DNA of 64,000 bases from a virus. Its lineage: Duplodnaviria; Caudoviricetes. How positions within the stretch are numbered: the first letter of the stretch is position 1; each line of letters begins with the position of its first letter. The stretch covers positions 15,986 to 79,985 of the IMG/VR virus record IMGVR_UViG_3300033070_000479; one strand, given 5' to 3'. Under the pieces are notes generated by a model that saw nothing but the letters and a program-made list of their open reading frames with translations, made no database searches and was not told where the DNA came from. Below are positions 1 through 64,000 of this stretch, piece by piece. The translations under genes were made by a program, and so were the position numbers.

Positions 1-729
1 GAAAGGCCTCACGCCGTGTACGACGGCTGCGGGGCTGGACGGTTCGCGTTCTTCACCTGCCCCGAGTGGCTTAACGCTTACGAGGCCTCGCCGCACATCA
101 TGGGCGGTCCGGCTCTAGGCGGAGTTCGCAGGGCAGCAGGAGACCCGGCCACTAAGAAGAAAGCCGCAGACGCCATAAAGCCGGTACGGGTGTGGGAGCC
201 TAACGACCCACTATTCGACGGTAACAACGATGAAGGCGGTCCTGTATTAACGGACGAAGAACAGGACAGGCAGATCGCTGCAAGTCGGCGAGACCTTCGG
301 TTGTCGATCGGCAGGTCTCTGGCCAAGACGCTGGCAGCCAGAGAGCACCTTAAAAAGCGTACTGCTACGCTGAGGACCAGGCCGCGCTTCGACATAGGGC
401 CCGGGTCTACGATCAAGGTAGAGGTTCCGGCCGACAGGGCTGAGGGCACCGCCACCGAGCGGTACCCGTCTTGGATTACAGGTACTGTAGTGCGAGTTAC
501 TATGGTACTATCGTCTGAGGCCGTCACAGCCTACTGCGCGTTCGAGCTTTCCGACGTGCGTACATCGGCGGACAGGGCGATGGACGCTGGCACTACACAA
601 GAGTCGCCACACGGTACGGTGTCCTCGGACGCCTACCACCCGTTCTGGTCGACAGAGTGGTACGGGTGCCCGTTGGCCGACTCTCAGTGGGTTAGAGACA
701 AACTGTGGGCGGGGGCTACCCTTGAGTGA
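1..729 (+). CDS. Partial ORF (open at left edge), probable tail/baseplate hub-type structural protein
   Basis: Frame has no stop from position 1 to TGA 727-729. Beta-rich C-terminal segment (GSTIKVEVP...ITGTVVRVTMVL) and position upstream of baseplate genes. Confidence 0.4.
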   Translation, partial: ERPHAVYDGCGAGRFAFFTCPEWLNAYEASPHIMGGPALGGVRRAAGDPATKKKAADAIKPVRVWEPNDPLFDGNNDEGGPVLTDEEQDRQIAASRRDLRLSIGRSLAKTLAAREHLKKRTATLRTRPRFDIGPGSTIKVEVPADRAEGTATERYPSWITGTVVRVTMVLSSEAVTAYCAFELSDVRTSADRAMDAGTTQESPHGTVSSDAYHPFWSTEWYGCPLADSQWVRDKLWAGATLE

Positions 730-1507
730 CCCTGGAAAGAAACACAAGCCGCTCTGGACTGACCCGGCCGTTACCGGAGTCAAGGCTCCGCCTATTACCC
801 CGGTTCACGAGGCTGACAGGGCGGCACACGACGCGGCTTTCAACTACGCCAAGATGCGCACCCCGGAAACTGCTGACGCGTTTCTAGGCGCCATCAACCC
901 TTGGATTGAGTCGGCTGTCAGAACTTACGGCGGTAAGGACGCACACCCAGTACTCAAGACCGAGGCCAAGCTTCTGGCGCTTAATGCCACGCCCAACTTC
1001 AAACCGGACTCTGGTGTTAAGCTGCGCACGTACCTCATGTCGCACTGGCAAGGGTTACGGCGTAAGTCCCCGAGACTCGATATCCCGGTATCGGTCCCTG
1101 AGCGTATCGGTATCGACGCCTCCCGCATACGCCGGCACGCCGAAGACCTGGAAGCGGACCTGGGCCGCCCACCGTCCGACCATGAACTAGCCGACCGCAC
1201 CGGTCTTCCCATGGACCGCATCGCCAAGGCTCGCAACGCCGGCCGTATACGTGTGGGCGCCGACCCGGATGATGACGTCCGCGAAGGGTTATCGGATAAG
1301 TTCAAAACGGCCTGGATGAACTTCATCCACGCGGACCTTAGTCCTCAGGATCAACTAGTGCTAGAGCACACAGTAGGCCTGAACAACAAAGAGAAGCTAA
1401 GTACGTCGCAACTTGCGACCATGCTTAAGGTTACGCCGGGGGCTATCAGCCAACGGCGTGAAAAGATTCAGAAGATGCTGGACGAGTACAAAGCCGTCAC
1501 GGAGTAA
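722..1507 (+). CDS. RNA polymerase sigma-70 family factor (FliA/SigF-like regions 2-4)
   Basis: Region 2-like INPWIESAVRTY...FKPDSGVKLRTY; region 3 PSDHELADRTGLPMDRI; region 4 HTH LSPQDQLVL...STSQLATMLKVTPGAISQRREKI. TTG start. Confidence 0.85.
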   Translation: MSDPGKKHKPLWTDPAVTGVKAPPITPVHEADRAAHDAAFNYAKMRTPETADAFLGAINPWIESAVRTYGGKDAHPVLKTEAKLLALNATPNFKPDSGVKLRTYLMSHWQGLRRKSPRLDIPVSVPERIGIDASRIRRHAEDLEADLGRPPSDHELADRTGLPMDRIAKARNAGRIRVGADPDDDVREGLSDKFKTAWMNFIHADLSPQDQLVLEHTVGLNNKEKLSTSQLATMLKVTPGAISQRREKIQKMLDEYKAVTE

Positions 1508-1513
1508 CCGGCC

Positions 1514-2005
1514 GTGGAAGACGACCCGCTGCTTGAGTTCAAGACACAGGTCGAAGCGTGGCAGACTGCTGCCGCCGCTAACGGCCTGGCGGCGCGTCTA
1601 CCCGGACTCGTGCGTAGGGAGTGGGTGCGGCCTGCAGGGCTAGACCCCGAGCTGCACGTGTCTGACCCTGAAAACGTCAAGACGGCGATAAGCCGCGAAA
1701 GCCTGAACGAGAGCTACCGGGTCGCGTATCTCACCGGCGGTCTTCCTAACGCCGGTCGTATCGGCGAGATCATGGCGTTTAAGACGGCAGTCGACTATCT
1801 GGGTTCCGCGGAAAGAGCCCTCCAGGCCAGGTACGCCGGTAAAGTCCGGTGCGCGTCTTGGGCTTCGGCCAGACGCCGCGGTCACGGAGACACCGAGTCT
1901 CTTGCCGGGTTCAGCGCGGCTCTCGAACACTGCCGACGCATTTTGGACGGCGCCACAGTAAACGACAACGCCCCGCCTACCGAAGACGGAGGCACCAGTG
2001 GCTGA
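1514..2005 (+). CDS. Hypothetical protein
   Basis: 163-aa ORF tiling between neighbours on the + strand. Confidence 0.55.
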   Translation: MEDDPLLEFKTQVEAWQTAAAANGLAARLPGLVRREWVRPAGLDPELHVSDPENVKTAISRESLNESYRVAYLTGGLPNAGRIGEIMAFKTAVDYLGSAERALQARYAGKVRCASWASARRRGHGDTESLAGFSAALEHCRRILDGATVNDNAPPTEDGGTSG

Positions 2006-2405
2006 TAAATTCGGGTTGGCGTTGTTTAAGCCGGACGGTACCCCGTCTCTGTCGGAGACAGGTCCGTTCGGGTATCCGGCCGCAGGTCCCGGCTGGGCGG
2101 CCACCGTCGTCGCTTACGAAGTGCTTACTCCGACCGGAAGCGTTCCCGGCAGGTCCACTGCCGGTACGTCGTTCTCCGACGACATAGCCGTGTCTAGGAC
2201 GCTGATCAAGGCGTCGGCTATTTCTGGGGCGGCTCTGGAGAAGGTTTGCGGTATCATAAGTAACGCCAAAGACTTTCCTTCCGGGTTGAAACCTAAGACG
2301 ATAGGTATCGGGTTTTCAGCCTCGGGGTTACTGGCGGTAGGCTATTCCGCCGCCAACGGCGGTCAGTGTGTCCGCGAGTTCCCACGAGAAACAAGTAATG
2401 GCTGA
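1998..2405 (+). CDS. Baseplate wedge gp25/W-like protein
   Basis: Small ORF with VLTPTGSVPGRSTAGTSF, resembling the gp25-family lLT.rGerp..PdfG motif; directly precedes a J-like gene. Confidence 0.5.
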   Translation: MADKFGLALFKPDGTPSLSETGPFGYPAAGPGWAATVVAYEVLTPTGSVPGRSTAGTSFSDDIAVSRTLIKASAISGAALEKVCGIISNAKDFPSGLKPKTIGIGFSASGLLAVGYSAANGGQCVREFPRETSNG

Positions 2406-4008
2406 CGCCATCACACTGGCCGACCTTCAGAGCGCCGCGCAGACGGACCCGCAAGGAGTCACTGACGCACGGGCAGACCTGGCCACGTTTCTCGAGTCTA
2501 CGCACCCCGGTCTTGTGGCGTCGTCCGGACCGGCGGCGGATCTCTTGCTGGGCCCCGCGTCAACGGTCCTGGCGGCGCAACGCGTCGTCAGTGCGGCCGT
2601 AGCCGCTTCTGCCGACCCGGCCACGGCTTTGGCTGCCGGAGTCAGCCCGTCTGCTTTGACCGACTCTCTTGCGGCTCTCGGTGTTACGCCTGCGACCGCC
2701 GCAGCCGCTACCGGAACAATCAAGATTACCGTCCCGACCAACACGGCCCCGTTCACGGTATCCACGTCGGTCAAGTTCGTAACGACGACAGGCGTCGAGT
2801 TTCGCCCGACGGCCTCGGTTAAGTTTGTCCGCCCTACGGACGACCCCAACCTGGGCACCCGGCTCACGGCCACTACGTACGGGTGGGTAGGCAGCATAGC
2901 CGTGACGGCTAAGAACACGGGGTCTGCCGGTAATATCGCAGTCGGTACCGGGCTCGTTATCTCCGGCTTAAGTGTGTCTTCTGCGGCTGCCGAAGCTTCC
3001 GATACCTTTGCCGGAGGCAGGTCGGATGAGACGTCGGCCGAGGTCCTGGCCAGGTTACCGGCCCCGGGAGAGGCCAGAACTGCCGCAACAGCGGCCGGTA
3101 TACGGTCGCTGATCACCGAGGCTGTTCCGGGTTCCACGGTTACTGTGGTCGGATACGGCCACGTGTCCTCGTACAGGGGTCGGCTCGGCGTCGGAATCAA
3201 GGCCCCGGGTAGAGTAGACGCGCGCGTAAGAAAGACGGGCGGGTTGGAGCTCAAGACCGTAACTCTTACCGCGGTCTACAACGGTACTAGTAGCGGCATA
3301 ACGCAGTGGACGGCGTACACGACGACCGCAGACGTTGAAGCCCCGGCGTTTGTTTTCAGGGTGTGGAAAGCCGGCACAGTCCCGACTGCTACGAACTCAT
3401 TCGCCATAACAAACAGGTACCGCGGTTACGATTCGACTAAAGTCCCAACGGGCGCAGACGTTAAGGATTACCGCGACGCCGCTTTTACGGTAGCCGGTAC
3501 AGTCGGTGTGCAGTTCCTGGACCCGACTACGTCGTCTGGCGGCCTAACGGCAGGCGTATCGACAAAGTCCTACGCCGTCACAGTCGCGTACTTCCCTGCA
3601 GTACCGATCGGGCAAACGGCCGTATCTGGCGACGCAGCGCCTGCGTCTGGGGACTGCCTGGTGATGGGGCCTACGCCTGTGGTAGTCAGTGCCAGCGTCA
3701 ACATCATAGTGTCCCCTGGATCTACTGTAGACTTACCGGCAATCGAAGCGTCTGTGGCCTCCGCCATTAACGCTACGGGCATACGCCGCCTTCTCACTGT
3801 GGCCGCGGCGACGTCCGGAGTCGGCGGGTCTACCTTTGGTGTATCATCGGCTACGCTCTCCGGGTCTGTGTACAGGCCGGATAACGTGGTTCAGAGTTTA
3901 TCGGCGTCTACCACGCTAGACCCTGGCGTAACAGCCTCTAGCGGGGTTGGGGATCTGTGCACCGCGTTCTTCTGTAGTCCCGACGACGTAACGGTCACGG
4001 TGGTATAG
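2398..4008 (+). CDS. Baseplate J-like (wedge) protein
   Basis: ATG 2398. ATGTIKITV, VTTTGVEF, AVTAKNTGSAGNI, FAGGRSDETSAEVLARL are characteristic baseplate-J segments. Confidence 0.8.
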   Translation: MADAITLADLQSAAQTDPQGVTDARADLATFLESTHPGLVASSGPAADLLLGPASTVLAAQRVVSAAVAASADPATALAAGVSPSALTDSLAALGVTPATAAAATGTIKITVPTNTAPFTVSTSVKFVTTTGVEFRPTASVKFVRPTDDPNLGTRLTATTYGWVGSIAVTAKNTGSAGNIAVGTGLVISGLSVSSAAAEASDTFAGGRSDETSAEVLARLPAPGEARTAATAAGIRSLITEAVPGSTVTVVGYGHVSSYRGRLGVGIKAPGRVDARVRKTGGLELKTVTLTAVYNGTSSGITQWTAYTTTADVEAPAFVFRVWKAGTVPTATNSFAITNRYRGYDSTKVPTGADVKDYRDAAFTVAGTVGVQFLDPTTSSGGLTAGVSTKSYAVTVAYFPAVPIGQTAVSGDAAPASGDCLVMGPTPVVVSASVNIIVSPGSTVDLPAIEASVASAINATGIRRLLTVAAATSGVGGSTFGVSSATLSGSVYRPDNVVQSLSASTTLDPGVTASSGVGDLCTAFFCSPDDVTVTVV

Positions 4009-4010
4009 CC

Positions 4011-5021
4011 TTGGCCCCACTCATCACAAAACCTGTGGACTTGTGCGGCGGCTACTGGGCCAGGCACTATCCTTCTCGCGTACCCGGGACGTGGGCTTCC
4101 TCGCTGGCAGCCGCCGCGTCGTGGCCGTACAGAAAGCACGGCTTAGTCGCCGGCTGCGATTTCACAGCCGGGGCTAGTACGACAGGCCCGGTACTGGTTC
4201 GCGGCTTGGATTTTGAGTCTGTTGACGAGGTGATAGGCGTATATCCCGAAGTCCCGTCTGGAACAGCGGTGTGGTCTTACACGAACCCGGCCGTAGTTGC
4301 CGCGGCTCACCAGCCAGGGTCGTACTTGTACCTGGTGGACGCAGTCGTACGGTTTACCGGGTCTCCTGCGTTCCAGCGTGACGGAGTTGTCCAGTACGTC
4401 CAGGACACGTGGCGCGGGACATGCGTCGCCACGGACTCCGAGGTACTGTGTATAGGTCCCGATGAAACGACGTCCTTAGAAGTAGGGGACGCCGTGAAGG
4501 CCGGAGACCCGGCCGGGTCTGCCTGGTCTCTGATACGCATGGGACCTGTAGGAGTTACCGGAGACAGGGTCGTTGTTCCGCCTTCCGCGCTAGAAGGAGT
4601 CACAGCGGCTGACCTGGTGTTTCACAACTCGGTAGTGTCCACCATCAAGGACACGTCCTTGGGGTACACCAGAGTACGATTCCCCATCGGCGGATCTGCC
4701 TCAGACGTTCAGGCGTTTTGGACGGCGTCGGAAGCGCGGGCTTTGCAGACCGGCTACGGTATGGCCAACATGCTGGACACCAGGACGTCTCCGTACGGCC
4801 CTCCGTCGGCGTACGACGTAGTGTCCTCCGTTAACCCGGCACTGCTGGTGTGTGAAAAGCTCATCTACGGACAGGCGTACCAGTTAGTAACCTACAGTTC
4901 TCAATTCGGCCCTGACGCCGACTCTACCGCTCTAAATGACTATGTTGCAGGACCTTACGCCTCTGTCTTCGTGTTTGACGGGGGTCTCCCGTCGACAGCC
5001 AACTACCTCTACGCGTTCTAA
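4011..5021 (+). CDS. Putative baseplate/tail structural protein
   Basis: 336-aa ORF immediately after the J-like gene; assignment by synteny only. Confidence 0.45.
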   Translation: MAPLITKPVDLCGGYWARHYPSRVPGTWASSLAAAASWPYRKHGLVAGCDFTAGASTTGPVLVRGLDFESVDEVIGVYPEVPSGTAVWSYTNPAVVAAAHQPGSYLYLVDAVVRFTGSPAFQRDGVVQYVQDTWRGTCVATDSEVLCIGPDETTSLEVGDAVKAGDPAGSAWSLIRMGPVGVTGDRVVVPPSALEGVTAADLVFHNSVVSTIKDTSLGYTRVRFPIGGSASDVQAFWTASEARALQTGYGMANMLDTRTSPYGPPSAYDVVSSVNPALLVCEKLIYGQAYQLVTYSSQFGPDADSTALNDYVAGPYASVFVFDGGLPSTANYLYAF

Positions 5022-5030
5022 GGTGATCAC

Positions 5031-5261
5031 TTGAGCCTACAGGATGTTCTTCGCATTAAGCTCTCCAAGCGCGTCCAAAACGTCGCCGTGTCGGTGACCC
5101 CTAATGACGCGGGATTTAACGAGGTCACTGTGACAGCGGTATGGGGTCACAGAGTATCCCCCGCAGACAGGCAGCACCTGGTATATGAAGTTCTGAGTGA
5201 CGTAGCGGATGAAGCCTTGCTGGCCAGGATTTCTGCAATAAACTGTGTGGACAGGAGTTAG
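5031..5261 (+). CDS. Hypothetical protein
   Basis: 76-aa ORF filling the gap with tight spacing. Confidence 0.45.
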   Translation: MSLQDVLRIKLSKRVQNVAVSVTPNDAGFNEVTVTAVWGHRVSPADRQHLVYEVLSDVADEALLARISAINCVDRS

Positions 5262-5263
5262 CC

Positions 5264-7162
5264 TTGTCAGTCGTCGCCACAACTAACCCGTGCGCGTGCC
5301 CGGACCCTAATTGGGACGACGAGCCGGTGCTCGACCCGCCAGTGCCTCCGCCGGCGGAAGAGAGTTACTCGGTCTCAGATCCGACTTGCTACGGATTTTG
5401 TCAGTGGCAGCTGGAGGATGATGGTAATCTGGTGCTTCTGACTCCGAATGCGTGTGGTTCCGGCTGCGGGTGCTCCGAACCGTGTAGTTGTCCGGCAGAA
5501 GCTACCGTCGGATCTATCATTTCTAGCCGCTGCTCGGTAAATCCGTCTAAGGTAGACAAAATCTCATGCGCCTCTCTGACGTCAACTACCACTACTGCAG
5601 ACCCTAACTCTACAACCACCGTAGACCCAAATGCCGACGGCTGCTGCACGAGGACTTTAACTTACTACACCGTCTCCGATGCTCAAATTATTTGTAACCC
5701 ATCTCCGTACGACATACCGGGAACAAACCGTATATGGCTGAGCGAGAAACTCGAACCAAATACAGAGCAGTGTGCTCAACTTTTTAGGATGTACGGAGTT
5801 TACGGGGCGGGCTTCGGCGAGCAAACTCCCGAGTCAGCTGCATGCTCGACTGTTCGAGAAGTACGAAACACGCAAACATCGGTAGGATGTGGAGGTACGA
5901 TCACGACTACGTTGTGCGCCGAGTTGCCTAAGTGCAGCGGCTCGTGCGCGTACGTTACCCTATTAAATACTGATACTGACGAACTAGAGTGGTTTAGAGG
6001 GTGCAGCACCTGCTGCGAAGAGACAAGTGACTACGGGGATAAATGTAACTGCGATGTGCCGCTAAATCCCCCCGTCAGTCTTTGCTCCGCGGCCATAACT
6101 AGGTGCGGCGATGATCGCGGAAGCGGTAACTGCACCGGCACCTGCTTATTTCAGTACGACAAGCCAGGCGGCGGATGGGAGTACGTATCGTCACAGTGTC
6201 CCGGGTGCTCTTGTTCTCCGCCAGACTGGTCGGACATACCTGACACTGACGGAGAGTATCGTTGCACACCGTGCCTGGTCCCTAACGACCCGCCAACGTC
6301 TTCCACGACTACTGAGAGCCCATGCCCGTGCAGCGACTACTGCACGTGGCGCAAAGAAGACTCCGGCTGGACGCAGACCGTCGACTGCGTACTAGGGTGC
6401 TGCTCGTGCCAACAGCCGGTGTTTATTGAGGGCCTGCCGGACGGCACCTTGGCCCAGACGCCGTGCGTGGACTCTAGCCTACCGACAACGACGTCGACCA
6501 CTACCACGACCTCAGGGCCGTGCATCAACCTGTGCGAAGTCAAGTACCAGACCGCAACGGTCTCGGGTGTAACCGGGTGCTTCTTAACCCGAGTTACTGG
6601 ATCGGACGGGTGCTCGACCCCGTGTCAGTGCCCCGGCAGAACTCTCACAGCGCCGGATACAAATCTTGTAGCTACCGGGTCTTGCCCGGCTCCGCTGGAA
6701 GGCGCTACGGCCTGGGTGCCGTGCGAGCCGGAACCGACCACGACAACGACGACTACCACGACGACTACGACCACGGCCGCCCCAGTGTTCTCATGCGTGT
6801 GCTGCCCTCCGTCCGGAGGTGGTAACGGGTTCACGTCGAGAGCATGTATGTCCGGGTCTCAGACGTTCTGGGAAGGCCTCGGATGCACGGTGTTCGGTGA
6901 GTACTCGTCCTCTGGGGCCTGCACGTCTGCGTGCGTCGGCCCGGACTGCAGATGGGGCGGGTACCACTGCCGCAAGTATCCGAGCATTACCGGGCCGGCT
7001 GGTCCGAAAGTGTGTACGTGCGTGCCGGAAGAGACTGTCGGCGGCCTAGGGTTGTGCGCGGCGCCGTTCGCAGACTTGGCTTCGTGCCTAGCCGCTAACT
7101 GCGGGTCGATCACGCCCACTACGGCCGGGCCTACGACGGAGCCGCCGTTGGGCGGGGACTAA
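5264..7162 (+). CDS. Cys-rich repeat protein with Thr-rich (mucin-like) linkers; putative tail fibre or virion surface protein
   Basis: About 64 Cys in 632 aa (manual count), about 5 copies of a C-x3-C...C-x-C-x2-P module, poly-Thr linkers; last gene of the baseplate block. Confidence 0.65.
   Translation: MSVVATTNPCACPDPNWDDEPVLDPPVPPPAEESYSVSDPTCYGFCQWQLEDDGNLVLLTPNACGSGCGCSEPCSCPAEATVGSIISSRCSVNPSKVDKISCASLTSTTTTADPNSTTTVDPNADGCCTRTLTYYTVSDAQIICNPSPYDIPGTNRIWLSEKLEPNTEQCAQLFRMYGVYGAGFGEQTPESAACSTVREVRNTQTSVGCGGTITTTLCAELPKCSGSCAYVTLLNTDTDELEWFRGCSTCCEETSDYGDKCNCDVPLNPPVSLCSAAITRCGDDRGSGNCTGTCLFQYDKPGGGWEYVSSQCPGCSCSPPDWSDIPDTDGEYRCTPCLVPNDPPTSSTTTESPCPCSDYCTWRKEDSGWTQTVDCVLGCCSCQQPVFIEGLPDGTLAQTPCVDSSLPTTTSTTTTTSGPCINLCEVKYQTATVSGVTGCFLTRVTGSDGCSTPCQCPGRTLTAPDTNLVATGSCPAPLEGATAWVPCEPEPTTTTTTTTTTTTTAAPVFSCVCCPPSGGGNGFTSRACMSGSQTFWEGLGCTVFGEYSSSGACTSACVGPDCRWGGYHCRKYPSITGPAGPKVCTCVPEETVGGLGLCAAPFADLASCLAANCGSITPTTAGPTTEPPLGGD
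6737..6775 (+). repeat. Coding ACN trinucleotide tract (13 consecutive Thr codons)
   Basis: accacgacaacgacgactaccacgacgactacgaccacg, with varied synonymous third positions. Confidence 0.9.
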
Positions 7163-7175
7163 ACAGGAGACTCTC

Positions 7176-8987
7176 ATGGACCGTGACTTTACTGTCGGCA
7201 TGGCGTGCTTCAACGACTTTGACGGCGTCTACTTCACAGTAGAGGCTCTGAAAGTGTTTCACGCCGACAGGGTGGCGCAGATCATCGTCGTTGACGACTC
7301 GCCCGAAGGCCCGGTCCAAGAACGGACCATGAAGTGGTGCCGTAGGCTGTCCAACGTGCTCTACGTCCGGTCTCACGTACACGGCACCTCGGCCCCGCGT
7401 AACCGGGTGTTTGCGGAGGCTACGTCTGAGAAGGTTGTGTGCATCGACTCACACGTCCTGATACACCCCGGGTCGTTTTCTGCCCTGGACGACTTCTGGG
7501 CCGTTACTGCCGGCCACGGTATCCGCCTAGCTCACGGCGTCTTGATGGAGGACGACAACCGGGTTCCGCTGTCGTCGTTCCGAGACGAGTGGGGCGACGA
7601 CCTGATGCACGGGAAGTGGCACACAGACACAGCACAGTTTCCTCTGACTAACCTACGCGTGCCCGGTACCGCGGCGTACGCGTCCGATGACCTCGGACGT
7701 CCGGTCGCCGCCAAGCCGTGGATCGACGTGTGGTCGCAGGGGCTGGGCGGGTTCGCCTGCCTTAGGGACGAGTGGCCGGGCTTCCACCCGGGGTTTTCCC
7801 AGTTCGGCGGAGAAGAGGGCTACATTGACGACAAGTTCAGGCGTATGGGCGGGATGGCGGTATCCGTATCCGGGTTCCGGTGGACTCACCGATTTCATGA
7901 CCAGGACGTCAAAACACCGGCCTCCTCCTATTCGAGATCTACTGTCGCAAAGTTCCGGAACTACGTACTCGGACGTCGAGACAATTTACTACAGACTGCT
8001 GATGTCACGGCGGCTTACGCCGGTAAAGGACACCCCGCCGAGAGGTGGGCGTCCGACGTAGAGACGGAAGTAAATGCTAAGCCGTCGAAGACGCAAGGCT
8101 CAGTCACCGTCTCCGCCCCTGCCCCCGCCAAGAAGTGCGGAGGGTGCGGAGCGGGTGGGTCCAAGGAGGTTGCCGAAAAGTGGGCTGAGGTCATGTCCCG
8201 CAACGCGGAGTTGCGGGCCATGATCGAATCCGTGAAATCGATAGCCGCAGGAAAACACGTGTGGGTAGGGCCTGAGGCGTACGCAGGCGTCCTGGAGTCG
8301 TCGGCGTGCGTGGCGGCAGTGGCGGCAGGCGCCGCGTCGGTAACCCTGTGTGTGCCGAAACAGGACGATACGACTAAGAACTGGGTTCAGTCCGTCACGT
8401 CCATGCTGTCCGACAAGGTGTCTGTGTCGAGCCGAGACATGTGGCCAGGTCAGGCGATCGTGCTGTCCCCCGTAGGACTCCCTGGCGCCGTAAAGGAGTA
8501 CACGCACGAGATCTCTAAGGTGGGGTCGTCGTGGGTCGTGTCGACGCGCGCCGCAGAGCCGAAGAGGATTCCGCTGCCGGTAACCAACGCGGCCGCAGTC
8601 GCCGCACAATATCCGGATCACGCTGTCGTGAAGTCCGCCACCGGAAAACCGGAATTGGCTCCGGTGTGGGAACTGGACCCGTCCGTCAAGGTACTGCCGG
8701 GTCGCGGCCGCATGGCGCTCAACTACTTGAAGTTTCTGACGTCGGATAAAGAGCAGGCCACCCCGGAAGTCGCCAAAGAGCGCATGGACAAGTGCTGGAC
8801 GTGCCCGAACCGTAAGCCGGTGCTGTACCCGGACCGCAACTGGTACCAGCGGTGTACGGATACGGAAGAAGCTAAGGGGTGCGGCTGCTTCCTGGACTGG
8901 TCTCCGCCTAACCCCAACAACAACACGCAGCCCGAGCCGGGTAAGGTGGCTTACGCCGACCAGGCCTGCCCGCGCGGATTTTGGTAG
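7176..8987 (+). CDS. Multidomain GT-A glycosyltransferase with DxH motif and C-terminal Cys-cluster domain
   Basis: IIVVDDSP, GTSAPRNRVF, VVCIDSHVL, GLGGFAC...FGGEEGY...MGG; C-terminal ERMDKCWTC...GCGCF...CPRGFW. AACAGGAG RBS upstream. Confidence 0.8.
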   Translation: MDRDFTVGMACFNDFDGVYFTVEALKVFHADRVAQIIVVDDSPEGPVQERTMKWCRRLSNVLYVRSHVHGTSAPRNRVFAEATSEKVVCIDSHVLIHPGSFSALDDFWAVTAGHGIRLAHGVLMEDDNRVPLSSFRDEWGDDLMHGKWHTDTAQFPLTNLRVPGTAAYASDDLGRPVAAKPWIDVWSQGLGGFACLRDEWPGFHPGFSQFGGEEGYIDDKFRRMGGMAVSVSGFRWTHRFHDQDVKTPASSYSRSTVAKFRNYVLGRRDNLLQTADVTAAYAGKGHPAERWASDVETEVNAKPSKTQGSVTVSAPAPAKKCGGCGAGGSKEVAEKWAEVMSRNAELRAMIESVKSIAAGKHVWVGPEAYAGVLESSACVAAVAAGAASVTLCVPKQDDTTKNWVQSVTSMLSDKVSVSSRDMWPGQAIVLSPVGLPGAVKEYTHEISKVGSSWVVSTRAAEPKRIPLPVTNAAAVAAQYPDHAVVKSATGKPELAPVWELDPSVKVLPGRGRMALNYLKFLTSDKEQATPEVAKERMDKCWTCPNRKPVLYPDRNWYQRCTDTEEAKGCGCFLDWSPPNPNNNTQPEPGKVAYADQACPRGFW

Positions 8988-9010
8988 ACACACGCTAACA
9001 GGAGTTTCCA

Positions 9011-9826
9011 ATGGCTACGCCTCTAGTGACCGCCATGTGCCCTACGTTCGGTAGACTCCCGAAACACAGGCACTTGCTGTGTCAGTCGGTATGGTGCTTT
9101 ACGCAGCAGGATTACCCCAACAAAGAGATGGTGATCCTGAACGACGCGCCGAATCAGACGATAGGTTGTACGGTTCCAGGCGTGCGCGTCATTAACTGCC
9201 CGTCGCGGTACAAGAGTCTAGGCGAAAAGCGCAACGCCCTCCTGGCCCACGCACGGGGCGAAATACTGTTGCCGTGGGACGACGACGATATCCACCTATC
9301 GGGCCGGATGTCGCAGGCGGTAACTATGCTGGACGGGTTCGAATACTGGAACCCTCAGGCTTCGTGGTACATGAACCCTGTCGAGACGGGCGGGGCGTTG
9401 TCTCACACCCACAACCACGGCGTGTGCCACAACGCTTCTGCTTTTCGAGCCGGGGCGGTATGGTATGACCCGGTGTCCGGCGGAGAAGACCGTAAAGCCG
9501 ACCTGCGGGCCAAGGCAAGTAAAAAGACGAACCACCGGAACCTCGTGAGCGACCCGGCGTCGTGGGAGTACATCTACCGGTTCGGGGTCGGCAAACATAT
9601 CTCGTCCGTCGCTGAAGATAGGTCACAGGAGGAGTACGACCGACGTACCGCTACGCCGGGTTTGTTTTACATCAGCCCCGAGGAGCCTCCTGAGTTCAAA
9701 GAGTGGATGAAGCAGCGGAGTGCCGCCCTGGGGCCGTCCATTCAGATAAGCCACACGTCAACGCCTGGGCCGGAGATGCGGAAGCCGACCTTCCTAGAAC
9801 GACTTCTGGGGGTATGGACGCGATGA
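9011..9826 (+). CDS. Glycosyltransferase family 2
   Basis: CPTFGR, QQDYPNKEMVILND, LGEKRN, LLPWDDDDIHL motifs. AACAGGAG RBS upstream. Confidence 0.85.
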   Translation: MATPLVTAMCPTFGRLPKHRHLLCQSVWCFTQQDYPNKEMVILNDAPNQTIGCTVPGVRVINCPSRYKSLGEKRNALLAHARGEILLPWDDDDIHLSGRMSQAVTMLDGFEYWNPQASWYMNPVETGGALSHTHNHGVCHNASAFRAGAVWYDPVSGGEDRKADLRAKASKKTNHRNLVSDPASWEYIYRFGVGKHISSVAEDRSQEEYDRRTATPGLFYISPEEPPEFKEWMKQRSAALGPSIQISHTSTPGPEMRKPTFLERLLGVWTR

Positions 9827-10701
9827 CGCCATCCGCCGCAATAACCGAGTCTCTAGCTTCCGCGGACCAGTCGCGCATTGTCGACGGTACCGGTGTTGGG
9901 GTGGTTACTTGCGGCGGAGGTCCCTACCAGTACGGCATCTACGTACTGGTAAAAATGCTGCGTCTGTGCGGCTACGCCGGCGGGGTGTGGGTGTGGCACC
10001 GCGGGCCGGCTGAGCCGGTCTGCAGCGCCATTCGAAAGATGCCCGGCGTTACGGTGGTGGACGTCGTTAAGGACGCGGAAGACAACGGGCTGAGAGCCCC
10101 CGCCGGTGGCTGGGAATGCAAGGCGTACGCCATGGCGCGGACACCGGTTAAGGTAGCCGCCTTCTTTGACGCAGACGCGTACCCAGTCAACTCGATCGAC
10201 GCGTGCCTCGAAACTGCCGAGGCCGAAGGAGAAGTTTTTTGGCGTGACCTGGATAACGCCAACCTGCAGTGGAGATCGTTAGGTCTAGAAGTCCCCAAGC
10301 CGAAGTGGATTCCCGTCAACGGCGGGCAGTGGGTCGTTAACCGCGAACTCCGCAAACCGCAGCTCGCTCTCTACTCGGCGCTCACCGACAGAAGCTCGGT
10401 GCTGTACCGGTACATGCTGGGCGATCAAGACTGCCAGTTGCTGGCATGGTACCTGACCAACACCAGGTACTTCATCGGAGACCTCGAAGAGGTGCGCCAA
10501 GTGAGCGGTGTGCTCGTGTACGACTTTCCTCACGGCAGGACGCAGGTGCTGCACCGCATCGGGTCGAAGATGGCGCCGTCCGGAATGTTCTCGCGTGGCA
10601 CGTACTCTGGTCCGGTTAGAGGTCTGCCTCTGGAGCGACAAGCCACCTCTTTTTACGCCGAAGCCGTAGACGCCGTCGGCGTGCCGATTCGCGCTAAATA
10701 A
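9823..10701 (+). CDS. Glycosyltransferase, alpha-mannosyltransferase (GT71/Mannosyl_trans3)-like
   Basis: ATG 9823 overlaps the upstream TGA. GVGVVTCGGG, GGWECKAYAM, FFDADAYPV (DxD), VFWRD, NGGQWVVNR, GDQD. Confidence 0.6.
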   Translation: MTPSAAITESLASADQSRIVDGTGVGVVTCGGGPYQYGIYVLVKMLRLCGYAGGVWVWHRGPAEPVCSAIRKMPGVTVVDVVKDAEDNGLRAPAGGWECKAYAMARTPVKVAAFFDADAYPVNSIDACLETAEAEGEVFWRDLDNANLQWRSLGLEVPKPKWIPVNGGQWVVNRELRKPQLALYSALTDRSSVLYRYMLGDQDCQLLAWYLTNTRYFIGDLEEVRQVSGVLVYDFPHGRTQVLHRIGSKMAPSGMFSRGTYSGPVRGLPLERQATSFYAEAVDAVGVPIRAK

Positions 10702-10805
10702 CTCTACTACTGACGTCACAATAGTTTGCGGTACTGGCGTTGCAGTCCGCGGGATAGCGCCATATGCGCAGGTTCTGTCCCATATCACAACGCAAAGGGC
10801 TTAGC

Positions 10806-11150
10806 ATGAGCGTTCAAGGAAGCAGCGACAACCTGATCAGCGTCACGTACCAGCCGGCCAGCTCGGACGTGCCGGTGGTCGTCCAGCTGCCGGCAGGCAG
10901 CACGGTCGGGCACTTGCTCGCCCACCGGGCGGTCAACTCCTCGGCGACTGGTCTGGTGTTCTTGGTCAACGGCAACAAGTCCACCACGGAGACGATTCTG
11001 TCGGAGGGCTCCCGGGTCGTCTCGATGAAGGCCAAGGTGGCCGGGGCCGTGCTCGTCGGTCAGGAAGACGACATCTACGCGATCGACGCTAGGCTGGCTG
11101 CCGGTATGGAAGCGGCCTACAAGGCCTTCAAGGCCTGCGCCGGGCTCTAA
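10806..11150 (+). CDS. Ubiquitin-like (beta-grasp, ThiS/MoaD-type) protein with C-terminal extension
   Basis: ATG 10806. Pattern ISVTYQ / VVVQLPAGSTVGHLL / VFLVNG / ILSEGSRVV, then KAKVAG80 and 34 further residues. Confidence 0.75.
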   Translation: MSVQGSSDNLISVTYQPASSDVPVVVQLPAGSTVGHLLAHRAVNSSATGLVFLVNGNKSTTETILSEGSRVVSMKAKVAGAVLVGQEDDIYAIDARLAAGMEAAYKAFKACAGL

Positions 11151-11156
11151 GACAGA

Positions 11157-12308
11157 ATGTTAACCGAAGCTCAACGCTCCCACGCCGCCGCGCAATTTGC
11201 CGCGGCGGCGTGGTCTTTGTCTACCGCGGCATGCCAGAGTGCGCCGCGCGGACCGTGGATCAACGAGCTGGCGACCTTATCCCACGCCATCTACGAAAAG
11301 ACCAGTCGGTACAACGCGGCCGTTCAGAGCCCCGCATCGTACGGCGGATCTCGAGGCGTGGCTACCAGATTCAAAGAGCTGAAGCAGGCGTGCGCCAAGT
11401 GGCGGAGTACGTACGCGAGGGCTATGGCCGGAGGACTCAAAGATCTGTCGTGGACGAGGCAGTCGGCGATTCCAAAGACCTTGGTGCAGACGGCAGAATC
11501 GGGTCTGGTGGGTTTGGAGAAGGACGGGTTCGTCCTCACGTACAGCATCGAGCAGAAGACTCTGACAGTGCATGCTCGTGAGCCGACGATAATCGAGCTA
11601 CAGTACGACCACGCCGTTCACGGGACCGGCAGCAGCGCGGCGAGAACTAGGCTGGAGAAGATAAAGGCGTCTTTCCCGATCCCGCTAAACTTCGGGAGGA
11701 TGAAGCTCACGTTCAGCCTCGGCAATACCGACATGCTGAACTACGACGCGTACATCAACGCCATGGCTAGATGCGCCTTTACTGGGTCCAAGACGATAAA
11801 GAGCGGCAACTACTACCACCCGCACGTCAAGAGCGACGGGGTGGTGTGTCTGGGCGATACGGTCCGGGCCTGCAACAACATGTTCAAGAGCGGGTCCATC
11901 AGCGAGATCGTGCACATCTTCGCGTTGGTGTGTTCGAACTACAACAGGCACAGCCCGTACATCGATCTGCACAGGTTCGTCCTACCTTCCTGCGGTGCAT
12001 GCGGTGGGTGGGAGTGTCCGCCGACTCAGGAACAGCGCGAAGACGTAATCAAGAAGTGCTTCTCGTGCCGAAGGGACGTCTGCCGTCGCAATAGGTGCTC
12101 GGAGGTGTGCGCTGAGACTGGTAACTTCGCGTGCATGTCCTGCCTCAGGAAGTGTACGGCGTGCAGCAGGGGTTACGCCGTCAACAGCAAGGGGTTCGCG
12201 TCGTTCGTGTCTTATCCGGGTAAGTGCGGGGTCTGTACGGGCACGCTGCCGGCCAGCACCCTGCTATCCGAGCAGTCCGAGACCGGCACACAAGGGCCGT
12301 CTACGTAA
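11157..12308 (+). CDS. Prokaryotic E2/UBC-fold protein with C-terminal Cys-rich Zn-binding region
   Basis: YYHPHVKSDGVVCLG matches the E2 HPN(I/V)...G.(I/V)CL signature; candidate catalytic Cys codon 11847-11849. Multiple CxxC pairs downstream. Confidence 0.75.
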   Translation: MLTEAQRSHAAAQFAAAAWSLSTAACQSAPRGPWINELATLSHAIYEKTSRYNAAVQSPASYGGSRGVATRFKELKQACAKWRSTYARAMAGGLKDLSWTRQSAIPKTLVQTAESGLVGLEKDGFVLTYSIEQKTLTVHAREPTIIELQYDHAVHGTGSSAARTRLEKIKASFPIPLNFGRMKLTFSLGNTDMLNYDAYINAMARCAFTGSKTIKSGNYYHPHVKSDGVVCLGDTVRACNNMFKSGSISEIVHIFALVCSNYNRHSPYIDLHRFVLPSCGACGGWECPPTQEQREDVIKKCFSCRRDVCRRNRCSEVCAETGNFACMSCLRKCTACSRGYAVNSKGFASFVSYPGKCGVCTGTLPASTLLSEQSETGTQGPST

Positions 12309-12338
12309 GTGATCACAATCAACAGAAGGACAGATAAT

Positions 12339-13283
12339 ATGCCAGACGGCGGACCGGTCATCTCCGGTGAAATCGCGGCGACGGACAAGTCGAATTCGGT
12401 AGTGAAGACCAGATTGCGCGGGGTGGACAAGGACGGCAACGCGCACAGGCTCGTCATGAGCCCTACCGCGTTCCTGCAGGCGAAGACCATGGTGTTCTGC
12501 GACGATAGGGAGATATCGGCCATGGCGGTCGTCGCCGAAGACGACCCTCTGTACGTCGAGCGCTTCGACATCGTCGAACAGGAAGGCAGCTCGGCCTTTA
12601 CCGAACTTGACGGCGCCGCCCTCCTCTGCCGGTCCGAGTCCTACTCTCAGTTGGGCATCGGGTACGACAGGACTATGCGGGTGTGGTTCCACACGCACCC
12701 GTTCAGCTGTGCGGCTAACCCGTCCGCCACCGACAACAGCACGTTCGCGGACGTGTTCGGCAACATGCCGTTTGCCGTGATGCTCATTCACAGCAAGGAC
12801 GGCAGTTGGGGCGCCACACTGCGGGTCGGGCAGGGCAAGATCGGCGTCAAGACCAAGCTCTCCGGAGTAGAGGTCGACTGGTCCGCCGTACCGGACATGC
12901 CGGCGTTTGACCCGCAATCCGTGATCGACGAGGTCAAGAAGCAGGTCAAGACGCGGGCGTACCAGGCCGTGCAGTTTTATCAGCCGACGCACGCTGTCAG
13001 CGGTAAGCGCTGGGACAGCGATTACGGCGGCAACCGGTGGTGGGACAAGGCGACGAAGGTCGACAACGGACCGATCACGCACGCCGGCGGCGTGGTGAAG
13101 GGGAAATTCGACGGGGGTTACGGTCCCAGCGAGGAATACCGCCCGAACCGTAAGACCAAGAAGCGCCGCCGCACCAACGTGTCGTACGAGGACGCCGCGA
13201 AGATGTGGGAGACCGACTTTGCGGACGCCGACGCCCTGGAAGAATACCTGCGTAACGCCGAGCAGCACGATGCGGGCGAGTAA
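12339..13283 (+). CDS. JAB/JAMM (MPN+) metallo-isopeptidase
   Basis: ATG 12339 after AAGGA. Upstream Glu (REISAM) plus WFHTHPFSCAANPSATD, matching the E...HxH-x7-S-x2-D JAMM motif. Confidence 0.85.
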   Translation: MPDGGPVISGEIAATDKSNSVVKTRLRGVDKDGNAHRLVMSPTAFLQAKTMVFCDDREISAMAVVAEDDPLYVERFDIVEQEGSSAFTELDGAALLCRSESYSQLGIGYDRTMRVWFHTHPFSCAANPSATDNSTFADVFGNMPFAVMLIHSKDGSWGATLRVGQGKIGVKTKLSGVEVDWSAVPDMPAFDPQSVIDEVKKQVKTRAYQAVQFYQPTHAVSGKRWDSDYGGNRWWDKATKVDNGPITHAGGVVKGKFDGGYGPSEEYRPNRKTKKRRRTNVSYEDAAKMWETDFADADALEEYLRNAEQHDAGE

Positions 13284-13971
13284 CGTCGTCGACACGCCGA
13301 TCAGTGCGCGAAACGAGCGCCAGCGGTCGGTCTTGCCTGAGGCGGCTCTCTTGTTTCGTCCGGCAGTAGTCATCGGGGTGGGGGCTATCGGACGCCCTAC
13401 GGCCGAGATGCTGTCCGGTACCGGTGTTCGCAGGCTGGACCTCTGGGACTTCGACACGGTCGAAGAGGTCAACATCGGCAACCAGGGTTACAGGCCTTCC
13501 GACGTCGGTAAGCGTAAAGCCGACGCCTGTAAAGAGTTCTGCGTGGCGAAGTCGCCGTCCTCGGCCGTGCGCGCCATGTACGAGGCGGTCGGCCCGTCCA
13601 CGTCTATCACGGACGAAAGTCCCGAAGACGTAGCGGTGTTTTGCTGCGTGGACAAGATGTCCGCCCGCAAGGAGATCGCCTCTCTCTGCAAGGCGAACGG
13701 GGTTGGCCTGTTTGTCGACACCCGCATGCTGGGGGACGACGTACGCGTCTACTGCTGCCGTACTCCTGAAGCGTACGAGGTGTACCTTAAGGAGCTGTTT
13801 ACAGACGAAGAGGCCGAACCCGGACGGTGCGGGAATTCCTCTAACGTCTACGCGTCAAACACGGCCGCCTCTCTGGCGGTCAAACTGTGGACCTTGTGGC
13901 TACGGGATCTCCCGAGCCCCAAGGAAGTTGTGGCGACCCTTAGCGGGTTCGCAATCGTGGCCGACTACTAG
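13270..13971 (+). CDS. E1-like ThiF/MoeB-family adenylyltransferase
   Basis: VIGVGAIG, DFDTVEEVNIGNQ, DVGKRKA, CCVD, DTRM; candidate thioester Cys in EPGRCGNS (codon 13828-13830). Start approximate. Confidence 0.9.
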   Translation: MRASNVVDTPISARNERQRSVLPEAALLFRPAVVIGVGAIGRPTAEMLSGTGVRRLDLWDFDTVEEVNIGNQGYRPSDVGKRKADACKEFCVAKSPSSAVRAMYEAVGPSTSITDESPEDVAVFCCVDKMSARKEIASLCKANGVGLFVDTRMLGDDVRVYCCRTPEAYEVYLKELFTDEEAEPGRCGNSSNVYASNTAASLAVKLWTLWLRDLPSPKEVVATLSGFAIVADY

Positions 13972-14008
13972 TCGGCCTTTCTTTACCGACCCCATAACAG
14001 GAGAGAAC

Positions 14009-15349
14009 GTGGCCAAAGCCAAAGGAACTTCCGCGTCTGTGGCGCAATCGCTGCCGTCGACTCTGACCGCCGACGGCATCGAGGACATGATCGTCAAGTG
14101 TGTGCAGTCCCACGTGGTCCCGATGATCTGGGGTCCGCCAGGGGTCGGTAAGACCCGTCGCATCGAGGCCGTGGCCCGGCGTCTGGCCCAGCACACCGGG
14201 TTGTCGGCAGAAGTTCACACGCTGATCTGCTCCATGTGCGAACCCAGCGACCTGGCCGGCTTCCCGATCGCTGACGGAAAATACCGCCGGCCGGACGGGT
14301 CGGACTTGTCGGTGGTCCAGTTCGCTCCGCGGGAGTCCTTTGTGCGCTTGGCGACGCACGGCGGCGTCCTGTTCTTCGACGAGCTGTCCACGGCCCCACC
14401 GTCCATCCAGGCGGTGGCGCTGCGGATCATCAACGACCGCGTCGCCGGCGACATTCACTTGCCGCCGAACAAAGTCGCCATGATCGCCGCCGGAAACCCG
14501 CCCGAAACGGGGGCCGGCGTGTTCGACCTGTCGGCGCCGATGGCCAACCGGCTCTGCCACCTCCAGTGGCCGACGGACTCGCAGTTCCGCCGGGCCTGGG
14601 CGGAAGACTTCATCTCGTACTGGGGCAGCCCGCCGAAGGTGGAGTTCAACGGCCGGCAGGTTCCGGAGGAGTTCTACTCGCGGGCCCGGCGCGCCGTCTC
14701 GGCGTTCATCATGGCGAGCCCGGAAAACCTGCTGCCGGTTCCCGGTCAGTCCTCGACCGGAACCGGTACGATCGCCGACCTGGCGTACCCGACGCCCCGG
14801 TCGTGGGACGCCGCGGCCCGCGTGCTGGCGTCCGGCGAAAGCCGGCTGTTCGATAAAGAGGAGGGCCAGGCCATGCTCAGCCTGATCTCCGGCCTCGTCG
14901 GCACCGGCCCGGCGCAGGCGTTCTCCAAGTTCATTCGCGACTCGGACCTCCCCGACCCGGTCCGGCTGCTGGAAAACCCGGAGTCGTACCAGCCGCAGAA
15001 AGAAAACTTCGTGGCTTACGCGACCGTGACGGCCGTCGTAAACCTGGTACTGTCGTACCTGGCCGTGAGCCGGGATGAGCTGCGGGCGGCCAAGTCTTCG
15101 GACCCCGTCTACCGCAAGGCCGTCAAGTACGTCATGAACGGCGCCAAGCTCGTGGTGGCCGCCGGCGAAGGACGTCTGGAAACGGCCAAAGGCCCTCTGG
15201 ACCGGCTGCTGGCGGCGGCCCGGGAAGTCCACCTGACGCAGCAGGAGCAAGTGGCGCTCAACTCCATCACCGCACCGTATGCGAAGGACATGCAGCGGTA
15301 CAAGAACATGGTCGTCACCAGCGTTCGGACCGTCTCCACGGAAAAGTGA
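14009..15349 (+). CDS. MoxR-type (AAA_5/dynein-related) AAA+ ATPase
   Basis: GTG 14009 after AACAGGAG. Walker A WGPPGVGKT, Walker B LFFDELS, AAGNP, LSAPMANRLCH, PTPRSW. Confidence 0.9.
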   Translation: MAKAKGTSASVAQSLPSTLTADGIEDMIVKCVQSHVVPMIWGPPGVGKTRRIEAVARRLAQHTGLSAEVHTLICSMCEPSDLAGFPIADGKYRRPDGSDLSVVQFAPRESFVRLATHGGVLFFDELSTAPPSIQAVALRIINDRVAGDIHLPPNKVAMIAAGNPPETGAGVFDLSAPMANRLCHLQWPTDSQFRRAWAEDFISYWGSPPKVEFNGRQVPEEFYSRARRAVSAFIMASPENLLPVPGQSSTGTGTIADLAYPTPRSWDAAARVLASGESRLFDKEEGQAMLSLISGLVGTGPAQAFSKFIRDSDLPDPVRLLENPESYQPQKENFVAYATVTAVVNLVLSYLAVSRDELRAAKSSDPVYRKAVKYVMNGAKLVVAAGEGRLETAKGPLDRLLAAAREVHLTQQEQVALNSITAPYAKDMQRYKNMVVTSVRTVSTEK

Positions 15350-15362
15350 GGACCAGACGACG

Positions 15363-16631
15363 ATGACTAGTTCAGAACGGATTACTGCGGCCAAGTTGCT
15401 GGCCGTGCAGTGGTGGCCGTACTTGGCGGACGCCGTCGTCCGCCTCCCGGTCAGGTTCTCTCCCGGCGTCCCGACCATGGGCGTCTCGAAAGATTGGATC
15501 CTGTACATCAACCCGGAATGGGCGGACAAGCAGAGCGTGGCGATGTTGGCCCTCATCATCGCCGGTCACGAAGTCGGTGGGCACCTGCTCAACGACCACG
15601 CGTGCCGCGCAGCCGGGTTGCACCACGAACTGTCGAACATGGCCGGCGACTTGGCCATCAACTGTCACCTGAAGAACTACCGCGACAGCGCCTGCTTGAG
15701 CGGTGCGAAGGATCAGATCACGGTCCCGGATGACCCTGAAGAGGCCCTCTATCCGAAGAACTTCAAAGCCAAGGACGGTACGCCTTTTCCAGACAACCTG
15801 ATGATGGAGGAGTACTACGCCCTACTCCTCGACAACGCCACACTCATCGGTACCGGCCAAGGGAAAGGAGACGGCAAAGGGAAGTGCAAGTGCGGGTCCG
15901 GCGCCACCGGGGTCGCGGAAGACTGGGAGGAGGGCACGTCTGTCGGACAAGACGGCCAAGACCAAGGAGTCAGTCCGGCGGAAGCGTCTCTGATTCGCGA
16001 CGCGGTGGCTGCTGCGTGCAAGAAGCACGAAGAGCAGCGCGGACGTGGGTCAGTGCCGTCCGGGCTACTGCGGTGGGCTGACGACAGGCTCCGCCCGCCA
16101 CAGGTTCCCTGGACGACGCAGATACGCAGGCACATCCAGCGTATCGTGGCGGGGCGCGGCAGGGGTGACTACTCCTACACGCAGTACAACCGCCGGTCTC
16201 AGGGTCGTCTGATTCTGCCGGGCATGGTTGAGCACAAGAAGAAGTGCAACGCGGTTCTGGACACGTCCGGAAGTATGTGTGACGAACGCATACGGGCCGG
16301 CTTGTCCGAGCTGGTGGCGGCGGCTTCTCACCTTGGCCCTATCCAGCTGTTTGCGTGCGACGCCGCGGCGGCTGACGCCGGTACGCTGCGTACCAAATCG
16401 GACGTGAAGAAGCTGAAACTGCAGGGCGGAGGCGGCACCGACATGGGTGCAGGCCTGAACGCCGCCGCAGAGTCCAAACCGACGTTTACGTTGGTACTAA
16501 CCGACGGCGACACCCCGTGGCCGGAAGACAAACCTACGGGGTTAGGAGAAATCCTGGTCGTGCTTATCGGCCGGTACGGGGCAGACCGAGTTCCGGACTG
16601 GGCCGAATGGGTGGCTGTCGACGACGGCTGA
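15363..16631 (+). CDS. Putative metallopeptidase plus VWA domain protein (DUF2201-like), MoxR partner
   Basis: HEVGGHLLNDHACR (HExxH-like), NMAGDLAIN; VWA MIDAS residues DTSGSM, GGGTD, LTDG. Confidence 0.85.
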   Translation: MTSSERITAAKLLAVQWWPYLADAVVRLPVRFSPGVPTMGVSKDWILYINPEWADKQSVAMLALIIAGHEVGGHLLNDHACRAAGLHHELSNMAGDLAINCHLKNYRDSACLSGAKDQITVPDDPEEALYPKNFKAKDGTPFPDNLMMEEYYALLLDNATLIGTGQGKGDGKGKCKCGSGATGVAEDWEEGTSVGQDGQDQGVSPAEASLIRDAVAAACKKHEEQRGRGSVPSGLLRWADDRLRPPQVPWTTQIRRHIQRIVAGRGRGDYSYTQYNRRSQGRLILPGMVEHKKKCNAVLDTSGSMCDERIRAGLSELVAAASHLGPIQLFACDAAAADAGTLRTKSDVKKLKLQGGGGTDMGAGLNAAAESKPTFTLVLTDGDTPWPEDKPTGLGEILVVLIGRYGADRVPDWAEWVAVDDG

Positions 16632-16642
16632 CGTGCTACAAT

Positions 16643-16678
16643 AACCCCCGGGGCTACGGCCCCGGGGGTTTACTTTTT
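16643..16678 (+). terminator. Intrinsic terminator ending the Ubl-AAA operon
   Basis: Perfect 12-bp stem aacccccggggc/gccccgggggtt with a TACG (cUACGg-type) loop, followed by TACTTTTT. Confidence 0.85.
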
Positions 16679-16702
16679 CCGTTTGGTATCGGAGGGTTAT
16701 AC

Positions 16703-17056
16703 GTGGCAGCGTCCTTTGCAGTCTCATACACGTACAACCCGACTGCCCAACAAATTACCTTTACAGTAGACTCGTTCACGTCGCCGGCCGACTCGGCGGC
16801 CGTGTTCTACCTTAAGGACGCCAGCCCGACTCCAGAGTATATGGGGATCTGTACTGTGGCCGAACTCAGCACAGTCCCGACGGACCCTCCGATACCAGGG
16901 GATTACTACCGCGCCGCGTCTACCACCTTCTCGGTGGCTTCCGAGAACATGAACAGTGCGGTGTATAACGTTCGTCAAGGCCTGGATAAGCTGTGCGTAG
17001 GTTTGGACGCAGAAGCGCAGGGGCTGGTGGCCGGTTCGTTTACGGCGGGAGGGTAA
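16703..17056 (+). CDS. Hypothetical beta-rich protein (possibly structural)
   Basis: GTG 16703 after GGAGG. Confidence 0.55.
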   Translation: MAASFAVSYTYNPTAQQITFTVDSFTSPADSAAVFYLKDASPTPEYMGICTVAELSTVPTDPPIPGDYYRAASTTFSVASENMNSAVYNVRQGLDKLCVGLDAEAQGLVAGSFTAGG

Positions 17057-17060
17057 ACTA

Positions 17061-17345
17061 ATGGCCACGAAAGTCATAGACGACTCGGCTCTAGCCGAAC
17101 TCGCCGCTCGACCGGACGTCGTGGCCGAGTTCCCGATATTTGGGCAGCGCAGGGCTCCTTCCGTCAGATCGTGCTGCGCCGGCAAAGGTAATCAAAAGGC
17201 CGGAACTGCCTCTGGGGCCGTCATCCGACAAGCCGTCTTGCACATGGGCGGCGAGAGAATTTCCAGGCTAAAACAGTTACTCGGTGTGGACACTTTGATA
17301 GTATGGACCATGTCCGGCAATAAGGCCGTCTCAACCACGATATGA
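17061..17345 (+). CDS. Hypothetical protein
   Basis: 94-aa ORF with tight spacing to neighbours. Confidence 0.55.
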   Translation: MATKVIDDSALAELAARPDVVAEFPIFGQRRAPSVRSCCAGKGNQKAGTASGAVIRQAVLHMGGERISRLKQLLGVDTLIVWTMSGNKAVSTTI

Positions 17346-17815
17346 GGACTTCGATGTCGAAGACTAAAGTTAAGGCGAATCTTGTCGACCTGCGCCACTC
17401 GCCCACCAAGCTCGTCATCAACGGCGTTGAGGTGGACCAGGCCAGTGAATCCGCGCCGTGGGTCGCAGACATGCTCAAAGGCGGTTCTGTCGATTCTTCG
17501 TCCAAGGTCCAGTATTACCTGGACGCGATGCAAGTGGACATGGACCTCACGAAGCGCGGGTCCGACAACAACGCGCAGACCGTGACGATCACTGTGGTTT
17601 CGGACAACCCGCGCCTGGCAGACAGCCCGCACGCAAAGCTGCTCGCTCAGGAATTTCTGGAACGTCAGGGCTACACGAAGCCGTTCTTCAAGCGCGTCAG
17701 CACCGTGATGTCGTACGACCCGGAAGCCGAAAAACCGACAGACCGCATGAAGCTGGCCCCCGGTCTGAAGTCGGCTACAGGTAAGTTCGCGGCCAACCTG
17801 ACGTTCATCGTCTAA
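17342..17815 (+). CDS. Hypothetical protein (strong C/G third-position bias)
   Basis: ATGA overlap with the previous gene; alternative ATG at 17354. Confidence 0.65.
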   Translation: MRTSMSKTKVKANLVDLRHSPTKLVINGVEVDQASESAPWVADMLKGGSVDSSSKVQYYLDAMQVDMDLTKRGSDNNAQTVTITVVSDNPRLADSPHAKLLAQEFLERQGYTKPFFKRVSTVMSYDPEAEKPTDRMKLAPGLKSATGKFAANLTFIV

Positions 17816-18216
17816 TGGCAGAGTTTGCCGATATCGGCCTATCACCGAGGATCACGCCGTCTCGTATGGCCGCCATACGGGCTGAGTTCTCCGGTGATGC
17901 GTTAGAGCCGGCACTGTGGGTGGCGGACATTCTGTTGGCCGCAGTGCCTGATTACCCTGAAGGCGCCGTAGGCGGTCTCAAGTACCTCAAGGAAGACGTG
18001 GCGGCTGCGGCCGCCACGAAACCTTCAGTTTTTGGTATCGCAGACGGGTGGATGCTGTCCGGCACTCGGTCTTCTGGCGGATGGGACCTGGCAACTAACG
18101 CCGCCACAACTGTATCACTCGGGGACGCAAAATGGCTGTCGTGCAGGATGTACAACCTGACGGCGATCGTAGCGTCGAAGCGGGCGGAAGCGCAGAGGCT
18201 CCGCGGGCGGACGTAA
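17815..18216 (+). CDS. Hypothetical protein
   Basis: TAATG coupling with the previous gene. Confidence 0.6.
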   Translation: MAEFADIGLSPRITPSRMAAIRAEFSGDALEPALWVADILLAAVPDYPEGAVGGLKYLKEDVAAAAATKPSVFGIADGWMLSGTRSSGGWDLATNAATTVSLGDAKWLSCRMYNLTAIVASKRAEAQRLRGRT

Positions 18217-18890
18217 ACATCTGGGCCCGCGACGACGTGTACGGGTGCGTCCTGCTGGTAGAGGCGGTTGACAAATTCGGTACCGAGTTTCTGAGCTTCT
18301 CTCCTGAGACGTGGCGGGCAGAAATACGCGACACGTTCTTAGTAGAACCCAGCGACGCCTCGATTGACCGGCTGGCTGTGGCTGTGTCGATTGCTACTTC
18401 ACCTGACCCGTTCTTTAACACAGTCCGCGGATTCGACGTAGGCGCCCGGGTGCTGTCGTCTGCCGTAGAAGGGCGTCGCTTCGATCCACGTGACCTAGCA
18501 GACCTGTACGATTGTTTGTGGGCCGGGGTCGAGGCGCAGATAATCGACCGTGATCACCAGCCGTACTCTGACTTCGTCAAAGAGTACGTCAAGGTGTGCC
18601 GGCTGGCGTACTCGGCGCACGGCGACAGCGCTAACGCTTTGTTCGACTCGCTGTTCGGGCCTGGAACCGATCCCGGAGAAGACAAGGACGCCGTCGACGA
18701 CGGCACTGACGAGTGGGCGGCCGCGTTTGCCGGTAAGGAGGCGTCCAACAGGCAGCTAGTGGCGTACATTACTTCGGGTCTTCAAGACCTGAGTGAACAG
18801 TTTCGGTCGTTAGTGCTGCGCGGAGGAAATGCCAAACAACTGGCAGACCACATCGCACAGTCCCTACTAGGAGGCGGGTCAGGTGACTAA
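18132..18890 (+). CDS. Hypothetical acidic protein (start uncertain)
   Basis: 252-aa ORF; the true start is probably nearer 18216. Confidence 0.55.
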   Translation: MAVVQDVQPDGDRSVEAGGSAEAPRADVNIWARDDVYGCVLLVEAVDKFGTEFLSFSPETWRAEIRDTFLVEPSDASIDRLAVAVSIATSPDPFFNTVRGFDVGARVLSSAVEGRRFDPRDLADLYDCLWAGVEAQIIDRDHQPYSDFVKEYVKVCRLAYSAHGDSANALFDSLFGPGTDPGEDKDAVDDGTDEWAAAFAGKEASNRQLVAYITSGLQDLSEQFRSLVLRGGNAKQLADHIAQSLLGGGSGD

Positions 18891-19053
18891 ACCGCAAGCA
18901 GAGGCTCTGATTTCGTTACTCATCACCCACGGCAAGGCGGCGGTCGAGGACCACCCCAAACCGCTTACTCAGAGTGCCGCGTCTTTGGACGCCGTCATTC
19001 GAACTGCCGAGGCCCTGTTTAAGTCAGATCAGCCGGCGTCCGATAAGTCCTGA
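18883..19053 (+). CDS. Small hypothetical protein, 56 aa (not in ORF track)
   Basis: GTG 18883 to TGA 19053: MTKPQAEALISLLITHGKAAVEDHPK...DKS; followed by a terminator. Confidence 0.45.
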   Translation: MTKPQAEALISLLITHGKAAVEDHPKPLTQSAASLDAVIRTAEALFKSDQPASDKS

Positions 19054-19078
19054 GAGACTAACCTAACTCGACAAACCT

Positions 19079-19107
19079 GCCCGGCCTTGTGCCGGGCTTA
19101 TCTTTTT
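19079..19107 (+). terminator. Intrinsic terminator candidate
   Basis: gcccggc-cttgt-gccgggc followed by ttatcttttt. Confidence 0.65.
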
Positions 19108-19119
19108 ACGGAGACCTCG

Positions 19120-20130
19120 ATGTCTAAGTCGTTTCGCGAAATCTTGGAAGACGAGTACGCCGTTAACCCGTCCAGGCTGGGGTCACTGGCAGACTCCGCG
19201 TTTCGTCTAGTCAGAGTTCGTCGTAAGTGGTGGCGAGGGCAGCGCGTTATATCCGACGGGTCTGTCATAGTCGGCGACACCGCGGTCATAGGCGAGGCCG
19301 TCAGTGACCCGCGGTGGAACCTGCTGCCGGCGTACGTCAAGGAGGAGTTTTCCGCGCTGGAGTCGTCAGTAAACCGTGTTCTAGAGTCCTACGCCTGCGG
19401 CGGTAAGTACGCCTCCGGTACGGGCATGGAGTCTCTGGTCGGTAATGGGGTCTACGTCGTGGATTCCGTCGTGTGGCCGCGCGTGAAATCGCTGCTCGAC
19501 GCCGCAGCAGACCAGTGGGGTATTAAGGCCGACGCCTTGTGCAGCGGGGACGGGTATTCTCGGCTCGTGACGTCGGTTCGAGAAAAGGTTGCTGCCGGTA
19601 TCGGGACTACGGAGGTCACAGACGACGGCCGTCCGAAAGCCGAGGTCATGGTAGACCGGGCGGTGTCCCTGATTCCACGACCGGACGAGCTGCGTAAGAA
19701 GTTCGCCCTGTCCTACGAGATCATGCCGGTGCGACTGGCTCCGGATCAGTCTGACAGTGATTCCGACGTCGCGAGAGGGCGCAGGTCGGCTGCCCTGGAC
19801 GTCCTAGAGTCCGCGGTGCGTGTTCCGCGGGAGAAGCTGGCGAGCGCGTGCGCCAAGTTGAGCCAGGCGGCAAGAGACGCCGTTACCGGCGACGCTGTAA
19901 GGTCCACGACGCTGACGGCGGTCAACAAGGCGCTGGTGGAGTTCAGAGACCGAAACGGTAGGAGCGATCCAGTCCTGATTCAGGCCCTGGCGGCTCTCAC
20001 TATTAAGTTAGGGGAGGCGCCGTTCAAGACCGCGGACGCTCTAAACGGGTTGGCGGCTTCCGCAGAGTCCGTGTACGCGGCCGCCCTGTCTGAGTCAGGT
20101 ATGGCGGCTTCGCTAGGAGTAAGGTCATGA
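19120..20130 (+). CDS. Helical protein, DUF3150-like
   Basis: ATG 19120. WNLLPAYVKEEFSALESSVNRVLESY...GVYVV resembles the DUF3150 pattern by eye. Confidence 0.4.
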   Translation: MSKSFREILEDEYAVNPSRLGSLADSAFRLVRVRRKWWRGQRVISDGSVIVGDTAVIGEAVSDPRWNLLPAYVKEEFSALESSVNRVLESYACGGKYASGTGMESLVGNGVYVVDSVVWPRVKSLLDAAADQWGIKADALCSGDGYSRLVTSVREKVAAGIGTTEVTDDGRPKAEVMVDRAVSLIPRPDELRKKFALSYEIMPVRLAPDQSDSDSDVARGRRSAALDVLESAVRVPREKLASACAKLSQAARDAVTGDAVRSTTLTAVNKALVEFRDRNGRSDPVLIQALAALTIKLGEAPFKTADALNGLAASAESVYAAALSESGMAASLGVRS

Positions 20131-20945
20131 GTCGTCGTACAGACATGACCGCCCAACAGGCTGCGGTATGGAGGGTGACACAGTCGATCTTAGTTAAGAG
20201 GTCTAAAGGCCAGTGCGAGTTGTGCGGGTGCAAAGCCCTGTTCTTCAGCTCGGCCGTGACGACTTACGGCTCGGCGGCGCGCATCTCTGAGAACGGTGTG
20301 ATCACGGTTGTTCAAAACGGCGCGTCGATCATGTGCGCGGCGGCGTGCGGAGGGCACCTGTTTCCGAGAACTAAGCACGGCGACGGACCTGGAAACGCGC
20401 TGTACCTGTGCAAGGCGTGCGAGGTGGCCATGACCAACAGGCACAAGATAGGAGGTAAGGCTTACAAGTGGCCGTACAAGGCTGTAAAGCGCGCCAAGAA
20501 ATGGTGGTCCCCGGAAGCTTCGTCCGTGTTCTGCGTCGACTCTATTCTGCGGGCCAGAAGTCGCATGGAGGCGGGAGACGGCGGCATGGCGCACGTGATC
20601 ACGACCAACTGGGTCAAAGTCGCCGCACACAGGCACGCCGAGACTGACAACGAGCTGGCTTGGGTATTCGGGAAGCTGGTGTCGTTCCCTAAATCCGGTT
20701 ACCTGAAGATAACCGGATATCACCCTGACGTGACGGATCAGTCGATTTGGTTCAACTGCAAGCTGGGAACGCGGTCGAACCAGTCAGCGACCGGGGACAC
20801 GCCTGCCGCGGAGAGCACGGCTTCCACCGCAGACGACTCGGGTCCGCGCAGCAATTCCGCTCTTTTGGCGACGGTAGCTACCGCAGACGGGCCCCAGGCC
20901 GTAAACAGCTCGTGGTCTGCTGAGGAGATGTCTGACTTGCTGTAG
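20127..20945 (+). CDS. Hypothetical Cys-containing protein (possible Zn-finger/HNH-like N-terminus)
   Basis: GQCELCG...CGGH...LYLCKAC. The 3-prime end overlaps an antisense gene. Confidence 0.5.
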   Translation: MSRRTDMTAQQAAVWRVTQSILVKRSKGQCELCGCKALFFSSAVTTYGSAARISENGVITVVQNGASIMCAAACGGHLFPRTKHGDGPGNALYLCKACEVAMTNRHKIGGKAYKWPYKAVKRAKKWWSPEASSVFCVDSILRARSRMEAGDGGMAHVITTNWVKVAAHRHAETDNELAWVFGKLVSFPKSGYLKITGYHPDVTDQSIWFNCKLGTRSNQSATGDTPAAESTASTADDSGPRSNSALLATVATADGPQAVNSSWSAEEMSDLL

Positions 20946-21745
20946 ACCTTACCGGACGCCGACGGGATCAACTCGTCGGCGGCCTTTTTAGCGGCCGTCG
21001 GAGTCAACGACGTCAGGTGCTGGTGCGGGTCCGGCAGCTTCCACCCCATAGCTTTGTCCAAGTCCTTCAGAAGTTCAGCCGCCTTGTAGGGGCACCCGCC
21101 GTCTCGAACTTCCACCTCAGCCGTGCACACGGCCTTGAGGAGGTCCTTGTCAGCCGACGCGAGTTTGAGTCTGGGTTCGAACGCGGCAGACAGGTCCGAC
21201 GGGGCCCCCAGCCCGGCCATGCGTTCTACGACACACCGGTCTCCAAACTTGAGGGCCGGCATAGAGTCGTCAGCGAGAAGCACGTTTTCTGCGAACTTAA
21301 CCCTGTCCTGTTCTGCGAAAGAGGAGGCGTGCTCCATCAAGTAAGAAGCAGCCGTGACGACGTCTGCGGCCGTTTTGACCGGGTACTTCTTTTGTTCCGG
21401 AAGACAGTAGTGCGGTTCCGGCGTCGACTTGTCTTCCGAGTCCCACACGGACAGGACGTCAAAAGCCGCCGCAGCCGCCTTAATGCGGTCGGCGACCGGG
21501 TGGTTCTTGGGTCCGTCCAGGTACTGGTACGTCAGGGCTGACGCCACCACCGAGGCCGGGTCGAAAATCGGGAATTGCCGAGTAGACGGGTCGGCGTACT
21601 TATCGGGGTACAGCCCGGCCCACTTTTCAGCGCCGTCCAGTAAGGTTTCAGGAGCCCCGGCCGCTTCGGCCGCCGCCTTCACGAACGGCAACCCACCCTT
21701 GGCGGCCGGACCAGGCTGCACGGGGGTAGAGAAAGCGGAGGACAT
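20738..21745 (-). CDS. Hypothetical protein with a duplicated (Y/H)xxP..(R/K)(F/Y)P(I/V) motif, possibly head/scaffold associated
   Basis: ATG at 21745 preceded on the minus strand by AACAGGGA. KYADPSTRQFPI and HYCLPEQKKYPV repeats. Confidence 0.65.
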   Translation of the reverse strand: MSSAFSTPVQPGPAAKGGLPFVKAAAEAAGAPETLLDGAEKWAGLYPDKYADPSTRQFPIFDPASVVASALTYQYLDGPKNHPVADRIKAAAAAFDVLSVWDSEDKSTPEPHYCLPEQKKYPVKTAADVVTAASYLMEHASSFAEQDRVKFAENVLLADDSMPALKFGDRCVVERMAGLGAPSDLSAAFEPRLKLASADKDLLKAVCTAEVEVRDGGCPYKAAELLKDLDKAMGWKLPDPHQHLTSLTPTAAKKAADELIPSASGKVYSKSDISSADHELFTAWGPSAVATVAKRAELLRGPESSAVEAVLSAAGVSPVADWFDRVPSLQLNQID

Positions 21746-21749
21746 AATC

Positions 21750-23087
21750 GTGATCCCTGTTGAGGACTGGCCCGGCGATCCCGGCCGCGTTTGGTCTCTA
21801 CTCGGACTAACCATCAGTGTAGCGGATGGATGGGCCGAGTGTCCTAATTGTAACTCGTCGGCAAAACTTAAAACAACACCCGTGGGCGGCTGGTGGTACT
21901 CCTGCCCCGAGTGCGGGTCGTGCGGGTGCCCCGCCGATGCCGTAACAACCTTTAGAAGGTCGTCCGACGACGACGCGGTACGTGAGTGGGCGGCTTCTGC
22001 CGAACACCCGGGTGTTAGGTCGGCACAGATAACAGAATGGCGGCGGGCTGTCCGCGCCAGGGACATCCTCAAAAACCTGTCGACGCTGGTGTGTGACTCG
22101 GTACTGGGTTCTCAACGCTTAGTGATGAAACACAACTTTCCTCCCAGGAAGCCGTCTTCCGAGTGGGGGTTCGTCCGTGGCGACAAGGTTACGGACGCGG
22201 CGTCTAAGCTGGCCCGCATTGGCGGGTTCTCAATACACGCCAAGACGCTGGCTTCAGAGACCGACGGGTCTTGCTCCGTGGCGCTGATTCCGGGAGAAGA
22301 CGGGATTCGGTTCACAGGGGTGTGGGTTCTGGGCATCAGCGGGCGGTGGAACTGGCTCGGATACCGCGGTAGGGGGTGGAAAGAGTCGGCTTACGCTTTT
22401 GCGCCATTCGGGTTTTCCGGGGTGTGGATTAACCCGGTCGACGCCCTGCGGAGGGGAGGGGCGGTCGTTCGCGGGAGCCCGGCCGTGGCGGCAGCCCTAG
22501 TAAAAGACCTGGCCGATGTTCGAAACGGTAATGCGCTCGTCGGCAGGCCCCTGTGCCCGGCCGGTCTGGCCTTAGCGTCTGTCGGTAACTTCGACACAAC
22601 TGACCGGACCGGTATTCTCGTGCCCTGGAGGGACGCCGCGGCAGACAGGCTCAGGTCCATGCCCGCCAAGGACTGCGCCGGGTTCCTGTCGGCAGCAAAC
22701 TGGACGGGGGCCGCGCCTACGTCTTGGCCGGCAGCCGCCAAGGTTGCCGCGTCTTGCTCAGTTAAACACGCAAAGAGGTCTGTGGTGGTGTGCGGTAGCC
22801 GTACCTTCATCAAACTCATTCACGGGTGGGAGGACGCGGAGACGGGGGAGCAGGTGATAAACCGATCGGTAGTCGTCTCTCGAGAGTCCACGGAGTCAGG
22901 TGTCGTGTACCACCTGAGCGTGGCGTCCCAGTACAAGACTTGGACCGGGTCGTGTAAGTCCAGAGACTTCCGTCGCGACCCGATCGGTGCCGTAGAAGCC
23001 GTGTGCGAAGGGGACGTGTCGTACTCCGTCGGAGTCAACAAGCTCCTGTACCACTTAGCAGGGTCTCAAGTCTTAAACGACGGGTGA
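21750..23087 (+). CDS. Protein with N-terminal primase-like (CHC2-type) Zn finger
   Basis: GTG 21750 after GGAGGA. ECPNC...WYSCPECG...DAV; no TOPRIM acidic motif seen. Confidence 0.5.
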   Translation: MIPVEDWPGDPGRVWSLLGLTISVADGWAECPNCNSSAKLKTTPVGGWWYSCPECGSCGCPADAVTTFRRSSDDDAVREWAASAEHPGVRSAQITEWRRAVRARDILKNLSTLVCDSVLGSQRLVMKHNFPPRKPSSEWGFVRGDKVTDAASKLARIGGFSIHAKTLASETDGSCSVALIPGEDGIRFTGVWVLGISGRWNWLGYRGRGWKESAYAFAPFGFSGVWINPVDALRRGGAVVRGSPAVAAALVKDLADVRNGNALVGRPLCPAGLALASVGNFDTTDRTGILVPWRDAAADRLRSMPAKDCAGFLSAANWTGAAPTSWPAAAKVAASCSVKHAKRSVVVCGSRTFIKLIHGWEDAETGEQVINRSVVVSRESTESGVVYHLSVASQYKTWTGSCKSRDFRRDPIGAVEAVCEGDVSYSVGVNKLLYHLAGSQVLNDG

Positions 23088-24751
23088 GCCCCCGTGTAGT
23101 GCCAGCAGATCCACGTGGCCATGTTAGTGGCCTGTGCGAAGTCGTCGGAGACCTCGTCAGAGACCCGGCGAACAGAGTACTTAGCCCTGGCGCCGGAATC
23201 GACGTAGTGTTCGACCAGGTAGGTGAAGTCTCTCAATATGCCGGGGCTGTCGTCGGACTTATAGTCGTCTTTGAAGAACCGTATCTTACCTCGTTTAATA
23301 GCCTCGGCCGTTAACGACAACGACCGAGGCTTATCGACGTGGTAGTACCCCCGCGTCCTGTTACCGGAGGCCGGTAAGAACGAGACAATCAGTGACGACC
23401 CTACAGACGCGTAAACAATAGGCGCAGTCCTGTTGTCGGGCAGGCCGTACACACGCATAAGATCCTGCCGAGCCGCACCGTTACCGTTGTAGTCGTGGGC
23501 CACCAGGTTCACTTCAAACGCGTTACAGACCTGGAGAATACGCTTAACCTGCTCGAGAGAGTCCTCGCCCAGGGGCCTCTTCTCGCCGTAGAGTACGTCA
23601 ACGCCTCCGTCCGCCGACAGCGCCACGATAGACAAGGCGGTTCGGCTGGACCCGTCTTCGCCGCCGCCGGACCAGTCTACCCCGGCTACGACCATGTGAT
23701 ACCCGGCCATGCGGCGGTACTGGACGGCCTTATCAATGTCGTCGATGGGCAGTACTGCCGCCGCCTTCATCTGCTCGACGCTGAGGAGGCGGTGCGCGGA
23801 GTCGAACGGCTCACCGAGTACTTCGTTGTAGAACTTACCGATACCGTAGTCGCTGTCTCGTTTTTCTAGTAGTTCCCGCCACTTACGCGGACTGGCGTAG
23901 TGGTCCGGCATGATGATCTGCGGGATGTGCAGACCCAACGAGCGACCGGCCATCTCAGGACGGCGGTGGTGCCACCACCCGTGCCGGGGGGATATCGGCT
24001 TCTGGCACCACGGGCACACGGTGCCGGGCCTCTCTTCCGATATGTCCTGGCTCCAAGGCCCGATCATCTTCTCAATCTGACCGTGCGGGTGGCAGGCGGC
24101 TACCGCAACTTTGCCGCACGAATGACACGGCGTGTGCCACACGGACATGGTCGACTTTACGTACTGCTTCTCGAGAGTCGTGTCGTTGGTCTTACTGGTA
24201 CCGCCGAACGTAATAATCTTAGGCCGCTGAGACACACACTCTAGTATGATCGGGATGAACTCGGGGTCCATGTCCTGGGCTTCGTCGATAATAGCGCACG
24301 AGTTGTGAAAACCTCGGATCTGGTCGACCCTCAAGTAGGCGTAAAGGAAGTTCACCAGAGACCCGTTAGAAAACCGCCTACGCCTGACTGCCCCGTAATC
24401 ACCGTCCGGGCACAGCATGGACCTTATCGGGCTCGACGACAATATCGGCAACATGTACTGCTCGCTAAGTCTGTCCGACTGAGACATTAGCGGGCAAACA
24501 ACCATCGACTGCAAGTGTGGAATAAACCCGGAGTGCAGTAGCAGCCGCGCCATCATGGCGATGGATTTACCGACACCGCGGCCCGCCCGCAGCACAGTAA
24601 TCTCTGGGACGTTAGACGAGTAATACGGCCGAAACGGCAAGTAGTCTACAGAGTTGAGAGGCCTACCCTTAAACGACAGGAGACCGGGCACTGAGTCCGC
24701 TAAGGACGCCAAGTGCAGAGAATTATCGCCTACAACACTTACCTTAGACAT
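23066..24751 (-). CDS. terL: Terminase large subunit
   Basis: Walker A VLRAGRGVGKS, Walker B IIDEAQDM, GGTSK; nuclease acidic residues VAGVDWSG, VAHDYNG, DDFAQA; internal CHSC...CPWC. Confidence 0.85.
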   Translation of the reverse strand: MSKVSVVGDNSLHLASLADSVPGLLSFKGRPLNSVDYLPFRPYYSSNVPEITVLRAGRGVGKSIAMMARLLLHSGFIPHLQSMVVCPLMSQSDRLSEQYMLPILSSSPIRSMLCPDGDYGAVRRRRFSNGSLVNFLYAYLRVDQIRGFHNSCAIIDEAQDMDPEFIPIILECVSQRPKIITFGGTSKTNDTTLEKQYVKSTMSVWHTPCHSCGKVAVAACHPHGQIEKMIGPWSQDISEERPGTVCPWCQKPISPRHGWWHHRRPEMAGRSLGLHIPQIIMPDHYASPRKWRELLEKRDSDYGIGKFYNEVLGEPFDSAHRLLSVEQMKAAAVLPIDDIDKAVQYRRMAGYHMVVAGVDWSGGGEDGSSRTALSIVALSADGGVDVLYGEKRPLGEDSLEQVKRILQVCNAFEVNLVAHDYNGNGAARQDLMRVYGLPDNRTAPIVYASVGSSLIVSFLPASGNRTRGYYHVDKPRSLSLTAEAIKRGKIRFFKDDYKSDDSPGILRDFTYLVEHYVDSGARAKYSVRRVSDEVSDDFAQATNMATWICWHYTGAHPSFKT

Positions 24752-24920
24752 ACGGAGATCCTGTTGTCCGCAACTACTACTTCTAGCCAGTCCGTCTGGT
24801 CACTATACCCGAAAGCCGTCGGGGCGTGGATATGCTTGATGGTCCTCGGGGGGTCTGGAGAAGACAGAGAAACAGCCATGTGGCTGGTGTTCGGGTTCTT
24901 CGTACTGAGAGGAGTTTCTA

Positions 24921-25646
24921 GTGGCAAGTAAGTGTAACAGCCTTAGACGACGCGGAGGGGCTGCGGCGTCACCACGCACGTCAAACATAAAGCTAGGGCC
25001 GGTTGCGGCTACGTACGTAAGTCAGAAGTCGTGCCCTAAAACATGCCCGTTCTACAACAACGGGTGTTACGCCGAGTACGGACCCATGTACTGGGCGGTG
25101 ACTTCAAAGGTTAACGCGTCGGCCGGAGACGATACTACGACGCAACTCGCTAAAGACGAAGCGGCTCTTATCGACGAGCTGCCGGCAGACGTACCTCTCC
25201 GACTTCACGTCGTGGGCGACTGCTCTACCAAAACCGCCGCTGCGATAGTTTCTGCAGCAGCCGACAGGTATGAAGAACGGGGAGCAGCTGCCGGAAACGA
25301 AGCTAGCGTGTGGACCTACACACACGCCTGGAAGAAGGTGCCTCGTAAAGAATGGAAGCAAGTATCAGTTCTGGCGTCGTGCGAGAACGCGGATCAGGTA
25401 AAAGAAGCCACAGAGGCCGGGTACGCAACGGCCGTGGTCGTACCGGAGTTCAAACAAAACAGCGCGTACGAAGCAGACGGGATAAAGCTGATTCCGTGCC
25501 CGCAGCAAACTGGCAAGTGCGCGTCATGCCTAGACTGCAAGCTCTGTACCCGCGACGCCACGCTGCGTAACCGGGGGTTGACGATCGCATTCATCCCTCA
25601 CGGACCCGGGACGAAAAAAGTACGAAAATCCCTTGACGTGATCTAG
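24921..25646 (+). CDS. Cys-rich Gp88-like / radical-SAM-like phage protein
   Basis: SCPKTCPFYNNGCYA, LRLHVVGD, WTYTH, CPQQ...CLDCKLC. Confidence 0.6.
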   Translation: MASKCNSLRRRGGAAASPRTSNIKLGPVAATYVSQKSCPKTCPFYNNGCYAEYGPMYWAVTSKVNASAGDDTTTQLAKDEAALIDELPADVPLRLHVVGDCSTKTAAAIVSAAADRYEERGAAAGNEASVWTYTHAWKKVPRKEWKQVSVLASCENADQVKEATEAGYATAVVVPEFKQNSAYEADGIKLIPCPQQTGKCASCLDCKLCTRDATLRNRGLTIAFIPHGPGTKKVRKSLDVI

Positions 25647-25705
25647 ACGACAGAAGACGAGGCGCAGATACGGCGATATCATACCGGAAACCGAGGAGCT
25701 TCCGA

Positions 25706-26002
25706 ATGTTAACGCCGTACAGTGCGCCAGTTACGGTAGTTTCTGTCACGAGGTCTGTTGTCAAAAGAACAGACTCCTGCTGCGGTGACTCAGACCCGAA
25801 CACGCTGCGCGAAAGTCTGATACCGGTATACGCCCACTTTCAAGCCTTTCAAGAGACCATCCGGAAGTTCAGTTCGAATAAGGGAAAGCCGCTCGCCGTT
25901 TACGACCAGGCAGAGCTTCTAGCAGCGGCACTCATCAAGCTCGTAGTGGACATGAAAGGCAAGTCTGACGTAGCTCCTCCTGAGATTTTTGACGAGGAAT
26001 AG
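25706..26002 (+). CDS. Hypothetical protein
   Basis: ATG after GAGGAG; 98 aa. Confidence 0.5.
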   Translation: MLTPYSAPVTVVSVTRSVVKRTDSCCGDSDPNTLRESLIPVYAHFQAFQETIRKFSSNKGKPLAVYDQAELLAAALIKLVVDMKGKSDVAPPEIFDEE

Positions 26003-26176
26003 AAATAAGTAGATTTACGTAAATACCTGGTAGTGCCTAGAGTTACGTCAAATGACCTAAAATGGCTAGTTTCTGACATTCGTCTTAGCGTAATAGTAAT
26101 ATAAGTGCTTACAGTACAACGACTTGCGATACTCGTACAAACGTCTCGTAGTGACGAAGTCCAGCAAAAGCAGTTC

Positions 26177-26206
26177 TTTTTGTGTCAAAAATATTTTACA
26201 CAAAAA
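26177..26206. repeat. AT-rich inverted repeat
   Basis: tttttgtgt-c-aaaa-ata-tttt-acacaaaaa. Confidence 0.75.
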
Positions 26207-26332
26207 TCGTAAGTTACGGATGGTCAACAAGTTACGCCATTCAAGTACTGGTTAGAGAGTAGCAAGATTTGGAACGTAACCTGTGTAGTTGCAACTACTT
26301 GGAGCATTTAGACGGTGCCAGAGGGGGGAGGC

Positions 26333-26362
26333 TTGACGTTTGCCTAATTCCCCCCCTATAAC
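26333..26362 (+). promoter_or_regulatory. Sigma70-type promoter candidate upstream of the replication cluster
   Basis: TTGACG (26333-26338), 18-nt spacer, TATAAC (26357-26362); 5/6 consensus match in both boxes. Confidence 0.6.
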
Positions 26363-26376
26363 CCCCCGGGGGGGAA

Positions 26377-26443
26377 GTGTTCCACTGAACCCCTGATGAG
26401 TGTTCCATAGAACACTCATCTTCAGGGGTTCAGTAAGGAACAC
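26377..26443. repeat. Long imperfect inverted repeat (about 29-bp stem, two 2-nt bulges, CATA loop)
   Basis: gtgttccactgaacccctgatgagtgttc-cata-gaacactcatcttcaggggttcagtaaggaacac. Confidence 0.85.
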
Positions 26444-26601
26444 CACATATACCCGCGCGTGGCGACGCCACACGCCTCGCCTCCACTTCCGTTACGGCTT
26501 CGGCGGTGGCTGCATCCGCGAACACGGCATTACCCCCGTAGGTCCCTTCTAACGTCTGTAAGAATATCAGAAAGATAGCAGCAGAAATAAACCATGCACC
26601 G

Positions 26602-27426
26602 GTGGTAAGAACGGTGACGCCAATAAACCCTTCTAAAATGACCCAGGATCGATTTTCTCCACTCAGACCGGTAAAGACTGCCTCTCTCGTAGAAAGCCTG
26701 CCATATCGCATCCTGTGCGAAATACGGCTATGTCCGGTAAAACAAAAGGAGATCTCATTGACAGGTGAAGAATTCTGGTCCGGTGTTGAAGTGACTAACT
26801 TTGATTCAGATGACTTGGCCTACCGCATGGTTGCGGACTCTCTCCGATTCCTAACCGGATGGAATTCCAACCTTTGCAGCATTTGGCCGGCGTGGTTTGA
26901 CGTCGTAACTAAGTCCAAAAGCGGTAAAGCGTTCTCTCGATGCCCCATGCCCGGTGTGGAGGCGCACCACCCGGAATTCAACTTCCGTCCGTGTCGTAGA
27001 CCGGTATGCTTGCTGTGCAGATCCAGGCTTACGGCCCAGCTGTATCAGCCTCTGAGAGATGCGTACCATAGCGACCCGTATCTCCAGCTATCGTGTACGC
27101 AGCTTTCTCCGGGTTCTCGAAAAGGTACTCATGACGCAAAGTCAACGTCTGCTGTAGCTTGGGTTCGATCTACTGTGTCATCTTTGCAAGGAAAAGACTA
27201 CCACCGGATGATCGGTTTGACTAAGTACCGCGCGTATGAAGACGGCAGCGACACAGTAGGCCATGAACGCGCAGAGAACGCCGTGCGGTGGGTCGGGACG
27301 TGGCCACAGTGGGCGTTTGACGGTAGAAAGTTTGGTACTCTGCTGAGAAGCAGGACTAGAGGCCTGACATACGGCGGGCTTGCTATTTTAGACGGGAGTC
27401 AACATGCCGCCTCGGCCTGTGTGTGA
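26602..27426 (+). CDS. Hypothetical protein (Cys motif CRRPVCLLC), first gene after the AT-rich region
   Basis: 274-aa ORF; start uncertain. Confidence 0.5.
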   Translation: MVRTVTPINPSKMTQDRFSPLRPVKTASLVESLPYRILCEIRLCPVKQKEISLTGEEFWSGVEVTNFDSDDLAYRMVADSLRFLTGWNSNLCSIWPAWFDVVTKSKSGKAFSRCPMPGVEAHHPEFNFRPCRRPVCLLCRSRLTAQLYQPLRDAYHSDPYLQLSCTQLSPGSRKGTHDAKSTSAVAWVRSTVSSLQGKDYHRMIGLTKYRAYEDGSDTVGHERAENAVRWVGTWPQWAFDGRKFGTLLRSRTRGLTYGGLAILDGSQHAASACV

Positions 27427-28513
27427 CGTAGCGGCTGATTGGCACATACCCGTCCGGTTTGGTGGAGGGTCGTGGGGTCAGTTTCCTGAGTTGTGCGGAG
27501 ACGCTATTTGCTCCCTGGCGCAGGTGGCGTCGGCGTCGGCAGAAGCCGGTATCCCGCTTGTTGCGCCCGGGGACTTGTTCGACGGACCCCGGGTAGACGC
27601 CGCTCAGCTTCTAGCCGTAAAAACCTGCCTTAAGCCTCTAGCCGATCGCGGCATTCCGTTGATTTACGTCCTCGGTAACCACGACCAGGGACAAGACTGG
27701 CTGAGCGTGTTGCCGCACTGCGTCAACGTGTCAGGCCTGCGTGTGTCGTACGCCGGAGTCACCTACTCCGGCTTGTCGTATTCGCACGACATACGGTCTG
27801 CGCTCGAATCGTCCGGTCTGTTCGAGAGCCCTACAGACGTCGGACTGTATCACCAGACGTGGTCTGAACTTGCGCCGTGCGGGTCCAGTTCTCCGGTAAC
27901 GCTTTTACCCGAGCACCGGCTGGCGGCAGTGGGCGATATCCACATATCCGCTCGGTGGTCGCCTCCGTCAGGGCCAAGCCTGGCCGTGTCTTCCGGTCCT
28001 CTTGCCCCGCAGTCGATCGCAGAGTTAGCCCCCATCGGCGTTTACAGGTTCTTCGACGACGGCACGGCCGAGCGCGTCGTGCTCAACCACCGGGACGTCA
28101 AACTCGTAGACTGCGGGCCTGGGGAGACTAGCTTGGACGAGCTGCAGCGCGTCATCACAGACATGGCCTCGGCGCACAACGCGTCAGGACTTAAGCCGGC
28201 CTGCATTGCCCGGTGGGCTTTTTCGTCACCGCCCCCGGAGTCCCTGTCGGACTTCGCCAGGCATTCGGGGGTGTTGTTATGGGTTCGTCGCGTAAAATCT
28301 CAGACGGTTTCACCCGACACACCGGCTCTGATTCCAGTTCCGCAGGTTACAGCCGGTGCGGCCTTGTCTACGTCGCTTCACTCAAGACTTTCGAGTAACC
28401 CTAAGGCTGTGGCTCTGGCGGAGTCGGTCTTGTCCGCCGCCGTGTCAGGGCCTACTGCGGCCAGGCAGGCGGCGGTAGAAGCTAAATCTAAATTCCTACA
28501 GGAGTCCGTATGA
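27404..28513 (+). CDS. Mre11/SbcD-like metallophosphoesterase nuclease
   Basis: ADWH, PGDLFD, VLGNHD, GLYHQ, GDIH calcineurin-like motifs; Rad50-like gene nearby. Confidence 0.85.
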   Translation: MPPRPVCDVAADWHIPVRFGGGSWGQFPELCGDAICSLAQVASASAEAGIPLVAPGDLFDGPRVDAAQLLAVKTCLKPLADRGIPLIYVLGNHDQGQDWLSVLPHCVNVSGLRVSYAGVTYSGLSYSHDIRSALESSGLFESPTDVGLYHQTWSELAPCGSSSPVTLLPEHRLAAVGDIHISARWSPPSGPSLAVSSGPLAPQSIAELAPIGVYRFFDDGTAERVVLNHRDVKLVDCGPGETSLDELQRVITDMASAHNASGLKPACIARWAFSSPPPESLSDFARHSGVLLWVRRVKSQTVSPDTPALIPVPQVTAGAALSTSLHSRLSSNPKAVALAESVLSAAVSGPTAARQAAVEAKSKFLQESV

Positions 28514-29154
28514 GCAGTCCTGTCGTCAAGAACGTGAACGCGGTGTGGGAGTACGCCCCGGTAGGTTTCCCGGCAGTGTCGTACAAGGCGAAGGTCGACA
28601 ACGGGTCGATTCTTCGTCTATGTCTGGACTACGTGTGGGACGGCATCGAAGACGACCAGTTCTACTCGTACGTGTCGTGGTTTGAGCCGGTCGCGGACGG
28701 GGCCACGTTCACGGGGCTGATTTGTCCGGCTACGAGCGCACTGCAGTTTCTCGCTGAGTTTGACGGGTCCTACGCGAAAGCATCGGCCGCCATGACAGAG
28801 ACTTACATCTATAAGACCCAGGCTGACGGGTCGGTGTTTCGCTACCCGGTGTCGACGATGCGGAACAAGGCGTGGGAGTGGACCTGGCCGTTTAACCGCG
28901 TCGTTCTCGGTTCCGGGTACAAGGTTTCTCTGTTCGAAGACGTCGGGCAAAACGGGTCGGCAAACTACCTGCAGGTGCTCCCCCCGTGGGTTTCCGGGGA
29001 CGGGGTTCCGCGCTTTAACTCGGCGTTCACTTCCGAGGTCTCCAAGCCCTGGGCCGAGGACGCCGTCCTGTGCGGCAAGTCGATGCTGACCCGAGACCCT
29101 ACGATCGTGTCCGCCGTGGCGGCGGCGTCTTCTGTACTGAGATCGCCGTGGTAG
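28510..29154 (+). CDS. Hypothetical protein
   Basis: ATGA overlap; 214 aa. Confidence 0.6.
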   Translation: MSSPVVKNVNAVWEYAPVGFPAVSYKAKVDNGSILRLCLDYVWDGIEDDQFYSYVSWFEPVADGATFTGLICPATSALQFLAEFDGSYAKASAAMTETYIYKTQADGSVFRYPVSTMRNKAWEWTWPFNRVVLGSGYKVSLFEDVGQNGSANYLQVLPPWVSGDGVPRFNSAFTSEVSKPWAEDAVLCGKSMLTRDPTIVSAVAAASSVLRSPW

Positions 29155-29507
29155 GCTTTGTGTACTTCAACTCGCGGAAGCGGTGCTTCTCGATCAAGTT
29201 CACAGGAGAGCCTGTGAAGCACGCGTCCGAGTTCGTCTGCCTTAACGCCCGCTTCGTAGTCAGCAAAGCGGGCAGAGAGCGGGTCCTGGCCGAAGGCCGT
29301 AAGAACGTGCACGCCGTCATACGCGGAGACATTAGACTTGGAGCCTTTGACGGGTACGCCAAGCTAGAGCGCGTCAGGTACAACCCGTACGTCTCTGCCT
29401 CTTTCGTCACAGATAATGGGGCTAAAGTCACGAGTCACGAGGTCGTAATGGGCGGACCTGATGGGGTGTTCCTAGCCGCCTTAACTCAGGACAGCAACAG
29501 TGATTAA
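29148..29507 (+). CDS. Conserved phage hypothetical protein
   Basis: GTG 29148. AGRERVLAEGRKNVHA and VRYNPY motifs, recalled from a widespread uncharacterised phage family. Confidence 0.6.
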   Translation: MVGFVYFNSRKRCFSIKFTGEPVKHASEFVCLNARFVVSKAGRERVLAEGRKNVHAVIRGDIRLGAFDGYAKLERVRYNPYVSASFVTDNGAKVTSHEVVMGGPDGVFLAALTQDSNSD

Positions 29508-31494
29508 GTCAGTAGTGATCGAGAACTTCTGTCAGATAGGCCGACTAGAGTGGCGGCCCCCGGCTGGTATCTCTGCGGTAGTGGGACCGAACGGGGCCGG
29601 TAAGTCCAACACGGTGGCGGCGCTGGCTTATGCGATTTCGGGGGACGCGGCGTGGGCGAAAGGGGCAGTCCCGCCGTCCGGCAAGAACCCGAAAGTAACG
29701 GTGCAGTTCTGTCCGTCGGAGGATTCAGACGACCTGGTCACCGTGTCGCGCACCGTGGCAGTAGACGGTCGTGGCGCTGCGGCGTCGTTCTCGTACCGTG
29801 GAAAGACAGAATCAGGTCCGCGCGCAGTGACTGCGGCCGTCGCAGAAGTACTGATGGCGGACCCTGCCGAAGCCGCTGAGGCTTTCGTCTGTAGGCAGGG
29901 CAGGCTCACCGAGGTTGCTGACGCGTCATCGTCGGACCGGCTGCGGTGGGTGGCGAAGTCTGTAGGGCTGTCTGCCGCTGAAGTCGCTTGGGACGCTTTA
30001 GGGGAGATTCGACCCCCCGCAAAGCCGCCAGACCTCAAGGCGGCTAGGGCAGAATTCGAATCGGCCTTGTCAGAAAAACAGCGTAGTTTTTCTTACAACT
30101 CGGTCTTTGACTCTCCGGAAGAGTTGGACACGACTTGCCGAAAATTGACGGAGAATGCGCTGCAAATTACTGCGGCTGCCGAGGCCTGGGACAAAGCTAA
30201 AGCCGCGGCGGACTCCCTACCGGCGTTGCGCTCCCAGGCGTCGTCTGCGGCGGCCGCCTACGCGTACATCGAGAAGAAACTGGACGGAGTTGACACGCTT
30301 TCAAAATGGGCTCAGGACTGGAAAGCGCGTAGGGCCTGGTTGCAGTACGTCGACCTACGTAAGCGGGCAGAGAAACTGGCAGAAGAGGCTAAGGCGGCGG
30401 CAGAGCTGGTACCGGCCCCGCCATCCAAGCCCCCGGAATGGGACGAGTGCACAGGTCGCAGAGCCTCAGACGAGTCTCTGGTGCGGTTAGGTCAGTCTTC
30501 GTCGTGTCCCACGTGCAAGTCTCCGTTTAACGCGGACCTGGCTCAGTCGATAGTAGACGCGGCAAACAGGCTTGCCCGCCTTGCGGAGATGACACAGGTC
30601 CTGAACAAGTTTCAGGCGGAGTACTCTTCAAAGCTGGCAGTTTCTCAGGCGGCTGCAAGAGCGGCGGATACTGCGCGGTCTAAAGCAGAGGCGGCTAAAG
30701 CGCCTGAAGTACCTGAGCCGGAGGTTTCCGAAGAGGCTATTTACGCCGCACTGGCGGGCATGCCTACCCGAGAAGACGTGGCTCGCGCGTCATCGGAGGC
30801 AGGCCGCGCTTCTTCTCGTCTGGCGGAGGCGGAAGTACTGGCGGCCAAGTTGGCCGGTCCCAGGCCCGACGTCGTGTCTGCCAAGTCGGCGTTGCAGGAA
30901 GCGATTGACCGTCGCTCTGTGGCCGCTGCGGCGGCAGAGACGTACGCGGCGGCTGCGTACCGGGCTGACGCTGCCGCAGCCGCTTTGGCGCGCGCCGAGG
31001 CGGCTGTCGAGACGTCGGCCAAAGAAGAGTTGTTTTACGAGGCGGCGTCTGCGGCAAGGTCTGCTCTACACAGATCGGCTTGTCCCGCTGAAGCCGCCGC
31101 GCAGTTCGCTGACCGGTTAGCTGCGGAAACGTCTAACTGGTTGTACAAGTTCAACTTGCGGTTTTCTGTGTCTATTTCTGCAGACGGGTCTATCACTGCA
31201 GACTTCGACGGGAAACAGGTCCCGTCGTTCAAACTATCCGGGGCGGAAAAAACGCTCCTAGGTTTGGCTTGGCGCCTGGCTGTCATGGGCGCCGTAGCCG
31301 GGAGGTTCAATACCCTGATTCTAGACGAGCCGACTTACGGCCTGGATGAGGCCCGATTGGACGCCGTCCGGTCGGCGATCGCAGAATGGCGTGACGCCGG
31401 TACCGACCGACAGGTTATCCTAGTAACGCACGACCGGCGTCTGGCGGAGATAGCCGGGTCTGCGTTCGATGTCTCAGCGGTAGAGAGGTCGTGA
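29500..31494 (+). CDS. Rad50/SbcC-like SMC ATPase
   Basis: GPNGAGKS, Q-loop CRQG, coiled coil with CPTC hook, LSGAE signature, LILDEP, VTHD. Confidence 0.9.
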   Translation: MIKSVVIENFCQIGRLEWRPPAGISAVVGPNGAGKSNTVAALAYAISGDAAWAKGAVPPSGKNPKVTVQFCPSEDSDDLVTVSRTVAVDGRGAAASFSYRGKTESGPRAVTAAVAEVLMADPAEAAEAFVCRQGRLTEVADASSSDRLRWVAKSVGLSAAEVAWDALGEIRPPAKPPDLKAARAEFESALSEKQRSFSYNSVFDSPEELDTTCRKLTENALQITAAAEAWDKAKAAADSLPALRSQASSAAAAYAYIEKKLDGVDTLSKWAQDWKARRAWLQYVDLRKRAEKLAEEAKAAAELVPAPPSKPPEWDECTGRRASDESLVRLGQSSSCPTCKSPFNADLAQSIVDAANRLARLAEMTQVLNKFQAEYSSKLAVSQAAARAADTARSKAEAAKAPEVPEPEVSEEAIYAALAGMPTREDVARASSEAGRASSRLAEAEVLAAKLAGPRPDVVSAKSALQEAIDRRSVAAAAAETYAAAAYRADAAAAALARAEAAVETSAKEELFYEAASAARSALHRSACPAEAAAQFADRLAAETSNWLYKFNLRFSVSISADGSITADFDGKQVPSFKLSGAEKTLLGLAWRLAVMGAVAGRFNTLILDEPTYGLDEARLDAVRSAIAEWRDAGTDRQVILVTHDRRLAEIAGSAFDVSAVERS

Positions 31495-32027
31495 CCATTA
31501 CACTTGTACACATAATGCCGTCTACGAACGGTCACGTCGCGCTACACGTCGGAAACGTGATCATGCGCATGTGTCACGACTCGGCTTTGGACGTTGTGCG
31601 CAAAGCCGACTCGCTAGTTTTCAACGTCGCGGACATCACCATGGTTCCGTTCGCCCCGTTCGTGGGTAAGTCGGGGATTTCCAACCTGATGATGGAGGGC
31701 CCTAACAAAGACTGCCACGTTTTGTGGAACCGGTATCATGACGAGTCGTGGTCCACGTATGCAGGCCCTTACTCGAAAGCGCGGCCCGTGCCCGAGACGC
31801 ACCCGCTGTACGACATGTACCGCGACATCAGGCTGAAGTCGGTACGTGCCGTGCTGTCCAGAATGTGCTACCGCATCGTCGACCCGCGCATCTGGACGTC
31901 CGGGTTCGATACCGTCAAAGAGGCCATCGCTAAAGACCTGATGTTGGAGCTGGACGGCAACACGCACAGGTTCATGGACGAGGCGGCGGAATACTGGTCC
32001 GCACAGTTGGTGAAGGGCGTCAAGTGA
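31491..32027 (+). CDS. Hypothetical protein
   Basis: GTGA overlap; 178 aa. Confidence 0.6.
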   Translation: MTITLVHIMPSTNGHVALHVGNVIMRMCHDSALDVVRKADSLVFNVADITMVPFAPFVGKSGISNLMMEGPNKDCHVLWNRYHDESWSTYAGPYSKARPVPETHPLYDMYRDIRLKSVRAVLSRMCYRIVDPRIWTSGFDTVKEAIAKDLMLELDGNTHRFMDEAAEYWSAQLVKGVK

Positions 32028-33487
32028 TTCGAATCAGGCAGTCCGGTAGACTAGCGGCCGTGTCAGGGTTACACGGCCGCACTTCCTCCTTGGTAAAGAA
32101 CGACCTGACGTTCTTCCGTAACGTCGTAGGTCCGTCCGGGTGGCAGCCGGAGACGATGAGGCTTTATTCCGAGGATTCGTCAGGGAACCTGCTTATCGGG
32201 GCCGGGTTGATAGGCCGAGTCAAGGACTTGCTAAAGTCTGCGAACTTGGAAGTGAGTGTCATCGAAGACTCCAGGCACTGCGACAGCCGGTATCGCATTG
32301 ACCCGGCGCCGCTGTCGGAGCCGGGGCTTACGCTCAAAGAAGGACAGTTCGACGCCATCAAGTCGATTCTCTCCAGAGATTCCGGAGTCATCGTAGCCCC
32401 CACCGGGTGGGGTAAGAGTTTCTGTATTAGGTTGGTCTGTCGCCTGCTCCCAGACTGCAAGATTCACTACCTGACTGACTTGACGGACCTCTGCGAGCAG
32501 ATGCACGCAGAGTTAGTCCCGTACATACCGGATCTGGGTAGGTTCGGCGGAGGCGTTAAGAAACCAGGCCGAGTCAGCGTAGTTAACGTAGAATCAGCAC
32601 ACCACACGGGTTACGACGCAGACGTCATCATCGGAGACGAGATTCACAGGTTGTGTGCTCAGAAGTACATGGACCAGCTCGGCAGGTACGGAGTTAACCG
32701 GCCGTGCAGGGCTTACGGGTTTACGGCCAGCCCAGTTCGCGACGACGGCATGCACAGGTTTAACGAGCCCATCTTTGGTCCTATAGTCGTCCGAGTTCCT
32801 TACGCCGCAGCGCAGGCCGCGTCTATGGTCGTGCCGATCGAGGTGCGCTGGGTACGGCCTACGCTGTCGAGAGACCCTTCTGCGGAAGTGCCGTCTGGAG
32901 CAGAGAAAGAGCGGCTAGGGTTGTGGTCGAATTACGCCAGGAATCAGTGTGTGGCGGACCAGGCCCTGGCTGTGGCGGACAAGGGACAGGTCATAGTCAT
33001 GGTCGCTACAGTAGAGCACGCGTACAGGTTAAAACAGCTTTTGCCGGACTTCGAGGTTTGCTACTCCCCGGCGGAGTCTGCCGACTCTATGCGCGAGTCG
33101 CTGATAACCGCCGGGCTACTGACAGAGTCTGAGCCGCGTATGACCCCGGCACGCAGAAAGCACCTGAGAGACGGGTTTGAGCGCGGCAAGATCAAGAAAG
33201 TCATCGCCACACAGGTGTGGTCTACCGGGGTAAACTTCCGCAGTCTGGCCTTCTTAATCCGCGCCGACGGCGGGGCGGCTCAGACGAAGTCTACTCAGAT
33301 TGCCGGGCGTCTCAGCAGAACCTTCAACGGCAAGTCCAAAGGAATCCTGATCGATTTCTGGGACGACTGGTCCACGTCGTTCGTGAGGAGGTCCCGCGCC
33401 AGGTTCTCGGTGTACGAATCCCACGGGTTCTCGCAGGTCCGGCCTTCTGTGAAAGAAATTTTTAGATCGAAATCGTTTGACGAGTAA
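32024..33487 (+). CDS. SF2 DExH helicase (UvsW-like)
   Basis: APTGWGKS, GDEIH, GFTASP, STGVN, QIAGRLSR. Confidence 0.9.
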   Translation: MIRIRQSGRLAAVSGLHGRTSSLVKNDLTFFRNVVGPSGWQPETMRLYSEDSSGNLLIGAGLIGRVKDLLKSANLEVSVIEDSRHCDSRYRIDPAPLSEPGLTLKEGQFDAIKSILSRDSGVIVAPTGWGKSFCIRLVCRLLPDCKIHYLTDLTDLCEQMHAELVPYIPDLGRFGGGVKKPGRVSVVNVESAHHTGYDADVIIGDEIHRLCAQKYMDQLGRYGVNRPCRAYGFTASPVRDDGMHRFNEPIFGPIVVRVPYAAAQAASMVVPIEVRWVRPTLSRDPSAEVPSGAEKERLGLWSNYARNQCVADQALAVADKGQVIVMVATVEHAYRLKQLLPDFEVCYSPAESADSMRESLITAGLLTESEPRMTPARRKHLRDGFERGKIKKVIATQVWSTGVNFRSLAFLIRADGGAAQTKSTQIAGRLSRTFNGKSKGILIDFWDDWSTSFVRRSRARFSVYESHGFSQVRPSVKEIFRSKSFDE

Positions 33488-33605
33488 CCCTTACGGCTTA
33501 AGTCTTTGACGGCTCTTGTGCGGGTACGCCGCGGTGACCGATAATCACCTTCCCGGCACCCGCACCTCCGACTTACCGGCAGGAACTGGACAGGAGTAAA
33601 ACTCG

Positions 33606-34253
33606 ATGTCTCATGGTTCGCCCCTGCTGACAAAGGCAGGGGAAAAGTTGCGTGCCGACTGGTGTCGGCACCACGAGGCGTTTAGGGCTAAAAACCCGGC
33701 GGTGCGGCCTTTTAAGGCGGGGGTGTTTCTGGACGGCGGCACCGACTCGTTTACCGGGAGAACGTACAAGTGCTTTTGGAACACGGCCGCTGCAAAGATC
33801 ATAGAGAAAGGATTTGACCCTAGCGCAGTGGCCGCGTTCATGTTCTCCAGGGCCGCGTCGTCACGGGCAGCGCCAGACCCGCGCATGGTCGCGTCTGACA
33901 GCACGCTGTCGGACTTCACGAAAGCCAGAGCCGCAACGACAGTCCGTGACTTCACAGACGCCATAAAGCGGTCTGTCGCGGCGGACAGGGTGGCTTTCGC
34001 GATCCTGGTTAGGCGGTACGGGTTTGCTTACGCGAACAGAGAGCAAGCCTACGAAGCGGCGTTGTCGGATATCTCGATATCGCCGCTGTTCAGACTTCAC
34101 GCCGCCACAACGCTGGGGAACGCGGGGTTTGTTCAAAAGGTGCTGAATCAGGCGAAGGAGCAATACTTATCGTACCCGGATAACGCTCGCCGCGTGTGGG
34201 ACTCCCTACTGGGAGACGACACGGTGGCGGCAATCAGAGACACACGGCAATGA
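33606..34253 (+). CDS. Hypothetical protein (possible helicase loader, by position)
   Basis: CAGGAG RBS; ATGA coupling to the DnaB-like gene. Confidence 0.55.
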   Translation: MSHGSPLLTKAGEKLRADWCRHHEAFRAKNPAVRPFKAGVFLDGGTDSFTGRTYKCFWNTAAAKIIEKGFDPSAVAAFMFSRAASSRAAPDPRMVASDSTLSDFTKARAATTVRDFTDAIKRSVAADRVAFAILVRRYGFAYANREQAYEAALSDISISPLFRLHAATTLGNAGFVQKVLNQAKEQYLSYPDNARRVWDSLLGDDTVAAIRDTRQ

Positions 34254-35878
34254 GCAGACCAAACGACGTACCGTCGGCGGACTCCGCACGCGTCACACCG
34301 GCCGAAGTCAATCTCATGGTGGCGTGTGCCGTTCGGTCGACGGCCGTAGCAGAGGCGTGCAGGCAGCGCCTTAGTCCTGACCTTTTCATGCCGGGACGCG
34401 AAGCCACGGCGGCTTTGCTGTGGTCCACGTTCCTGTCGACTACTGAAGCTAAAGGCATACCGGCAGACCCGAATCACGCCTTCGCCCTCATGACGGCTCA
34501 AGTGCAGCGGGAGTACGCGTCGCGACCCGACTTGTACTCGGATAACGCCGTTCAAGAACTCTGTGACCCGCAATACGGACTTCTGCGGCACGTGTTCTTC
34601 TCTCCGGCTCCTCCGAAAGAAACCGAAGACGCCGTCGTCGACATCTTGGTCCGGTTTCTGACAGAACGCCTCATGGCCGATCCTCTCCGGATGGCCATCG
34701 AGGGCGTCTCGATCGACAGAACGATCACGGACCCAACAAAACTCGTTGCTCAGATCGAGGCTGCGGCTGACGCGGTCAACGCGGTGCGGGTTGACCCGGG
34801 CAGCGACGGCGTTGCCGGTATCGACTTTACGCCGCCTTCCACGGGGATCTTTACTACGGGCATGCCGTGGCTGGACGAAATCATGGGCGGAGGACAGGCG
34901 CCCGGAGAGTGCTACCTGGTCATGGGCCCCACCGGCGGCGGTAAAACCCCGTTCGTGACTCAGATCGCCGTGCAAGGGGCCAGATACCAGGCCGCCCTGT
35001 CTCAGAAGTCTGGCGGCAAAAAGCGGTGGATGTACTTCACGTACGAGCTGACGCGCAATCAGATGCTGGAGCGGTTCTACTCTTTCGGGGCCATGATCAG
35101 CAGAGACACGTTCAACGTCCCGGACGGGTCGCAGGTGGCGTATACGAGCTCTGCGGCTAACGGAACCAGCCTCCACCCGTACGAGCTTGAGAAGATCGTC
35201 AACCCGTCTGACGTTAAGCTCGGTGAGAAAGAACGGGCCCAAGCCTACGTCAAAGAGCTGTCCGGGTCTGGTCCAGGGGACTCGTGGCTGCGGCTGGTCG
35301 ATTACTCGGGTAACGTCCCCGGGTACGGGACAGGCGGCGTTCCGGAGATGGTGTCGTACTGTCGGCGCATGAAGTCTCAAGGGGCCGACGTGGCAGGCGT
35401 GGTCATCGACTACGCCGGCCTGGTGGTAAGCCGGTACCGACAGAAGAACGTCAGGATGAAGCCGTCAGACGATTACGAACTGTTGGCCACGTTTATGGAC
35501 GAAGTCCGCACCACGATCTCAATCCCGTTCGCATGCCCGGTGTGGGTTCTGCACCAATTCCACGGGGACGTGACAGGTATGTCTCCCGGGGCTCGTCTCA
35601 GCCTCAACCAGGGGCGCGGCGGGCGGAACATGGGCGACAACGCCGACTTCGCGTTCGGCCTAGGTAACTGTGATAAGGAGAAACAGCTTCTGGCGTTCTG
35701 GATGTTCAAACACCGCCGAGTTAAGTGGGACGGTAGGCCGGTGGTGGCCAAGTTTGACGGACGATTCGGGTACTTTGCCCGCCCAGACGGGTCGTGGAAA
35801 GTGGATCCGTACACGAAGGAATTCGTCGAATCCGGCTTCGGCGGTGGCGGCCTTTCAGGCGTCGTACCCGGGGCGTAA
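34250..35878 (+). CDS. DnaB-like (SF4) replicative helicase
   Basis: ATG 34250. VMGPTGGGKT, YFTYEL, VVIDYAG, VLHQF, DNADFAF. Confidence 0.85.
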   Translation: MSRPNDVPSADSARVTPAEVNLMVACAVRSTAVAEACRQRLSPDLFMPGREATAALLWSTFLSTTEAKGIPADPNHAFALMTAQVQREYASRPDLYSDNAVQELCDPQYGLLRHVFFSPAPPKETEDAVVDILVRFLTERLMADPLRMAIEGVSIDRTITDPTKLVAQIEAAADAVNAVRVDPGSDGVAGIDFTPPSTGIFTTGMPWLDEIMGGGQAPGECYLVMGPTGGGKTPFVTQIAVQGARYQAALSQKSGGKKRWMYFTYELTRNQMLERFYSFGAMISRDTFNVPDGSQVAYTSSAANGTSLHPYELEKIVNPSDVKLGEKERAQAYVKELSGSGPGDSWLRLVDYSGNVPGYGTGGVPEMVSYCRRMKSQGADVAGVVIDYAGLVVSRYRQKNVRMKPSDDYELLATFMDEVRTTISIPFACPVWVLHQFHGDVTGMSPGARLSLNQGRGGRNMGDNADFAFGLGNCDKEKQLLAFWMFKHRRVKWDGRPVVAKFDGRFGYFARPDGSWKVDPYTKEFVESGFGGGGLSGVVPGA

Positions 35879-35883
35879 GTTCC

Positions 35884-36909
35884 ATGACACTACTAAACCA
35901 CGCCCTGTGGCTGGCATTTTCCAGCCGCTTCGGGGCGTCTGCTCGCGTTATCAACCAGGGGCAAGAGGCGCGCGGGTTTTACGAGTTTGACGCGGCGAGG
36001 CAGAAGAAGCGGCTGAGGCTGACTTCTTGGGGCGAGTCCTACTCGGGGGACTGCCCGTTTTGCGGAGACACCCGCGGGCGGCTCAGCGTCAGCCACATGT
36101 GCGGTCGGTTTGACCCGGAAACGCAGGAGAATAACTGGTACCTGTGGAGGTGCTACAACGAGGACTGCCAGAAAGACTGGAAGAACAGAAGGTCTTTGAG
36201 AGACAAGCTGACGACCCACGCCATACTCATAGCGCCCCCTAAGAGTATTCGGCTGGTTCACAAGGCGGCAGCAGAGCGGTCGGACTCCTCGAAGCCGGTA
36301 GGAGTGGTAGAGCCCCTCAAGGAGGACTCCGCCGGCGGAAAGTACTTAGCCGGCAGGGGGTTTGTGATCAAGGAGCTGGTTGAGCTGTGGGGGGTGTGCG
36401 GGATACTTCAGCCGAACCCCGGGGCTCGGTGGCTGGCGGACCGTATAGCGATACCCGTGACGAAAAACGGCGAAATAGTCGGGTGGCAGTACCGTACCCC
36501 TTACGACCCGGCTAAGGGCGGTGTTCCTAAGTACCTGTCGTTCTTTAGTAAGTCACAGTACGTCTACGGCGTGGATCAGGCGGCTAACCAGGACAAGCTA
36601 GTTCTGGTAGAGGGCGTCACGGACGTGTGGCGGTACGGACCTGGAGCCGTGTGCGGGTTCGGCAAAGTCTTGTCTGAGACCCAGATAGAGGTCCTGGCTT
36701 CAGTCGCCGGCAGTAGGCCGGTCGTCGTTATTCCTGACGCCAACGACCCAGAGTCAGTCGGCAAGATGACGGTATCGGCTCTTAGCATGCGGAGATACGG
36801 CTACGCAGGGTCTATCGGAGGAGTGGAGCTACCGGCCGGTACAGACCCTGGATCATCGTCTACAGAGTTCTTGAGGAAAGCAGTTAACGCAGCGTCTCTG
36901 ACGTTTTGA
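35884..36909 (+). CDS. DnaG-type primase (Zn finger plus TOPRIM)
   Basis: ATG 35884. CPFCGD...CYNEDC, PKYL, LVEGVTDVW, IPDAND. Confidence 0.85.
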   Translation: MTLLNHALWLAFSSRFGASARVINQGQEARGFYEFDAARQKKRLRLTSWGESYSGDCPFCGDTRGRLSVSHMCGRFDPETQENNWYLWRCYNEDCQKDWKNRRSLRDKLTTHAILIAPPKSIRLVHKAAAERSDSSKPVGVVEPLKEDSAGGKYLAGRGFVIKELVELWGVCGILQPNPGARWLADRIAIPVTKNGEIVGWQYRTPYDPAKGGVPKYLSFFSKSQYVYGVDQAANQDKLVLVEGVTDVWRYGPGAVCGFGKVLSETQIEVLASVAGSRPVVVIPDANDPESVGKMTVSALSMRRYGYAGSIGGVELPAGTDPGSSSTEFLRKAVNAASLTF

Positions 36910-36921
36910 GAAGGAGAGTTC

Positions 36922-39900
36922 ATGAGCTTTATTCGAACAGAGTCTGACCCTGACCTGGACGACGACGCCACCAGGTACCGCTGGTTTGGCGGCGTAACTC
37001 CCCAGGCAGCGAGAGCTTGTAATCCGATCGTGTCGTTGTACTGCGAGTCCGTACTGGACAAGCCCCTGGGGGAGGGGCTGGTCAGGGCTTCCGCGGTAGG
37101 AGCCTCGGAGATTAACGAGAGCGCCAGCTTTATCCACACGTCCTCGTCAAGGTCTCGTAAGAAGCCGATGGCGTTGACATTCACCCCGGACATGTTCGCG
37201 GCCGTTCGGTCGGCCCTCTACACGCCAGGATTTATCCTGCCGGTTACGGATAAGTCAGGAGAGTCTCGGGCGATCCAGCTGACGCCGGGCAGGGTGTTCG
37301 GGTCTGGTAAGCAAGGTCCTGCTAAGGCCGACATCATGGTGGTGTCGTCGATGCTGAACTCCAAGGAAATCGGCGCACCGACGCCGTTCTCTGGAGACAG
37401 CCACGAGGCCCTGTGGGACGCCTGGGATCAGGCCAGGCTGCCTGACCCGACTAAGTTGTCTGTGTACGGCACGTACGCGCTGAAATTCCCGTACTACCCC
37501 TGGTTCGGTAGTACCGTACCGGCGGCCCTCAAGGAGGACGCCAAGTACATTCTGTTTCAGGAGATACTGCTCTGCCGGCCTAAGTACCTGTGGCTGATGG
37601 GTAGCGAAGCCGTCAAGATGGTGCTGGGGCGAAACGTAACCCTCAACTCCTGCTATGGCGCTGTGACTAAGTTGTCTCTGGACTTCCGCAGGTACCCGGA
37701 CGACGACAAGGACATCGACGAGGTAAAGGTGGTCGTGTCGGACGCGTCTGCCGCAGTGCAGCATGACCCGGAAGTGTATCCGCGGCTGGCCAATACCGCG
37801 GCCTTGCTAGCCGACATATCTGGGTTCTCAGCTTCCAAGCGCCCGGAGCTGGTCACGGACTACCGACCGGTGTACACGCCCGAGGACCTCTTAGCCGCGG
37901 TAGAAGAAGCGATCGAGGATTCTCAAGGCGGTGGATATGTGGCTATCGACTGCGAGTGGGACGGGATGCACCCGAGCTGTCCGGGTTCGTACCTGTACAC
38001 GGTCCAGTTCTCGACCCGCCCCGGGAAGGCCTGGTGCGTGTTCGTTAGAAGGCAGTTCGGTAAGGAGAATCCTGACCTGCCGGTGACTTACGTGGCGGAA
38101 CACCTCAACCGGATGCTTAAAGGCCCCGGTAGAAACTTCCGTCTGGTGGGCCACAACCTGAAGGCCGACTTGGTCTGGCTCGAGTCGATCGGAGTGGACC
38201 TGTACGACCAGCTACCGGCCCCGGAAGACGACCCGGAAGGTCCCGGTATGAAGTTCGGGTGGCAGAAGACGTACACCGAAGGGTTCTTTGACACGCTGAT
38301 CGCGGCCCACGTTTACGAGGAAACGGCTGACGCAAAGTTGGAGCTGCAGCTGTCGTTGCGCCTGGGGCTGCCGCGGCACGACATGGACATGGAGGAGGAA
38401 AAGCAGAAGTTCCTCAAAGACAACAAGCTGTCGAAGAAGGAACTGACCGGCTACGGATTCTTGTCTGAGTCAGGGGTTCTGCGGTACGGCTGCGCCGACG
38501 CCGACGGGACCGGAAGACTGTACCTGTTCTACAACGGCAACCCGCGAGACGGTACGCCGGGGGCTCTGGACAGCGACAGGTTTAAGCAGACGTGCAGAGA
38601 CTCGTTCTGGGTGTTTCAGTACGCGGCACCCGCTTGGGCCGAGTTTGAGCGGCACGGTCTACTGCTGGACGATAACCGGCACGCGGCGATGTCGAAGCAG
38701 TTGGGGGACGCCAGAGACCGCCTGTACGCGTCACTGAGGGCGCAGGTCCGGTGGCCCGAGTTCAACATTCGCAGCACGGCGCAGTTGCGAGAGCTTCTAT
38801 TCGGTACCAGCTACGTCAAGAAGCCAATAGCCCCGCTGGACGCGGTGTGCTTAAACCTGTCCCCGTTCAAGGCCACTGACGCAGGCGGCGGACACCTGTG
38901 GAACGAAGCTTTGAGGAAAGCGGAAGAGGAAGGACGACCGACACCGGACCCGTCGACAGACAAGGAAACCTTGCTGCACTTGCTCCCCGAGCACCCGCTC
39001 ATCAGCACTATCATCAAGGTGAGGACCGCGTCTACCGCTATGAGCGGGTTCTTCAAGCGCCCTCAGTCCGCGAAAGCGGAAGAGCCCGATGAAGCTTCGG
39101 AGGCTTCTGAGTCGGACTCTACTGACGAGGCGTCTAAGGAGGTCGAGAAGGCTGTAGAGGCGGAGTTCGGTGGCCGTAACCTGACGGCCAGAGTGTGCGG
39201 AGACGGCAGGGTTCGGTCCATGTTCGGCATAGCGGAGACGGGCCGTGGCAGGTCCGGCAGGCCTAATCTGCAGAACGTCGGAGAAGGTGTCGATGAGAGC
39301 TATAACGACCTTCTAGGGTTAAAGAAGGGCGACGAGGGGTACTTCAAGACCGCCTCCGTGTTCATACCGCAGCCGGGGTGGGTGTTTGTTAAGGCCGACT
39401 TGAAGGGGGCCGAGATCGTCGTAGCCGGGTGGACCAGCGGAGACAAGATGCTGCTCGAACACGCCGCGCGCAGCTGTTTGGACGAGAAGCACCCGGACTA
39501 CCTGGACCTGCACTGCGACTTGGCGGTGCGCGCTTTCAACCTGGACTGCGCGCCAACAAAAGCCGCCTTCGAGAAGAAGGGCTACAGCCGGTACAGGAAA
39601 GCCGCTAAGCCGGCCCGCTTTGGTTTGTACTACGGGGCCGGCATAGAGACCATCTGGCGGAAGGCTGTTGAAGTTGATCGCTCTGTGACTGTTAAGGACG
39701 TCGAAAAGCTGGTAGCGGCGCACAACGAGACGTACCCGGATCTCGACACGCTGTTCTCACAGGCTCGGATGAGGCCCAGGAACCCTGGATGGTTGGCGTG
39801 GGTTTTTGGTGGCCGTAGAAGATTTCGGTACACGAAAGACGAAAAGGTCGCCGCTGCTCAAGGGAGGGAGTCTCAGAACGCCGTATGTCAAGGCAGCGTA

Positions 39901-40155
39901 GCGTCTACCATCAACGTTGGTCTCGGAAATCTGGTTAAGTATCGTCGGAAGTACGACGTTCCGTACCGCATAAACTTGTCCGTACACGACTCGGTGGTAC
40001 TTGAAGTGCGCAAAGAGTATGCTACAAAGACGGAAGAGGCACTGCATACGTGCCTCGTAAGCGCACTGCCGTACCAGCCGTGTACATTGGACGGCATCCC
40101 GGTTACTGGGCGAGGCCCGTACCGATTCGCAATCGACATTGACGTCGTCAGATAA
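36922..40155 (+). CDS. Family A DNA polymerase with N-terminal UDG-like and 3'-5' exonuclease domains
   Basis: Exonuclease AIDCEW, GHNLKAD, YGCADAD; polymerase motifs A (KADLKGAE), B (RKAAKPARFGLYYG) and C (SVHDS). Confidence 0.92.
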   Translation: MSFIRTESDPDLDDDATRYRWFGGVTPQAARACNPIVSLYCESVLDKPLGEGLVRASAVGASEINESASFIHTSSSRSRKKPMALTFTPDMFAAVRSALYTPGFILPVTDKSGESRAIQLTPGRVFGSGKQGPAKADIMVVSSMLNSKEIGAPTPFSGDSHEALWDAWDQARLPDPTKLSVYGTYALKFPYYPWFGSTVPAALKEDAKYILFQEILLCRPKYLWLMGSEAVKMVLGRNVTLNSCYGAVTKLSLDFRRYPDDDKDIDEVKVVVSDASAAVQHDPEVYPRLANTAALLADISGFSASKRPELVTDYRPVYTPEDLLAAVEEAIEDSQGGGYVAIDCEWDGMHPSCPGSYLYTVQFSTRPGKAWCVFVRRQFGKENPDLPVTYVAEHLNRMLKGPGRNFRLVGHNLKADLVWLESIGVDLYDQLPAPEDDPEGPGMKFGWQKTYTEGFFDTLIAAHVYEETADAKLELQLSLRLGLPRHDMDMEEEKQKFLKDNKLSKKELTGYGFLSESGVLRYGCADADGTGRLYLFYNGNPRDGTPGALDSDRFKQTCRDSFWVFQYAAPAWAEFERHGLLLDDNRHAAMSKQLGDARDRLYASLRAQVRWPEFNIRSTAQLRELLFGTSYVKKPIAPLDAVCLNLSPFKATDAGGGHLWNEALRKAEEEGRPTPDPSTDKETLLHLLPEHPLISTIIKVRTASTAMSGFFKRPQSAKAEEPDEASEASESDSTDEASKEVEKAVEAEFGGRNLTARVCGDGRVRSMFGIAETGRGRSGRPNLQNVGEGVDESYNDLLGLKKGDEGYFKTASVFIPQPGWVFVKADLKGAEIVVAGWTSGDKMLLEHAARSCLDEKHPDYLDLHCDLAVRAFNLDCAPTKAAFEKKGYSRYRKAAKPARFGLYYGAGIETIWRKAVEVDRSVTVKDVEKLVAAHNETYPDLDTLFSQARMRPRNPGWLAWVFGGRRRFRYTKDEKVAAAQGRESQNAVCQGSVASTINVGLGNLVKYRRKYDVPYRINLSVHDSVVLEVRKEYATKTEEALHTCLVSALPYQPCTLDGIPVTGRGPYRFAIDIDVVR

Positions 40156-40170
40156 GAGACGTCACCCCGC

Positions 40171-40197
40171 ACCGCCAGAGTGGTTCTGGCGGTTTTC
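40171..40197 (+). terminator. Terminator candidate after the polymerase gene
   Basis: accgccaga-gtggt-tctggcggt followed by tttc. Confidence 0.55.
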
Positions 40198-40249
40198 GTG
40201 AAGCCCGGCGCTGCCGGTGCTCTGTTACCCCAGGTTAAGGAAATCGCAG

Positions 40250-41920
40250 ATGAGCGCAGATATCTTCTCGTCAAACCAGTGGTCCTACCAGCCTCAGCAA
40301 CAGACTCGTGACCGTTCCGCACACGCATCGGGGGTGCTCAAAGACAACACCAAGTTCAAGATCGTTCAGCCGACGTTCAGCGGTTCCGGTTTGACGTTCA
40401 TCGCCCTGCCGGCTCTCGACCTGGAGGCTACGCCGCAAGGCTGTCCTCAAGGATCGGCGAAGCTGCTGATCGACCACCGCAGCGTCGACAGCCAAGGACG
40501 TGCCGTCGTACAGGCCCCGTTCGACCGGTTCTCTACGGCCGCTAACAACCACACTCGCTGGTACTACCAGCTGTGGACACTCCCGCGGTTCGGAGTCCGC
40601 GGCCGCCAGCGGTCTCTGTTGACGGACAAGAATCCGCGGGATGACATGGGTCACCCGTACGAGATGATTCGGTCCGCGTGCTTCCTGGCCAAGGATCAGC
40701 ACAAAAAGGGCAACACCATCCCGGTTGGAGCCTACGGCACCAGCCAGTCCGAGGGGTGGGACAAGCTGATCACCGACAACGAATCGGCGACGGCCGGTGT
40801 CGGCGGTAAGTCGTCGGTGGAGTACAAGGCACTGCCGAAAGCAGACCTGTGCGCCTACCTGTTCGGTCTCGTGTGTTCGATCGGCGACAGCAACAACAAG
40901 GGAGACACGGTTTACGAACCTCCGCTGGGTGTCGACCCGCAAGACCCGGTTCCGGTCATTATGCTGTCGAGCGCCACGTTCGGCCGGCTGATGACGCTCA
41001 TGTCGGCGTTCCGTCCGGACGCGTTCCGCCCTGCGTTCGACGACTTGGCTGCCTTGATGATTCCGCGTCTGACGTCGAGCCGGTACGTGCACGTGTTCGA
41101 TTCGAAGGCCGGGTGTGCGGCCAAGAACGCGGCAGACGCCGAAAGACTCGGCGTGGTCCAGAACAGCCAAGCCGGCGGGTGGGGTTCGTCCCGTAGAGCC
41201 GCGGCTCAGGTGAACCCGGCTGCTGCCGGTGCGGCCACGTTCGGCGGCGGGTACGACGTGTACGTTAGCGAGACCAGGGACGGTACGACTAACGGTCAGC
41301 GTATTCCTACGGAAAACGTTGACGCGCTCGCAGCCAGCAAACTGTGCCACCCGGCGGACGTGTTCAAGATCTCGACGTACGACGAGATCGCGAGGGCTTT
41401 GTGCGAGAGCGGCATTCCGCCGGGTCTCCTGTACTACGCCTTCCAAAACAAGGCCGACTGGCTGCCGCCTTCGATTCGGGAGGGTTTTACGGCCAGGGTC
41501 TCCGCTGCCGTCAACCCGACTCCGGCTACTCAGCGCTCGGTCGCCTCTCAGGTTGGGTGGCCCAACACCGTAAACGCTGTGCACGTAGCTTATGGCCCGG
41601 CCCCGGAACAAGCAGGTCAGTCTGTGCTGACTCAGACGACTCCGGCACAGACCGCCATGCCGACGACTACGCAGCCGATCGTCAGCCAGTGGCCGACCGC
41701 AACTGGGTCCGCGTCGGCCTGGCCCACTCCGTCGACTGCTCAGGTCGCTAAGCCGTCGGTGGCTCCGCAGGTTGACGACTTCAGCGATCTTCCGACCGAG
41801 ACCGAGGGGTCAGTGTCGGCGAGCATGCAGAATCAGGTAGAGGCGGCTTTGGCCGCCGCCGCTAAGAACAACCCGGCTCTGCAACGGTCCATGTCTACTG
41901 GTGGGGTTGGCCGAGTCTAG
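40250..41920 (+). CDS. Hypothetical protein, possible ssDNA-binding/annealing protein
   Basis: ATG 40250. Lies between the polymerase and RecA-like genes; low-complexity Q/T/P/A C-terminal region with an acidic patch. Confidence 0.5.
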   Translation: MSADIFSSNQWSYQPQQQTRDRSAHASGVLKDNTKFKIVQPTFSGSGLTFIALPALDLEATPQGCPQGSAKLLIDHRSVDSQGRAVVQAPFDRFSTAANNHTRWYYQLWTLPRFGVRGRQRSLLTDKNPRDDMGHPYEMIRSACFLAKDQHKKGNTIPVGAYGTSQSEGWDKLITDNESATAGVGGKSSVEYKALPKADLCAYLFGLVCSIGDSNNKGDTVYEPPLGVDPQDPVPVIMLSSATFGRLMTLMSAFRPDAFRPAFDDLAALMIPRLTSSRYVHVFDSKAGCAAKNAADAERLGVVQNSQAGGWGSSRRAAAQVNPAAAGAATFGGGYDVYVSETRDGTTNGQRIPTENVDALAASKLCHPADVFKISTYDEIARALCESGIPPGLLYYAFQNKADWLPPSIREGFTARVSAAVNPTPATQRSVASQVGWPNTVNAVHVAYGPAPEQAGQSVLTQTTPAQTAMPTTTQPIVSQWPTATGSASAWPTPSTAQVAKPSVAPQVDDFSDLPTETEGSVSASMQNQVEAALAAAAKNNPALQRSMSTGGVGRV

Positions 41921-41935
41921 TAGAACAATCAGTAC

Positions 41936-41968
41936 GCCGGCGGGGGTCGCCCCGCCGGCTTTCACTTC
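41936..41968 (+). terminator. Terminator candidate
   Basis: gccggcgggg-gtcg-ccccgccggc followed by tttcacttc. Confidence 0.6.
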
Positions 41969-41995
41969 GTACAGCCAGTACACGGGAGCACGCAC

Positions 41996-43249
41996 GTGGC
42001 ACGAGCAAGGGCGCGTCAAGAGTCACCTTCCGCGACGGACCTGCAAGCTTCAGCGGATGTGTTTGAGGAGTCGATGCCTCCTGGCGGCATCTACGCCAAG
42101 TCTGACGAGTCGTCCAACGCGGCCCCGGCTATGTTGATAGGTCTTCAACTGCCTACTCTTGCAGAGAAGATCCTGTTCGGATCAAACGTAATGCTGTTTG
42201 GCCGTATGTACGAGGTTTACGGCCCTCCCGGGTCGTGTAAGTCCTCGTTCGTGTACGACAGGCACCGGCTGGTCATGCAGGCCGGAGGTAAGCACGTTCA
42301 CATCGACGTCGAAGACAAAGACTCACCAGACCTTCGATACTCTGTTCTGGGTCGACCAGAAAACTTCGACATTAAGAAGTGGACCAGGCAAGCAGATAGC
42401 ATGGAAGCGTGGATGAAGTCGGCGTACAAGTACGTTGAGTGGTTTAAGGATAACTGTCGCAAGCCGCGTGAAAAGAACAAGCCGCTAGGGCGTATTCTTC
42501 CGTTTTCGTTCAGCGTGGACAGCGTAGTCGCCAAGGCAGTCGAAGAGGCTCAAGAGAAGTTCGAGTTGAACCATGGAGCCCCTACACGCCGCTTCGGTGA
42601 CGAGGCGCGTATTTTGACAGATTGGTTCAAGATATTCCCGAAGTACATCAAGAACTGGCCAGTTATCGCGCTGCTCGTTAATCACGATAAGCCCAAGCCC
42701 AACCCTAAGAACGCCAGCATGGTTACACACCACGCCCCCGGCGGCGTGTCGCAGGCTTATCACGCTACGTTCCGTCTTCTGACTTCCAAAGTCCGAGACA
42801 TCGACAGAAATGCCGCAGGCATCGAGGGCTGCGAGATTCAGCTGAAGCTGGATAAGAGCTCCGCCGGCGTTACCGGGTCCCGGGTCAAGGTTCGATTTCT
42901 GTGGAGGTTTGAGCACCCGGAAGACGGCGGCCCTGCTAAGCAGATCGCGTGGTGGGACTGGAACAGGGCCACGACCGAGACGCTGTTCGAACTGATGGAT
43001 ACCGTAGGGACTCAGGGCAGGTCGTTGAAAGCAGAGTGCGGGTTGAAGAAGTCTGCCGGAGACATGTGGTCTTGTCCGGCGGCAGGGATCCCGCACAGCG
43101 ACCCCATGCCGGCTGACGTGGTCGGTGCCGCCATCAACTCGAACGCCGAGTTGTCTGCAAAGCTGGAGAACATTCTCGAGATTATACAATACCCAGTGTT
43201 CCAGCCGGGCGTAGATGCCTGGGAAGCAGCGGGGTGCTCGGATGTTTGA
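41996..43249 (+). CDS. RecA/UvsX-like recombinase
   Basis: EVYGPPGSCKSS, HIDVE, VDSV, LVNH, PGGVSQAYHATFRL, KLDKS. Confidence 0.85.
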   Translation: MARARARQESPSATDLQASADVFEESMPPGGIYAKSDESSNAAPAMLIGLQLPTLAEKILFGSNVMLFGRMYEVYGPPGSCKSSFVYDRHRLVMQAGGKHVHIDVEDKDSPDLRYSVLGRPENFDIKKWTRQADSMEAWMKSAYKYVEWFKDNCRKPREKNKPLGRILPFSFSVDSVVAKAVEEAQEKFELNHGAPTRRFGDEARILTDWFKIFPKYIKNWPVIALLVNHDKPKPNPKNASMVTHHAPGGVSQAYHATFRLLTSKVRDIDRNAAGIEGCEIQLKLDKSSAGVTGSRVKVRFLWRFEHPEDGGPAKQIAWWDWNRATTETLFELMDTVGTQGRSLKAECGLKKSAGDMWSCPAAGIPHSDPMPADVVGAAINSNAELSAKLENILEIIQYPVFQPGVDAWEAAGCSDV

Positions 43250-43748
43250 TGAGGAGTTTGAGCCGCCGCCGAACAAGTACCCGACCTCGTCGGAGAGGCT
43301 CGAGACGGCTGTAGTCCGCGCGGCGTGTGCGTCTTCAAGGGATCAGTCACTGGCTAAGAAGGTGCTGTGGCAGCTAGCCGCAGACAGAACGGGCGAAAAG
43401 TGCGGACCGATAAACCCTAACCTGCACGACCTGTGTCGTGCGGGTTTTCCTGTTGCTATACGTACCGCCCGCGTAAAGGTGTGTTCCCCATTTAACGTGG
43501 TATACAAGTTCAGTAAGACGCCGTTGGCGGAGGCCTGGTCTAGGGCAATAGACGACGACCCTGAGTGGGCAGACTCGGTCAGGAAGGCCTTGGTGTTCTC
43601 GTGGGTAGGGTGGGGCCTGTGCGCCCTGCACGACGTACACGACGTACAGGGCGGGTCTGTAGTCCTACCGGGCCCGGAAGGAAGTCTTTACATCCACCCG
43701 TTCGTATCCGTAGCAGCTACGGTCGACTGGGAATTCAATAAGGAGTAG
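43242..43748 (+). CDS. Hypothetical protein
   Basis: ATG 43242 overlaps the end of the RecA-like gene. Confidence 0.55.
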   Translation: MFDEEFEPPPNKYPTSSERLETAVVRAACASSRDQSLAKKVLWQLAADRTGEKCGPINPNLHDLCRAGFPVAIRTARVKVCSPFNVVYKFSKTPLAEAWSRAIDDDPEWADSVRKALVFSWVGWGLCALHDVHDVQGGSVVLPGPEGSLYIHPFVSVAATVDWEFNKE

Positions 43749-43753
43749 CGATT

Positions 43754-44485
43754 ATGGCGGCAAAGTTAGCCCCGCTGTCTGAGCAGGCGGAAGCAAAAAT
43801 CTCTGCAATTTCTCGCACGCTGCAAAACACCGACGAGACAGAAATCCGAGCCCGCCGTGACGTCGGTAAAGCTATTTTGGAACTTATCGAAGACCCGGAC
43901 AACGTGTACGGAGAGCTCACCCTAACGGACATCTCCAAGCGCATCTCGTACCACAGAGACACGCTTCGTCCGTGTCTGGTGCTGGCCGACAAGCTAGACG
44001 ACCAGCAGTTCGAGACGCTGCTGGAGATTCGCGGACCCGATGAGCGCAAGCTTCGTTTGGCCCACTTCGCGGTCCTGTCTCGAGTCCCGGATTTTCGGCA
44101 AATGAAAGCCCTGGCCGAAGAGACTGTGAAACTGGGTCTTACGTCCAAGCAGTTGGCTACCAAGGTAACCAATAATGCCGGTGGTCCGACGTCCGCCGGA
44201 GGGCGTAACCCTAAGAAGGCCGGCAACCTAGAGGAGTTACTGGAGCAGATCGAGCAGTTCGCAGTGACGACGTGCAACAAGATCGACGTGGCCTGGTTCA
44301 GCGACACCTCCCCCGACTACTGCCTTGAGGCGTCCGAGATAGACGTTGCCGCCAAGAAAGCCGCTATGGCACGTATCGACCAGGTCAGGGACCAGGCAGA
44401 GGTCGTGGCCGGTAAGTGGGACTCGGTGGTCTCGGAGTTGCGTCGGGCCATACGGTCCGTACACACCCCTCCGGTGAGAAAATGA
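43754..44485 (+). CDS. Hypothetical helical protein (possible HTH)
   Basis: LTLTDISKRISYHRDTL segment; 243 aa. Confidence 0.6.
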   Translation: MAAKLAPLSEQAEAKISAISRTLQNTDETEIRARRDVGKAILELIEDPDNVYGELTLTDISKRISYHRDTLRPCLVLADKLDDQQFETLLEIRGPDERKLRLAHFAVLSRVPDFRQMKALAEETVKLGLTSKQLATKVTNNAGGPTSAGGRNPKKAGNLEELLEQIEQFAVTTCNKIDVAWFSDTSPDYCLEASEIDVAAKKAAMARIDQVRDQAEVVAGKWDSVVSELRRAIRSVHTPPVRK

Positions 44486-45288
44486 AACGTCTGCCGTCTC
44501 CTGTGGAGGTGGCTAAGAGGCGAAAGAAGCTGGAGGCCGCTGTCGCGGTCTCCGGCCGTTCAGACCTCAACGCGCGTGTACTGGCTGACGCTATTGTCCA
44601 GGTCATGCCTAAGGTGTCTTACCGGGCTCTGCTTCAGTCGTGCTCCTGGGTTACGTCCGTACGGGACAAGTCGTCTGTTGAGACGTTTTGTGCAAGTTTG
44701 GCCGGAAATTACCGAGCCCTGTGTGACGGTAAGGTAGTCGTCCCCGGTGTGTGGCCGAGAGAACCAGAAACGGTTCTAGTAAAGGTGCGGTCTGTTACGG
44801 CAGTACATAAGACGACTAACAAGTTCAAAATACTGTTACGCGTGTTGTCGGGTAGTCCGGCACCGGCTTCGGTAGCCATGGTCGCTTCGACGGGTTTTTG
44901 TCAAAGACTGGCGTGCGACAAGAAAAGCGGCCTCGGCCTATACGCCGACCGCGGGTCCACCTACTCACACCCGGCCGAGCTGGTCGGGTGTTACGCTTCT
45001 GCGGCGGTGTGCGCGGACGGCGTGTCCGGTAAAGTCTCCTTGCTGTGGGCTAGTAAATCTCAGGCTGACAGAAATAGGAAGCTGTTTTTCATGCGCCTGA
45101 GGAAGGGGTTTACGTGCCCGCACTCGTATCAGCACGCGTGTTACGTATGCCCCAAAGGCACGGATCAGTGCCCGGCGGCTTGCAGGCCGACAACGTTGGT
45201 GTCAGGGATATGCAAGTTCTGTGACCAGGTGGGTTGGGTAGGCGACGGCCCGTGTTTGAAGTGCCGTATTCACGGGATGAGGTCGTAA
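44482..45288 (+). CDS. Hypothetical protein with C-terminal Cys cluster
   Basis: ATGA overlap. CPHSYQHACYVC...CPAAC...CKFC...CLKC. Confidence 0.6.
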   Translation: MKRLPSPVEVAKRRKKLEAAVAVSGRSDLNARVLADAIVQVMPKVSYRALLQSCSWVTSVRDKSSVETFCASLAGNYRALCDGKVVVPGVWPREPETVLVKVRSVTAVHKTTNKFKILLRVLSGSPAPASVAMVASTGFCQRLACDKKSGLGLYADRGSTYSHPAELVGCYASAAVCADGVSGKVSLLWASKSQADRNRKLFFMRLRKGFTCPHSYQHACYVCPKGTDQCPAACRPTTLVSGICKFCDQVGWVGDGPCLKCRIHGMRS

Positions 45289-45767
45289 TGACAGGAATAG
45301 GCGGTCACATTGGTGTGCCGATGACAGTGCGGTCGAAGGAGGCTTCCTGGACGTTTATCGAGAAAGGAAAGCCGACTCTAGTACTGATAGACCCCGTGCC
45401 GGCTTTATCGACACCGGTGTCAGACATACAGTTTGTCCGAGACGTGATGTTTGCAAACGGAGGAAAGGTAGTAGTTCCTCCTGGATCAGCCGAGCTACTG
45501 CCGGCGCGCCCAGAGTCTGCGGCACCCGCAGGGCCGGACTTGGCCAGGAAGTGTTGGAGCTACCGACCAGAGTGGGAGGCAGGTAAGCAAAAGAAGACGT
45601 GTTCGTTCTGCTGGGTCGTCGAAGTCGTAAACGGCGATATACTGATATCGCTCAACAGCGCGAACGGGGGCTTGGTCGGAAAGCCTACTGGTTTTGTAGA
45701 CGTAGACTTCGAGCAGGCCAAGGCGTTCGTAGAGGGCTTGGGTTACGGAATCATACCGACGTTCTAA
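45288..45767 (+). CDS. Hypothetical protein
   Basis: TAATG coupling with the previous gene. Confidence 0.55.
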   Translation: MTGIGGHIGVPMTVRSKEASWTFIEKGKPTLVLIDPVPALSTPVSDIQFVRDVMFANGGKVVVPPGSAELLPARPESAAPAGPDLARKCWSYRPEWEAGKQKKTCSFCWVVEVVNGDILISLNSANGGLVGKPTGFVDVDFEQAKAFVEGLGYGIIPTF

Positions 45768-45781
45768 ACAAAGGCGAACAC

Positions 45782-46300
45782 ATGGGACCTTCTTTCGGAC
45801 AGCTCAGAATCGGCGGCGAGGCGTTTGCTCCCGAAAGGGACGTGATCAACCTGACACCGCGGTTGGTGCACGCAGCCACGCAGGCGGCCGTGGCAAAAGG
45901 GTGGCCTGGAGAAGCCTTTAGAAAATACGCCGAGCAGAACGGCGTGCCACTGACTGCCCTGGGTGAAGCCGCCCGCAGTCTGATCCTATTGACGAACAAC
46001 ATCACCGGAACTGGGTATTCTTCGTGGGAAGAGGCCTGGCTGTCTTCCGGCATGGGCAAGGTTAATCCTCTGGCCCGAGCTGCGATATTCGCGCACCTCG
46101 GCATATCGACCATGCGGGCGTTCACCCACTACGCTCACTTGGGCAACGAGTTCGCCTACCGCCCTGTAGACGCCGACGCCAGTGAAGAGGCCGTTATGCG
46201 CGCGGCCTGGGCGATGGAGGCAGACCTGCCGTCTGAGAAGCAACAGAGGATGGAGGAAGTCCCGAATGCCTCCGACAGGGCCGGTAACCCGATCGGCTAA
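45782..46300 (+). CDS. Hypothetical protein
   Basis: ATG 45782. Confidence 0.55.
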   Translation: MGPSFGQLRIGGEAFAPERDVINLTPRLVHAATQAAVAKGWPGEAFRKYAEQNGVPLTALGEAARSLILLTNNITGTGYSSWEEAWLSSGMGKVNPLARAAIFAHLGISTMRAFTHYAHLGNEFAYRPVDADASEEAVMRAAWAMEADLPSEKQQRMEEVPNASDRAGNPIG

Positions 46301-46967
46301 GTTTCCGGAAGTCATCAGGGCGCGTAAGGCGTGGGTGTTGGCGTTCGGCGCCCTGCCAGACGACTACGTGTGCTTCGACGTAGAGACCCTAGGACCGGCC
46401 CCGTTTAATTTCATCTGCCAGATCGGCTGGTGTCGCGTTCTAAACAGGACCCCCGTGTTGCGAGGGTCCTGTCGGTTGTCCTGGGAGGACATACTCCCGG
46501 ACGACCGAAAAACGTTGTACCTGTCCAAGGCAGCTTCTTCTGGCCGGCGTAGGTGGTCTAAGGCAGTAGCAAAATCTCCGGTCGAAGCGGTATCGGAGTT
46601 TCAAAAGGTCGTCTCGGAAACGCCAGGGCCGGCTGTCGGTTTCAACGCATGGGCGTTCGATGTTCCTCTACTGACCAGGGAGTGCTCGGACCTTGGTAAC
46701 CCGTGGAATCCTGGTCCGTGGTCGGTAATAGACGCCGGGGTCATGGTCAAGGCCTCGGCCGGCGGCCCTCTACCGACGCCGGGGGAGACTTACAAAGATT
46801 CTGCTTCTAGGTGTTTGTCCCGCGGTAAGAGAAGTGTTAAGTGGGCCTTACACGATACTTGGTACGAGTCGATTAGGCCGGAGCTGCCTGCTGACGAGGA
46901 GTTCCACGACGCCGACACAGACTCTTACCTGACTCACAAAGTCTTAGAGTGGTTTCGCGGTTATTAA
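46266..46967 (+). CDS. DEDDh 3'-5' exonuclease (DnaQ-like)
   Basis: CFDVET, GFNAWAFDVPLL, FHDADTD. Confidence 0.85.
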   Translation: MPPTGPVTRSAKFPEVIRARKAWVLAFGALPDDYVCFDVETLGPAPFNFICQIGWCRVLNRTPVLRGSCRLSWEDILPDDRKTLYLSKAASSGRRRWSKAVAKSPVEAVSEFQKVVSETPGPAVGFNAWAFDVPLLTRECSDLGNPWNPGPWSVIDAGVMVKASAGGPLPTPGETYKDSASRCLSRGKRSVKWALHDTWYESIRPELPADEEFHDADTDSYLTHKVLEWFRGY

Positions 46968-46979
46968 CAAGGAGAGTGA

Positions 46980-47543
46980 ATGTTAGTACTAGGAGTAGAC
47001 CCGGGCGCTAGCGGCGGGCTAGCCCTGTTGTCTGTAGTCGACGGGTTAGGATCAGTGCTGTCGGCCACCGACATGCCTTTCATGGGTAAGGGCGCGGACG
47101 CCAGGCCTGACGTTACAGAGGTCATACGCTGGGCGTCGTCGTTCGGCGGTATACCGAACATCGCCGCAGTAGAGCGTGTACCGTTCGTGCCTGACCTGCC
47201 GGGAGGGGCCGGCGGAGGGTTTGCCGGCAGACAGCGTAAGTACACCGCTATGCGGCAGGAGAGGTACCAGGCCCTGGTGGTCGGTGCGTTATGCGGGGTA
47301 GGTATACGGGTCGTTGAGCCTCTGCCGAAGCAGTGGCAGAAGGACATTGTCAACGTGCCTGCTATAAAGTCAGAGGACAGAGACGCCAAGCGCAAGGCTA
47401 TCAAGGCGGCTGTCATCTCGTGGTGCCGACTGTCATACCCGACACTGAACCTGGTACCTCCGCGGTGCAAGGTTCCGCGTGACGCGTGGGCGGACGCGGT
47501 GGCTATCGCGGAATGGGGGGCTAAACGTGCCAGAGTGGGATGA
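46980..47543 (+). CDS. RuvC-like Holliday junction resolvase
   Basis: LGVDPGASGGLA, AAVERV, KQWQK, DAWADAVAIA. Confidence 0.85.
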   Translation: MLVLGVDPGASGGLALLSVVDGLGSVLSATDMPFMGKGADARPDVTEVIRWASSFGGIPNIAAVERVPFVPDLPGGAGGGFAGRQRKYTAMRQERYQALVVGALCGVGIRVVEPLPKQWQKDIVNVPAIKSEDRDAKRKAIKAAVISWCRLSYPTLNLVPPRCKVPRDAWADAVAIAEWGAKRARVG

Positions 47544-48183
47544 CCTTCGTAAGGAGTTTTTTGACAAGGCCTACGCGCTTAGAGGCCTCGACCAGTTGCG
47601 GCTTAAGACGCACCTGATTAACGGCCAGGAGCTACCGTGGACTCCTGGCGAGCACGAAGGCCCCGACGTTTACGTCAAGGACATCGTTCCGGCCACGACG
47701 ACGCCTCGGTTCTCTGGCAACGCAGTTAACGCGTATAAAGACGGCATGATGCTGTACTCGCCCGGCATCCTCCCGGTTACCGGGTATGACCCGGTAAAGC
47801 TGTACTGGGGCGAGAACGCCATACCGCTGGACGAGCTGCCGTTTTTGCTACCTCTAAAGCGGCGTGCTCTGTTCGGAGTCAAGGAACCGTTTGACCGGGT
47901 TCTGTTTGCCGCTCCGTACCCGAGAGCTCACGACGTAGACAGGGCCTTGTCTCGTACGGCGTACTCGACAGACGGTAAGATATGGAAGGCCGTGCACCAA
48001 CTTCTGATCATAGACGACCCGGACGCGGACCCGGGAACTCTTCCGGACAGAATCCCGGTACACGTTTTCGGCCTAAAATCTGACGACATGGGGTGGTTAT
48101 GGCACTCGACGAGGACTCCGGCGGACAGACTAGTTCTGCGCCTGAAGAAGGTGACGGACAAGCTCCTTCTTACATCTCCGTAG
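47527..48183 (+). CDS. Hypothetical protein
   Basis: GTG 47527; 218 aa. Confidence 0.55.
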   Translation: MPEWDDLRKEFFDKAYALRGLDQLRLKTHLINGQELPWTPGEHEGPDVYVKDIVPATTTPRFSGNAVNAYKDGMMLYSPGILPVTGYDPVKLYWGENAIPLDELPFLLPLKRRALFGVKEPFDRVLFAAPYPRAHDVDRALSRTAYSTDGKIWKAVHQLLIIDDPDADPGTLPDRIPVHVFGLKSDDMGWLWHSTRTPADRLVLRLKKVTDKLLLTSP

Positions 48184-48482
48184 TTTACGTCCCGATGAGG
48201 GCCGCCCCGTGGTGCACGACGTTCACGGACCGGGCTGACCTGGTTCGTGACCTGGCGGCCGTCCACCGTAAGTACTCGGCAGCCGGAGTGCCCATCCGTA
48301 TTTGGGTGTTCCCGGCTAAGCAGGAGCAGCTGCTTAGCAACAAGCCCGATATCGGTTTATCACTGGGTGGCACCGCCATAGCCTCCACAGAGCCCGCGGT
48401 GCCTACTAACTGGTTGGTGCCCCCTAGAGACGCCTCTAATCCAGATCCGGAGTTTCCTTTTCCTGCGCTAAACGCCTTGTAG
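48093..48482 (+). CDS. Hypothetical protein (start uncertain)
   Basis: Fills the gap; the true start is probably near 48183-48195. Confidence 0.4.
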   Translation: MVMALDEDSGGQTSSAPEEGDGQAPSYISVVYVPMRAAPWCTTFTDRADLVRDLAAVHRKYSAAGVPIRIWVFPAKQEQLLSNKPDIGLSLGGTAIASTEPAVPTNWLVPPRDASNPDPEFPFPALNAL

Positions 48483-48538
48483 CTGCGCGTCACAATATTT
48501 GACGACACATGTTGTGCCGTTAATAACAGGAGACCGCG

Positions 48539-49327
48539 ATGACCGCAGCCACTACGAAGCGCAATATGGGCGGGGTCGGCAAGGTTCACCGGGGGCCCGT
48601 CCGGGACCTGAACTCCTCTCCGGCCATCAAAGCCGTGGCGGAGTTCAACTCGATTCCTGGAACGCACTGGGCGGTCGCCGCCTGGGCCAGCATCGACGAC
48701 AGGGGAGTCGTCAAACTCACGACCCCGAGACTGACCGGGTCGACGGGCTTTGTCCCGCTTGACGGTACGTTCCTGGTCTCCCTGTACAAGGAGCCCGTGA
48801 ACGCCCCGGGCGGCGTGGACACGACGCCCACGTTCCGCCTCGATCGGCTGGTGGCCGATCATGGAGGGTCGGGGTTCACCCTGACTCACGTGGAGACCGT
48901 AAGTCTCCTGTCCAAGTTCGGAGCCGGCAGCACGTTCTCCTCCGAGCTGCTCGATCTCCTGTGGCACACGTCCCAGGTGTTGAAGGCGCCCCTCACGGCC
49001 GTCGTCAGCGACGACGTTCTGCGAGAGGCTTGGCAACTGATCCAGGGCGACGTTGTCGCCCTGCCGGTCCGCAAGAGCGATCTGGTGCCCGTCCTGGCGG
49101 CCCGCGCACCGGACGGGACGCTGGTCATCCAGCAGGACTCGGCGGGTGCCGCCGAGACCGTCGTCCAGGTCTCGGGGATGCCGGTGGAGGACCGGCACAT
49201 CATCTACAACCAGCTGATCCAACTGGAGGACGACGGGGTCTACGCGAAGAGCAGCCACGCCGCGTTCATCGGTGTCGGCGTCTTCGTGGGGGCGTCGACC
49301 CCCAAGTTCGCAGTTTACGAGCACTAG
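48539..49327 (+). CDS. Hypothetical protein, apparently highly expressed
   Basis: AACAGGAG RBS, very strong C/G third-position bias, own terminator. Confidence 0.75.
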   Translation: MTAATTKRNMGGVGKVHRGPVRDLNSSPAIKAVAEFNSIPGTHWAVAAWASIDDRGVVKLTTPRLTGSTGFVPLDGTFLVSLYKEPVNAPGGVDTTPTFRLDRLVADHGGSGFTLTHVETVSLLSKFGAGSTFSSELLDLLWHTSQVLKAPLTAVVSDDVLREAWQLIQGDVVALPVRKSDLVPVLAARAPDGTLVIQQDSAGAAETVVQVSGMPVEDRHIIYNQLIQLEDDGVYAKSSHAAFIGVGVFVGASTPKFAVYEH

Positions 49328-49333
49328 TCCCTT

Positions 49334-49369
49334 ACCGCATCCGGCTAACGCCGGTTGCGGTTTTTTTTT
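49334..49369 (+). terminator. Intrinsic terminator
   Basis: accgca-t-ccggc-taac-gccgg-t-tgcggt followed by a long T run. Confidence 0.9.
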
Positions 49370-49387
49370 GCTATCGGAGGAGCACAG

Positions 49388-49711
49388 TTGAAGCCTAACG
49401 ACTACACGCCTACTAAGGCGGCTAAAACAAAGACTGTATTCGACCTGGGAGCTGCCGGGTCTATAAAGTCTGATTACGACCGAGTTGTGGTGACCCAGTC
49501 GGCCGGCGGAGGTATTGTGGTGCTGGTGGCGTTCCAGGGGTCTGCGTTCTTTGAACCGCCGGTACGGCTACCGCCGGAGCCGCCGCTGACTTTGGCTGTT
49601 GAGAACTCTCGGGGTCGTATATTCTACTCTGTGTTCAACCCTGGAATAAGCTACTGTGTAGAGGGTAGCACGCACATCGTGCTCACTGTAGACCAGGCCG
49701 TCGAGCAATAA
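49388..49711 (+). CDS. Hypothetical protein
   Basis: TTG 49388 after GGAGGAG. Confidence 0.5.
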   Translation: MKPNDYTPTKAAKTKTVFDLGAAGSIKSDYDRVVVTQSAGGGIVVLVAFQGSAFFEPPVRLPPEPPLTLAVENSRGRIFYSVFNPGISYCVEGSTHIVLTVDQAVEQ

Positions 49712-49726
49712 GAACTGGGGACAGCC

Positions 49727-51586
49727 TTGGACAGAACTCCTTACGGCACCGATAACCAATTCGGCAATCCGTTCATAGACGCGGCGTCGGCATTTATGCC
49801 TCTCAGCACGCCGGCCATGCTGCGCCACGCTGAGTTCTTGGCTGTGTCCCTGGACGTCATCCGAGCCGCTTATACCAGGATGGCGGCCTATTTTTGCACC
49901 GACATCGAAATCATCGGCGATATGGACGACGAGGCTAGAGAAGACCACAAGTCGTTTCTTATCAACAAGTTCGGGCTGTGGGACTTCTGCATGTCGGCCG
50001 GGGTTTGCAACCTGGTTTACGGGTCAGCCTACTGCAGCATCCTCCCCAACATCCGGCGCATGTTGGAGTGCCCTAACTGCCCGACCATTCACGGCATTAA
50101 AGACCTGTTCGGCGTCGGCACCGGAGTCACTTTCGGAAACAAGAAGTTTTCTGCCACGTGCAGAGCGTGCGGCTACCGCGGGTCTATGACCCACCACGAT
50201 TACGTGGACCGCGAGTCGGTGCCTACGCCGCACGTCTGGAATCCCCACGACATCATCCCGTTCGGGTTCGACGGTTGGCACAACAAGATCAGGTCATTCA
50301 TCTGGAACATACCGTCCGACGTGTGTCAGGACGTTAAGTCCGTAGACTCATTCATCCTGTCCTCCGCCCCCGTCGGCGTGTTGGAGGCGGCAACCACCAC
50401 TGCCCGGTATCAGTTCGCCGAAGGGCAAGTTCACCACTGGGTCGACCTTCCGCTGTCCGGTATCCGCAGCCGCGGTGTCGGCGTGCCGAGGTCTATCACA
50501 TCGTACCGGACCATGTTTCAGCTGCAGATGATGCGTCGGCAGAACGAGGTCGTGATCAACTACCACACCACGCCGTTCCGGGTAGTGTCGCCGGCTCCTG
50601 CCGGAACTAACCAGGACGTCGGTGACGTGGTCCGGAACATCAACGGTCCCGAGATGGCCAACGCCTTCCGGAACATGCTCTCCGAGCACAGGAGAGATCC
50701 CGGCGCGTGGCACTTTTCAATGCACCCCATGCAGTACCAGGCTTTCGGGGCCGATGCGAAGCAGTTGATCCCGACCGACATCATGGACTACACGACCGAC
50801 CAAGCCCTCAACGGCATCGGCATGCCGGTCGAGATCTACAAAGCCAGTCTCACCACGGAGCAAGCCCCGGTGGGCGTGCGCCTGTTCGAACGGTTCAACA
50901 GCTCATTTTTTCACGGCCTCAACAGCCTGCTGTCCTACACATCTGGCCGCCTTAACAGGCTGCGACGCGTAACCCCGTGCACCGCTCAGTTGGTCCCGCC
51001 GCGCCTGGCGGACGACCTCGAACTGCGCCAGATTCTGTTCAACCTGGCACAATCCGGTCAGGGCAGCTACGACGACTTCCTGCGTACTATCGGCAAGACC
51101 TACCCGGAGGTTATGCGGAAGAGGTTCGAAGAGCAGAAGTCCACTGCAAAAGCGCAGGCCGAGTTCGAACGCGAGTCTCAGTCTCTCAGCGTCACGTCTC
51201 AGGTTGCCGCCGCCGCTCCCGCCGCCGATCAGCAGGCGCAACAACAGCAGGGCGGGCAAGGTCAACCGCAACAAGGTCAGCCGCAGGGAGGCGGAGCCCC
51301 GCCGTCCGGCGGCGATCTTGCGCAGCAAGGACTACCGGCGGCACCGGCCATTCCGCCGTCCGGCACCAGCTACGACATCGTTCAGCTCGGCGAAATGGCG
51401 CAGGCCGAAGCCGGGTACTGTCTGATGCTGCCGCAGTCCGACCGCGTTCGTCGTCTCGGCGACATACGTAAAGCCAACCAGACGTATCACCAACTTGTGG
51501 TGCAGAGCATCGAAGAGATCAGGTCGCGCGGAGAATCTGTCGGCAGAGAACAAGGCGTTCAGGCCGTGTTGCAGGGTCAGGCTTGA
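49727..51586 (+). CDS. Portal-like protein with Zn-ribbon insertion and Gln/Pro-rich C-terminus
   Basis: Portal-type N-terminus (VIRAAYTRMAAY...LVYGSAY), NGIGMP; CPNC...CRAC insertion. Starts a block of putative virion genes. Confidence 0.6.
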   Translation: MDRTPYGTDNQFGNPFIDAASAFMPLSTPAMLRHAEFLAVSLDVIRAAYTRMAAYFCTDIEIIGDMDDEAREDHKSFLINKFGLWDFCMSAGVCNLVYGSAYCSILPNIRRMLECPNCPTIHGIKDLFGVGTGVTFGNKKFSATCRACGYRGSMTHHDYVDRESVPTPHVWNPHDIIPFGFDGWHNKIRSFIWNIPSDVCQDVKSVDSFILSSAPVGVLEAATTTARYQFAEGQVHHWVDLPLSGIRSRGVGVPRSITSYRTMFQLQMMRRQNEVVINYHTTPFRVVSPAPAGTNQDVGDVVRNINGPEMANAFRNMLSEHRRDPGAWHFSMHPMQYQAFGADAKQLIPTDIMDYTTDQALNGIGMPVEIYKASLTTEQAPVGVRLFERFNSSFFHGLNSLLSYTSGRLNRLRRVTPCTAQLVPPRLADDLELRQILFNLAQSGQGSYDDFLRTIGKTYPEVMRKRFEEQKSTAKAQAEFERESQSLSVTSQVAAAAPAADQQAQQQQGGQGQPQQGQPQGGGAPPSGGDLAQQGLPAAPAIPPSGTSYDIVQLGEMAQAEAGYCLMLPQSDRVRRLGDIRKANQTYHQLVVQSIEEIRSRGESVGREQGVQAVLQGQA

Positions 51587-51637
51587 GCCGTTTATCCTTA
51601 TCGGATAAGATCACCCAATCCCCGGAGATAGCCTGTC

Positions 51638-51820
51638 ATGACCGAACGTGAACAACTCAAGGGTGTTCTGCTGCACCGCTTGGGGCAAGCCACGGCGATC
51701 GTCAAGTTCGCCAACAGCCCGAACTGCAAGCCCCAGCTCAAAGAAAAGCTGCTCAGCCGGCTCGAGCCGGTCGACCTGCTCCTGCTCAACAAGGTCGCTG
51801 AGGCTCAACAAGCGAACTAA
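51638..51820 (+). CDS. Small helical hypothetical protein
   Basis: 60 aa, GGAG RBS. Confidence 0.55.
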   Translation: MTEREQLKGVLLHRLGQATAIVKFANSPNCKPQLKEKLLSRLEPVDLLLLNKVAEAQQAN

Positions 51821-51829
51821 GGTATTCAC

Positions 51830-53590
51830 ATGCAAAAACTAGCGTACGGGATACCCCCAACACCGCCCTCCCCGGGCGGTGTTGTTGCTCAGACCCAGCC
51901 GACAGCACCAAAGACTGTCGAGCCACTCAGCCTGGACGCGTCGGATATTCCGTCCCCCGGGCGGCAGGCCTACATACCGCCGGAGCCGATTCCGGAACTC
52001 AAGCCACAGCCTAAACTTAGGTCAACTGAGACCCCTAGAACCCTCAGCCGGTTCGTGCCGTCATGGGGCTCAGAATCTGAGTCCATGCTGCGAGACGTCT
52101 TAGACCAAGCTCCGCTGCCTCCGCCTAGACCCAAACCGGAGCCTGCCCCGCCTAAGCTGCCGCCGATGGACGTGCAGTTGGCTAGGGAGTACGAGAAACT
52201 TCTCAACGACCCACAAGCAGCCGCTGACGGGCGCAGGACGGCGTTCGAGGAGTCCATCGGTAAGCCGGGCATTCAGTCGGCTCTCCAGGTGCTGGCCAAC
52301 GAAGGGTCGACCAGGGCCGGAGATAAGGCGCGTAGGTCAGGGTACTTTACGCCGTATTCTCGCGACGTAGAGGTGACGCCGTTCGGTCATAAAACAAAAG
52401 TCGGTCCCGGGTTTGACATACCGCTGACTTACCTGGCCGAGGGTATGTCGTCTTTACCTAGGACGGCTATGCGGGTTGCTGAGGCTGTACGACCTGGTAC
52501 CGTAGAGACCCTGCCGGGCGGCAACCTGTTTAACTCAGAGGCGGTAGACCCGTTAGGAGGAAATGCCGGGTTGCGGGCTGCCATAGCTAAGCCGTACGAC
52601 CCGACTATTAACCAGACCCCGACGCCGTTTAAGTTGACGTCTACCGACATGGGCGACGCTGTAACTATGGGGGCAGACGCCGCCGACGCGATGCTGTCCG
52701 CCCTACCCGGAGCCGGTCGTCTGGCTGGTCAAGGAGAGAAGCTACTGTCCAGACTCCCGTCGGTAATAGGGGCGCAGACGGGTAGAGTACTAGCCGACGC
52801 CGCTACGACGGGGGCTACGCAGGCCGGTATAGACACGGCGAATCGAGCAGGGTATCTCAACGACGACCTGTCCAAGAGTGTGGCTGGCGTAGGTGGTATG
52901 ATGCTAGGAAACGCCGCCGGCAATAAGGCACTAGGCGGGCTAACTAAGGCGCCGGTAGTTGATCCGTCTTCGATACTTACTCCGCGTAATACTGCCGCAG
53001 CCGCTGCGGCTAAGGCCGTAGGAAACTCTACTTCCGACGCTATCCGTAACGCCGTAGTACTACCTGCTGCTGCCGGCTCCGCCTTAGTCGCCGCAAATAC
53101 CCAGAGAGAGAACAACGTCATGGAACCTGAAGCCCCTAAGCCGCCGGCTCCCGCTGCCCCGGCAGCCCCGGTCGCAACTACGCCCGCTGCTCCTGTAGCC
53201 TCCGCCCCGCCGGCTCCGGTTCCTACTGCCGCTACTAAGTCCGTTATTACTCCGCCGGCTCCTGTGACCACTCAGCCGGTAGCACCGCTGAAAAACTACT
53301 GGGACTCCCTGGGAGACGACAGTAAGTGGCTGGTTCGCGGCGGTGCCGGTGCAGCCGGCCTGGCCGCCTTGATGGCCGCTATGCGCGGAAAAAGCAGTGA
53401 CGAAGAGGAAGAGGAGAGCGGCCTCGGCAGCTACCTGACCCCGCTGCTCGGACTAGGCGGTCTCGGCGCTATGGCTTACGGCGCAGGCGGCGGCGGATTA
53501 TCCGCTCTGCCGAGTCTGTCCGGTATGGGCGACAAGTATAAGCAACTGGGTAGCGCCGTCATGGGTCAGTTCACGCCTGCCGCAAAGTAA
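51830..53590 (+). CDS. Pro/Ala-rich putative virion protein with Gly-rich hydrophobic C-terminal segments
   Basis: PA-rich tract near 53130-53290; GAGAAGLAALMAAM and LLGLGGLGAMAYG segments. Confidence 0.55.
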   Translation: MQKLAYGIPPTPPSPGGVVAQTQPTAPKTVEPLSLDASDIPSPGRQAYIPPEPIPELKPQPKLRSTETPRTLSRFVPSWGSESESMLRDVLDQAPLPPPRPKPEPAPPKLPPMDVQLAREYEKLLNDPQAAADGRRTAFEESIGKPGIQSALQVLANEGSTRAGDKARRSGYFTPYSRDVEVTPFGHKTKVGPGFDIPLTYLAEGMSSLPRTAMRVAEAVRPGTVETLPGGNLFNSEAVDPLGGNAGLRAAIAKPYDPTINQTPTPFKLTSTDMGDAVTMGADAADAMLSALPGAGRLAGQGEKLLSRLPSVIGAQTGRVLADAATTGATQAGIDTANRAGYLNDDLSKSVAGVGGMMLGNAAGNKALGGLTKAPVVDPSSILTPRNTAAAAAAKAVGNSTSDAIRNAVVLPAAAGSALVAANTQRENNVMEPEAPKPPAPAAPAAPVATTPAAPVASAPPAPVPTAATKSVITPPAPVTTQPVAPLKNYWDSLGDDSKWLVRGGAGAAGLAALMAAMRGKSSDEEEEESGLGSYLTPLLGLGGLGAMAYGAGGGGLSALPSLSGMGDKYKQLGSAVMGQFTPAAK

Positions 53591-53599
53591 AGGCACAGT

Positions 53600-54133
53600 A
53601 TGTCCAGGTTCCACTCTTACCCTGGTAAGGTCGACGTGGCTAACGCCGTGGTCGACCGTACTCCGACACAGGCTCAGGTGTCGGCCAGTAACTACCGGCA
53701 CGGTAAAGTGCGTATCCACGGACTGGAGATAGCCGTAGAGGTCCCGGCCGGAGGTATCAGGACGGGCACGTCCAAGGACGGTAAGAAGTGGGAACGCCGC
53801 ATGAAGGCGTCCTACGGCCGTATTAACCGAACGACTGGTAAGGACGGCGAGCCGGTCGACGTGTTCATAGGCCCGGACGCCGACGTGCAGTTGGCGTTCG
53901 TCATATCGCAACTGGATGAGTCTGGTGACCTGGACGAACACAAAGTCGTCATAGGCGCCGCCCACGTCGACGCAGCCCGCGATATCTACCTATCGCACTA
54001 TCCTAAGTGGTGGGCGGACTCGAGGCTCGGCGAAATCCGCGGATTCTTCATGCCGGACTTCAAGAAGTGGTTGGAATCCGAGGCACCGCTAAAATCAACG
54101 AAGAGAGCTTCGGAGCTGTTCCCGTGGCTGTAG
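53600..54133 (+). CDS. Inorganic pyrophosphatase-like (InPase) domain protein
   Basis: NYRHGKVRIHGLEIAVE...G.IR, YGRI..T.GKDGEPVDVFIGP, DEHKV motifs of the InPase family known from phage polyvalent proteins. Confidence 0.75.
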   Translation: MSRFHSYPGKVDVANAVVDRTPTQAQVSASNYRHGKVRIHGLEIAVEVPAGGIRTGTSKDGKKWERRMKASYGRINRTTGKDGEPVDVFIGPDADVQLAFVISQLDESGDLDEHKVVIGAAHVDAARDIYLSHYPKWWADSRLGEIRGFFMPDFKKWLESEAPLKSTKRASELFPWL

Positions 54134-55896
54134 TGCCTGGTATCGTTCCGCAAGAACACCAACAGAAGCTGATAGATCAGGCTTCGTCGGTAGCGGCTGA
54201 ACCGGGGGCGTCGTTCAAGAAGCTGCTAGTTCACGGGATGGGGTCCGGCAAAGGCTTATCTGCACTAGGTTCTGCCGACGCACTCAATCAACCGTTTCTT
54301 GCCGTAACTCCTGCGTCGCTAAGAACTAATATGCGCGGCGAGATCGGCAAATTTCTGCATAATCCCCCGTCTAACAGCGTTATTAGCTACACGTCCTTGG
54401 CGTCAGCAGAGCCTGACAAATACGAAGCCCCCACAGTCATATTTGACGAAGCGCAGCGGCTGACATCTCCTAACTCGGCACAGACAGAGGCTGCCAAGAT
54501 TCTGGCAGCTAAAGCCAAGAACGTCATCCTGCTGTCCGGCACCCCCATCAGGAACAGACCTGACGAGCTGGCTCCTTTACTGGAAATTCTTACCGGTAGG
54601 CGCATGTCTACCGAGGAGTTCAACCACAGGTACGTCGGCGAAAGGAAGATATATCCGGGGGGTCTTCTGGGTAGGCTTACCGGTACTAAGCCAGTTGTCG
54701 AACCGTTCGTTAACAATAGGGAAGAGCTGAAGGAGCTTCTCAAGGGAAAGGTCGATTATTACAAACCGGCTAAAGCCCCGGTAGATGTAGACGTTCACGA
54801 CATCGACACGGACATGACGCCGCAGCAGGCCATGATCTATAAGGCCATGTACGACCGGCTGCCGTGGCTGATGCGGTACAAGATGCGGTGGGACTACCCC
54901 CTCTCCGACCAGGAGCTGGCACAGTCCCGGTCGTTCATGACAGGCCCTCGCCAGGTGGCCCTGTCGACCATGCCGTTCATGAAGTCGCAAGACCCATTGA
55001 AGGCGTTCAAGGAGTCAGGAAAACTTCAGACGGCGTTTACTAACCTGAAGAAGGTTGTTGATGACCCGCGGCAGAAGGCGATCGTGTACTCTAACTTCGT
55101 CGGAGCCGGCCTCAAGCCGTACGCAGCAGCACTCACCTACGCCGGCATACCAAACGCCTTGTTCCATGGCGGCCTGTCCGACGCTGAGAGGAAGAAGGCT
55201 GTCGCCGACTTTAATGACGGCAAGATCAAAGTCGTACTGGTCGGTCCGAGCGGTTCTGAAGGCGTGTCCTTCAAGGGGGCCCAGCTCACGCAGATACTAG
55301 ACCCGCACTGGAACTCTGCCCGCACGGACCAGGCGTCTGCCAGAGGTCTACGTTTTGACTCGCACCTGGGTCTACCAGAAGACCTCAAGTCCATGCGTAT
55401 CGAGCGGTACTCATCCACCCTGCCTAAAGACATGCTGGCCCGGACGTTAGGTCTTTTTGGTATGGACGATCCGGCTAGCCGCCGCACGGTCGACGCGACA
55501 CTCAGCCGCATGAGTTCTGAGAAAGACCGCACTAACTCTGTGTTCAACGACCTGCTGCGTGAGGTGGGTACTGCAAACAGCAAGTCTGCTGCCGCACTGG
55601 CGGACGTAGCGGCCGCTACAGGGGCCGCACCCGTTAAGCCTACGGTAAGCCCTCTGAAGCGGCTTATGGAGGCCAAGAGGCGGTCAGACGCAAGAGACTA
55701 CGACGGAAAGACTTCCATAGTTAGGGACTTGATAAAGGAGTCACCTACTTCGTGGGAGGTCGACACACCACCGGCTAACGGGATACTAGGCCTGACCCAC
55801 ACCCCCACAGGGTTCAGGCTGCACATGCCGGCTAAGGCCGTGTACGACCTTTTGGTGGTACCGCCTTCCGTGAACGCACCGGCGAAGGTACGATAA
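54133..55896 (+). CDS. SNF2-family helicase/ATPase
   Basis: GTG 54133 overlapping the upstream TAG. HGMGSGKG, FDEAQRL, LSGTP, SEGVSF, QASARGLR. Confidence 0.85.
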   Translation: MPGIVPQEHQQKLIDQASSVAAEPGASFKKLLVHGMGSGKGLSALGSADALNQPFLAVTPASLRTNMRGEIGKFLHNPPSNSVISYTSLASAEPDKYEAPTVIFDEAQRLTSPNSAQTEAAKILAAKAKNVILLSGTPIRNRPDELAPLLEILTGRRMSTEEFNHRYVGERKIYPGGLLGRLTGTKPVVEPFVNNREELKELLKGKVDYYKPAKAPVDVDVHDIDTDMTPQQAMIYKAMYDRLPWLMRYKMRWDYPLSDQELAQSRSFMTGPRQVALSTMPFMKSQDPLKAFKESGKLQTAFTNLKKVVDDPRQKAIVYSNFVGAGLKPYAAALTYAGIPNALFHGGLSDAERKKAVADFNDGKIKVVLVGPSGSEGVSFKGAQLTQILDPHWNSARTDQASARGLRFDSHLGLPEDLKSMRIERYSSTLPKDMLARTLGLFGMDDPASRRTVDATLSRMSSEKDRTNSVFNDLLREVGTANSKSAAALADVAAATGAAPVKPTVSPLKRLMEAKRRSDARDYDGKTSIVRDLIKESPTSWEVDTPPANGILGLTHTPTGFRLHMPAKAVYDLLVVPPSVNAPAKVR

Positions 55897-55900
55897 TCCC

Positions 55901-56674
55901 ATGACTACCTCCGTTAGACGCTGGGCGGACGTGCCGTGGGCTGTACACGAAGCGGCGTCGTCCCTCATCAAGGCCTCTGTCGACGCTGACCCGTCTGGGT
56001 ACACCGGAGTACCTGGTCTGACGCACGCCGCCGACATCATGGGTTGGCGGGCAGGGCCTATTAACGCCTACTGGGGCGGTCCTAGGCCTATCACTAACAC
56101 GCTGATAGGCGCAGCTCTGGGCGCAGGTCTAGGACTAGCCGGCGGGGCTGTGGCTGACGAGCTGGCTCCTGACGACGTCCTGGAGCCGTCAGCTCTGAAG
56201 AAGAGGTTTGCGCTGCTGGGCGCGGCGCTAGGGGGCGCCCCTGGCATTATGCAGGCGTACCAGAATATTCAGGCCGGCACTACGCCGTTTCATACGGTTG
56301 ACCACATAGCTAAAGACCTAGAGTTTCGCGAGAAGAAAGCGGTAGACCTGTTCTCGCCTGACATTCCGGCTAACCGGTTTGCCGGTCAGCTTATGGCAGA
56401 CGATCAGACGCCGATGCACCTGCGGGCTACTGCCGCCGGCATGATTCAGGCGGCTTCAGCGTCTACCGGAAGCTCCTGGGTATCCCCTTGGGATGTGGCT
56501 AGAATCGCGTTTGCCACAGGGGCGGGCGCCGCGTCTGGTATCTTGGTCGGTAAGACTCTAGGGGCTTTGGCCGGGCTCACGCCGAGCGCTCAAAAGTCTC
56601 TCCAGTCCACAGGTTGGTGGGCTGGTCTACTAAAGGCGACCGTTCCTCGGGCACTCTCATTACCGGAGCGTTAA
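55901..56674 (+). CDS. Putative virion protein with Gly-rich hydrophobic helices
   Basis: IGAALGAGLGLAGG, ALLGAALGG, GAGAASGILVG. Confidence 0.55.
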   Translation: MTTSVRRWADVPWAVHEAASSLIKASVDADPSGYTGVPGLTHAADIMGWRAGPINAYWGGPRPITNTLIGAALGAGLGLAGGAVADELAPDDVLEPSALKKRFALLGAALGGAPGIMQAYQNIQAGTTPFHTVDHIAKDLEFREKKAVDLFSPDIPANRFAGQLMADDQTPMHLRATAAGMIQAASASTGSSWVSPWDVARIAFATGAGAASGILVGKTLGALAGLTPSAQKSLQSTGWWAGLLKATVPRALSLPER

Positions 56675-56675
56675 G

Positions 56676-57077
56676 GTGTCAAAAGTTATTTCGTCTGCTA
56701 CGCCAGAACTCAAGATGTACACGTGGACCGGCGCCACCGGGACCACGTACAGAATTTGGCACGCAGACGGCGGTGTGTCCATGCAGAATCAGAACACCGG
56801 CGAGATGCACACGTATTTCCCTGATCAGCTTCGTCTGATGTTCAAGGCTCTGTTTCAGATAGCCGACTCCTACCTGTCTGAAGGCGTAGGGGCTTCCGGA
56901 GACCAGGCTGCGTGGTGCCGCGATCACGGCCGCAACGACGTACGCCTGGCGGCTATCCTCAAGGAGTTGATGCGTGAGGCCGAGAGACATGGGGACCCGA
57001 CAAAAGACATATCCGTCATCAAGAGTTCCAGGGTACTATTGCCAGTGGGCGTCCCGAAGAGGCAGAAAAAATCATGA
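56676..57077 (+). CDS. Hypothetical protein
   Basis: Tight spacing; 133 aa. Confidence 0.55.
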   Translation: MSKVISSATPELKMYTWTGATGTTYRIWHADGGVSMQNQNTGEMHTYFPDQLRLMFKALFQIADSYLSEGVGASGDQAAWCRDHGRNDVRLAAILKELMREAERHGDPTKDISVIKSSRVLLPVGVPKRQKKS

Positions 57078-57439
57078 TCAACGTCAAAGAGGCGGCAGAG
57101 CAGTATGTGCGAGGGTTCGTCCGCGCCTGCCGGGACGCCGGAATGACGCAGGAACAGACTGACTTGGCCGCCTCCAGGCAGTCCGCCAAGGTTGCCGTGG
57201 ACTTGTCCGACCTAGGAGCCCCCGTCCTGGCGACCGGCGCTCTCGGGACGGTTTTGATGCCGTATTTTGTCGGACACATGGCGGGAGAGGCTGCCGCCAA
57301 TATCAAAGACACAGCCGATCAAACGGAGCTGAACCGCCAGTCGTCTGCGGCTCTGGCTAGAGAGCTGCGGAGGCGGGCGGCAAAACTGAGGGAGCGAAAT
57401 GCAACAGTTGACGGTTTCCCCGGGGCAGTTCCCCCATAA
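57074..57439 (+). CDS. Hypothetical protein with one hydrophobic segment
   Basis: ATGA overlap; PVLATGALGTVLMPYFVG. Confidence 0.6.
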   Translation: MINVKEAAEQYVRGFVRACRDAGMTQEQTDLAASRQSAKVAVDLSDLGAPVLATGALGTVLMPYFVGHMAGEAAANIKDTADQTELNRQSSAALARELRRRAAKLRERNATVDGFPGAVPP

Positions 57440-57668
57440 CGCAAAGGTCAACTTCTTCTACAGACTCTTCAAGTTACCGGACGACGCCGAAGAGTACGTG
57501 GAGCTGCTGAGCAAAGTTAGATCTGATCCGGCGGCACAGTTAACGTCCATCAAAGAACTGTGGGCTCCGAATACACCTAACGAGTTATTCGCCCACGTTC
57601 TGTGGTCCCAGGTATCCAGCGAGGTGTCGGATGGTGGACTCATCGACGGTGCGGGACCAGGCCGTTAA
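57399..57668 (+). CDS. Hypothetical protein
   Basis: 89 aa; fills the gap. Confidence 0.45.
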   Translation: MQQLTVSPGQFPHNAKVNFFYRLFKLPDDAEEYVELLSKVRSDPAAQLTSIKELWAPNTPNELFAHVLWSQVSSEVSDGGLIDGAGPGR

Positions 57669-58443
57669 CAAGCTCGTCTCGTACCTGGGACAGGCTGCTT
57701 TGGCCGGAGCCGGCGTGGCCGGCGCGGCGCACTTGTACAGCCGGTTCACGCCGGACCCGGTGGACTTTCACGGCACCCCGCAGAAGGTCGTTAAGATACC
57801 CATTCCGGGCGCGGAGGAAGAGGAGGAGGATATCCAAACCCTCCGAGCCCCGTCGTTAGCCCCGCTCCCGAAGCAGGCAGAAGACGCGGTCTCATCGGCT
57901 TTGCCGGGGTTCAGCGACTTCATCCGTAGAAACCTGACGTTCACGTCCCCGCTCGGCGTCGACCCGAAAACGCCAGGCGATATCCCGCTATACAACGTGG
58001 CCCTGGCGGCCGGGGTTCCGGCGGCGGCCTACGCCGGTTACCGGTTGGCCGGTATTCCGTTCGCCAAGAAGCAAGAGCAGGACGACGAGGAAGAGGTCAA
58101 CGCCGCCAGAGATGAGTACCACGCTGCGCTGGCTCAGGCGGCGGCTTCGCGCGGGGCCGGGGTTCAAGGTTTGAGGAAGGCCGCAGAAGAGGCCATGGTT
58201 GACGTTGCGAAGCGGCTACTGTTTCCTCTGTCTCAGCTCGGCCCGATGGGGGGAACCGTCACGACAGCCTTAGCTCTTGGGGCCGGTGGATACGGGGCCC
58301 TCAGGGCGTATAACGACTCCAGGTCAATGAGCCTAGTTCGGGCGGCTGCGGAACGGGCCCGTAAGCTCAAAGGCGACACCCCAGAAGAACCGTACGTTCA
58401 GTACGTCATCGCTCCTCCGAAACCCAAATTACTGCAGCGTTAG
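57631..58443 (+). CDS. Putative virion/membrane protein with three Gly/Ala-rich hydrophobic segments
   Basis: AALAGAGVAGAAHL, ALAAGVPAAAYAGY, ALALGAGGYGAL. Confidence 0.55.
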   Translation: MVDSSTVRDQAVNKLVSYLGQAALAGAGVAGAAHLYSRFTPDPVDFHGTPQKVVKIPIPGAEEEEEDIQTLRAPSLAPLPKQAEDAVSSALPGFSDFIRRNLTFTSPLGVDPKTPGDIPLYNVALAAGVPAAAYAGYRLAGIPFAKKQEQDDEEEVNAARDEYHAALAQAAASRGAGVQGLRKAAEEAMVDVAKRLLFPLSQLGPMGGTVTTALALGAGGYGALRAYNDSRSMSLVRAAAERARKLKGDTPEEPYVQYVIAPPKPKLLQR

Positions 58444-58453
58444 GAGATAGTCC

Positions 58454-61400
58454 GTGGATTTCTCTCAGCCGCAAAAGGCCGACGGTGATTCCGTCGGCCT
58501 CCGTAAGTTCGGGGACCACGCTTCTACGCGGAGCGCGATCTACGACAACGCTTTGAAGGCTGTGTCGTCGATGGCCCCGGCGGAGAACACGCGGTTCCGT
58601 CTTTCGATCGCAGACCCGCAGTATTCCGGGGCAGACGAATATACCCCGGCTGAGCACAAGAAGTCGCTGCTGCACGGAAAGTCGTTGTCGAAGAAGATTT
58701 CAGCCACGCTGAACCTGCACGACGTTACGACAAATCAGCTGGTGGATTCTCGCCACGTCTCCCTCGGCAGTATTCCGCACCTGACCGACCACGGCACGTT
58801 CTCTCTAGACGGTATACCGTCGGCCATGTCCAGCCAGTTTCGTCTTCTTCCCGGCGTGTACGTGCGCCGAAAAGATAACGACGAGGTGGAAGGGCACGTC
58901 GTTCACTTCCCCGGGGAGGGCATCTCGCACCGCATTCGTCTGGACCAGGGTACGGGTGTGTTTAAGATCGACGTGGGTCAGGCGGAGATCCCTGCCGCCG
59001 CTGCCCTTAAGGCCATGGGTCTCAACGACGCCGACCTGGTGCAGGCCATCGGCGATAAGCTGGCTAAGGTCAACCTGGAGGCGGTGAAGCCGCAGCACCT
59101 CGACAAGCTCTACGAGAAGTTCGGCCCCCGCAATAAGCCAGCCTCCGACGACGCCGCAAAGATTGCCGCGGTCGCCAAGGCCATGGGCGGCAAAGTAGAC
59201 CCGTGGGTCGTCAACAAGACACTGGGGATCAAGGAAGACACGTACGGTCCGAAGATGTTTCTGTCTACGCTCAAGAAGACGCTGGCAGTTGCCCGCGGTG
59301 AGCAGGAGGCGGACGACCGAGACAGCCCCGCCTACCAGGCCGTGTGGGGTCCGGAGCACCTCATAGCCGAACGCATCACGCGCAGTCGTGCCCTCAACGA
59401 CGCCCTGTGGCGGGCCACTAACGCCGGCTCCCTTAAAGGCATATTGCCTGGGATGCTGAATCAGCACATCAAGGCTCTGTTCATGTCGTCCGGCTTGGCG
59501 CAGATGCCGGAGGGGGTGTCGGCGGCCGAGTACCTGGACCACGGTTCCCGCATCTCCAAGGTCGGAGAAGGCGGATTGGGACGCTCTTCGGACGCCGTCC
59601 CTAAGAGCTCGCGTAACCTGAGCCCCGGTCAGTTCTTGTTCGTAGACCCGGTGAAAACACCGGAGTGCTTCGACGCCGACACCGAGGTGCTCACGCACTC
59701 CGGGTGGAAGAAGTGGCCTGACGTTACTGAGGACGACGAGCTGGCTTGCCGCGTCGGGAAAAAGACGGAGTTCAAGAAGCCGTACAAGGTGCATTCGTAC
59801 GAGTTCGACGGGCACCTGGTCGGGTGCGACGAGGGTCTGGTCCGTTTCCTCGTCACCGGCAACCACCGCATGTGGGTGTGTCAGTTCGACTCGACCTGGC
59901 GGTTCGTCAACGCGTCTGAAGCCTACGGCATCGCCGCAGTGTACGACTCGTCGTTAGACGCCTCCGCCGTCTCTCAGTACGTACCAGGCAGTGCCTGGAA
60001 GCGCACGAAGTATCAAGGTCGCGTCTATTGCGCCACGGTTGAGGGCGGTCTCCTGTTCTGCCGCAGAAACTCCGGTGTGGGGTTCTGGTCCGGCAACAGC
60101 GAGTCCGTCGGTGTCGACCTGCGCGTGGCGTTCGGCACCAGGCTCGGTAGCGATAAGAGGATCTACGCCCCGGTGCGTGACGCGGCGACGGGTAAGTTGG
60201 TGTACCGGTCTCCGCAGCAGTTGGCGGACGCCTCAGTAGCGTTCCCTGTGACGTACGAGAAAGCCGGCCCGGACGAGCAGGTTCCGGCTATTGTCGGGGG
60301 CAAGCTGGGTTACGTTAAGAAGCGGGAGGCCGCCTACGTCGCCCCGTCCATGGAGCAGACGTTCTCTCCGCTGTCGAATATGGTTCCGTACAAGTCGTCT
60401 GCCAAGCCGCAGCGCGTCTCCATGGGGGCGAGGTTCATCGCCCAGGCTTTGCCCTTGGTGAACCCGGAGGCTCCGCTGGTGCGGGCCGCGTTGCCTGGCG
60501 ACGCTAATAAGAGCTTCGAGGAGCTGTACGGCAGGTACATGGGTACCGCGTGGGCCAAGCCCGACGTCGGTACAGTCGTCGACGTCGGTCCTGACAGTAT
60601 CTCGGTCAAGTACGACAAGCTAGGCAAGGTCGAGCACGGCATCTACAACAACTTGCCGATCGGCCGTAAGAGTCCGTTGCACTCTACGCCTATCGTTAAA
60701 GTCGGCGATCGTATTACCCCGGGCTCGATGCTGGCTCGCAGCAATTTCACCGACGACAAAGGCCACGCGGCGTACGGGTTGAACGCGCGGGTGGCCTTCT
60801 ACCCCTACCTGCGCGGTAAGCCGACGTACGAAGACGCCTTCGCCGTGTCGGAGTCTTTCGCGAAGCGAGCCACGTCGGACCACCTGTACCGTCACGACCT
60901 GGATTACTCGGACGATTCGATCATTCCTACGAAGTCCGCTTTCGTCGCCGCGTTCCCTACGGCGCTCGACCGTAACAAACTCAAGGACTACGACGAGACC
61001 GGGGCCATTCTTCCGGGTACTAAGGTTGAGCCGGGTCAGCCGCTGGCATTGGCCGTCAGGAAGAAGGCACCAGAGTTCGGACTCAGTAAAGGCCGTAAGG
61101 CCGGCTTAACCGACGCCAGTCTAGTCTGGGACGACTCTGTGCCTGGCGTTGTGGCTGACGTGGCCAAGACCAAGTCCGGGCTGGTCGTCACGGTTAAAGC
61201 GAGCAAGCCACTCAAGGAGGCCGACAAGCTTTGTTACGACCCGGAAACGGAAGTGCTAACTCGTACCGGGTGGAAGCCTGTCGCCTCGGTCAACACCGAT
61301 GACGAAGTGGCTTCTTTGAATCCCGAGACTAGGTGCTTGGAGTACATCCGCCCGATCGCCACTACTACCTACGATCACGCCGGTAGGATGTACCGGGTGG

Positions 61401-64000
61401 CTAGTACTCAGGTAGATCTACTGGTGACCGATAACCACAGACTGTTCGTGGACTTCGGTAGTAAAAACAGATACAGCAAGTACGCTCTGGTAGAAGCCAG
61501 AGACGTGTTCGGCCGTCGCTACCGTATGCTACGCAACGCCGAGTGGCGAGGTGGTGTATCGCCTACTGAGGTTGTTCTCCCCGGAGTCACGGTTAAAGCC
61601 GGTCAGGGAGGGGTAACCACACGACTTATTCCTGATGTAGTTGTACCGGCCTCTACCTACGCCATGATTCTAGGCATGTACTTGTCTGAGGGGAATCGGG
61701 TCGATGACACAGAGTCAGGTAGTTACGGGTTTGACCTGACGCAGATTAAGCAGCCGAACCGTGATGCCATGATTGCGGCTTTATCCGCTGCCGGTGTTAA
61801 GTTTGGAGACTCCAGCAGCGGTTCTAAGGTACGGGTATACAGCAAGGTGTGGTCTGAACACCTAAAGCAGTTCGGATTGTCGCACGAGAAATTCATACCG
61901 GAAGAGGTATTCGGGTGGGGTACGGATCTGCTGAAAATCCTTTTTCAGTGGCTCATGTGGGGAGACGGCCACTCTAAGAAAGGGGTGCCGATAAACTACT
62001 GCACCACGTCTAGGCGTTTGGCTGACGGTGTTCAGCGCCTGGCTTTACACTTGGGTATATCAGCCAATATCGATAGCAAGCCAGCAACCACGGTAGTCAT
62101 CGGTGGCAAAACGTGCCAGGCACGTGAAGTGTTCTACGTGCGCATCTACAACACCAAGAATAGACCGAGTATCAATCACCCGCACGTACATAAGCAGTCT
62201 GCTCAGACCGAAGAGTGGGCAGACTACGACGGTACTGTGCACTGCGTGACGCTGCCGAAAAATCACGTACTTTACGTGAGAAGGAATGGGAAGCCCGTAT
62301 GGTGCGGTAACAGTAACCGCTTCGGTGGGAAGGGGGTGTGTCACATTATCCCCGACCACGAAATGCCTACCGGAGAGGACGGCAAGCCGTTCGACGTATT
62401 GATTTCTCCGCTGGCAATGACGTCGCGTATTAACCCGTCCATGAAGGTGGAGACGGCCCTCGGTAAGTTGGCGGCTATGACGGGTAAGCCGATCCTGGCG
62501 TCAGACTTCAGGGGAGGGCAGGACAACGCCCGCGAAGCTTACGACAAGTTGCGCGCGGCCGGCATCAGCCCTACGGAGCTGGTTACTGACCCCAAGACTG
62601 GTAAGGCAGTCAAAGCGTTTACCGGCACGTCGTACATTCTGAAACTGCATCACATGGCCGACGATAAGGTCAAAGCCCGCGGCCTGGGGGGTTACGACGA
62701 CGCCGGCCTGCCCATGCGGGGTCAGTCCGGCAAGGCGGCACGGATGAGCATGGGGGACACCATGGCCCTGCTCGGACACGGTGCGTGCTTCATGGGGTGC
62801 GTCAACGTAACCACACGAGACGGCGACATAGAGATCAGCAAGATAGTACAAAAGAGAAAACCGGTAGAGGTACTGTCTAGAAATCCGGATGGATCCCTGG
62901 AGTACAAGAAAGTAACGAATTGGTTCTGTCGCGTAGCGTCTCCGGACGAGCTGTTGCTGGTAGAGACCACGGCCGCTACCACTAGGAAAGTGGGATTAGT
63001 TGGGCACTTCCCTGCTAAACGTCGAGCAATCAGGTGCACCTCTAACCACGGTTTTTACACACCATCCGGCAAAGTGCCGGCTGGAAAACTGGTACCGGGG
63101 GACAAGATTTATTCCCCGGGTACGTCGGTAAGCGACTGGCAGAAGGCCATGATAATTGGCGGCCTGCTGGGGGACTCGTACGCGTTTCACAAGGAGACGG
63201 CTACCGAGGTTATAGGGTGGCCTAAGACCGGCGGAATCGTTATGAGCCACGGTCATGAGCAAATAGACTACTTGGATTGGAAAGTGAGTAAATTGCTCAA
63301 CCTGTGGTGCTCGTCAGAGCAAAGAAAACTTTCCGCTGGCGGGTTTGCCAAAACACCTGGTAAGAGGGCCCGCCTGTTTAAACACCCGGCCACCACTAAA
63401 ATCATAAAGAGATTCTACATAGGCGGTAAAAAGACGGTTCCGGCCGGTATCGTTTCGGAGATGGGGTGGTACGGAATAGGTATATGGTTTGCCGACGACG
63501 GAAGCGTTACGCGCAACCACGGCAAAACTACTTCCTACAAAATACACACCTGCGGTTTCTCTAAGGGCGAAGTAGAGACTTTATCACAGGAGATGCGAGA
63601 CTTTACCGGCCTGCCGTGGGAGAGCCGCTGCCGTAAAAACGGGAATTCGGTTTACTACGAGCTGGTTCTACCTAAAGGAGGAAGGGGCGGGGATAATTTG
63701 AGCAGGTGGGCCGAGATGTTGGCCCCGTATCTGCCGCCGATGATGGGATACAAGATAAACCACGCATTACCGGTCGGTAGTGCGTGGAATGACCTACTTG
63801 CTGTCGGCGGTGCTTGGGCGGAAGAAGTCGAAGTAGTCTCGGTTACTCCGTACACTAAAGCAGCGTACGAGTCGTATCTCGTGTTTGATATCACCGTAGA
63901 AGACAACCACAACTACTTTGCCAACGGGGTGTTGGTCAGTAATTCGGAAGTCTTAAAAGATGCTAGATTCCTGCGCGCCCAGGAGAACGACGAGTTCTGG
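58454..64000 (+). CDS. rpoB: Multisubunit RNA polymerase beta-like subunit with three inteins (partial, runs off window)
   Basis: GTG 58454 after TAGGAG; one open frame to 64000 on manual translation. RpoB motifs: IPHLTDHGTF, DDRDS, RISKVGEGGL, DPVKTPE, RVSMGARFIAQA, TYEDAF, DKL|SNRFGGKGV, YILKLHHMADDK. Confidence 0.92.
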   Translation, partial: MDFSQPQKADGDSVGLRKFGDHASTRSAIYDNALKAVSSMAPAENTRFRLSIADPQYSGADEYTPAEHKKSLLHGKSLSKKISATLNLHDVTTNQLVDSRHVSLGSIPHLTDHGTFSLDGIPSAMSSQFRLLPGVYVRRKDNDEVEGHVVHFPGEGISHRIRLDQGTGVFKIDVGQAEIPAAAALKAMGLNDADLVQAIGDKLAKVNLEAVKPQHLDKLYEKFGPRNKPASDDAAKIAAVAKAMGGKVDPWVVNKTLGIKEDTYGPKMFLSTLKKTLAVARGEQEADDRDSPAYQAVWGPEHLIAERITRSRALNDALWRATNAGSLKGILPGMLNQHIKALFMSSGLAQMPEGVSAAEYLDHGSRISKVGEGGLGRSSDAVPKSSRNLSPGQFLFVDPVKTPECFDADTEVLTHSGWKKWPDVTEDDELACRVGKKTEFKKPYKVHSYEFDGHLVGCDEGLVRFLVTGNHRMWVCQFDSTWRFVNASEAYGIAAVYDSSLDASAVSQYVPGSAWKRTKYQGRVYCATVEGGLLFCRRNSGVGFWSGNSESVGVDLRVAFGTRLGSDKRIYAPVRDAATGKLVYRSPQQLADASVAFPVTYEKAGPDEQVPAIVGGKLGYVKKREAAYVAPSMEQTFSPLSNMVPYKSSAKPQRVSMGARFIAQALPLVNPEAPLVRAALPGDANKSFEELYGRYMGTAWAKPDVGTVVDVGPDSISVKYDKLGKVEHGIYNNLPIGRKSPLHSTPIVKVGDRITPGSMLARSNFTDDKGHAAYGLNARVAFYPYLRGKPTYEDAFAVSESFAKRATSDHLYRHDLDYSDDSIIPTKSAFVAAFPTALDRNKLKDYDETGAILPGTKVEPGQPLALAVRKKAPEFGLSKGRKAGLTDASLVWDDSVPGVVADVAKTKSGLVVTVKASKPLKEADKLCYDPETEVLTRTGWKPVASVNTDDEVASLNPETRCLEYIRPIATTTYDHAGRMYRVASTQVDLLVTDNHRLFVDFGSKNRYSKYALVEARDVFGRRYRMLRNAEWRGGVSPTEVVLPGVTVKAGQGGVTTRLIPDVVVPASTYAMILGMYLSEGNRVDDTESGSYGFDLTQIKQPNRDAMIAALSAAGVKFGDSSSGSKVRVYSKVWSEHLKQFGLSHEKFIPEEVFGWGTDLLKILFQWLMWGDGHSKKGVPINYCTTSRRLADGVQRLALHLGISANIDSKPATTVVIGGKTCQAREVFYVRIYNTKNRPSINHPHVHKQSAQTEEWADYDGTVHCVTLPKNHVLYVRRNGKPVWCGNSNRFGGKGVCHIIPDHEMPTGEDGKPFDVLISPLAMTSRINPSMKVETALGKLAAMTGKPILASDFRGGQDNAREAYDKLRAAGISPTELVTDPKTGKAVKAFTGTSYILKLHHMADDKVKARGLGGYDDAGLPMRGQSGKAARMSMGDTMALLGHGACFMGCVNVTTRDGDIEISKIVQKRKPVEVLSRNPDGSLEYKKVTNWFCRVASPDELLLVETTAATTRKVGLVGHFPAKRRAIRCTSNHGFYTPSGKVPAGKLVPGDKIYSPGTSVSDWQKAMIIGGLLGDSYAFHKETATEVIGWPKTGGIVMSHGHEQIDYLDWKVSKLLNLWCSSEQRKLSAGGFAKTPGKRARLFKHPATTKIIKRFYIGGKKTVPAGIVSEMGWYGIGIWFADDGSVTRNHGKTTSYKIHTCGFSKGEVETLSQEMRDFTGLPWESRCRKNGNSVYYELVLPKGGRGGDNLSRWAEMLAPYLPPMMGYKINHALPVGSAWNDLLAVGGAWAEEVEVVSVTPYTKAAYESYLVFDITVEDNHNYFANGVLVSNSEVLKDARFLRAQENDEFW
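59666..60097 (+). mobile_element. Mini-intein 1 in RpoB (144 aa, no endonuclease)
   Basis: TPE|CFDADTEVLTHSGW...VTGNHR...VYCATV...FWSGN|SESVG. Confidence 0.9.
61232..62311 (+). mobile_element. Intein 2 in RpoB with LAGLIDADG homing endonuclease (360 aa)
   Basis: ADKL|CYDPETEVLTRTGW...VTDNHR...LGMYLSEG...WLMWGDG...VHCVTL...VWCGN|SNRFGGKG. Confidence 0.92.
62786..63943 (+). mobile_element. Intein 3 in RpoB with LAGLIDADG homing endonuclease (386 aa)
   Basis: GHGA|CFMGCVNVTT...CTSNH...IIGGLLGD...IWFADDG...VFDITVEDNHNYFANGVLVSN|SEVLK. Confidence 0.92.

What the first reader, a model, noticed from the sequence alone, without database searches (positions are those of the whole stretch)
10806..13971. 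Complete ubiquitin-like conjugation pathway (Ubl-E2-JAB-E1) encoded by a phage
Seen: four contiguous genes (gaps of 6 and 30 nt, then an overlap) with intact catalytic signatures: beta-grasp Ubl with an internal Gly, E2 HPHV..G.VCLG Cys, JAMM HTH..S..D, and E1 nucleotide-binding motif plus a Cys in EPGRCG. Known: bacterial Ubl/E1/E2/JAB operons exist (Bil anti-phage defence that conjugates Ubl to phage tail proteins, Bub and PRTRC cassettes). Inference: here the phage owns the pathway. It could tag host or phage proteins, strip or outcompete host Bil-type conjugates, or attack co-infecting phages. No thiamine or molybdopterin genes are present, so a sulfur-carrier role is unlikely.
Basis: partly seen in the sequence, partly recalled or inferred. 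Interest (0 to 1): 0.9.

Follow-up and report, generated by a model that had tools for sequence, protein, structure and literature searches.

The report
Phage-encoded ubiquitin-like protein-tagging cassette
A large uncultured river-water phage carries its own four-gene kit (tag, activating enzyme, carrier enzyme with a zinc-finger tail, trimming protease) for attaching a small ubiquitin-like protein to other proteins; it matters because this chemistry has been shown experimentally only in bacterial anti-phage defence, not in phages.

Summary
Four adjacent plus-strand genes (10806-13971) encode four proteins.
- A ThiS/MoaD-type beta-grasp protein whose invariant Gly80 is followed by a 34-residue tail.
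- A UBC-type E2 with HPH-x7-Cys231, preceded by a helical domain and followed by a 14-Cys zinc array.
- An Rpn11-like JAMM peptidase with an intact E..HxH..S..D motif.
- A minimal ThiF-type E1 with intact nucleotide-binding residues and an invariant Cys204.

The contig is a phage fragment (terminase, PolA, helicases).

The E2 has no Pfam, NCBIfam, PHROG or PADLOC family. HMMER still found 111 distant cluster representatives. Every context I inspected was phage-like or on a mobile element, with the same Ubl-E2-JAB-E1 order. Isolated phages carry relatives annotated only as "thiamine biosynthesis protein": Xanthomonas PhiXhv-12 and, for JAB and E1, Flavobacterium FpV4.

The cassette fails defining features of Bil (E1 architecture), Bub, PRTRC and CBASS Cap2/3. 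It is therefore a distinct family of a known kind of system. I found no paper describing it.

This scan has already reported the same cassette on other DNA, in other phages and in Planctomycetota mobile elements.

The neighbouring MoxR and VWA genes are not conserved partners. Conjugation chemistry is likely (about 0.75). The targets and the biological role are unknown.

The parts
10806..11150 (+). Pro-Ubl, 114 aa. ThiS/MoaD-type beta-grasp covers residues 1-80 (10806-11045) and ends in K-V-A-Gly80 (Gly at 11043-11045). A 34-residue C-terminal tail follows (11046-11147).
   Evidence: Pfam ThiS E 0.0058, below the cut-off. A profile of 6 homologues matches solved MoaD at 7.5e-4 and SAMP2 at 1.8e-3. 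ESM Atlas structural matches to ThiS/MoaD/SAMP2/Urm1 clusters cover residues 4-83, TM by the matched cluster 0.54-0.80 for the five single-domain clusters. Gly80 is invariant; the homologues carry 1-4 residues after it, the window 34.
11157..12308 (+). E2-like carrier enzyme, 383 aa. N-terminal three-helix region covers residues 1-~100. UBC core covers ~107-275, with HPH 221-223 (11817-11825) and catalytic Cys231 (11847-11849). A zinc-finger-like array of 14 Cys covers residues 279-360 (11991-12236).
   Evidence: No Pfam, NCBIfam, PHROG or PADLOC hit. 111 distant cluster representatives. H221, P222, C231 and G233 are invariant. 12 of 97 members hit Pfam UQ_con. AF2 with the family alignment gives pLDDT 81.5. 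Foldseek PDB top hits are almost all E2 enzymes, probability up to 0.97, E 0.01-0.3. The profile alignment to UbcH5 places HPH on HPN, Cys on Cys and YNxxSPY on PNPDDP.
12339..13283 (+). JAMM/MPN+ (Rpn11-like) metallopeptidase; an alternative GTG start lies at 12309. Numbering from 12309: Glu68 12510-12512, His128/His130 12690-12698, Ser139 12723-12725, Asp142 12732-12734. Predicted to trim the pro-Ubl after Gly80 and possibly to remove conjugates.
   Evidence: H128, H130, S139 and D142 are invariant in 7 homologues and the Glu is conserved. The profile matches the solved Caldiarchaeum Rpn11-like protein 6fjv at 4.4e-11 and yeast Rpn11 at 5e-6. 7 of 7 homologues hit Pfam Prok-JAB, best 3e-5. 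The window protein alone is weak, E 0.077.
13270..13971 (+). Minimal E1 with a single ThiF/MoeB-type adenylation domain, 233 aa from the ATG at 13270 (250 aa from the TTG at 13219). GxGxxG at 13375-13392. Invariant Cys204 at 13828-13830 (numbering from 13219).
   Evidence: Pfam ThiF 78.2 bits, E 6.8e-22. Invariant G53, G55, D77, N85, Q89, K100, D145, R150, D167, R169 and C204 in 8 homologues. Solved ThiF, UBA5, MoeB and SAE2 match at about 1e-7.
13959..13977 (+). Terminator-like hairpin (8-bp stem followed by a T-rich tail) spanning the E1 stop codon. It may be the end of the four-gene unit.
   Evidence: Consensus scan only. Function not shown.
11180..11213 (+). Strong GC hairpin (13 pairs, 12 G-C) with a T-rich tail, 30 nt after the Ubl stop and inside the first codons of the E2 gene. 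It could attenuate transcription so that more Ubl than E2 is made.
Evidence: Consensus scan only.
14009..16631 (+). Adjacent genes that are not part of the conserved cassette: MoxR-type AAA+ (14009-15349) and a DUF2201 metallopeptidase-like/VWA protein (15363-16631). A strong terminator-like hairpin follows at 16643-16670.
   Evidence: AAA_5 5.6e-8, DUF2201_N 1.9e-24, DUF2201 1.7e-13. phrog_1297 6.8e-54 and phrog_1314 3.1e-46. No AAA_5 or DUF2201 gene in the flanks shown of the six related cassettes whose neighbours carry Pfam calls.

Best explanation
This is a phage-encoded ubiquitin-like protein-conjugation cascade. It belongs to a distinct family, undescribed in the literature I could search, that is carried by phages and mobile elements.

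Proposed mechanism (each step inferred unless marked shown):
1. The 114-aa pro-Ubl is trimmed by the Rpn11-like JAB peptidase after the invariant Gly80. Shown: the Gly is invariant and the tails after it vary in length.
2. The minimal ThiF-type E1, probably a homodimer, adenylates Gly80. It may then hold the Ubl as a thioester on the invariant Cys204.
3. The Ubl passes to Cys231 of the E2. The HPH-x7-Cys loop has the same spacing as the HPN-x7-Cys loop of eukaryotic E2s.
4. The E2 transfers the Ubl to lysines of target proteins. The E2's own N-terminal helical domain and C-terminal zinc-finger array act as a built-in substrate receptor (E3-like), because no separate E3 gene is present.
5. The JAB may also reverse conjugation.

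The targets are unknown. The cassette usually sits among replication and early-type genes of phages, and earlier notes of this scan (not checked here) call it a near-constant part of certain mobile elements. I therefore favour a role in the element's own infection programme (modifying host or phage proteins) over a variable defence cargo.
For: - Phage identity.
- E1: ThiF E 6.8e-22, with all nucleotide-binding and catalytic residues plus Cys204 invariant.
- E2: family of 111 cluster representatives with invariant H221, P222, C231 and G233. 12 of 97 members hit UQ_con. The profile alignment to UbcH5 matches HPN, Cys and NPxxP. The AF2 model (pLDDT 81.5) has Foldseek PDB hits that are nearly all E2s.
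- JAB: full JAMM motif invariant, and the profile matches Rpn11-type structures at 4.4e-11.
- Ubl: beta-grasp supported by matches to MoaD and SAMP2 and by Atlas structural matches. Gly80 is invariant with variable tails.
- Synteny: the order Ubl-E2-JAB-E1 is conserved in seven other contigs, all phage-like or on mobile elements.
- Isolated phages: an E2 relative and E1 in Xanthomonas phage PhiXhv-12 (hhalign 92.8%, E 3.9e-7). JAB and E1 in Flavobacterium phage FpV4.
- No sulfur-transfer or cofactor family appeared in the neighbours scanned against Pfam.
Against: - No biochemical evidence of any kind: no thioester, conjugate or processing has been shown.
- The window's own E2, Ubl and JAB fall below curated Pfam thresholds. 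Their assignment rests on family profiles and a predicted structure.
- Foldseek E-values for the E2 against PDB are weak (0.01-0.3), because the query is a three-part protein.
- The E1 lacks the second (inactive) adenylation domain, the mobile Cys domain and the ubiquitin-fold domain that Bil and eukaryotic E1s use to reach the E2. How the E2 is recruited is therefore unexplained. Cys204 may play a ThiF-like rather than an E1-like role.
- The window's zinc array is partly degenerate compared with the family consensus.
- The targets and the benefit to the phage are pure inference.
Confidence: 0.75

Rival explanations
1. Inter-element defence cargo. The cassette works like Bil, but for the phage's benefit: during co-infection it tags structural proteins of rival phages (superinfection exclusion), or it protects the lysogen or host population.
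For: The only experimentally characterised bacterial Ubl-E1-E2-JAB operons (Bil) and the E1-E2/JAB pair of type II CBASS are anti-phage systems, often on mobile elements (PMC10557695, PMC11601596, bioRxiv 10.1101/2023.09.04.556158). The E1 domain matches PADLOC CBASS 'E1-E2' models at 4.9e-14. One relative (L004) lies next to a type I restriction-modification system.
Against: No PADLOC model matches the Ubl, E2 or JAB. The E1 architecture differs from BilD. In most contexts the cassette sits among replication genes of apparently lytic large phages, not in defence islands. Earlier scan notes, which I did not check, describe it as a near-constant part of some element families, unlike variable defence cargo.
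Confidence: 0.2
2. Counter-defence only. The useful activity is the JAB peptidase stripping host Bil or CBASS conjugates, or the phage Ubl acting as a decoy. The E1 and E2 do not drive productive conjugation.
For: Deconjugation of host Ubl conjugates would be a plausible phage counter-measure (inference; no paper checked).
Against: All four genes keep invariant catalytic residues across very divergent homologues at 14-35% identity. That argues for selection on the whole cascade. The Ubl is of ThiS/MoaD type, not similar to the BilA double-Ub fold.
Confidence: 0.05
3. Sulfur-carrier pathway. The E1 adenylates the Ubl to make a thiocarboxylate for thiolation of tRNA, DNA or a cofactor, as in ThiS/ThiF, MoaD/MoeB and TtuB/TtuC. 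The JAB only matures the carrier.
For: The Ubl is of ThiS/MoaD type. The E1 is a minimal ThiF/MoeB-like protein, and its best NCBIfam matches are ThiF and MoeB models, all far below cut-off. GenBank annotators call the phage homologues 'thiamine biosynthesis protein'.
Against: A UBC-type E2 with an invariant Cys is always present between the Ubl and JAB genes. No rhodanese or thiamine/molybdopterin family was seen in the neighbours scanned. All ThiF and MoeB equivalog scores lie far below their cut-offs (53 against 275 bits).
Confidence: 0.04
4. Tag-unfold-cleave machine. The Ubl cascade works together with the downstream MoxR AAA+ and the VWA/metallopeptidase-like protein as one six-gene degradation system.
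For: The genes are adjacent on the same strand with a 37-nt gap. A strong terminator-like hairpin comes only after the VWA gene. The closest E1 relative (L002) has a different AAA+ (BCS1-like) inserted between the Ubl and E2 genes.
Against: No AAA_5 or DUF2201 gene appears in the flanks shown of the six related cassettes whose neighbours carry Pfam calls. The MoxR/DUF2201 pair are PHROG families in their own right. A terminator-like hairpin sits on the E1 stop codon.
Confidence: 0.1

Closest known systems
BilABCD (type I/II bacterial ISG15-like anti-phage operons; PMC10557695, PMC11601596, bioRxiv 10.1101/2023.09.04.556158)
   Same: Four separate genes for Ubl, E2, JAB peptidase and E1 in one operon. 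The Ubl has a conserved C-terminal Gly. There is no separate E3, so the E2 is thought to choose targets. Thioester chemistry is expected from the conserved Cys residues.
   Different: BilD is an IAD-AAD-CYS multidomain E1; here the E1 is a single ~233-aa adenylation domain. BilA has two ubiquitin-like domains; here there is one ThiS/MoaD-like domain. The E2 here carries an N-terminal helical domain and a multi-CxxC zinc array. The cassette is encoded by phages and mobile elements, not chromosomal defence islands. No Bil-type model hit appeared in PADLOC or NCBIfam.
Caldiarchaeum subterraneum-type 'eukaryote-like' operon (Ub, E1, E2, small RING finger, Rpn11 homologue; PMC3082918, PMC5654768)
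   Same: The best solved match of the JAB profile is the Caldiarchaeum Rpn11-like protein (6fjv, E 4.4e-11). The E2 keeps the classical HPx-x7-Cys loop. A zinc-finger module accompanies the E2.
   Different: There the RING is a separate small protein; here a long CxxC array is fused to the E2, and its fold (RING, B-box or other) is unresolved. The Ubl here is ThiS/MoaD-like rather than ubiquitin-like. One is an archaeal chromosome, the other a phage.
PRTRC cassette / Iyer 2006 class 6d (Ubl, JAB, E1, E2-like, alpha-helical protein, often ParB; PMC1779556)
   Same: Mobile-element-borne with separate Ubl, E2-like, JAB and E1 genes. One relative of the window's E2 (L003) even has a ParB gene two genes downstream of its E1.
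   Different: Class 6d E2-like proteins lack the classical His of the HPN motif; this family has an invariant H-P plus a nearly invariant second His. The PRTRC_ThiF model scores 34.8 bits against a cut-off of 144.75, and no PRTRC A-F model matches.
Type II CBASS Cap2/Cap3
   Same: E1 adenylation domain similarity (PADLOC E1-E2 models, 4.9e-14). JAB partner.
   Different: Cap2 is an E2-E1 fusion that conjugates a CD-NTase. There is no free Ubl there, and no CD-NTase here.
Lambda/T1 tail-assembly TAPI (Ub-like) and TAPK (JAB + NlpC) (PMC1779556)
   Same: The one published case I found of a phage-encoded Ubl with a C-terminal Gly paired with a JAB peptidase.
   Different: It has no E1 or E2 and lies in the tail gene cluster, with processing only. 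Here a full activation and transfer cascade lies outside any recognised structural module.

Membership tests
Bil (BilABCD) | Operon with separate Ubl, E2, JAB and E1 genes | tested here: met
   Gene order Ubl-E2-JAB-E1 with 6-nt and 30-nt gaps and a 14-nt overlap.
Bil (BilABCD) | [quoted passage not shown] | tested here: not met
   The E1 is 233-250 aa with one ThiF domain (residues 49-164 of 250). Homologues are 212-255 aa.
Bil (BilABCD) | Match to a curated Bil/ISG15-like model | tested here: inconclusive
   No such hit in PADLOC 2.0 or NCBIfam 20 for any of the four proteins. I could not verify that these libraries hold Bil models.
Bub (6E/DUF6527) | E2 with catalytic Ser instead of Cys, E1 without catalytic Cys, and a DUF6527 serine peptidase (PMC11601596) | tested here: not met
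   E2 Cys231 and E1 Cys204 are invariant. No DUF6527 hit among the nine neighbouring proteins scanned.
PRTRC (TIGR03734-03742) | PRTRC_ThiF and PRTRC A-F models above cut-off; ParB partner | tested here: not met
   TIGR03736 scores 34.8 bits against a cut-off of 144.75. No PRTRC A-F hits. No ParB hit among the nine neighbouring proteins scanned against Pfam.
Type II CBASS Cap2/Cap3 | E2-E1 fusion protein with an adjacent CD-NTase | tested here: not met
   E2 and E1 are separate genes with the JAB gene between them. No nucleotidyltransferase hit among the neighbours scanned.
UBC/E2 superfamily | UBC fold with an HPN-type loop and a catalytic Cys 8 residues after the third loop position | tested here: met
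   HPH221-223 to Cys231 has the same spacing as HPN75-77 to Cys85 in UbcH5 (spacing read from the alignment). Foldseek top hits are E2s. 12 of 97 family members hit UQ_con.
UBC/E2 superfamily | Pfam UQ_con (PF00179) above the gathering score for the window protein itself | tested here: not met
   No Pfam hit at E <= 0.1. This is a divergent branch, not a member of the curated family.
JAMM/MPN+ peptidases | E-x(n)-H-x-H-x(7-8)-S-x2-D zinc site | tested here: met
   E68, H128, H130, S139 and D142 are conserved. Rpn11-type structures match at E 4.4e-11. The spacing H-x-H-x8-S is one residue longer than the textbook motif.
ThiF/MoeB/E1 adenylation domain (PF00899) | Score above the gathering cut-off; GxGxxG, Arg/Asn-Gln, Lys and Asp residues | tested here: met
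   78.2 bits against 28.1. Invariant residues listed.
ThiS/MoaD-type beta-grasp Ubl | Beta-grasp fold ending in a conserved Gly | tested here: met
   The profile matches solved MoaD, SAMP2 and PF1061 at E 7.5e-4 to 2.8e-3. Atlas structural matches have TM by the matched cluster of 0.54-0.80 for the five single-domain clusters. Gly80 is invariant. Pfam ThiS itself is below cut-off (17.6 against 22.5 bits).
RING / B-box cross-brace zinc fingers (as an E3 module) | Eight ligands binding two zinc ions in a cross-brace; an E2-binding or substrate-binding role | tested here: inconclusive
   Weak, composition-prone profile matches to RING2, MID1 B-box, FYVE and TRIM fingers (E 0.004-0.3). Scattered single-member Pfam hits.

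The most novel reading that the evidence does not exclude
Phages, including isolated ones, run their own eukaryote-like ubiquitination system: a classical-type E2 with a built-in zinc-finger E3-like receptor, an Rpn11-like peptidase and a pro-Ubl. They use it offensively during infection to tag host or rival-element proteins, in some lineages together with an AAA+ unfoldase (MoxR here, BCS1-like in L002). That would be the first viral counterpart of the Bil-type bacterial systems and a new layer of phage-host conflict.
Probability: 0.3. Interest if true: 0.85.

Novelty: new variant of a known kind. Interest (0 to 1): 0.7.

Why it matters
Ubiquitin-like protein conjugation in bacteria has been demonstrated only recently, and only as host defence (Bil, Bub, CBASS Cap2). 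A conserved family of complete cascades owned by phages and mobile elements would show that the invader uses the same chemistry. It would open the question of what phages tag and why.

This family keeps the classical E2 loop and an Rpn11-type peptidase, and it fuses a zinc-finger array to the E2. It is therefore also relevant to how E2-E3 cooperation arose.

Related E1, JAB and E2 genes, currently mis-annotated as thiamine biosynthesis genes or as hypothetical, are present in isolated Flavobacterium and Xanthomonas phages. The question can therefore be tested in the laboratory.

Tried and rejected
- Single-sequence AF2 of the E2 gave an unusable model (pLDDT 41.8).
- VIA-align second look: the list was filled by matches to the N-terminal helices (residues 1-123), so it said nothing about the UBC core.
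- The search for homologous proteins found only the protein itself.
- phmmer of the E2 against PDB gave nothing meaningful.
- The search for related loci with the E2 or the JAB alone found nothing in IMG/VR. Alignments A1 and A4 were too divergent for that tool.
- blastn of the region and tblastn of the E2 against 50,697 GenBank phage records gave no match.
- PADLOC gave no model for the Ubl, E2 or JAB.
- hhalign did not confirm FpV4 gp52 as an E2 (E 0.15), FpV4 gp53 as a Ubl or the PhiXhv-12 140-aa GG-ended protein as a Ubl. Pfam was also blank for them. These remain readings of C-terminal G-G motifs only.
- No RNA holder was listed among public runs.
- Six literature searches and targeted reading of six papers found no description of a phage-encoded Ubl-E2-JAB-E1 cassette. 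Burroughs et al. 2009 and 2011 were not held, so they could not be checked.
- I considered and rejected membership in Bil, Bub, PRTRC and CBASS (see Membership tests).

Full report
**What is there**

The window is bases 15986-79985 of a 79,985-bp linear IMG/VR virus record that CheckV rates about 54% complete. It encodes:
- a large terminase (phrog_675, E 1.2e-35);
- a family-A DNA polymerase;
- DnaB-like and other helicases;
- SbcC;
- a UvsX-like recombinase;
- an RNA-polymerase-beta-like giant ORF.

So it is a fragment of a large tailed phage.

Near-identical DNA lies in contigs of four public runs from two studies. The runs that carry an organism label are riverine metagenomes. There is one substitution, 11866 G>T, which changes E2 R237 to L.

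- Ubl, 10806-11150;
- E2-like, 11157-12308;
- JAB, 12339 (or GTG 12309)-13283;
- E1, 13270 (or TTG 13219)-13971.

**E1**

Pfam ThiF scores 78.2 bits (E 6.8e-22). Every ThiF, MoeB, SAMP-E1 and PRTRC model in NCBIfam falls far below its cut-off.

I aligned it with seven homologues from related cassettes at 26-35% identity. The invariant positions are the GxGxxG glycines, D77, N85, Q89, K100, D145, R150, D167, R169, Y189 and one cysteine, C204 (13828-13830).

The protein is a single adenylation domain of about 233 residues. It has no second adenylation domain, no inserted Cys domain and no ubiquitin-fold domain.

**E2**

The 383-aa protein has no hit in Pfam, NCBIfam, PHROGs or PADLOC, and no word-based homologue.

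An exhaustive HMMER search found 111 cluster representatives at E <= 1e-3. Most are 300-450 aa long and match around residues 170-340.

In an alignment of 97 of them:
- H221, P222, C231 and G233 are invariant;
- G180, H223, L259, Y262, N263 and Y268 are nearly invariant.

The core consensus is HPHVxxxGxxCxGDA...YNxxSPY. In about two thirds of the members a regular series of CxxC pairs follows it.

Several lines link the family to classical E2s.
- Twelve of the 97 members hit Pfam UQ_con, best E 2.1e-5.
- The family profile aligns to UbcH5 with HPH on HPN, Cys on the catalytic Cys and YNxxSPY on PNPDDP.
- The spacing of HPHVKSDGVVC equals that of HPNINSNGSIC.
- With the family alignment, AF2 gave a confident model (pLDDT 81.5; core blocks 89-97).
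- The model's secondary structure runs in the UBC order: helix 107-122, four strands, the HPH loop, then helices 233-244 and 248-260.
- Foldseek against PDB returned E2 enzymes for nearly all of the top 50 rows (probability up to 0.97, target-normalised TM about 0.5). The E-values are only 0.01-0.3, because the query also holds a long N-terminal helical region and a zinc array.
- Against predicted viral structures, seven unnamed proteins (BFVD has no name or organism for them) matched at E <= 1e-3.

The C-terminal region holds 14 Cys between residues 279 and 360. It gives only weak, composition-prone matches to RING, B-box and FYVE fingers. Its fold is unresolved. In this phage it is somewhat degenerate relative to the family consensus.

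**JAB**

The window protein alone is a weak Prok-JAB hit (E 0.077). Seven homologues share invariant H128, H130, S139 and D142 and a conserved upstream Glu.

All seven hit Prok-JAB. Their profile matches the solved Caldiarchaeum Rpn11-like protein at 4.4e-11 and yeast Rpn11 at 5e-6.

**Ubl**

Evidence for a beta-grasp fold:
- Pfam ThiS is sub-threshold (E 0.0058).
- A six-member profile matches solved MoaD, SAMP2 and PF1061 at 7.5e-4 to 2.8e-3.
- The ESM Atlas model of residues 4-83 superposes on ThiS, MoaD, SAMP2 and Urm1 clusters.

Gly80 is invariant within a K-x-x-G-A ending. The homologues stop 1-4 residues after it, whereas the window's protein continues for 34 residues. The Ubl is therefore made as a precursor that must be trimmed. 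The adjacent JAB is the obvious candidate (inference).

**Conservation and distribution**

The order small ThiS-like ORF, E2, JAB-sized ORF, ThiF recurs in these contigs:

| Locus or protein | Context |
|---|---|
| L002 | IMG/VR contig; E1 35% identical; a BCS1-like AAA+ sits between Ubl and E2 |
| L003 | ParB two genes downstream of the E1 |
| L004 | beside a GP88-family gene and a type I restriction-modification system |
| P0005 contig | PD-(D/E)XK nuclease, AAA_24, RNase H, methylase |
| L005 | 170-kb contig with RNA ligase and NAPRTase |
| L006/L007 | ERF, amidase, HNH, P22-like gene |

All of these look like phages or mobile elements.

Among isolated phages, E1 relatives annotated "thiamine biosynthesis protein" occur in 49 GenBank records.
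- In Flavobacterium phage FpV4 the E1 is preceded by a JAB (gp51) and by a 289-aa protein with ...KSGG after an N-terminal domain.
- In Xanthomonas jumbo phage PhiXhv-12 it is preceded by an 892-aa member of the E2 family (hhalign 92.8%, E 3.9e-7) and by a 140-aa protein ending in GG.
- The FpV4 gp52 and both Ubl candidates were not confirmed by profiles.

**Neighbours**

The MoxR AAA+ gene (14009-15349) and the DUF2201 VWA/metallopeptidase-like gene (15363-16631) match well-populated PHROG families. No AAA_5 or DUF2201 gene appears in the flanks shown of the six related cassettes whose neighbours carry Pfam calls. I did not scan L002's neighbours beyond its cassette, or the neighbours in FpV4 and PhiXhv-12, for these two families.

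A terminator-like hairpin lies on the E1 stop codon (13959-13977), and a stronger one follows the VWA gene. I treat these two genes as neighbours, not parts. That two relatives carry different AAA+ genes next to the cassette stays an open lead.

**Comparison with known systems**

- Bil shares the four-gene logic, but its E1 is an IAD-AAD-CYS multidomain protein (PMC11601596). That defining feature is not met here.
- Bub uses Ser/Tyr oxyesters and a DUF6527 peptidase. Not met.
- PRTRC / Iyer class 6d E2-like proteins lack the classical His, and the PRTRC models score below cut-off (PMC1779556). Not met.
- Cap2 is an E2-E1 fusion acting on a CD-NTase. Not met.
- In flavour, the nearest system is the Caldiarchaeum Ub/E1/E2/RING/Rpn11 operon. 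It shares the classical E2 loop, the Rpn11-type JAB and a zinc finger.

The cassette is therefore a distinct family of a known kind of system.

I found no paper describing a phage-encoded version. The published phage case I found is the Ubl-JAB pair of lambda-type tail assembly, which has no E1 or E2 (PMC1779556). Two Aravind-group papers could not be read.

**Earlier notes of this scan**

Follow-up agents have already reported what appears to be the same cassette, including the E2 fused to a zinc-finger array. They found it in other large phages and in integrated mobile elements of Planctomycetota.

My Atlas look-ups agree with that distribution. These notes are unverified AI notes. I did not use them as evidence, but they mean this window is a further member and not a first sighting within the scan.

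**Verdict**

- The biochemical reading is likely but undemonstrated (about 0.75). It runs: pro-Ubl trimming, adenylation, E2 thioester, then transfer to lysines guided by the E2's own extra domains.
- The biological role is unknown. I favour a role in the phage's own infection programme over defence cargo, counter-defence or sulfur transfer.

Noticed in passing
window 11180-11213: A 13-pair, nearly all-GC hairpin with a T-rich tail sits 30 nt after the Ubl stop codon, inside codons 8-19 of the E2 gene. It could act as a partial terminator or attenuator giving more Ubl than E2.
   Followed up: no
window 14009-16670: A MoxR-type AAA+ and a DUF2201 metallopeptidase-like/VWA pair lie directly downstream and are closed by a strong terminator-like hairpin at 16643-16670. 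Both have strong PHROG matches (phrog_1297, phrog_1314). Neither family appears near the six related cassettes whose neighbours carry Pfam calls.
   Followed up: partly
L002 967-2157: In the closest related cassette, a BCS1-like AAA+ ATPase (BCS1_N 3e-16, AAA 3e-21) is inserted between the Ubl and E2 genes. Together with the MoxR gene here, this hints at a recurrent but non-homologous AAA+ accessory.
   Followed up: partly
L008 (Flavobacterium phage FpV4, NC_041872.1) and L009 (Xanthomonas phage PhiXhv-12, PV764601.1): Genes annotated 'thiamine biosynthesis protein (ThiF)' in 49 GenBank phage records are E1 relatives. The two records inspected show them inside Ubl-type cassettes. In FpV4 the E1 follows a JAB and a protein with an internal ...KSGG. 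In PhiXhv-12 it follows an 892-aa E2-family protein with Cys-rich ends and a 140-aa protein ending in GG. The annotation is probably wrong.
   Followed up: partly
window 7176-10701: Three glycosyltransferase-like genes (GT2, GT2, mannosyltransferase-like) lie directly upstream of the cassette. They follow a 632-aa ORF (5264-7162) with no family match.
   Followed up: no
window 58454-64000: An ORF of more than 1,848 aa runs off the window end. It has PHROG matches to RNA polymerase beta subunit, a thymidylate-synthase-labelled family and a LAGLIDADG homing endonuclease, which suggests an intein-interrupted phage RNA polymerase subunit.
   Followed up: no
window 36922-40155: The family-A DNA polymerase (1,077 aa) has a uracil-DNA-glycosylase-superfamily segment at residues 131-240, ahead of the 3'-5' exonuclease domain.
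   Followed up: no
window 11866: This is the only difference among the four metagenome runs over 3.4 kb: G>T in one run, changing E2 Arg237 to Leu at a variable position six residues after the catalytic Cys.
   Followed up: yes

Follow-up and report, generated by a model that had tools for sequence, protein, structure and literature searches.

We found that the six co-directional, closely spaced plus-strand genes at 10806–16631 of the window (the whole 64,000-nt stretch of DNA from an uncultured Caudoviricetes phage analysed here) fall into two modules of independent distribution, and we put the probability at roughly 60% that these are separately inherited units, juxtaposed by insertion and functionally independent of each other. 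Module 1 (10806–13971) encodes a ubiquitin-like protein (Ubl) with E2, JAB and E1 partners, and module 2 (14009–16631) a MoxR ATPase followed by a VWA protein. An earlier note on this DNA had read the six genes as one machine; an obligate six-gene unit does not hold because the MoxR-VWA and Ubl genes are unlinked in most relatives. The six plus-strand genes themselves were borne out by coordinates and domain matches, and the gaps of 37 nt (E1 to MoxR) and 13 nt (MoxR to VWA) had been given exactly.

The first gene of module 1 (10806–11150, plus strand) encodes a pro-Ubl of 114 aa with a beta-grasp domain up to Gly80, followed by a tail of 34 aa. Its match to ThiS is weak (E 0.006, under the Pfam cut-off); it can be aligned with a family of 71-aa Ubls whose ending is ...KIEG(A) and which are encoded 5′ of E2 in more than 70 cassettes. 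Gly80 is an invariant column in the alignment of this family, and the tail past the conserved glycine measures 0–10 aa in the relatives as against 34 aa in the window. The E2-like protein (11157–12308, plus strand, 383 aa) is composed of a helical N-terminal part, a UBC-like core and a C-terminal multi-CxxC zinc region. Its core carries the motif HPH...Cys231, and H221, P222, H223, C231 and G233 are invariant among 38 homologues. A comparison with PDB sequences gave no credible match, the single one being to a beta-ketoacyl synthase (E 0.036). The Foldseek PDB matches listed for the E2 structure model (pLDDT 72) were all E2 enzymes or E2-containing complexes, the best with E 0.017, probability 0.92–0.95 and TMt 0.45–0.50, each match being sub-significant when taken alone. 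The third protein, a JAB/JAMM-type peptidase of 324 aa (12309–13283, plus strand), bears the motif HTHPFSCAANPSATD. Searches of this protein against Pfam and against PDB sequences returned no match; phmmer ties it to the JAB proteins of other cassettes (1e-5 to 1e-24), two of which match Prok-JAB at 4e-5 and 6e-6. It is the presumed enzyme of both pro-Ubl processing and deconjugation. The module is completed by a short E1 of 233 aa (13270–13971, plus strand) with a single ThiF/MoeB-type adenylation domain (ThiF 7e-22) and a conserved Cys187. In the E1 family, which keeps a length of 200–240 aa throughout, GxGxxG, R17, D60, K83, D128 and C187 are invariant, and its PDB sequence matches are confined to ThiF, UBA5, MoeB and Cap2. 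The PADLOC matches on the cassette were confined to its E1 and the corresponding domain of CBASS E1-E2 proteins. We infer the enzymology, here as in module 2, and the roles of both modules from such relationships; on this footing module 1 would be a self-sufficient ubiquitin-like conjugation cassette. The JAB peptidase would trim the pro-Ubl after Gly80, the short E1 would adenylate the Ubl as a homodimer, and the Ubl would then move on to Cys231 of the E2, with the target perhaps chosen by the zinc-rich E2 tail. By analogy with Bil, proteins of rival phages or of the host are candidate targets.

Module 2 starts with a MoxR-type AAA+ ATPase of 446 aa (14009–15349, plus strand), a homologue of N4 gp24 that matches AAA_5 (3e-8) and phrog_1297 (4e-54) and contains Walker A (GPPGVGKT) and Walker B (LFFDE) in a single AAA+ module (AAA_5). 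The second protein, a DUF2201 protein of 422 aa (15363–16631, plus strand), is the homologue of N4 gp25, with a zincin-like N-terminal and a VWA C-terminal part: it matches DUF2201_N (PF13203, 2e-24), DUF2201 (PF09967, 2e-13) and a PHROG family, and tblastn led to the 'N4 gp25-like protein' of phage LUZ7. In the structure model (pLDDT 86.8) residues 291–422 match VWA domains at Z 10–13. The MIDAS is intact, as had been claimed: DTSGS, GGGGTD and TDGD are present, and D300, S302, S304, T359 and D381 are invariant columns across 46 homologues. The putative peptidase motif HEVGGH carries a one-residue insertion that is shared with P0002, whereas 44 of the 46 homologues in the alignment show HExxH, so that its earlier description as HExxH-like was fair. 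The longer HExxGH-type motif occurs also in the unlinked loci L025/26 and L066/74/75. Module 2 is an N4 gp24/gp25-type pair of a kind widespread in phages. In N4 these two are middle genes, and they belong to the core genes of N4-like phages (PMC4193335). For the pair of MoxR and peptidase-vWA in jumbo phages a chaperone/co-chaperone role in virion assembly or maturation has been predicted (Iyer et al. 2021, PMC7824862).

The separation of the two modules is apparent from either side. All 1240 VWA homologues show the DUF2201_N plus DUF2201 architecture, and at least 307 relatives lie in viral contigs. Among the best 80 viral loci a MoxR gene adjoins the VWA gene in 74, and no E1, E2 or JAB gene is found nearby in 79, the locus L016 being the sole exception. 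Across 49 whole records with the VWA, of which 21 are at least 90% complete, the E1 family of the window was detected in one only, again that of L016. Viewed from the cassette, the E2 and E1 homologues belong to cassettes of the form Ubl-E2-(x)-JAB-E1 that have integrase or restriction-modification genes in the vicinity but no MoxR or VWA; neither MoxR nor VWA was found within 10 kb of E1 in 78 of 80 viral loci, nor in any of 160 bacterial and metagenome loci, nearly all of the latter from Planctomycetota. A DUF2201 VWA gene was present anywhere in 3 of 39 whole cassette-bearing viral records, and in the sole complete record of the three (G025) it is more than 50 kb away from the cassette. Ubl, zinc-containing E2, JAB and short E1 together form a mobile module that occurs commonly in Planctomycetota. 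Each of the two modules can do without its neighbour, and any cooperation would be optional.

The surroundings of the pair point in the same direction. Five phage loci (L006, L007, L014, L015 and L028) share the order glycosyltransferase genes, MoxR, VWA, d18132 and d19087, followed in four of the five by a minus-strand terminase gene (L007 has no match to the TerL of the window). The Ubl cassette is absent from all five, and these same phages are, apart from L003, the nearest VWA relatives of the window. The window therefore consists of a conserved phage backbone of glycosyltransferases, MoxR, VWA and terminase with a cassette insert, and in this phage lineage the cassette entered between the block of glycosyltransferases and MoxR.

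The six genes had also been said to contain no internal terminator. We observed a plus-strand hairpin at the module junction, over the E1 stop codon (13959–13977; −14.4 kcal/mol, z −3.3), and a stronger one within the E2 gene, at its 5′ end (11180–11213; −30.8 kcal/mol). The junction hairpin has an 8-bp stem followed by TTTCTTT; the relative L003, whose proteins are 73–76% identical to those of the window, has exactly the same stem, non-coding 3′ arm included. Because this U tract is poor, read-through is likely, and the element may be a weak terminator, an attenuator or a stabiliser. The strong intrinsic-terminator-like structure noted before at the end of the unit was confirmed on the plus strand (16643–16678, hairpin 16643–16670; −29.5 kcal/mol, z −4.6), with a 12-bp stem containing 10 GC pairs and a T run after it. 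Transcription probably crosses the region in a single direction, beginning at a common upstream start.

A working link between the modules is possible, and we tentatively entertain, as the less favoured reading, that the juxtaposed cassette and MoxR-VWA pair operate in one pathway in a subset of phages. The Ubl, or proteins tagged with it, might be bound by the DUF2201 protein and remodelled by MoxR; alternatively, the DUF2201 protein could help to process the long pro-Ubl tail, which with 34 aa is unusual in the window. Recurrence speaks for such a link: the modules are adjacent or at most 3 kb apart in four phage lineages with four gene orders, namely Ubl-E2-JAB-E1-MoxR-VWA in the window and L003, MoxR-VWA-Ubl-E2-JAB-E1 in L121, MoxR-VWA-E1-Ubl-E2 in L138, and MoxR-VWA followed after about 2.9 kb by E2-JAB-E1 in L016. 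The label 'linked' changes four times on the VWA tree and four times on the E1 tree, and well-supported branches force at least three changes. The neighbourhood survey divides the linkage suggested earlier: the genes are unlinked in most relatives but juxtaposed in at least three independent phage lineages. Five records are known to contain both modules, less than 3 kb apart in four of them, and VWA genes are enriched in cassette-bearing records (3 of 39) compared with cultured-phage records (121 of 50,697). The genes are co-directional with short gaps, and a precedent exists in bacteria, where a vWA-MoxR system is accompanied by a complete Ubl-conjugation set (PMC7159879). Multimer prediction of the Ubl with the VWA, proposed in the earlier note, was carried out with the full-length VWA protein, Ubl residues 1–80 and Mg. 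It gave a complex score of 0.59 (runs 0.10, 0.61 and 0.59; best of three controls 0.01), to be read against a mark that 58 of 80 solved complexes and 2 of 110 mismatched pairs reach, with only 7 of the solved complexes and both passing mismatched pairs scoring at or below 0.60. At least 73% of contacts are common to the runs, and the partner has a pLDDT of 70 or more. We take this as weak support for the pairing, in the form of a score without an interface.

Several observations weigh against a shared pathway. The linked cases all lie on incomplete contigs (54, 47, 9 and 78% complete), which introduces an ascertainment bias because incomplete contigs hide unlinked pairs, and the sole complete record with both modules has more than 50 kb between them. 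On the trees the linked cases are all tips with unlinked sister lineages, and no clade of relatives has kept the linkage. Each module is overwhelmingly found alone, and the VWA and Ubl sequences of the linked cases show nothing distinctive. We therefore favour independent modules.

Midasin/Rea1 contains six AAA+ modules in one polypeptide and a C-terminal MIDAS domain. This domain binds the UBL domains of Ytm1 and Rsa4, where an acidic UBL residue completes the metal coordination. A split midasin/proteasome-like machine had been proposed for the window on this model, in which Glu67 of the Ubl would complete the VWA MIDAS, the MoxR ring would pull and the zincin would cut; we consider it unlikely. 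The intact MIDAS and the 0.59 score agree with it, the complex of MDN1-MIDAS with UBL comes fourth among the VWA fold matches (E 5e-4), and Ubl position 67 is acidic, Glu67 and Gly80 having been placed correctly. The site is an LQ(E/P/D/A/S/N)GDR turn, mostly E and otherwise P, D, A, S or N; the conservation of Glu67 is explained without a MIDAS partner because the aligned position is mostly E also in the Ubls of cassettes with no VWA nearby. The VWA is no nearer to midasin than to other VWA domains: dozens of these match it at least as well as the Rea1 MIDAS, which comes at rank 48 (Z 10.4), below the VWA domains of integrin, complement and Rpn10 (Z 12–13). Further points against this machine are the single AAA+ module of MoxR compared with the six-module ring in one midasin chain, the missing interface in the predicted complex and the non-canonical peptidase motif HExxGH.

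The likeness to midasin/Rea1 and to Rpn10, Rpn11 and Rpt of the 26S proteasome is one of domain types only: a MoxR/dynein/midasin-clade AAA+ ATPase, a VWA with MIDAS, a beta-grasp Ubl and a JAB protein are shared. In contrast to midasin, the ATPase of the window is one 446-aa AAA_5 module with the VWA on a separate protein; this VWA is at least as close to integrin I domains as to Rea1 or Rpn10, and, in contrast to the 26S proteasome, no proteasome core was seen in the system of the window. In bacteria, the FtsH-ternary vWA-MoxR conflict systems are equipped with a complete Ubl-conjugation set (Kaur et al. 2020, PMC7159879, section 21) and thus likewise encode MoxR and vWA in one neighbourhood with Ubl, E1, E2 and JAB. 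They have parts of their own, namely an FtsH-like component, a beta-propeller-vWA, a Ubl-E2 fusion with EAD1, a RING E3 and caspase-like effectors, and no such domain was detected among the six proteins and those encoded next to them. A virus-encoded MoxR-vWA pair with a chaperone role in virion morphogenesis is known from Acidianus two-tailed virus, where p618/p892 are described as a tail-assembly chaperone system (PMC7159879, PMC7824862); unlike the pair of the window, it belongs to an archaeal virus and has neither a peptidase domain nor a Ubl cassette.

The gene content and order of module 1 match those of the bacterial ISG15-like BilABCD operons, Types I and II, yet the family is distinct. 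Bil operons mediate anti-phage defence by attaching a Ubl to a protein of the phage tail (Hor et al., bioRxiv 10.1101/2023.09.04.556158; Chambers et al., bioRxiv 10.1101/2023.09.26.559546). Common to both are the four components in the order Ubl, E2, JAB peptidase and E1, and a Ubl with a conserved glycine and, after it, a tail that would presumably be cut off by the JAB peptidase. The cassette of the window differs in being phage-borne, in its 233-aa E1 with one adenylation domain (BilD joins an inactive and an active domain in one chain) and in its 383-aa E2, which starts with a helical part and ends in a multi-CxxC tail; PDB sequence searches gave no match to solved Bil proteins, and the Ubl tail of 34 aa compares with at most 9 aa after the conserved glycine in Type II Bil. 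Module 2 differs from N4 gp24/gp25 and the jumbo-phage MoxR/metallopeptidase-vWA genes in the motif of its putative peptidase, HExxGH instead of the canonical HExxH, and in the Ubl-conjugation cassette directly upstream. With these it shares the pair itself and its order, an AAA_5 MoxR followed by a DUF2201_N zincin-like protein with a MIDAS VWA, an arrangement found in hundreds of phage contigs.

Six genes on the + strand occupy window positions 10806–16631: a four-gene cassette and, behind it, a pair encoding a MoxR ATPase and a DUF2201 protein (the VWA protein) with an N-terminal peptidase-like and a C-terminal VWA domain. The cassette encodes a ubiquitin-like protein (Ubl; 10806–11150, +, 114 aa) with a weak Pfam match to ThiS (0.006), an E2-like protein (11157–12308, +, 383 aa) and a JAB protein (12309–13283, +, 324 aa; carrying HTHPFSCAANPSATD), both without a Pfam match, and a short E1 (13270–13971, +, 233 aa from an ATG overlapping the JAB end; ThiF 7e-22). 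MoxR (14009–15349, +, 446 aa) matches AAA_5 at 3e-8 and phrog_1297 at 4e-54; the VWA protein (15363–16631, +, 422 aa) matches DUF2201_N (2e-24), DUF2201 (2e-13) and phrog_1314 (6e-46). The earlier note gave 37 nt between E1 and MoxR and 13 nt between MoxR and VWA, and both values are exact. It proposed that the six genes form one split midasin/proteasome-like tag-and-remodel machine; what it observed is mostly right, but an obligate six-gene machine is not supported, as the modules are separately distributed. The parent IMG/VR record has 79,985 bases and is ~54% complete by CheckV. The GC content of the window is ~60%, and a near-identity DNA search of it against cultured phages gave 0 matches. 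PADLOC returned no named system, its sole matches being those of E1 to CBASS E1-E2 models.

The window is a conserved backbone with a four-gene insert, and the six genes comprise two modules that an insertion brought together. On the VWA tree the nearest relatives after L003, the locus closest to the window, are L006, L007, L014, L015 and L028. These five loci and the window have a backbone order in common: glycosyltransferases, MoxR, VWA and homologues of the window genes at 18132 and 19087, followed in four of the five relatives by a minus-strand large terminase (L007 has no match to the window TerL). Between glycosyltransferases and MoxR the five loci carry nothing. The JAB-E1-MoxR-VWA arrangement is kept only in L003; the VWA proteins of L003 and the window share 73% identity. 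Base composition gives no signal of recent transfer because the cassette, with 59–63% GC, resembles its flanks. Directly upstream of the cassette the window carries three glycosyltransferase genes (GT2, GT2, mannosyltransferase-like; 7176–10701). Upstream of MoxR, L006 and L007 have two or three genes of this kind (GT2; GT9 weakly), and a tblastn homologue of one window glycosyltransferase gene lies 2.6–6.3 kb upstream of MoxR in L014, L015 and L028.

A strong terminator had been noted after the VWA gene, and we find it as a hairpin at 16643–16670 (−29.5 kcal/mol). The statement that the six genes contain no terminator holds only in part: an 8-bp hairpin at 13959–13977 (−14.4 kcal/mol, z −3.3), followed by TTTCTTT, spans the E1 stop codon. 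L003, a relative with 73–76% protein identity, has exactly the same non-coding 3′ arm, and its U tract is weaker still; we take the hairpin for a conserved element at the module junction through which transcription probably continues. Another, very stable hairpin, at 11180–11213, is located within the E2 coding sequence, 23 nt from its start; the 13-bp stem is rich in GC (−30.8 kcal/mol, z −5.2), and TCTTTGTCT comes after the hairpin, which could attenuate expression of E2 relative to Ubl. Between 9000 and 19000 no sigma-70-like promoter was found on the + strand, a result of no weight where the host is not an enterobacterium.

For bacteria and their mobile elements, a prediction of Ubl conjugation cassettes dates from 2006, and their ability to conjugate proteins was shown in 2023–24. 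The window cassette is similar in gene content and order to Bil operons (bioRxiv 10.1101/2023.09.26.559546; PMC11601603) but differs from them in that E1 is short and E2 is long and zinc-tailed; no sequence match of its proteins to solved Bil proteins was detectable. The Ubl can be aligned to a family of 71-aa proteins with the ending ...TPTKIEG(A), encoded upstream of E2 in more than 70 cassettes. Its Gly80 sits in an invariant glycine column, and the tail after this residue measures 34 aa (11046–11150), compared with 0–10 in the more than 70 relatives. In some phage cassettes the Ubl consists of three beta-grasp domains in tandem (L098, 5354–6118; L129, 2255–2893), as has been reported for bacterial Bil/Bub Ubl3 proteins (PMC11601603). 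A word-indexed homologue search with the E2-like protein returned this protein alone, and a full HMMER scan was needed to reach its family of 111 proteins, in which HPH...C.G is an invariant motif and which also have YN..SPY and several CxxC pairs in a row. All PDB matches that Foldseek listed for its AlphaFold model (pLDDT 72) are E2 enzymes or E2-containing complexes, each of them weak (best E 0.017, probability ≤0.95, TMt 0.45–0.50). The window JAB is tied by phmmer to cassette JABs, two of which match Prok-JAB, and the E1 family consists of single-domain ThiF proteins of 200–240 aa with a conserved Cys187. PDB sequence searches with the E2, JAB and VWA proteins gave nothing useful, and single-protein locus searches of viral contigs with E2 and with VWA gave no matches.

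The cassette is a mobile module that stands alone. Homologues of its E2 and E1 occur in Ubl-E2-(x)-JAB-E1 cassettes that adjoin integrases, recombinases or type I restriction-modification genes and lack MoxR and VWA. Among 80 viral E1 loci the E2 family was present in 36, a recognisable JAB in 26 and MoxR plus VWA in two; in 160 further metagenome and genome loci, 80 of which span at least 8 kb, MoxR or VWA was never found within 10 kb of E1. The E1 loci on genome contigs (L254–L333) come nearly all from Planctomycetota (Planctomycetaceae, Pirellulaceae, Gemmatales, Phycisphaerae), and these bacterial relatives suggest the same phylum as host of the window phage. The cultured Flavobacterium phage FpV4 (L334) and Xanthomonas phage PhiXhv-12 (L335) also carry relatives of the short E1 gene, under the annotation 'thiamine biosynthesis protein'; these sit in replication-gene neighbourhoods, where a profile search found neither the E2 family nor MoxR or VWA.

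In N4-like and some jumbo phages, MoxR and a peptidase-vWA protein form a core gene pair that is functionally unexplained. This pair is likewise a stand-alone phage module. Homologues of the VWA protein number 1240, with the same two-domain architecture, and viral contigs contain at least 307 relatives. A MoxR homologue adjoins the VWA gene in 74 of the 80 best viral loci; in the other six an upstream MoxR is invisible because the VWA gene lies within ~2.4 kb of the locus start, mostly a contig end. E2, JAB and E1 were near VWA in only one of these 80 loci (L016). Against cultured phages, tblastn retrieved the 'N4 gp25-like protein' of LUZ7 and proteins of other N4-like and jumbo Pseudomonas phages. 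In N4, gp24 and gp25 are middle genes, and they belong to the 14 core genes of N4-like phages (PMC4193335); they carry no assigned function in PMC2784036. For the MoxR and metallopeptidase-vWA pair of jumbo phages, Iyer et al. proposed a role in virion assembly and structural-protein processing (PMC7824862). The MIDAS, described before as intact, is so indeed: D300, S302, S304, T359 and D381 do not vary among 46 sequences. The peptidase motif is HEVGGH, of the form HExxGH (residues 69–74, 15567–15584), one residue longer than the HExxH found in 44 of the 46 aligned homologues. Longer motifs of the HExxGH type also occur in the unrelated, unlinked loci L025/26 (HEVAGH) and L066/74/75. As a marker of linkage to the cassette, HExxGH or a degenerate peptidase was rejected: L016, L121 and L138 have HExxH, and the longer form occurs in unlinked loci.

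Linkage, meaning that both modules are adjacent or within 3 kb, was found in four arrangements. The order is Ubl-E2-JAB-E1-MoxR-VWA in the window and L003, MoxR-VWA-Ubl-E2-JAB-E1 in L121, and MoxR-VWA-E1-Ubl-E2 followed by a second ThiF gene in L138; in L016, MoxR-VWA is followed by ~2.9 kb with RNase H and phosphatase genes and then by E2-JAB-E1. In L138 (9977–13682) the two ThiF-type E1 genes (221 and 192 aa) flank Ubl, E2 and a 207-aa gene. RNase H genes adjoin the cassette in two linked loci (L016, 3949–5255; L121, 10728–11393), and the phosphatase between VWA and cassette in L016 is of the dual-specificity type. On FastTree trees of VWA and E1 the linked state needs four changes, at least three of which are forced by well-supported branches; it follows that the modules came together more than once. 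The linked cases are all tips, their sisters are unlinked, and no deeper clade keeping the linkage was found on either tree, nor were close relatives of the L121 and L138 VWA proteins.

Co-occurrence in whole records is rare: a DUF2201 VWA was present in 3 of 39 cassette-bearing records, and this E1 family in one of 49 VWA-bearing records. Where both modules are present, they lie within 3 kb in four of five lineages. The four linked cases all come from contigs that are incomplete (54, 47, 9 and 78% complete), on which unlinked pairs are under-observed; G025 (172 kb), the only record at least 90% complete with both modules, has them more than 50 kb apart. Allowing for this bias, the chance probability of four linked cases out of four is roughly 1e-3, a value that assumes genome sizes and uniform placement. 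A shared preference for module boundaries could be the source of part of the pattern. We consider an optional functional link between cassette and MoxR-VWA plausible, with a probability of about 0.35.

In order to look for contact between the modules, a complex of the full VWA protein (alignment A1), Ubl residues 1–80 (alignment A4) and Mg was predicted. The score of 0.59 (runs 0.10, 0.61 and 0.59) supports such a complex weakly; the best of three controls reached 0.01. In the tool's calibration, 58 of 80 solved complexes and 2 of 110 mismatched pairs attained the mark, and scores of 0.60 or below came from only 7 of the 80 solved complexes and from both passing mismatches. At least 73% of contacts agree between the runs, the partner pLDDT is at least 70, and the output reports no interface. 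A midasin-like mechanism, in which a Ubl glutamate completes the MIDAS, is improbable. The model of the VWA protein (pLDDT 86.8) matches many VWA domains over residues 291–422 at Z 10–13, including Rpn10 at Z 12.4; the Rea1 MIDAS follows only at rank 48 with Z 10.4, and the protein therefore has no special likeness to midasin. VWA-domain matches fill both fold-search lists, which contain none for the N-terminal peptidase domain. Glu67 of the Ubl aligns with the turn LQ(E/P/D/A/S/N)GDR; since this column is mostly E in Ubls of cassettes without VWA nearby, we do not take Glu67 for a specific adaptation to a MIDAS partner.

The cassette and the MoxR-VWA pair are both of known kinds, and a published description of their arrangement in phages was not found in a literature search. 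If there is no partnership, the region is still of use as a record of a Bil-like cassette carried by a phage; the cassette belongs to a distinct family and has a short E1, a zinc-tailed E2 and bacterial relatives almost all in Planctomycetota. If the partnership is real, it would offer an initial hint at the targets of gp24/gp25-type proteins and would be a case, from a virus of prokaryotes, in which an AAA+ motor works with a Ubl receptor. In bacterial FtsH-ternary conflict systems, a coupling of vWA-MoxR to a full Ubl-conjugation set has been described (PMC7159879, section 21); the other defining parts of those systems were not found in the six proteins or their neighbours. It is a tentative idea, and a rather doubtful one, that phages repeatedly joined the Ubl cassette to a gp24/gp25-type pair whose VWA protein would serve as receptor for Ubl or tagged proteins in a minimal tag-then-remodel or tag-then-cut pathway; in its logic, such a pathway would be analogous to the ubiquitin receptors linked to Cdc48 or the proteasome.
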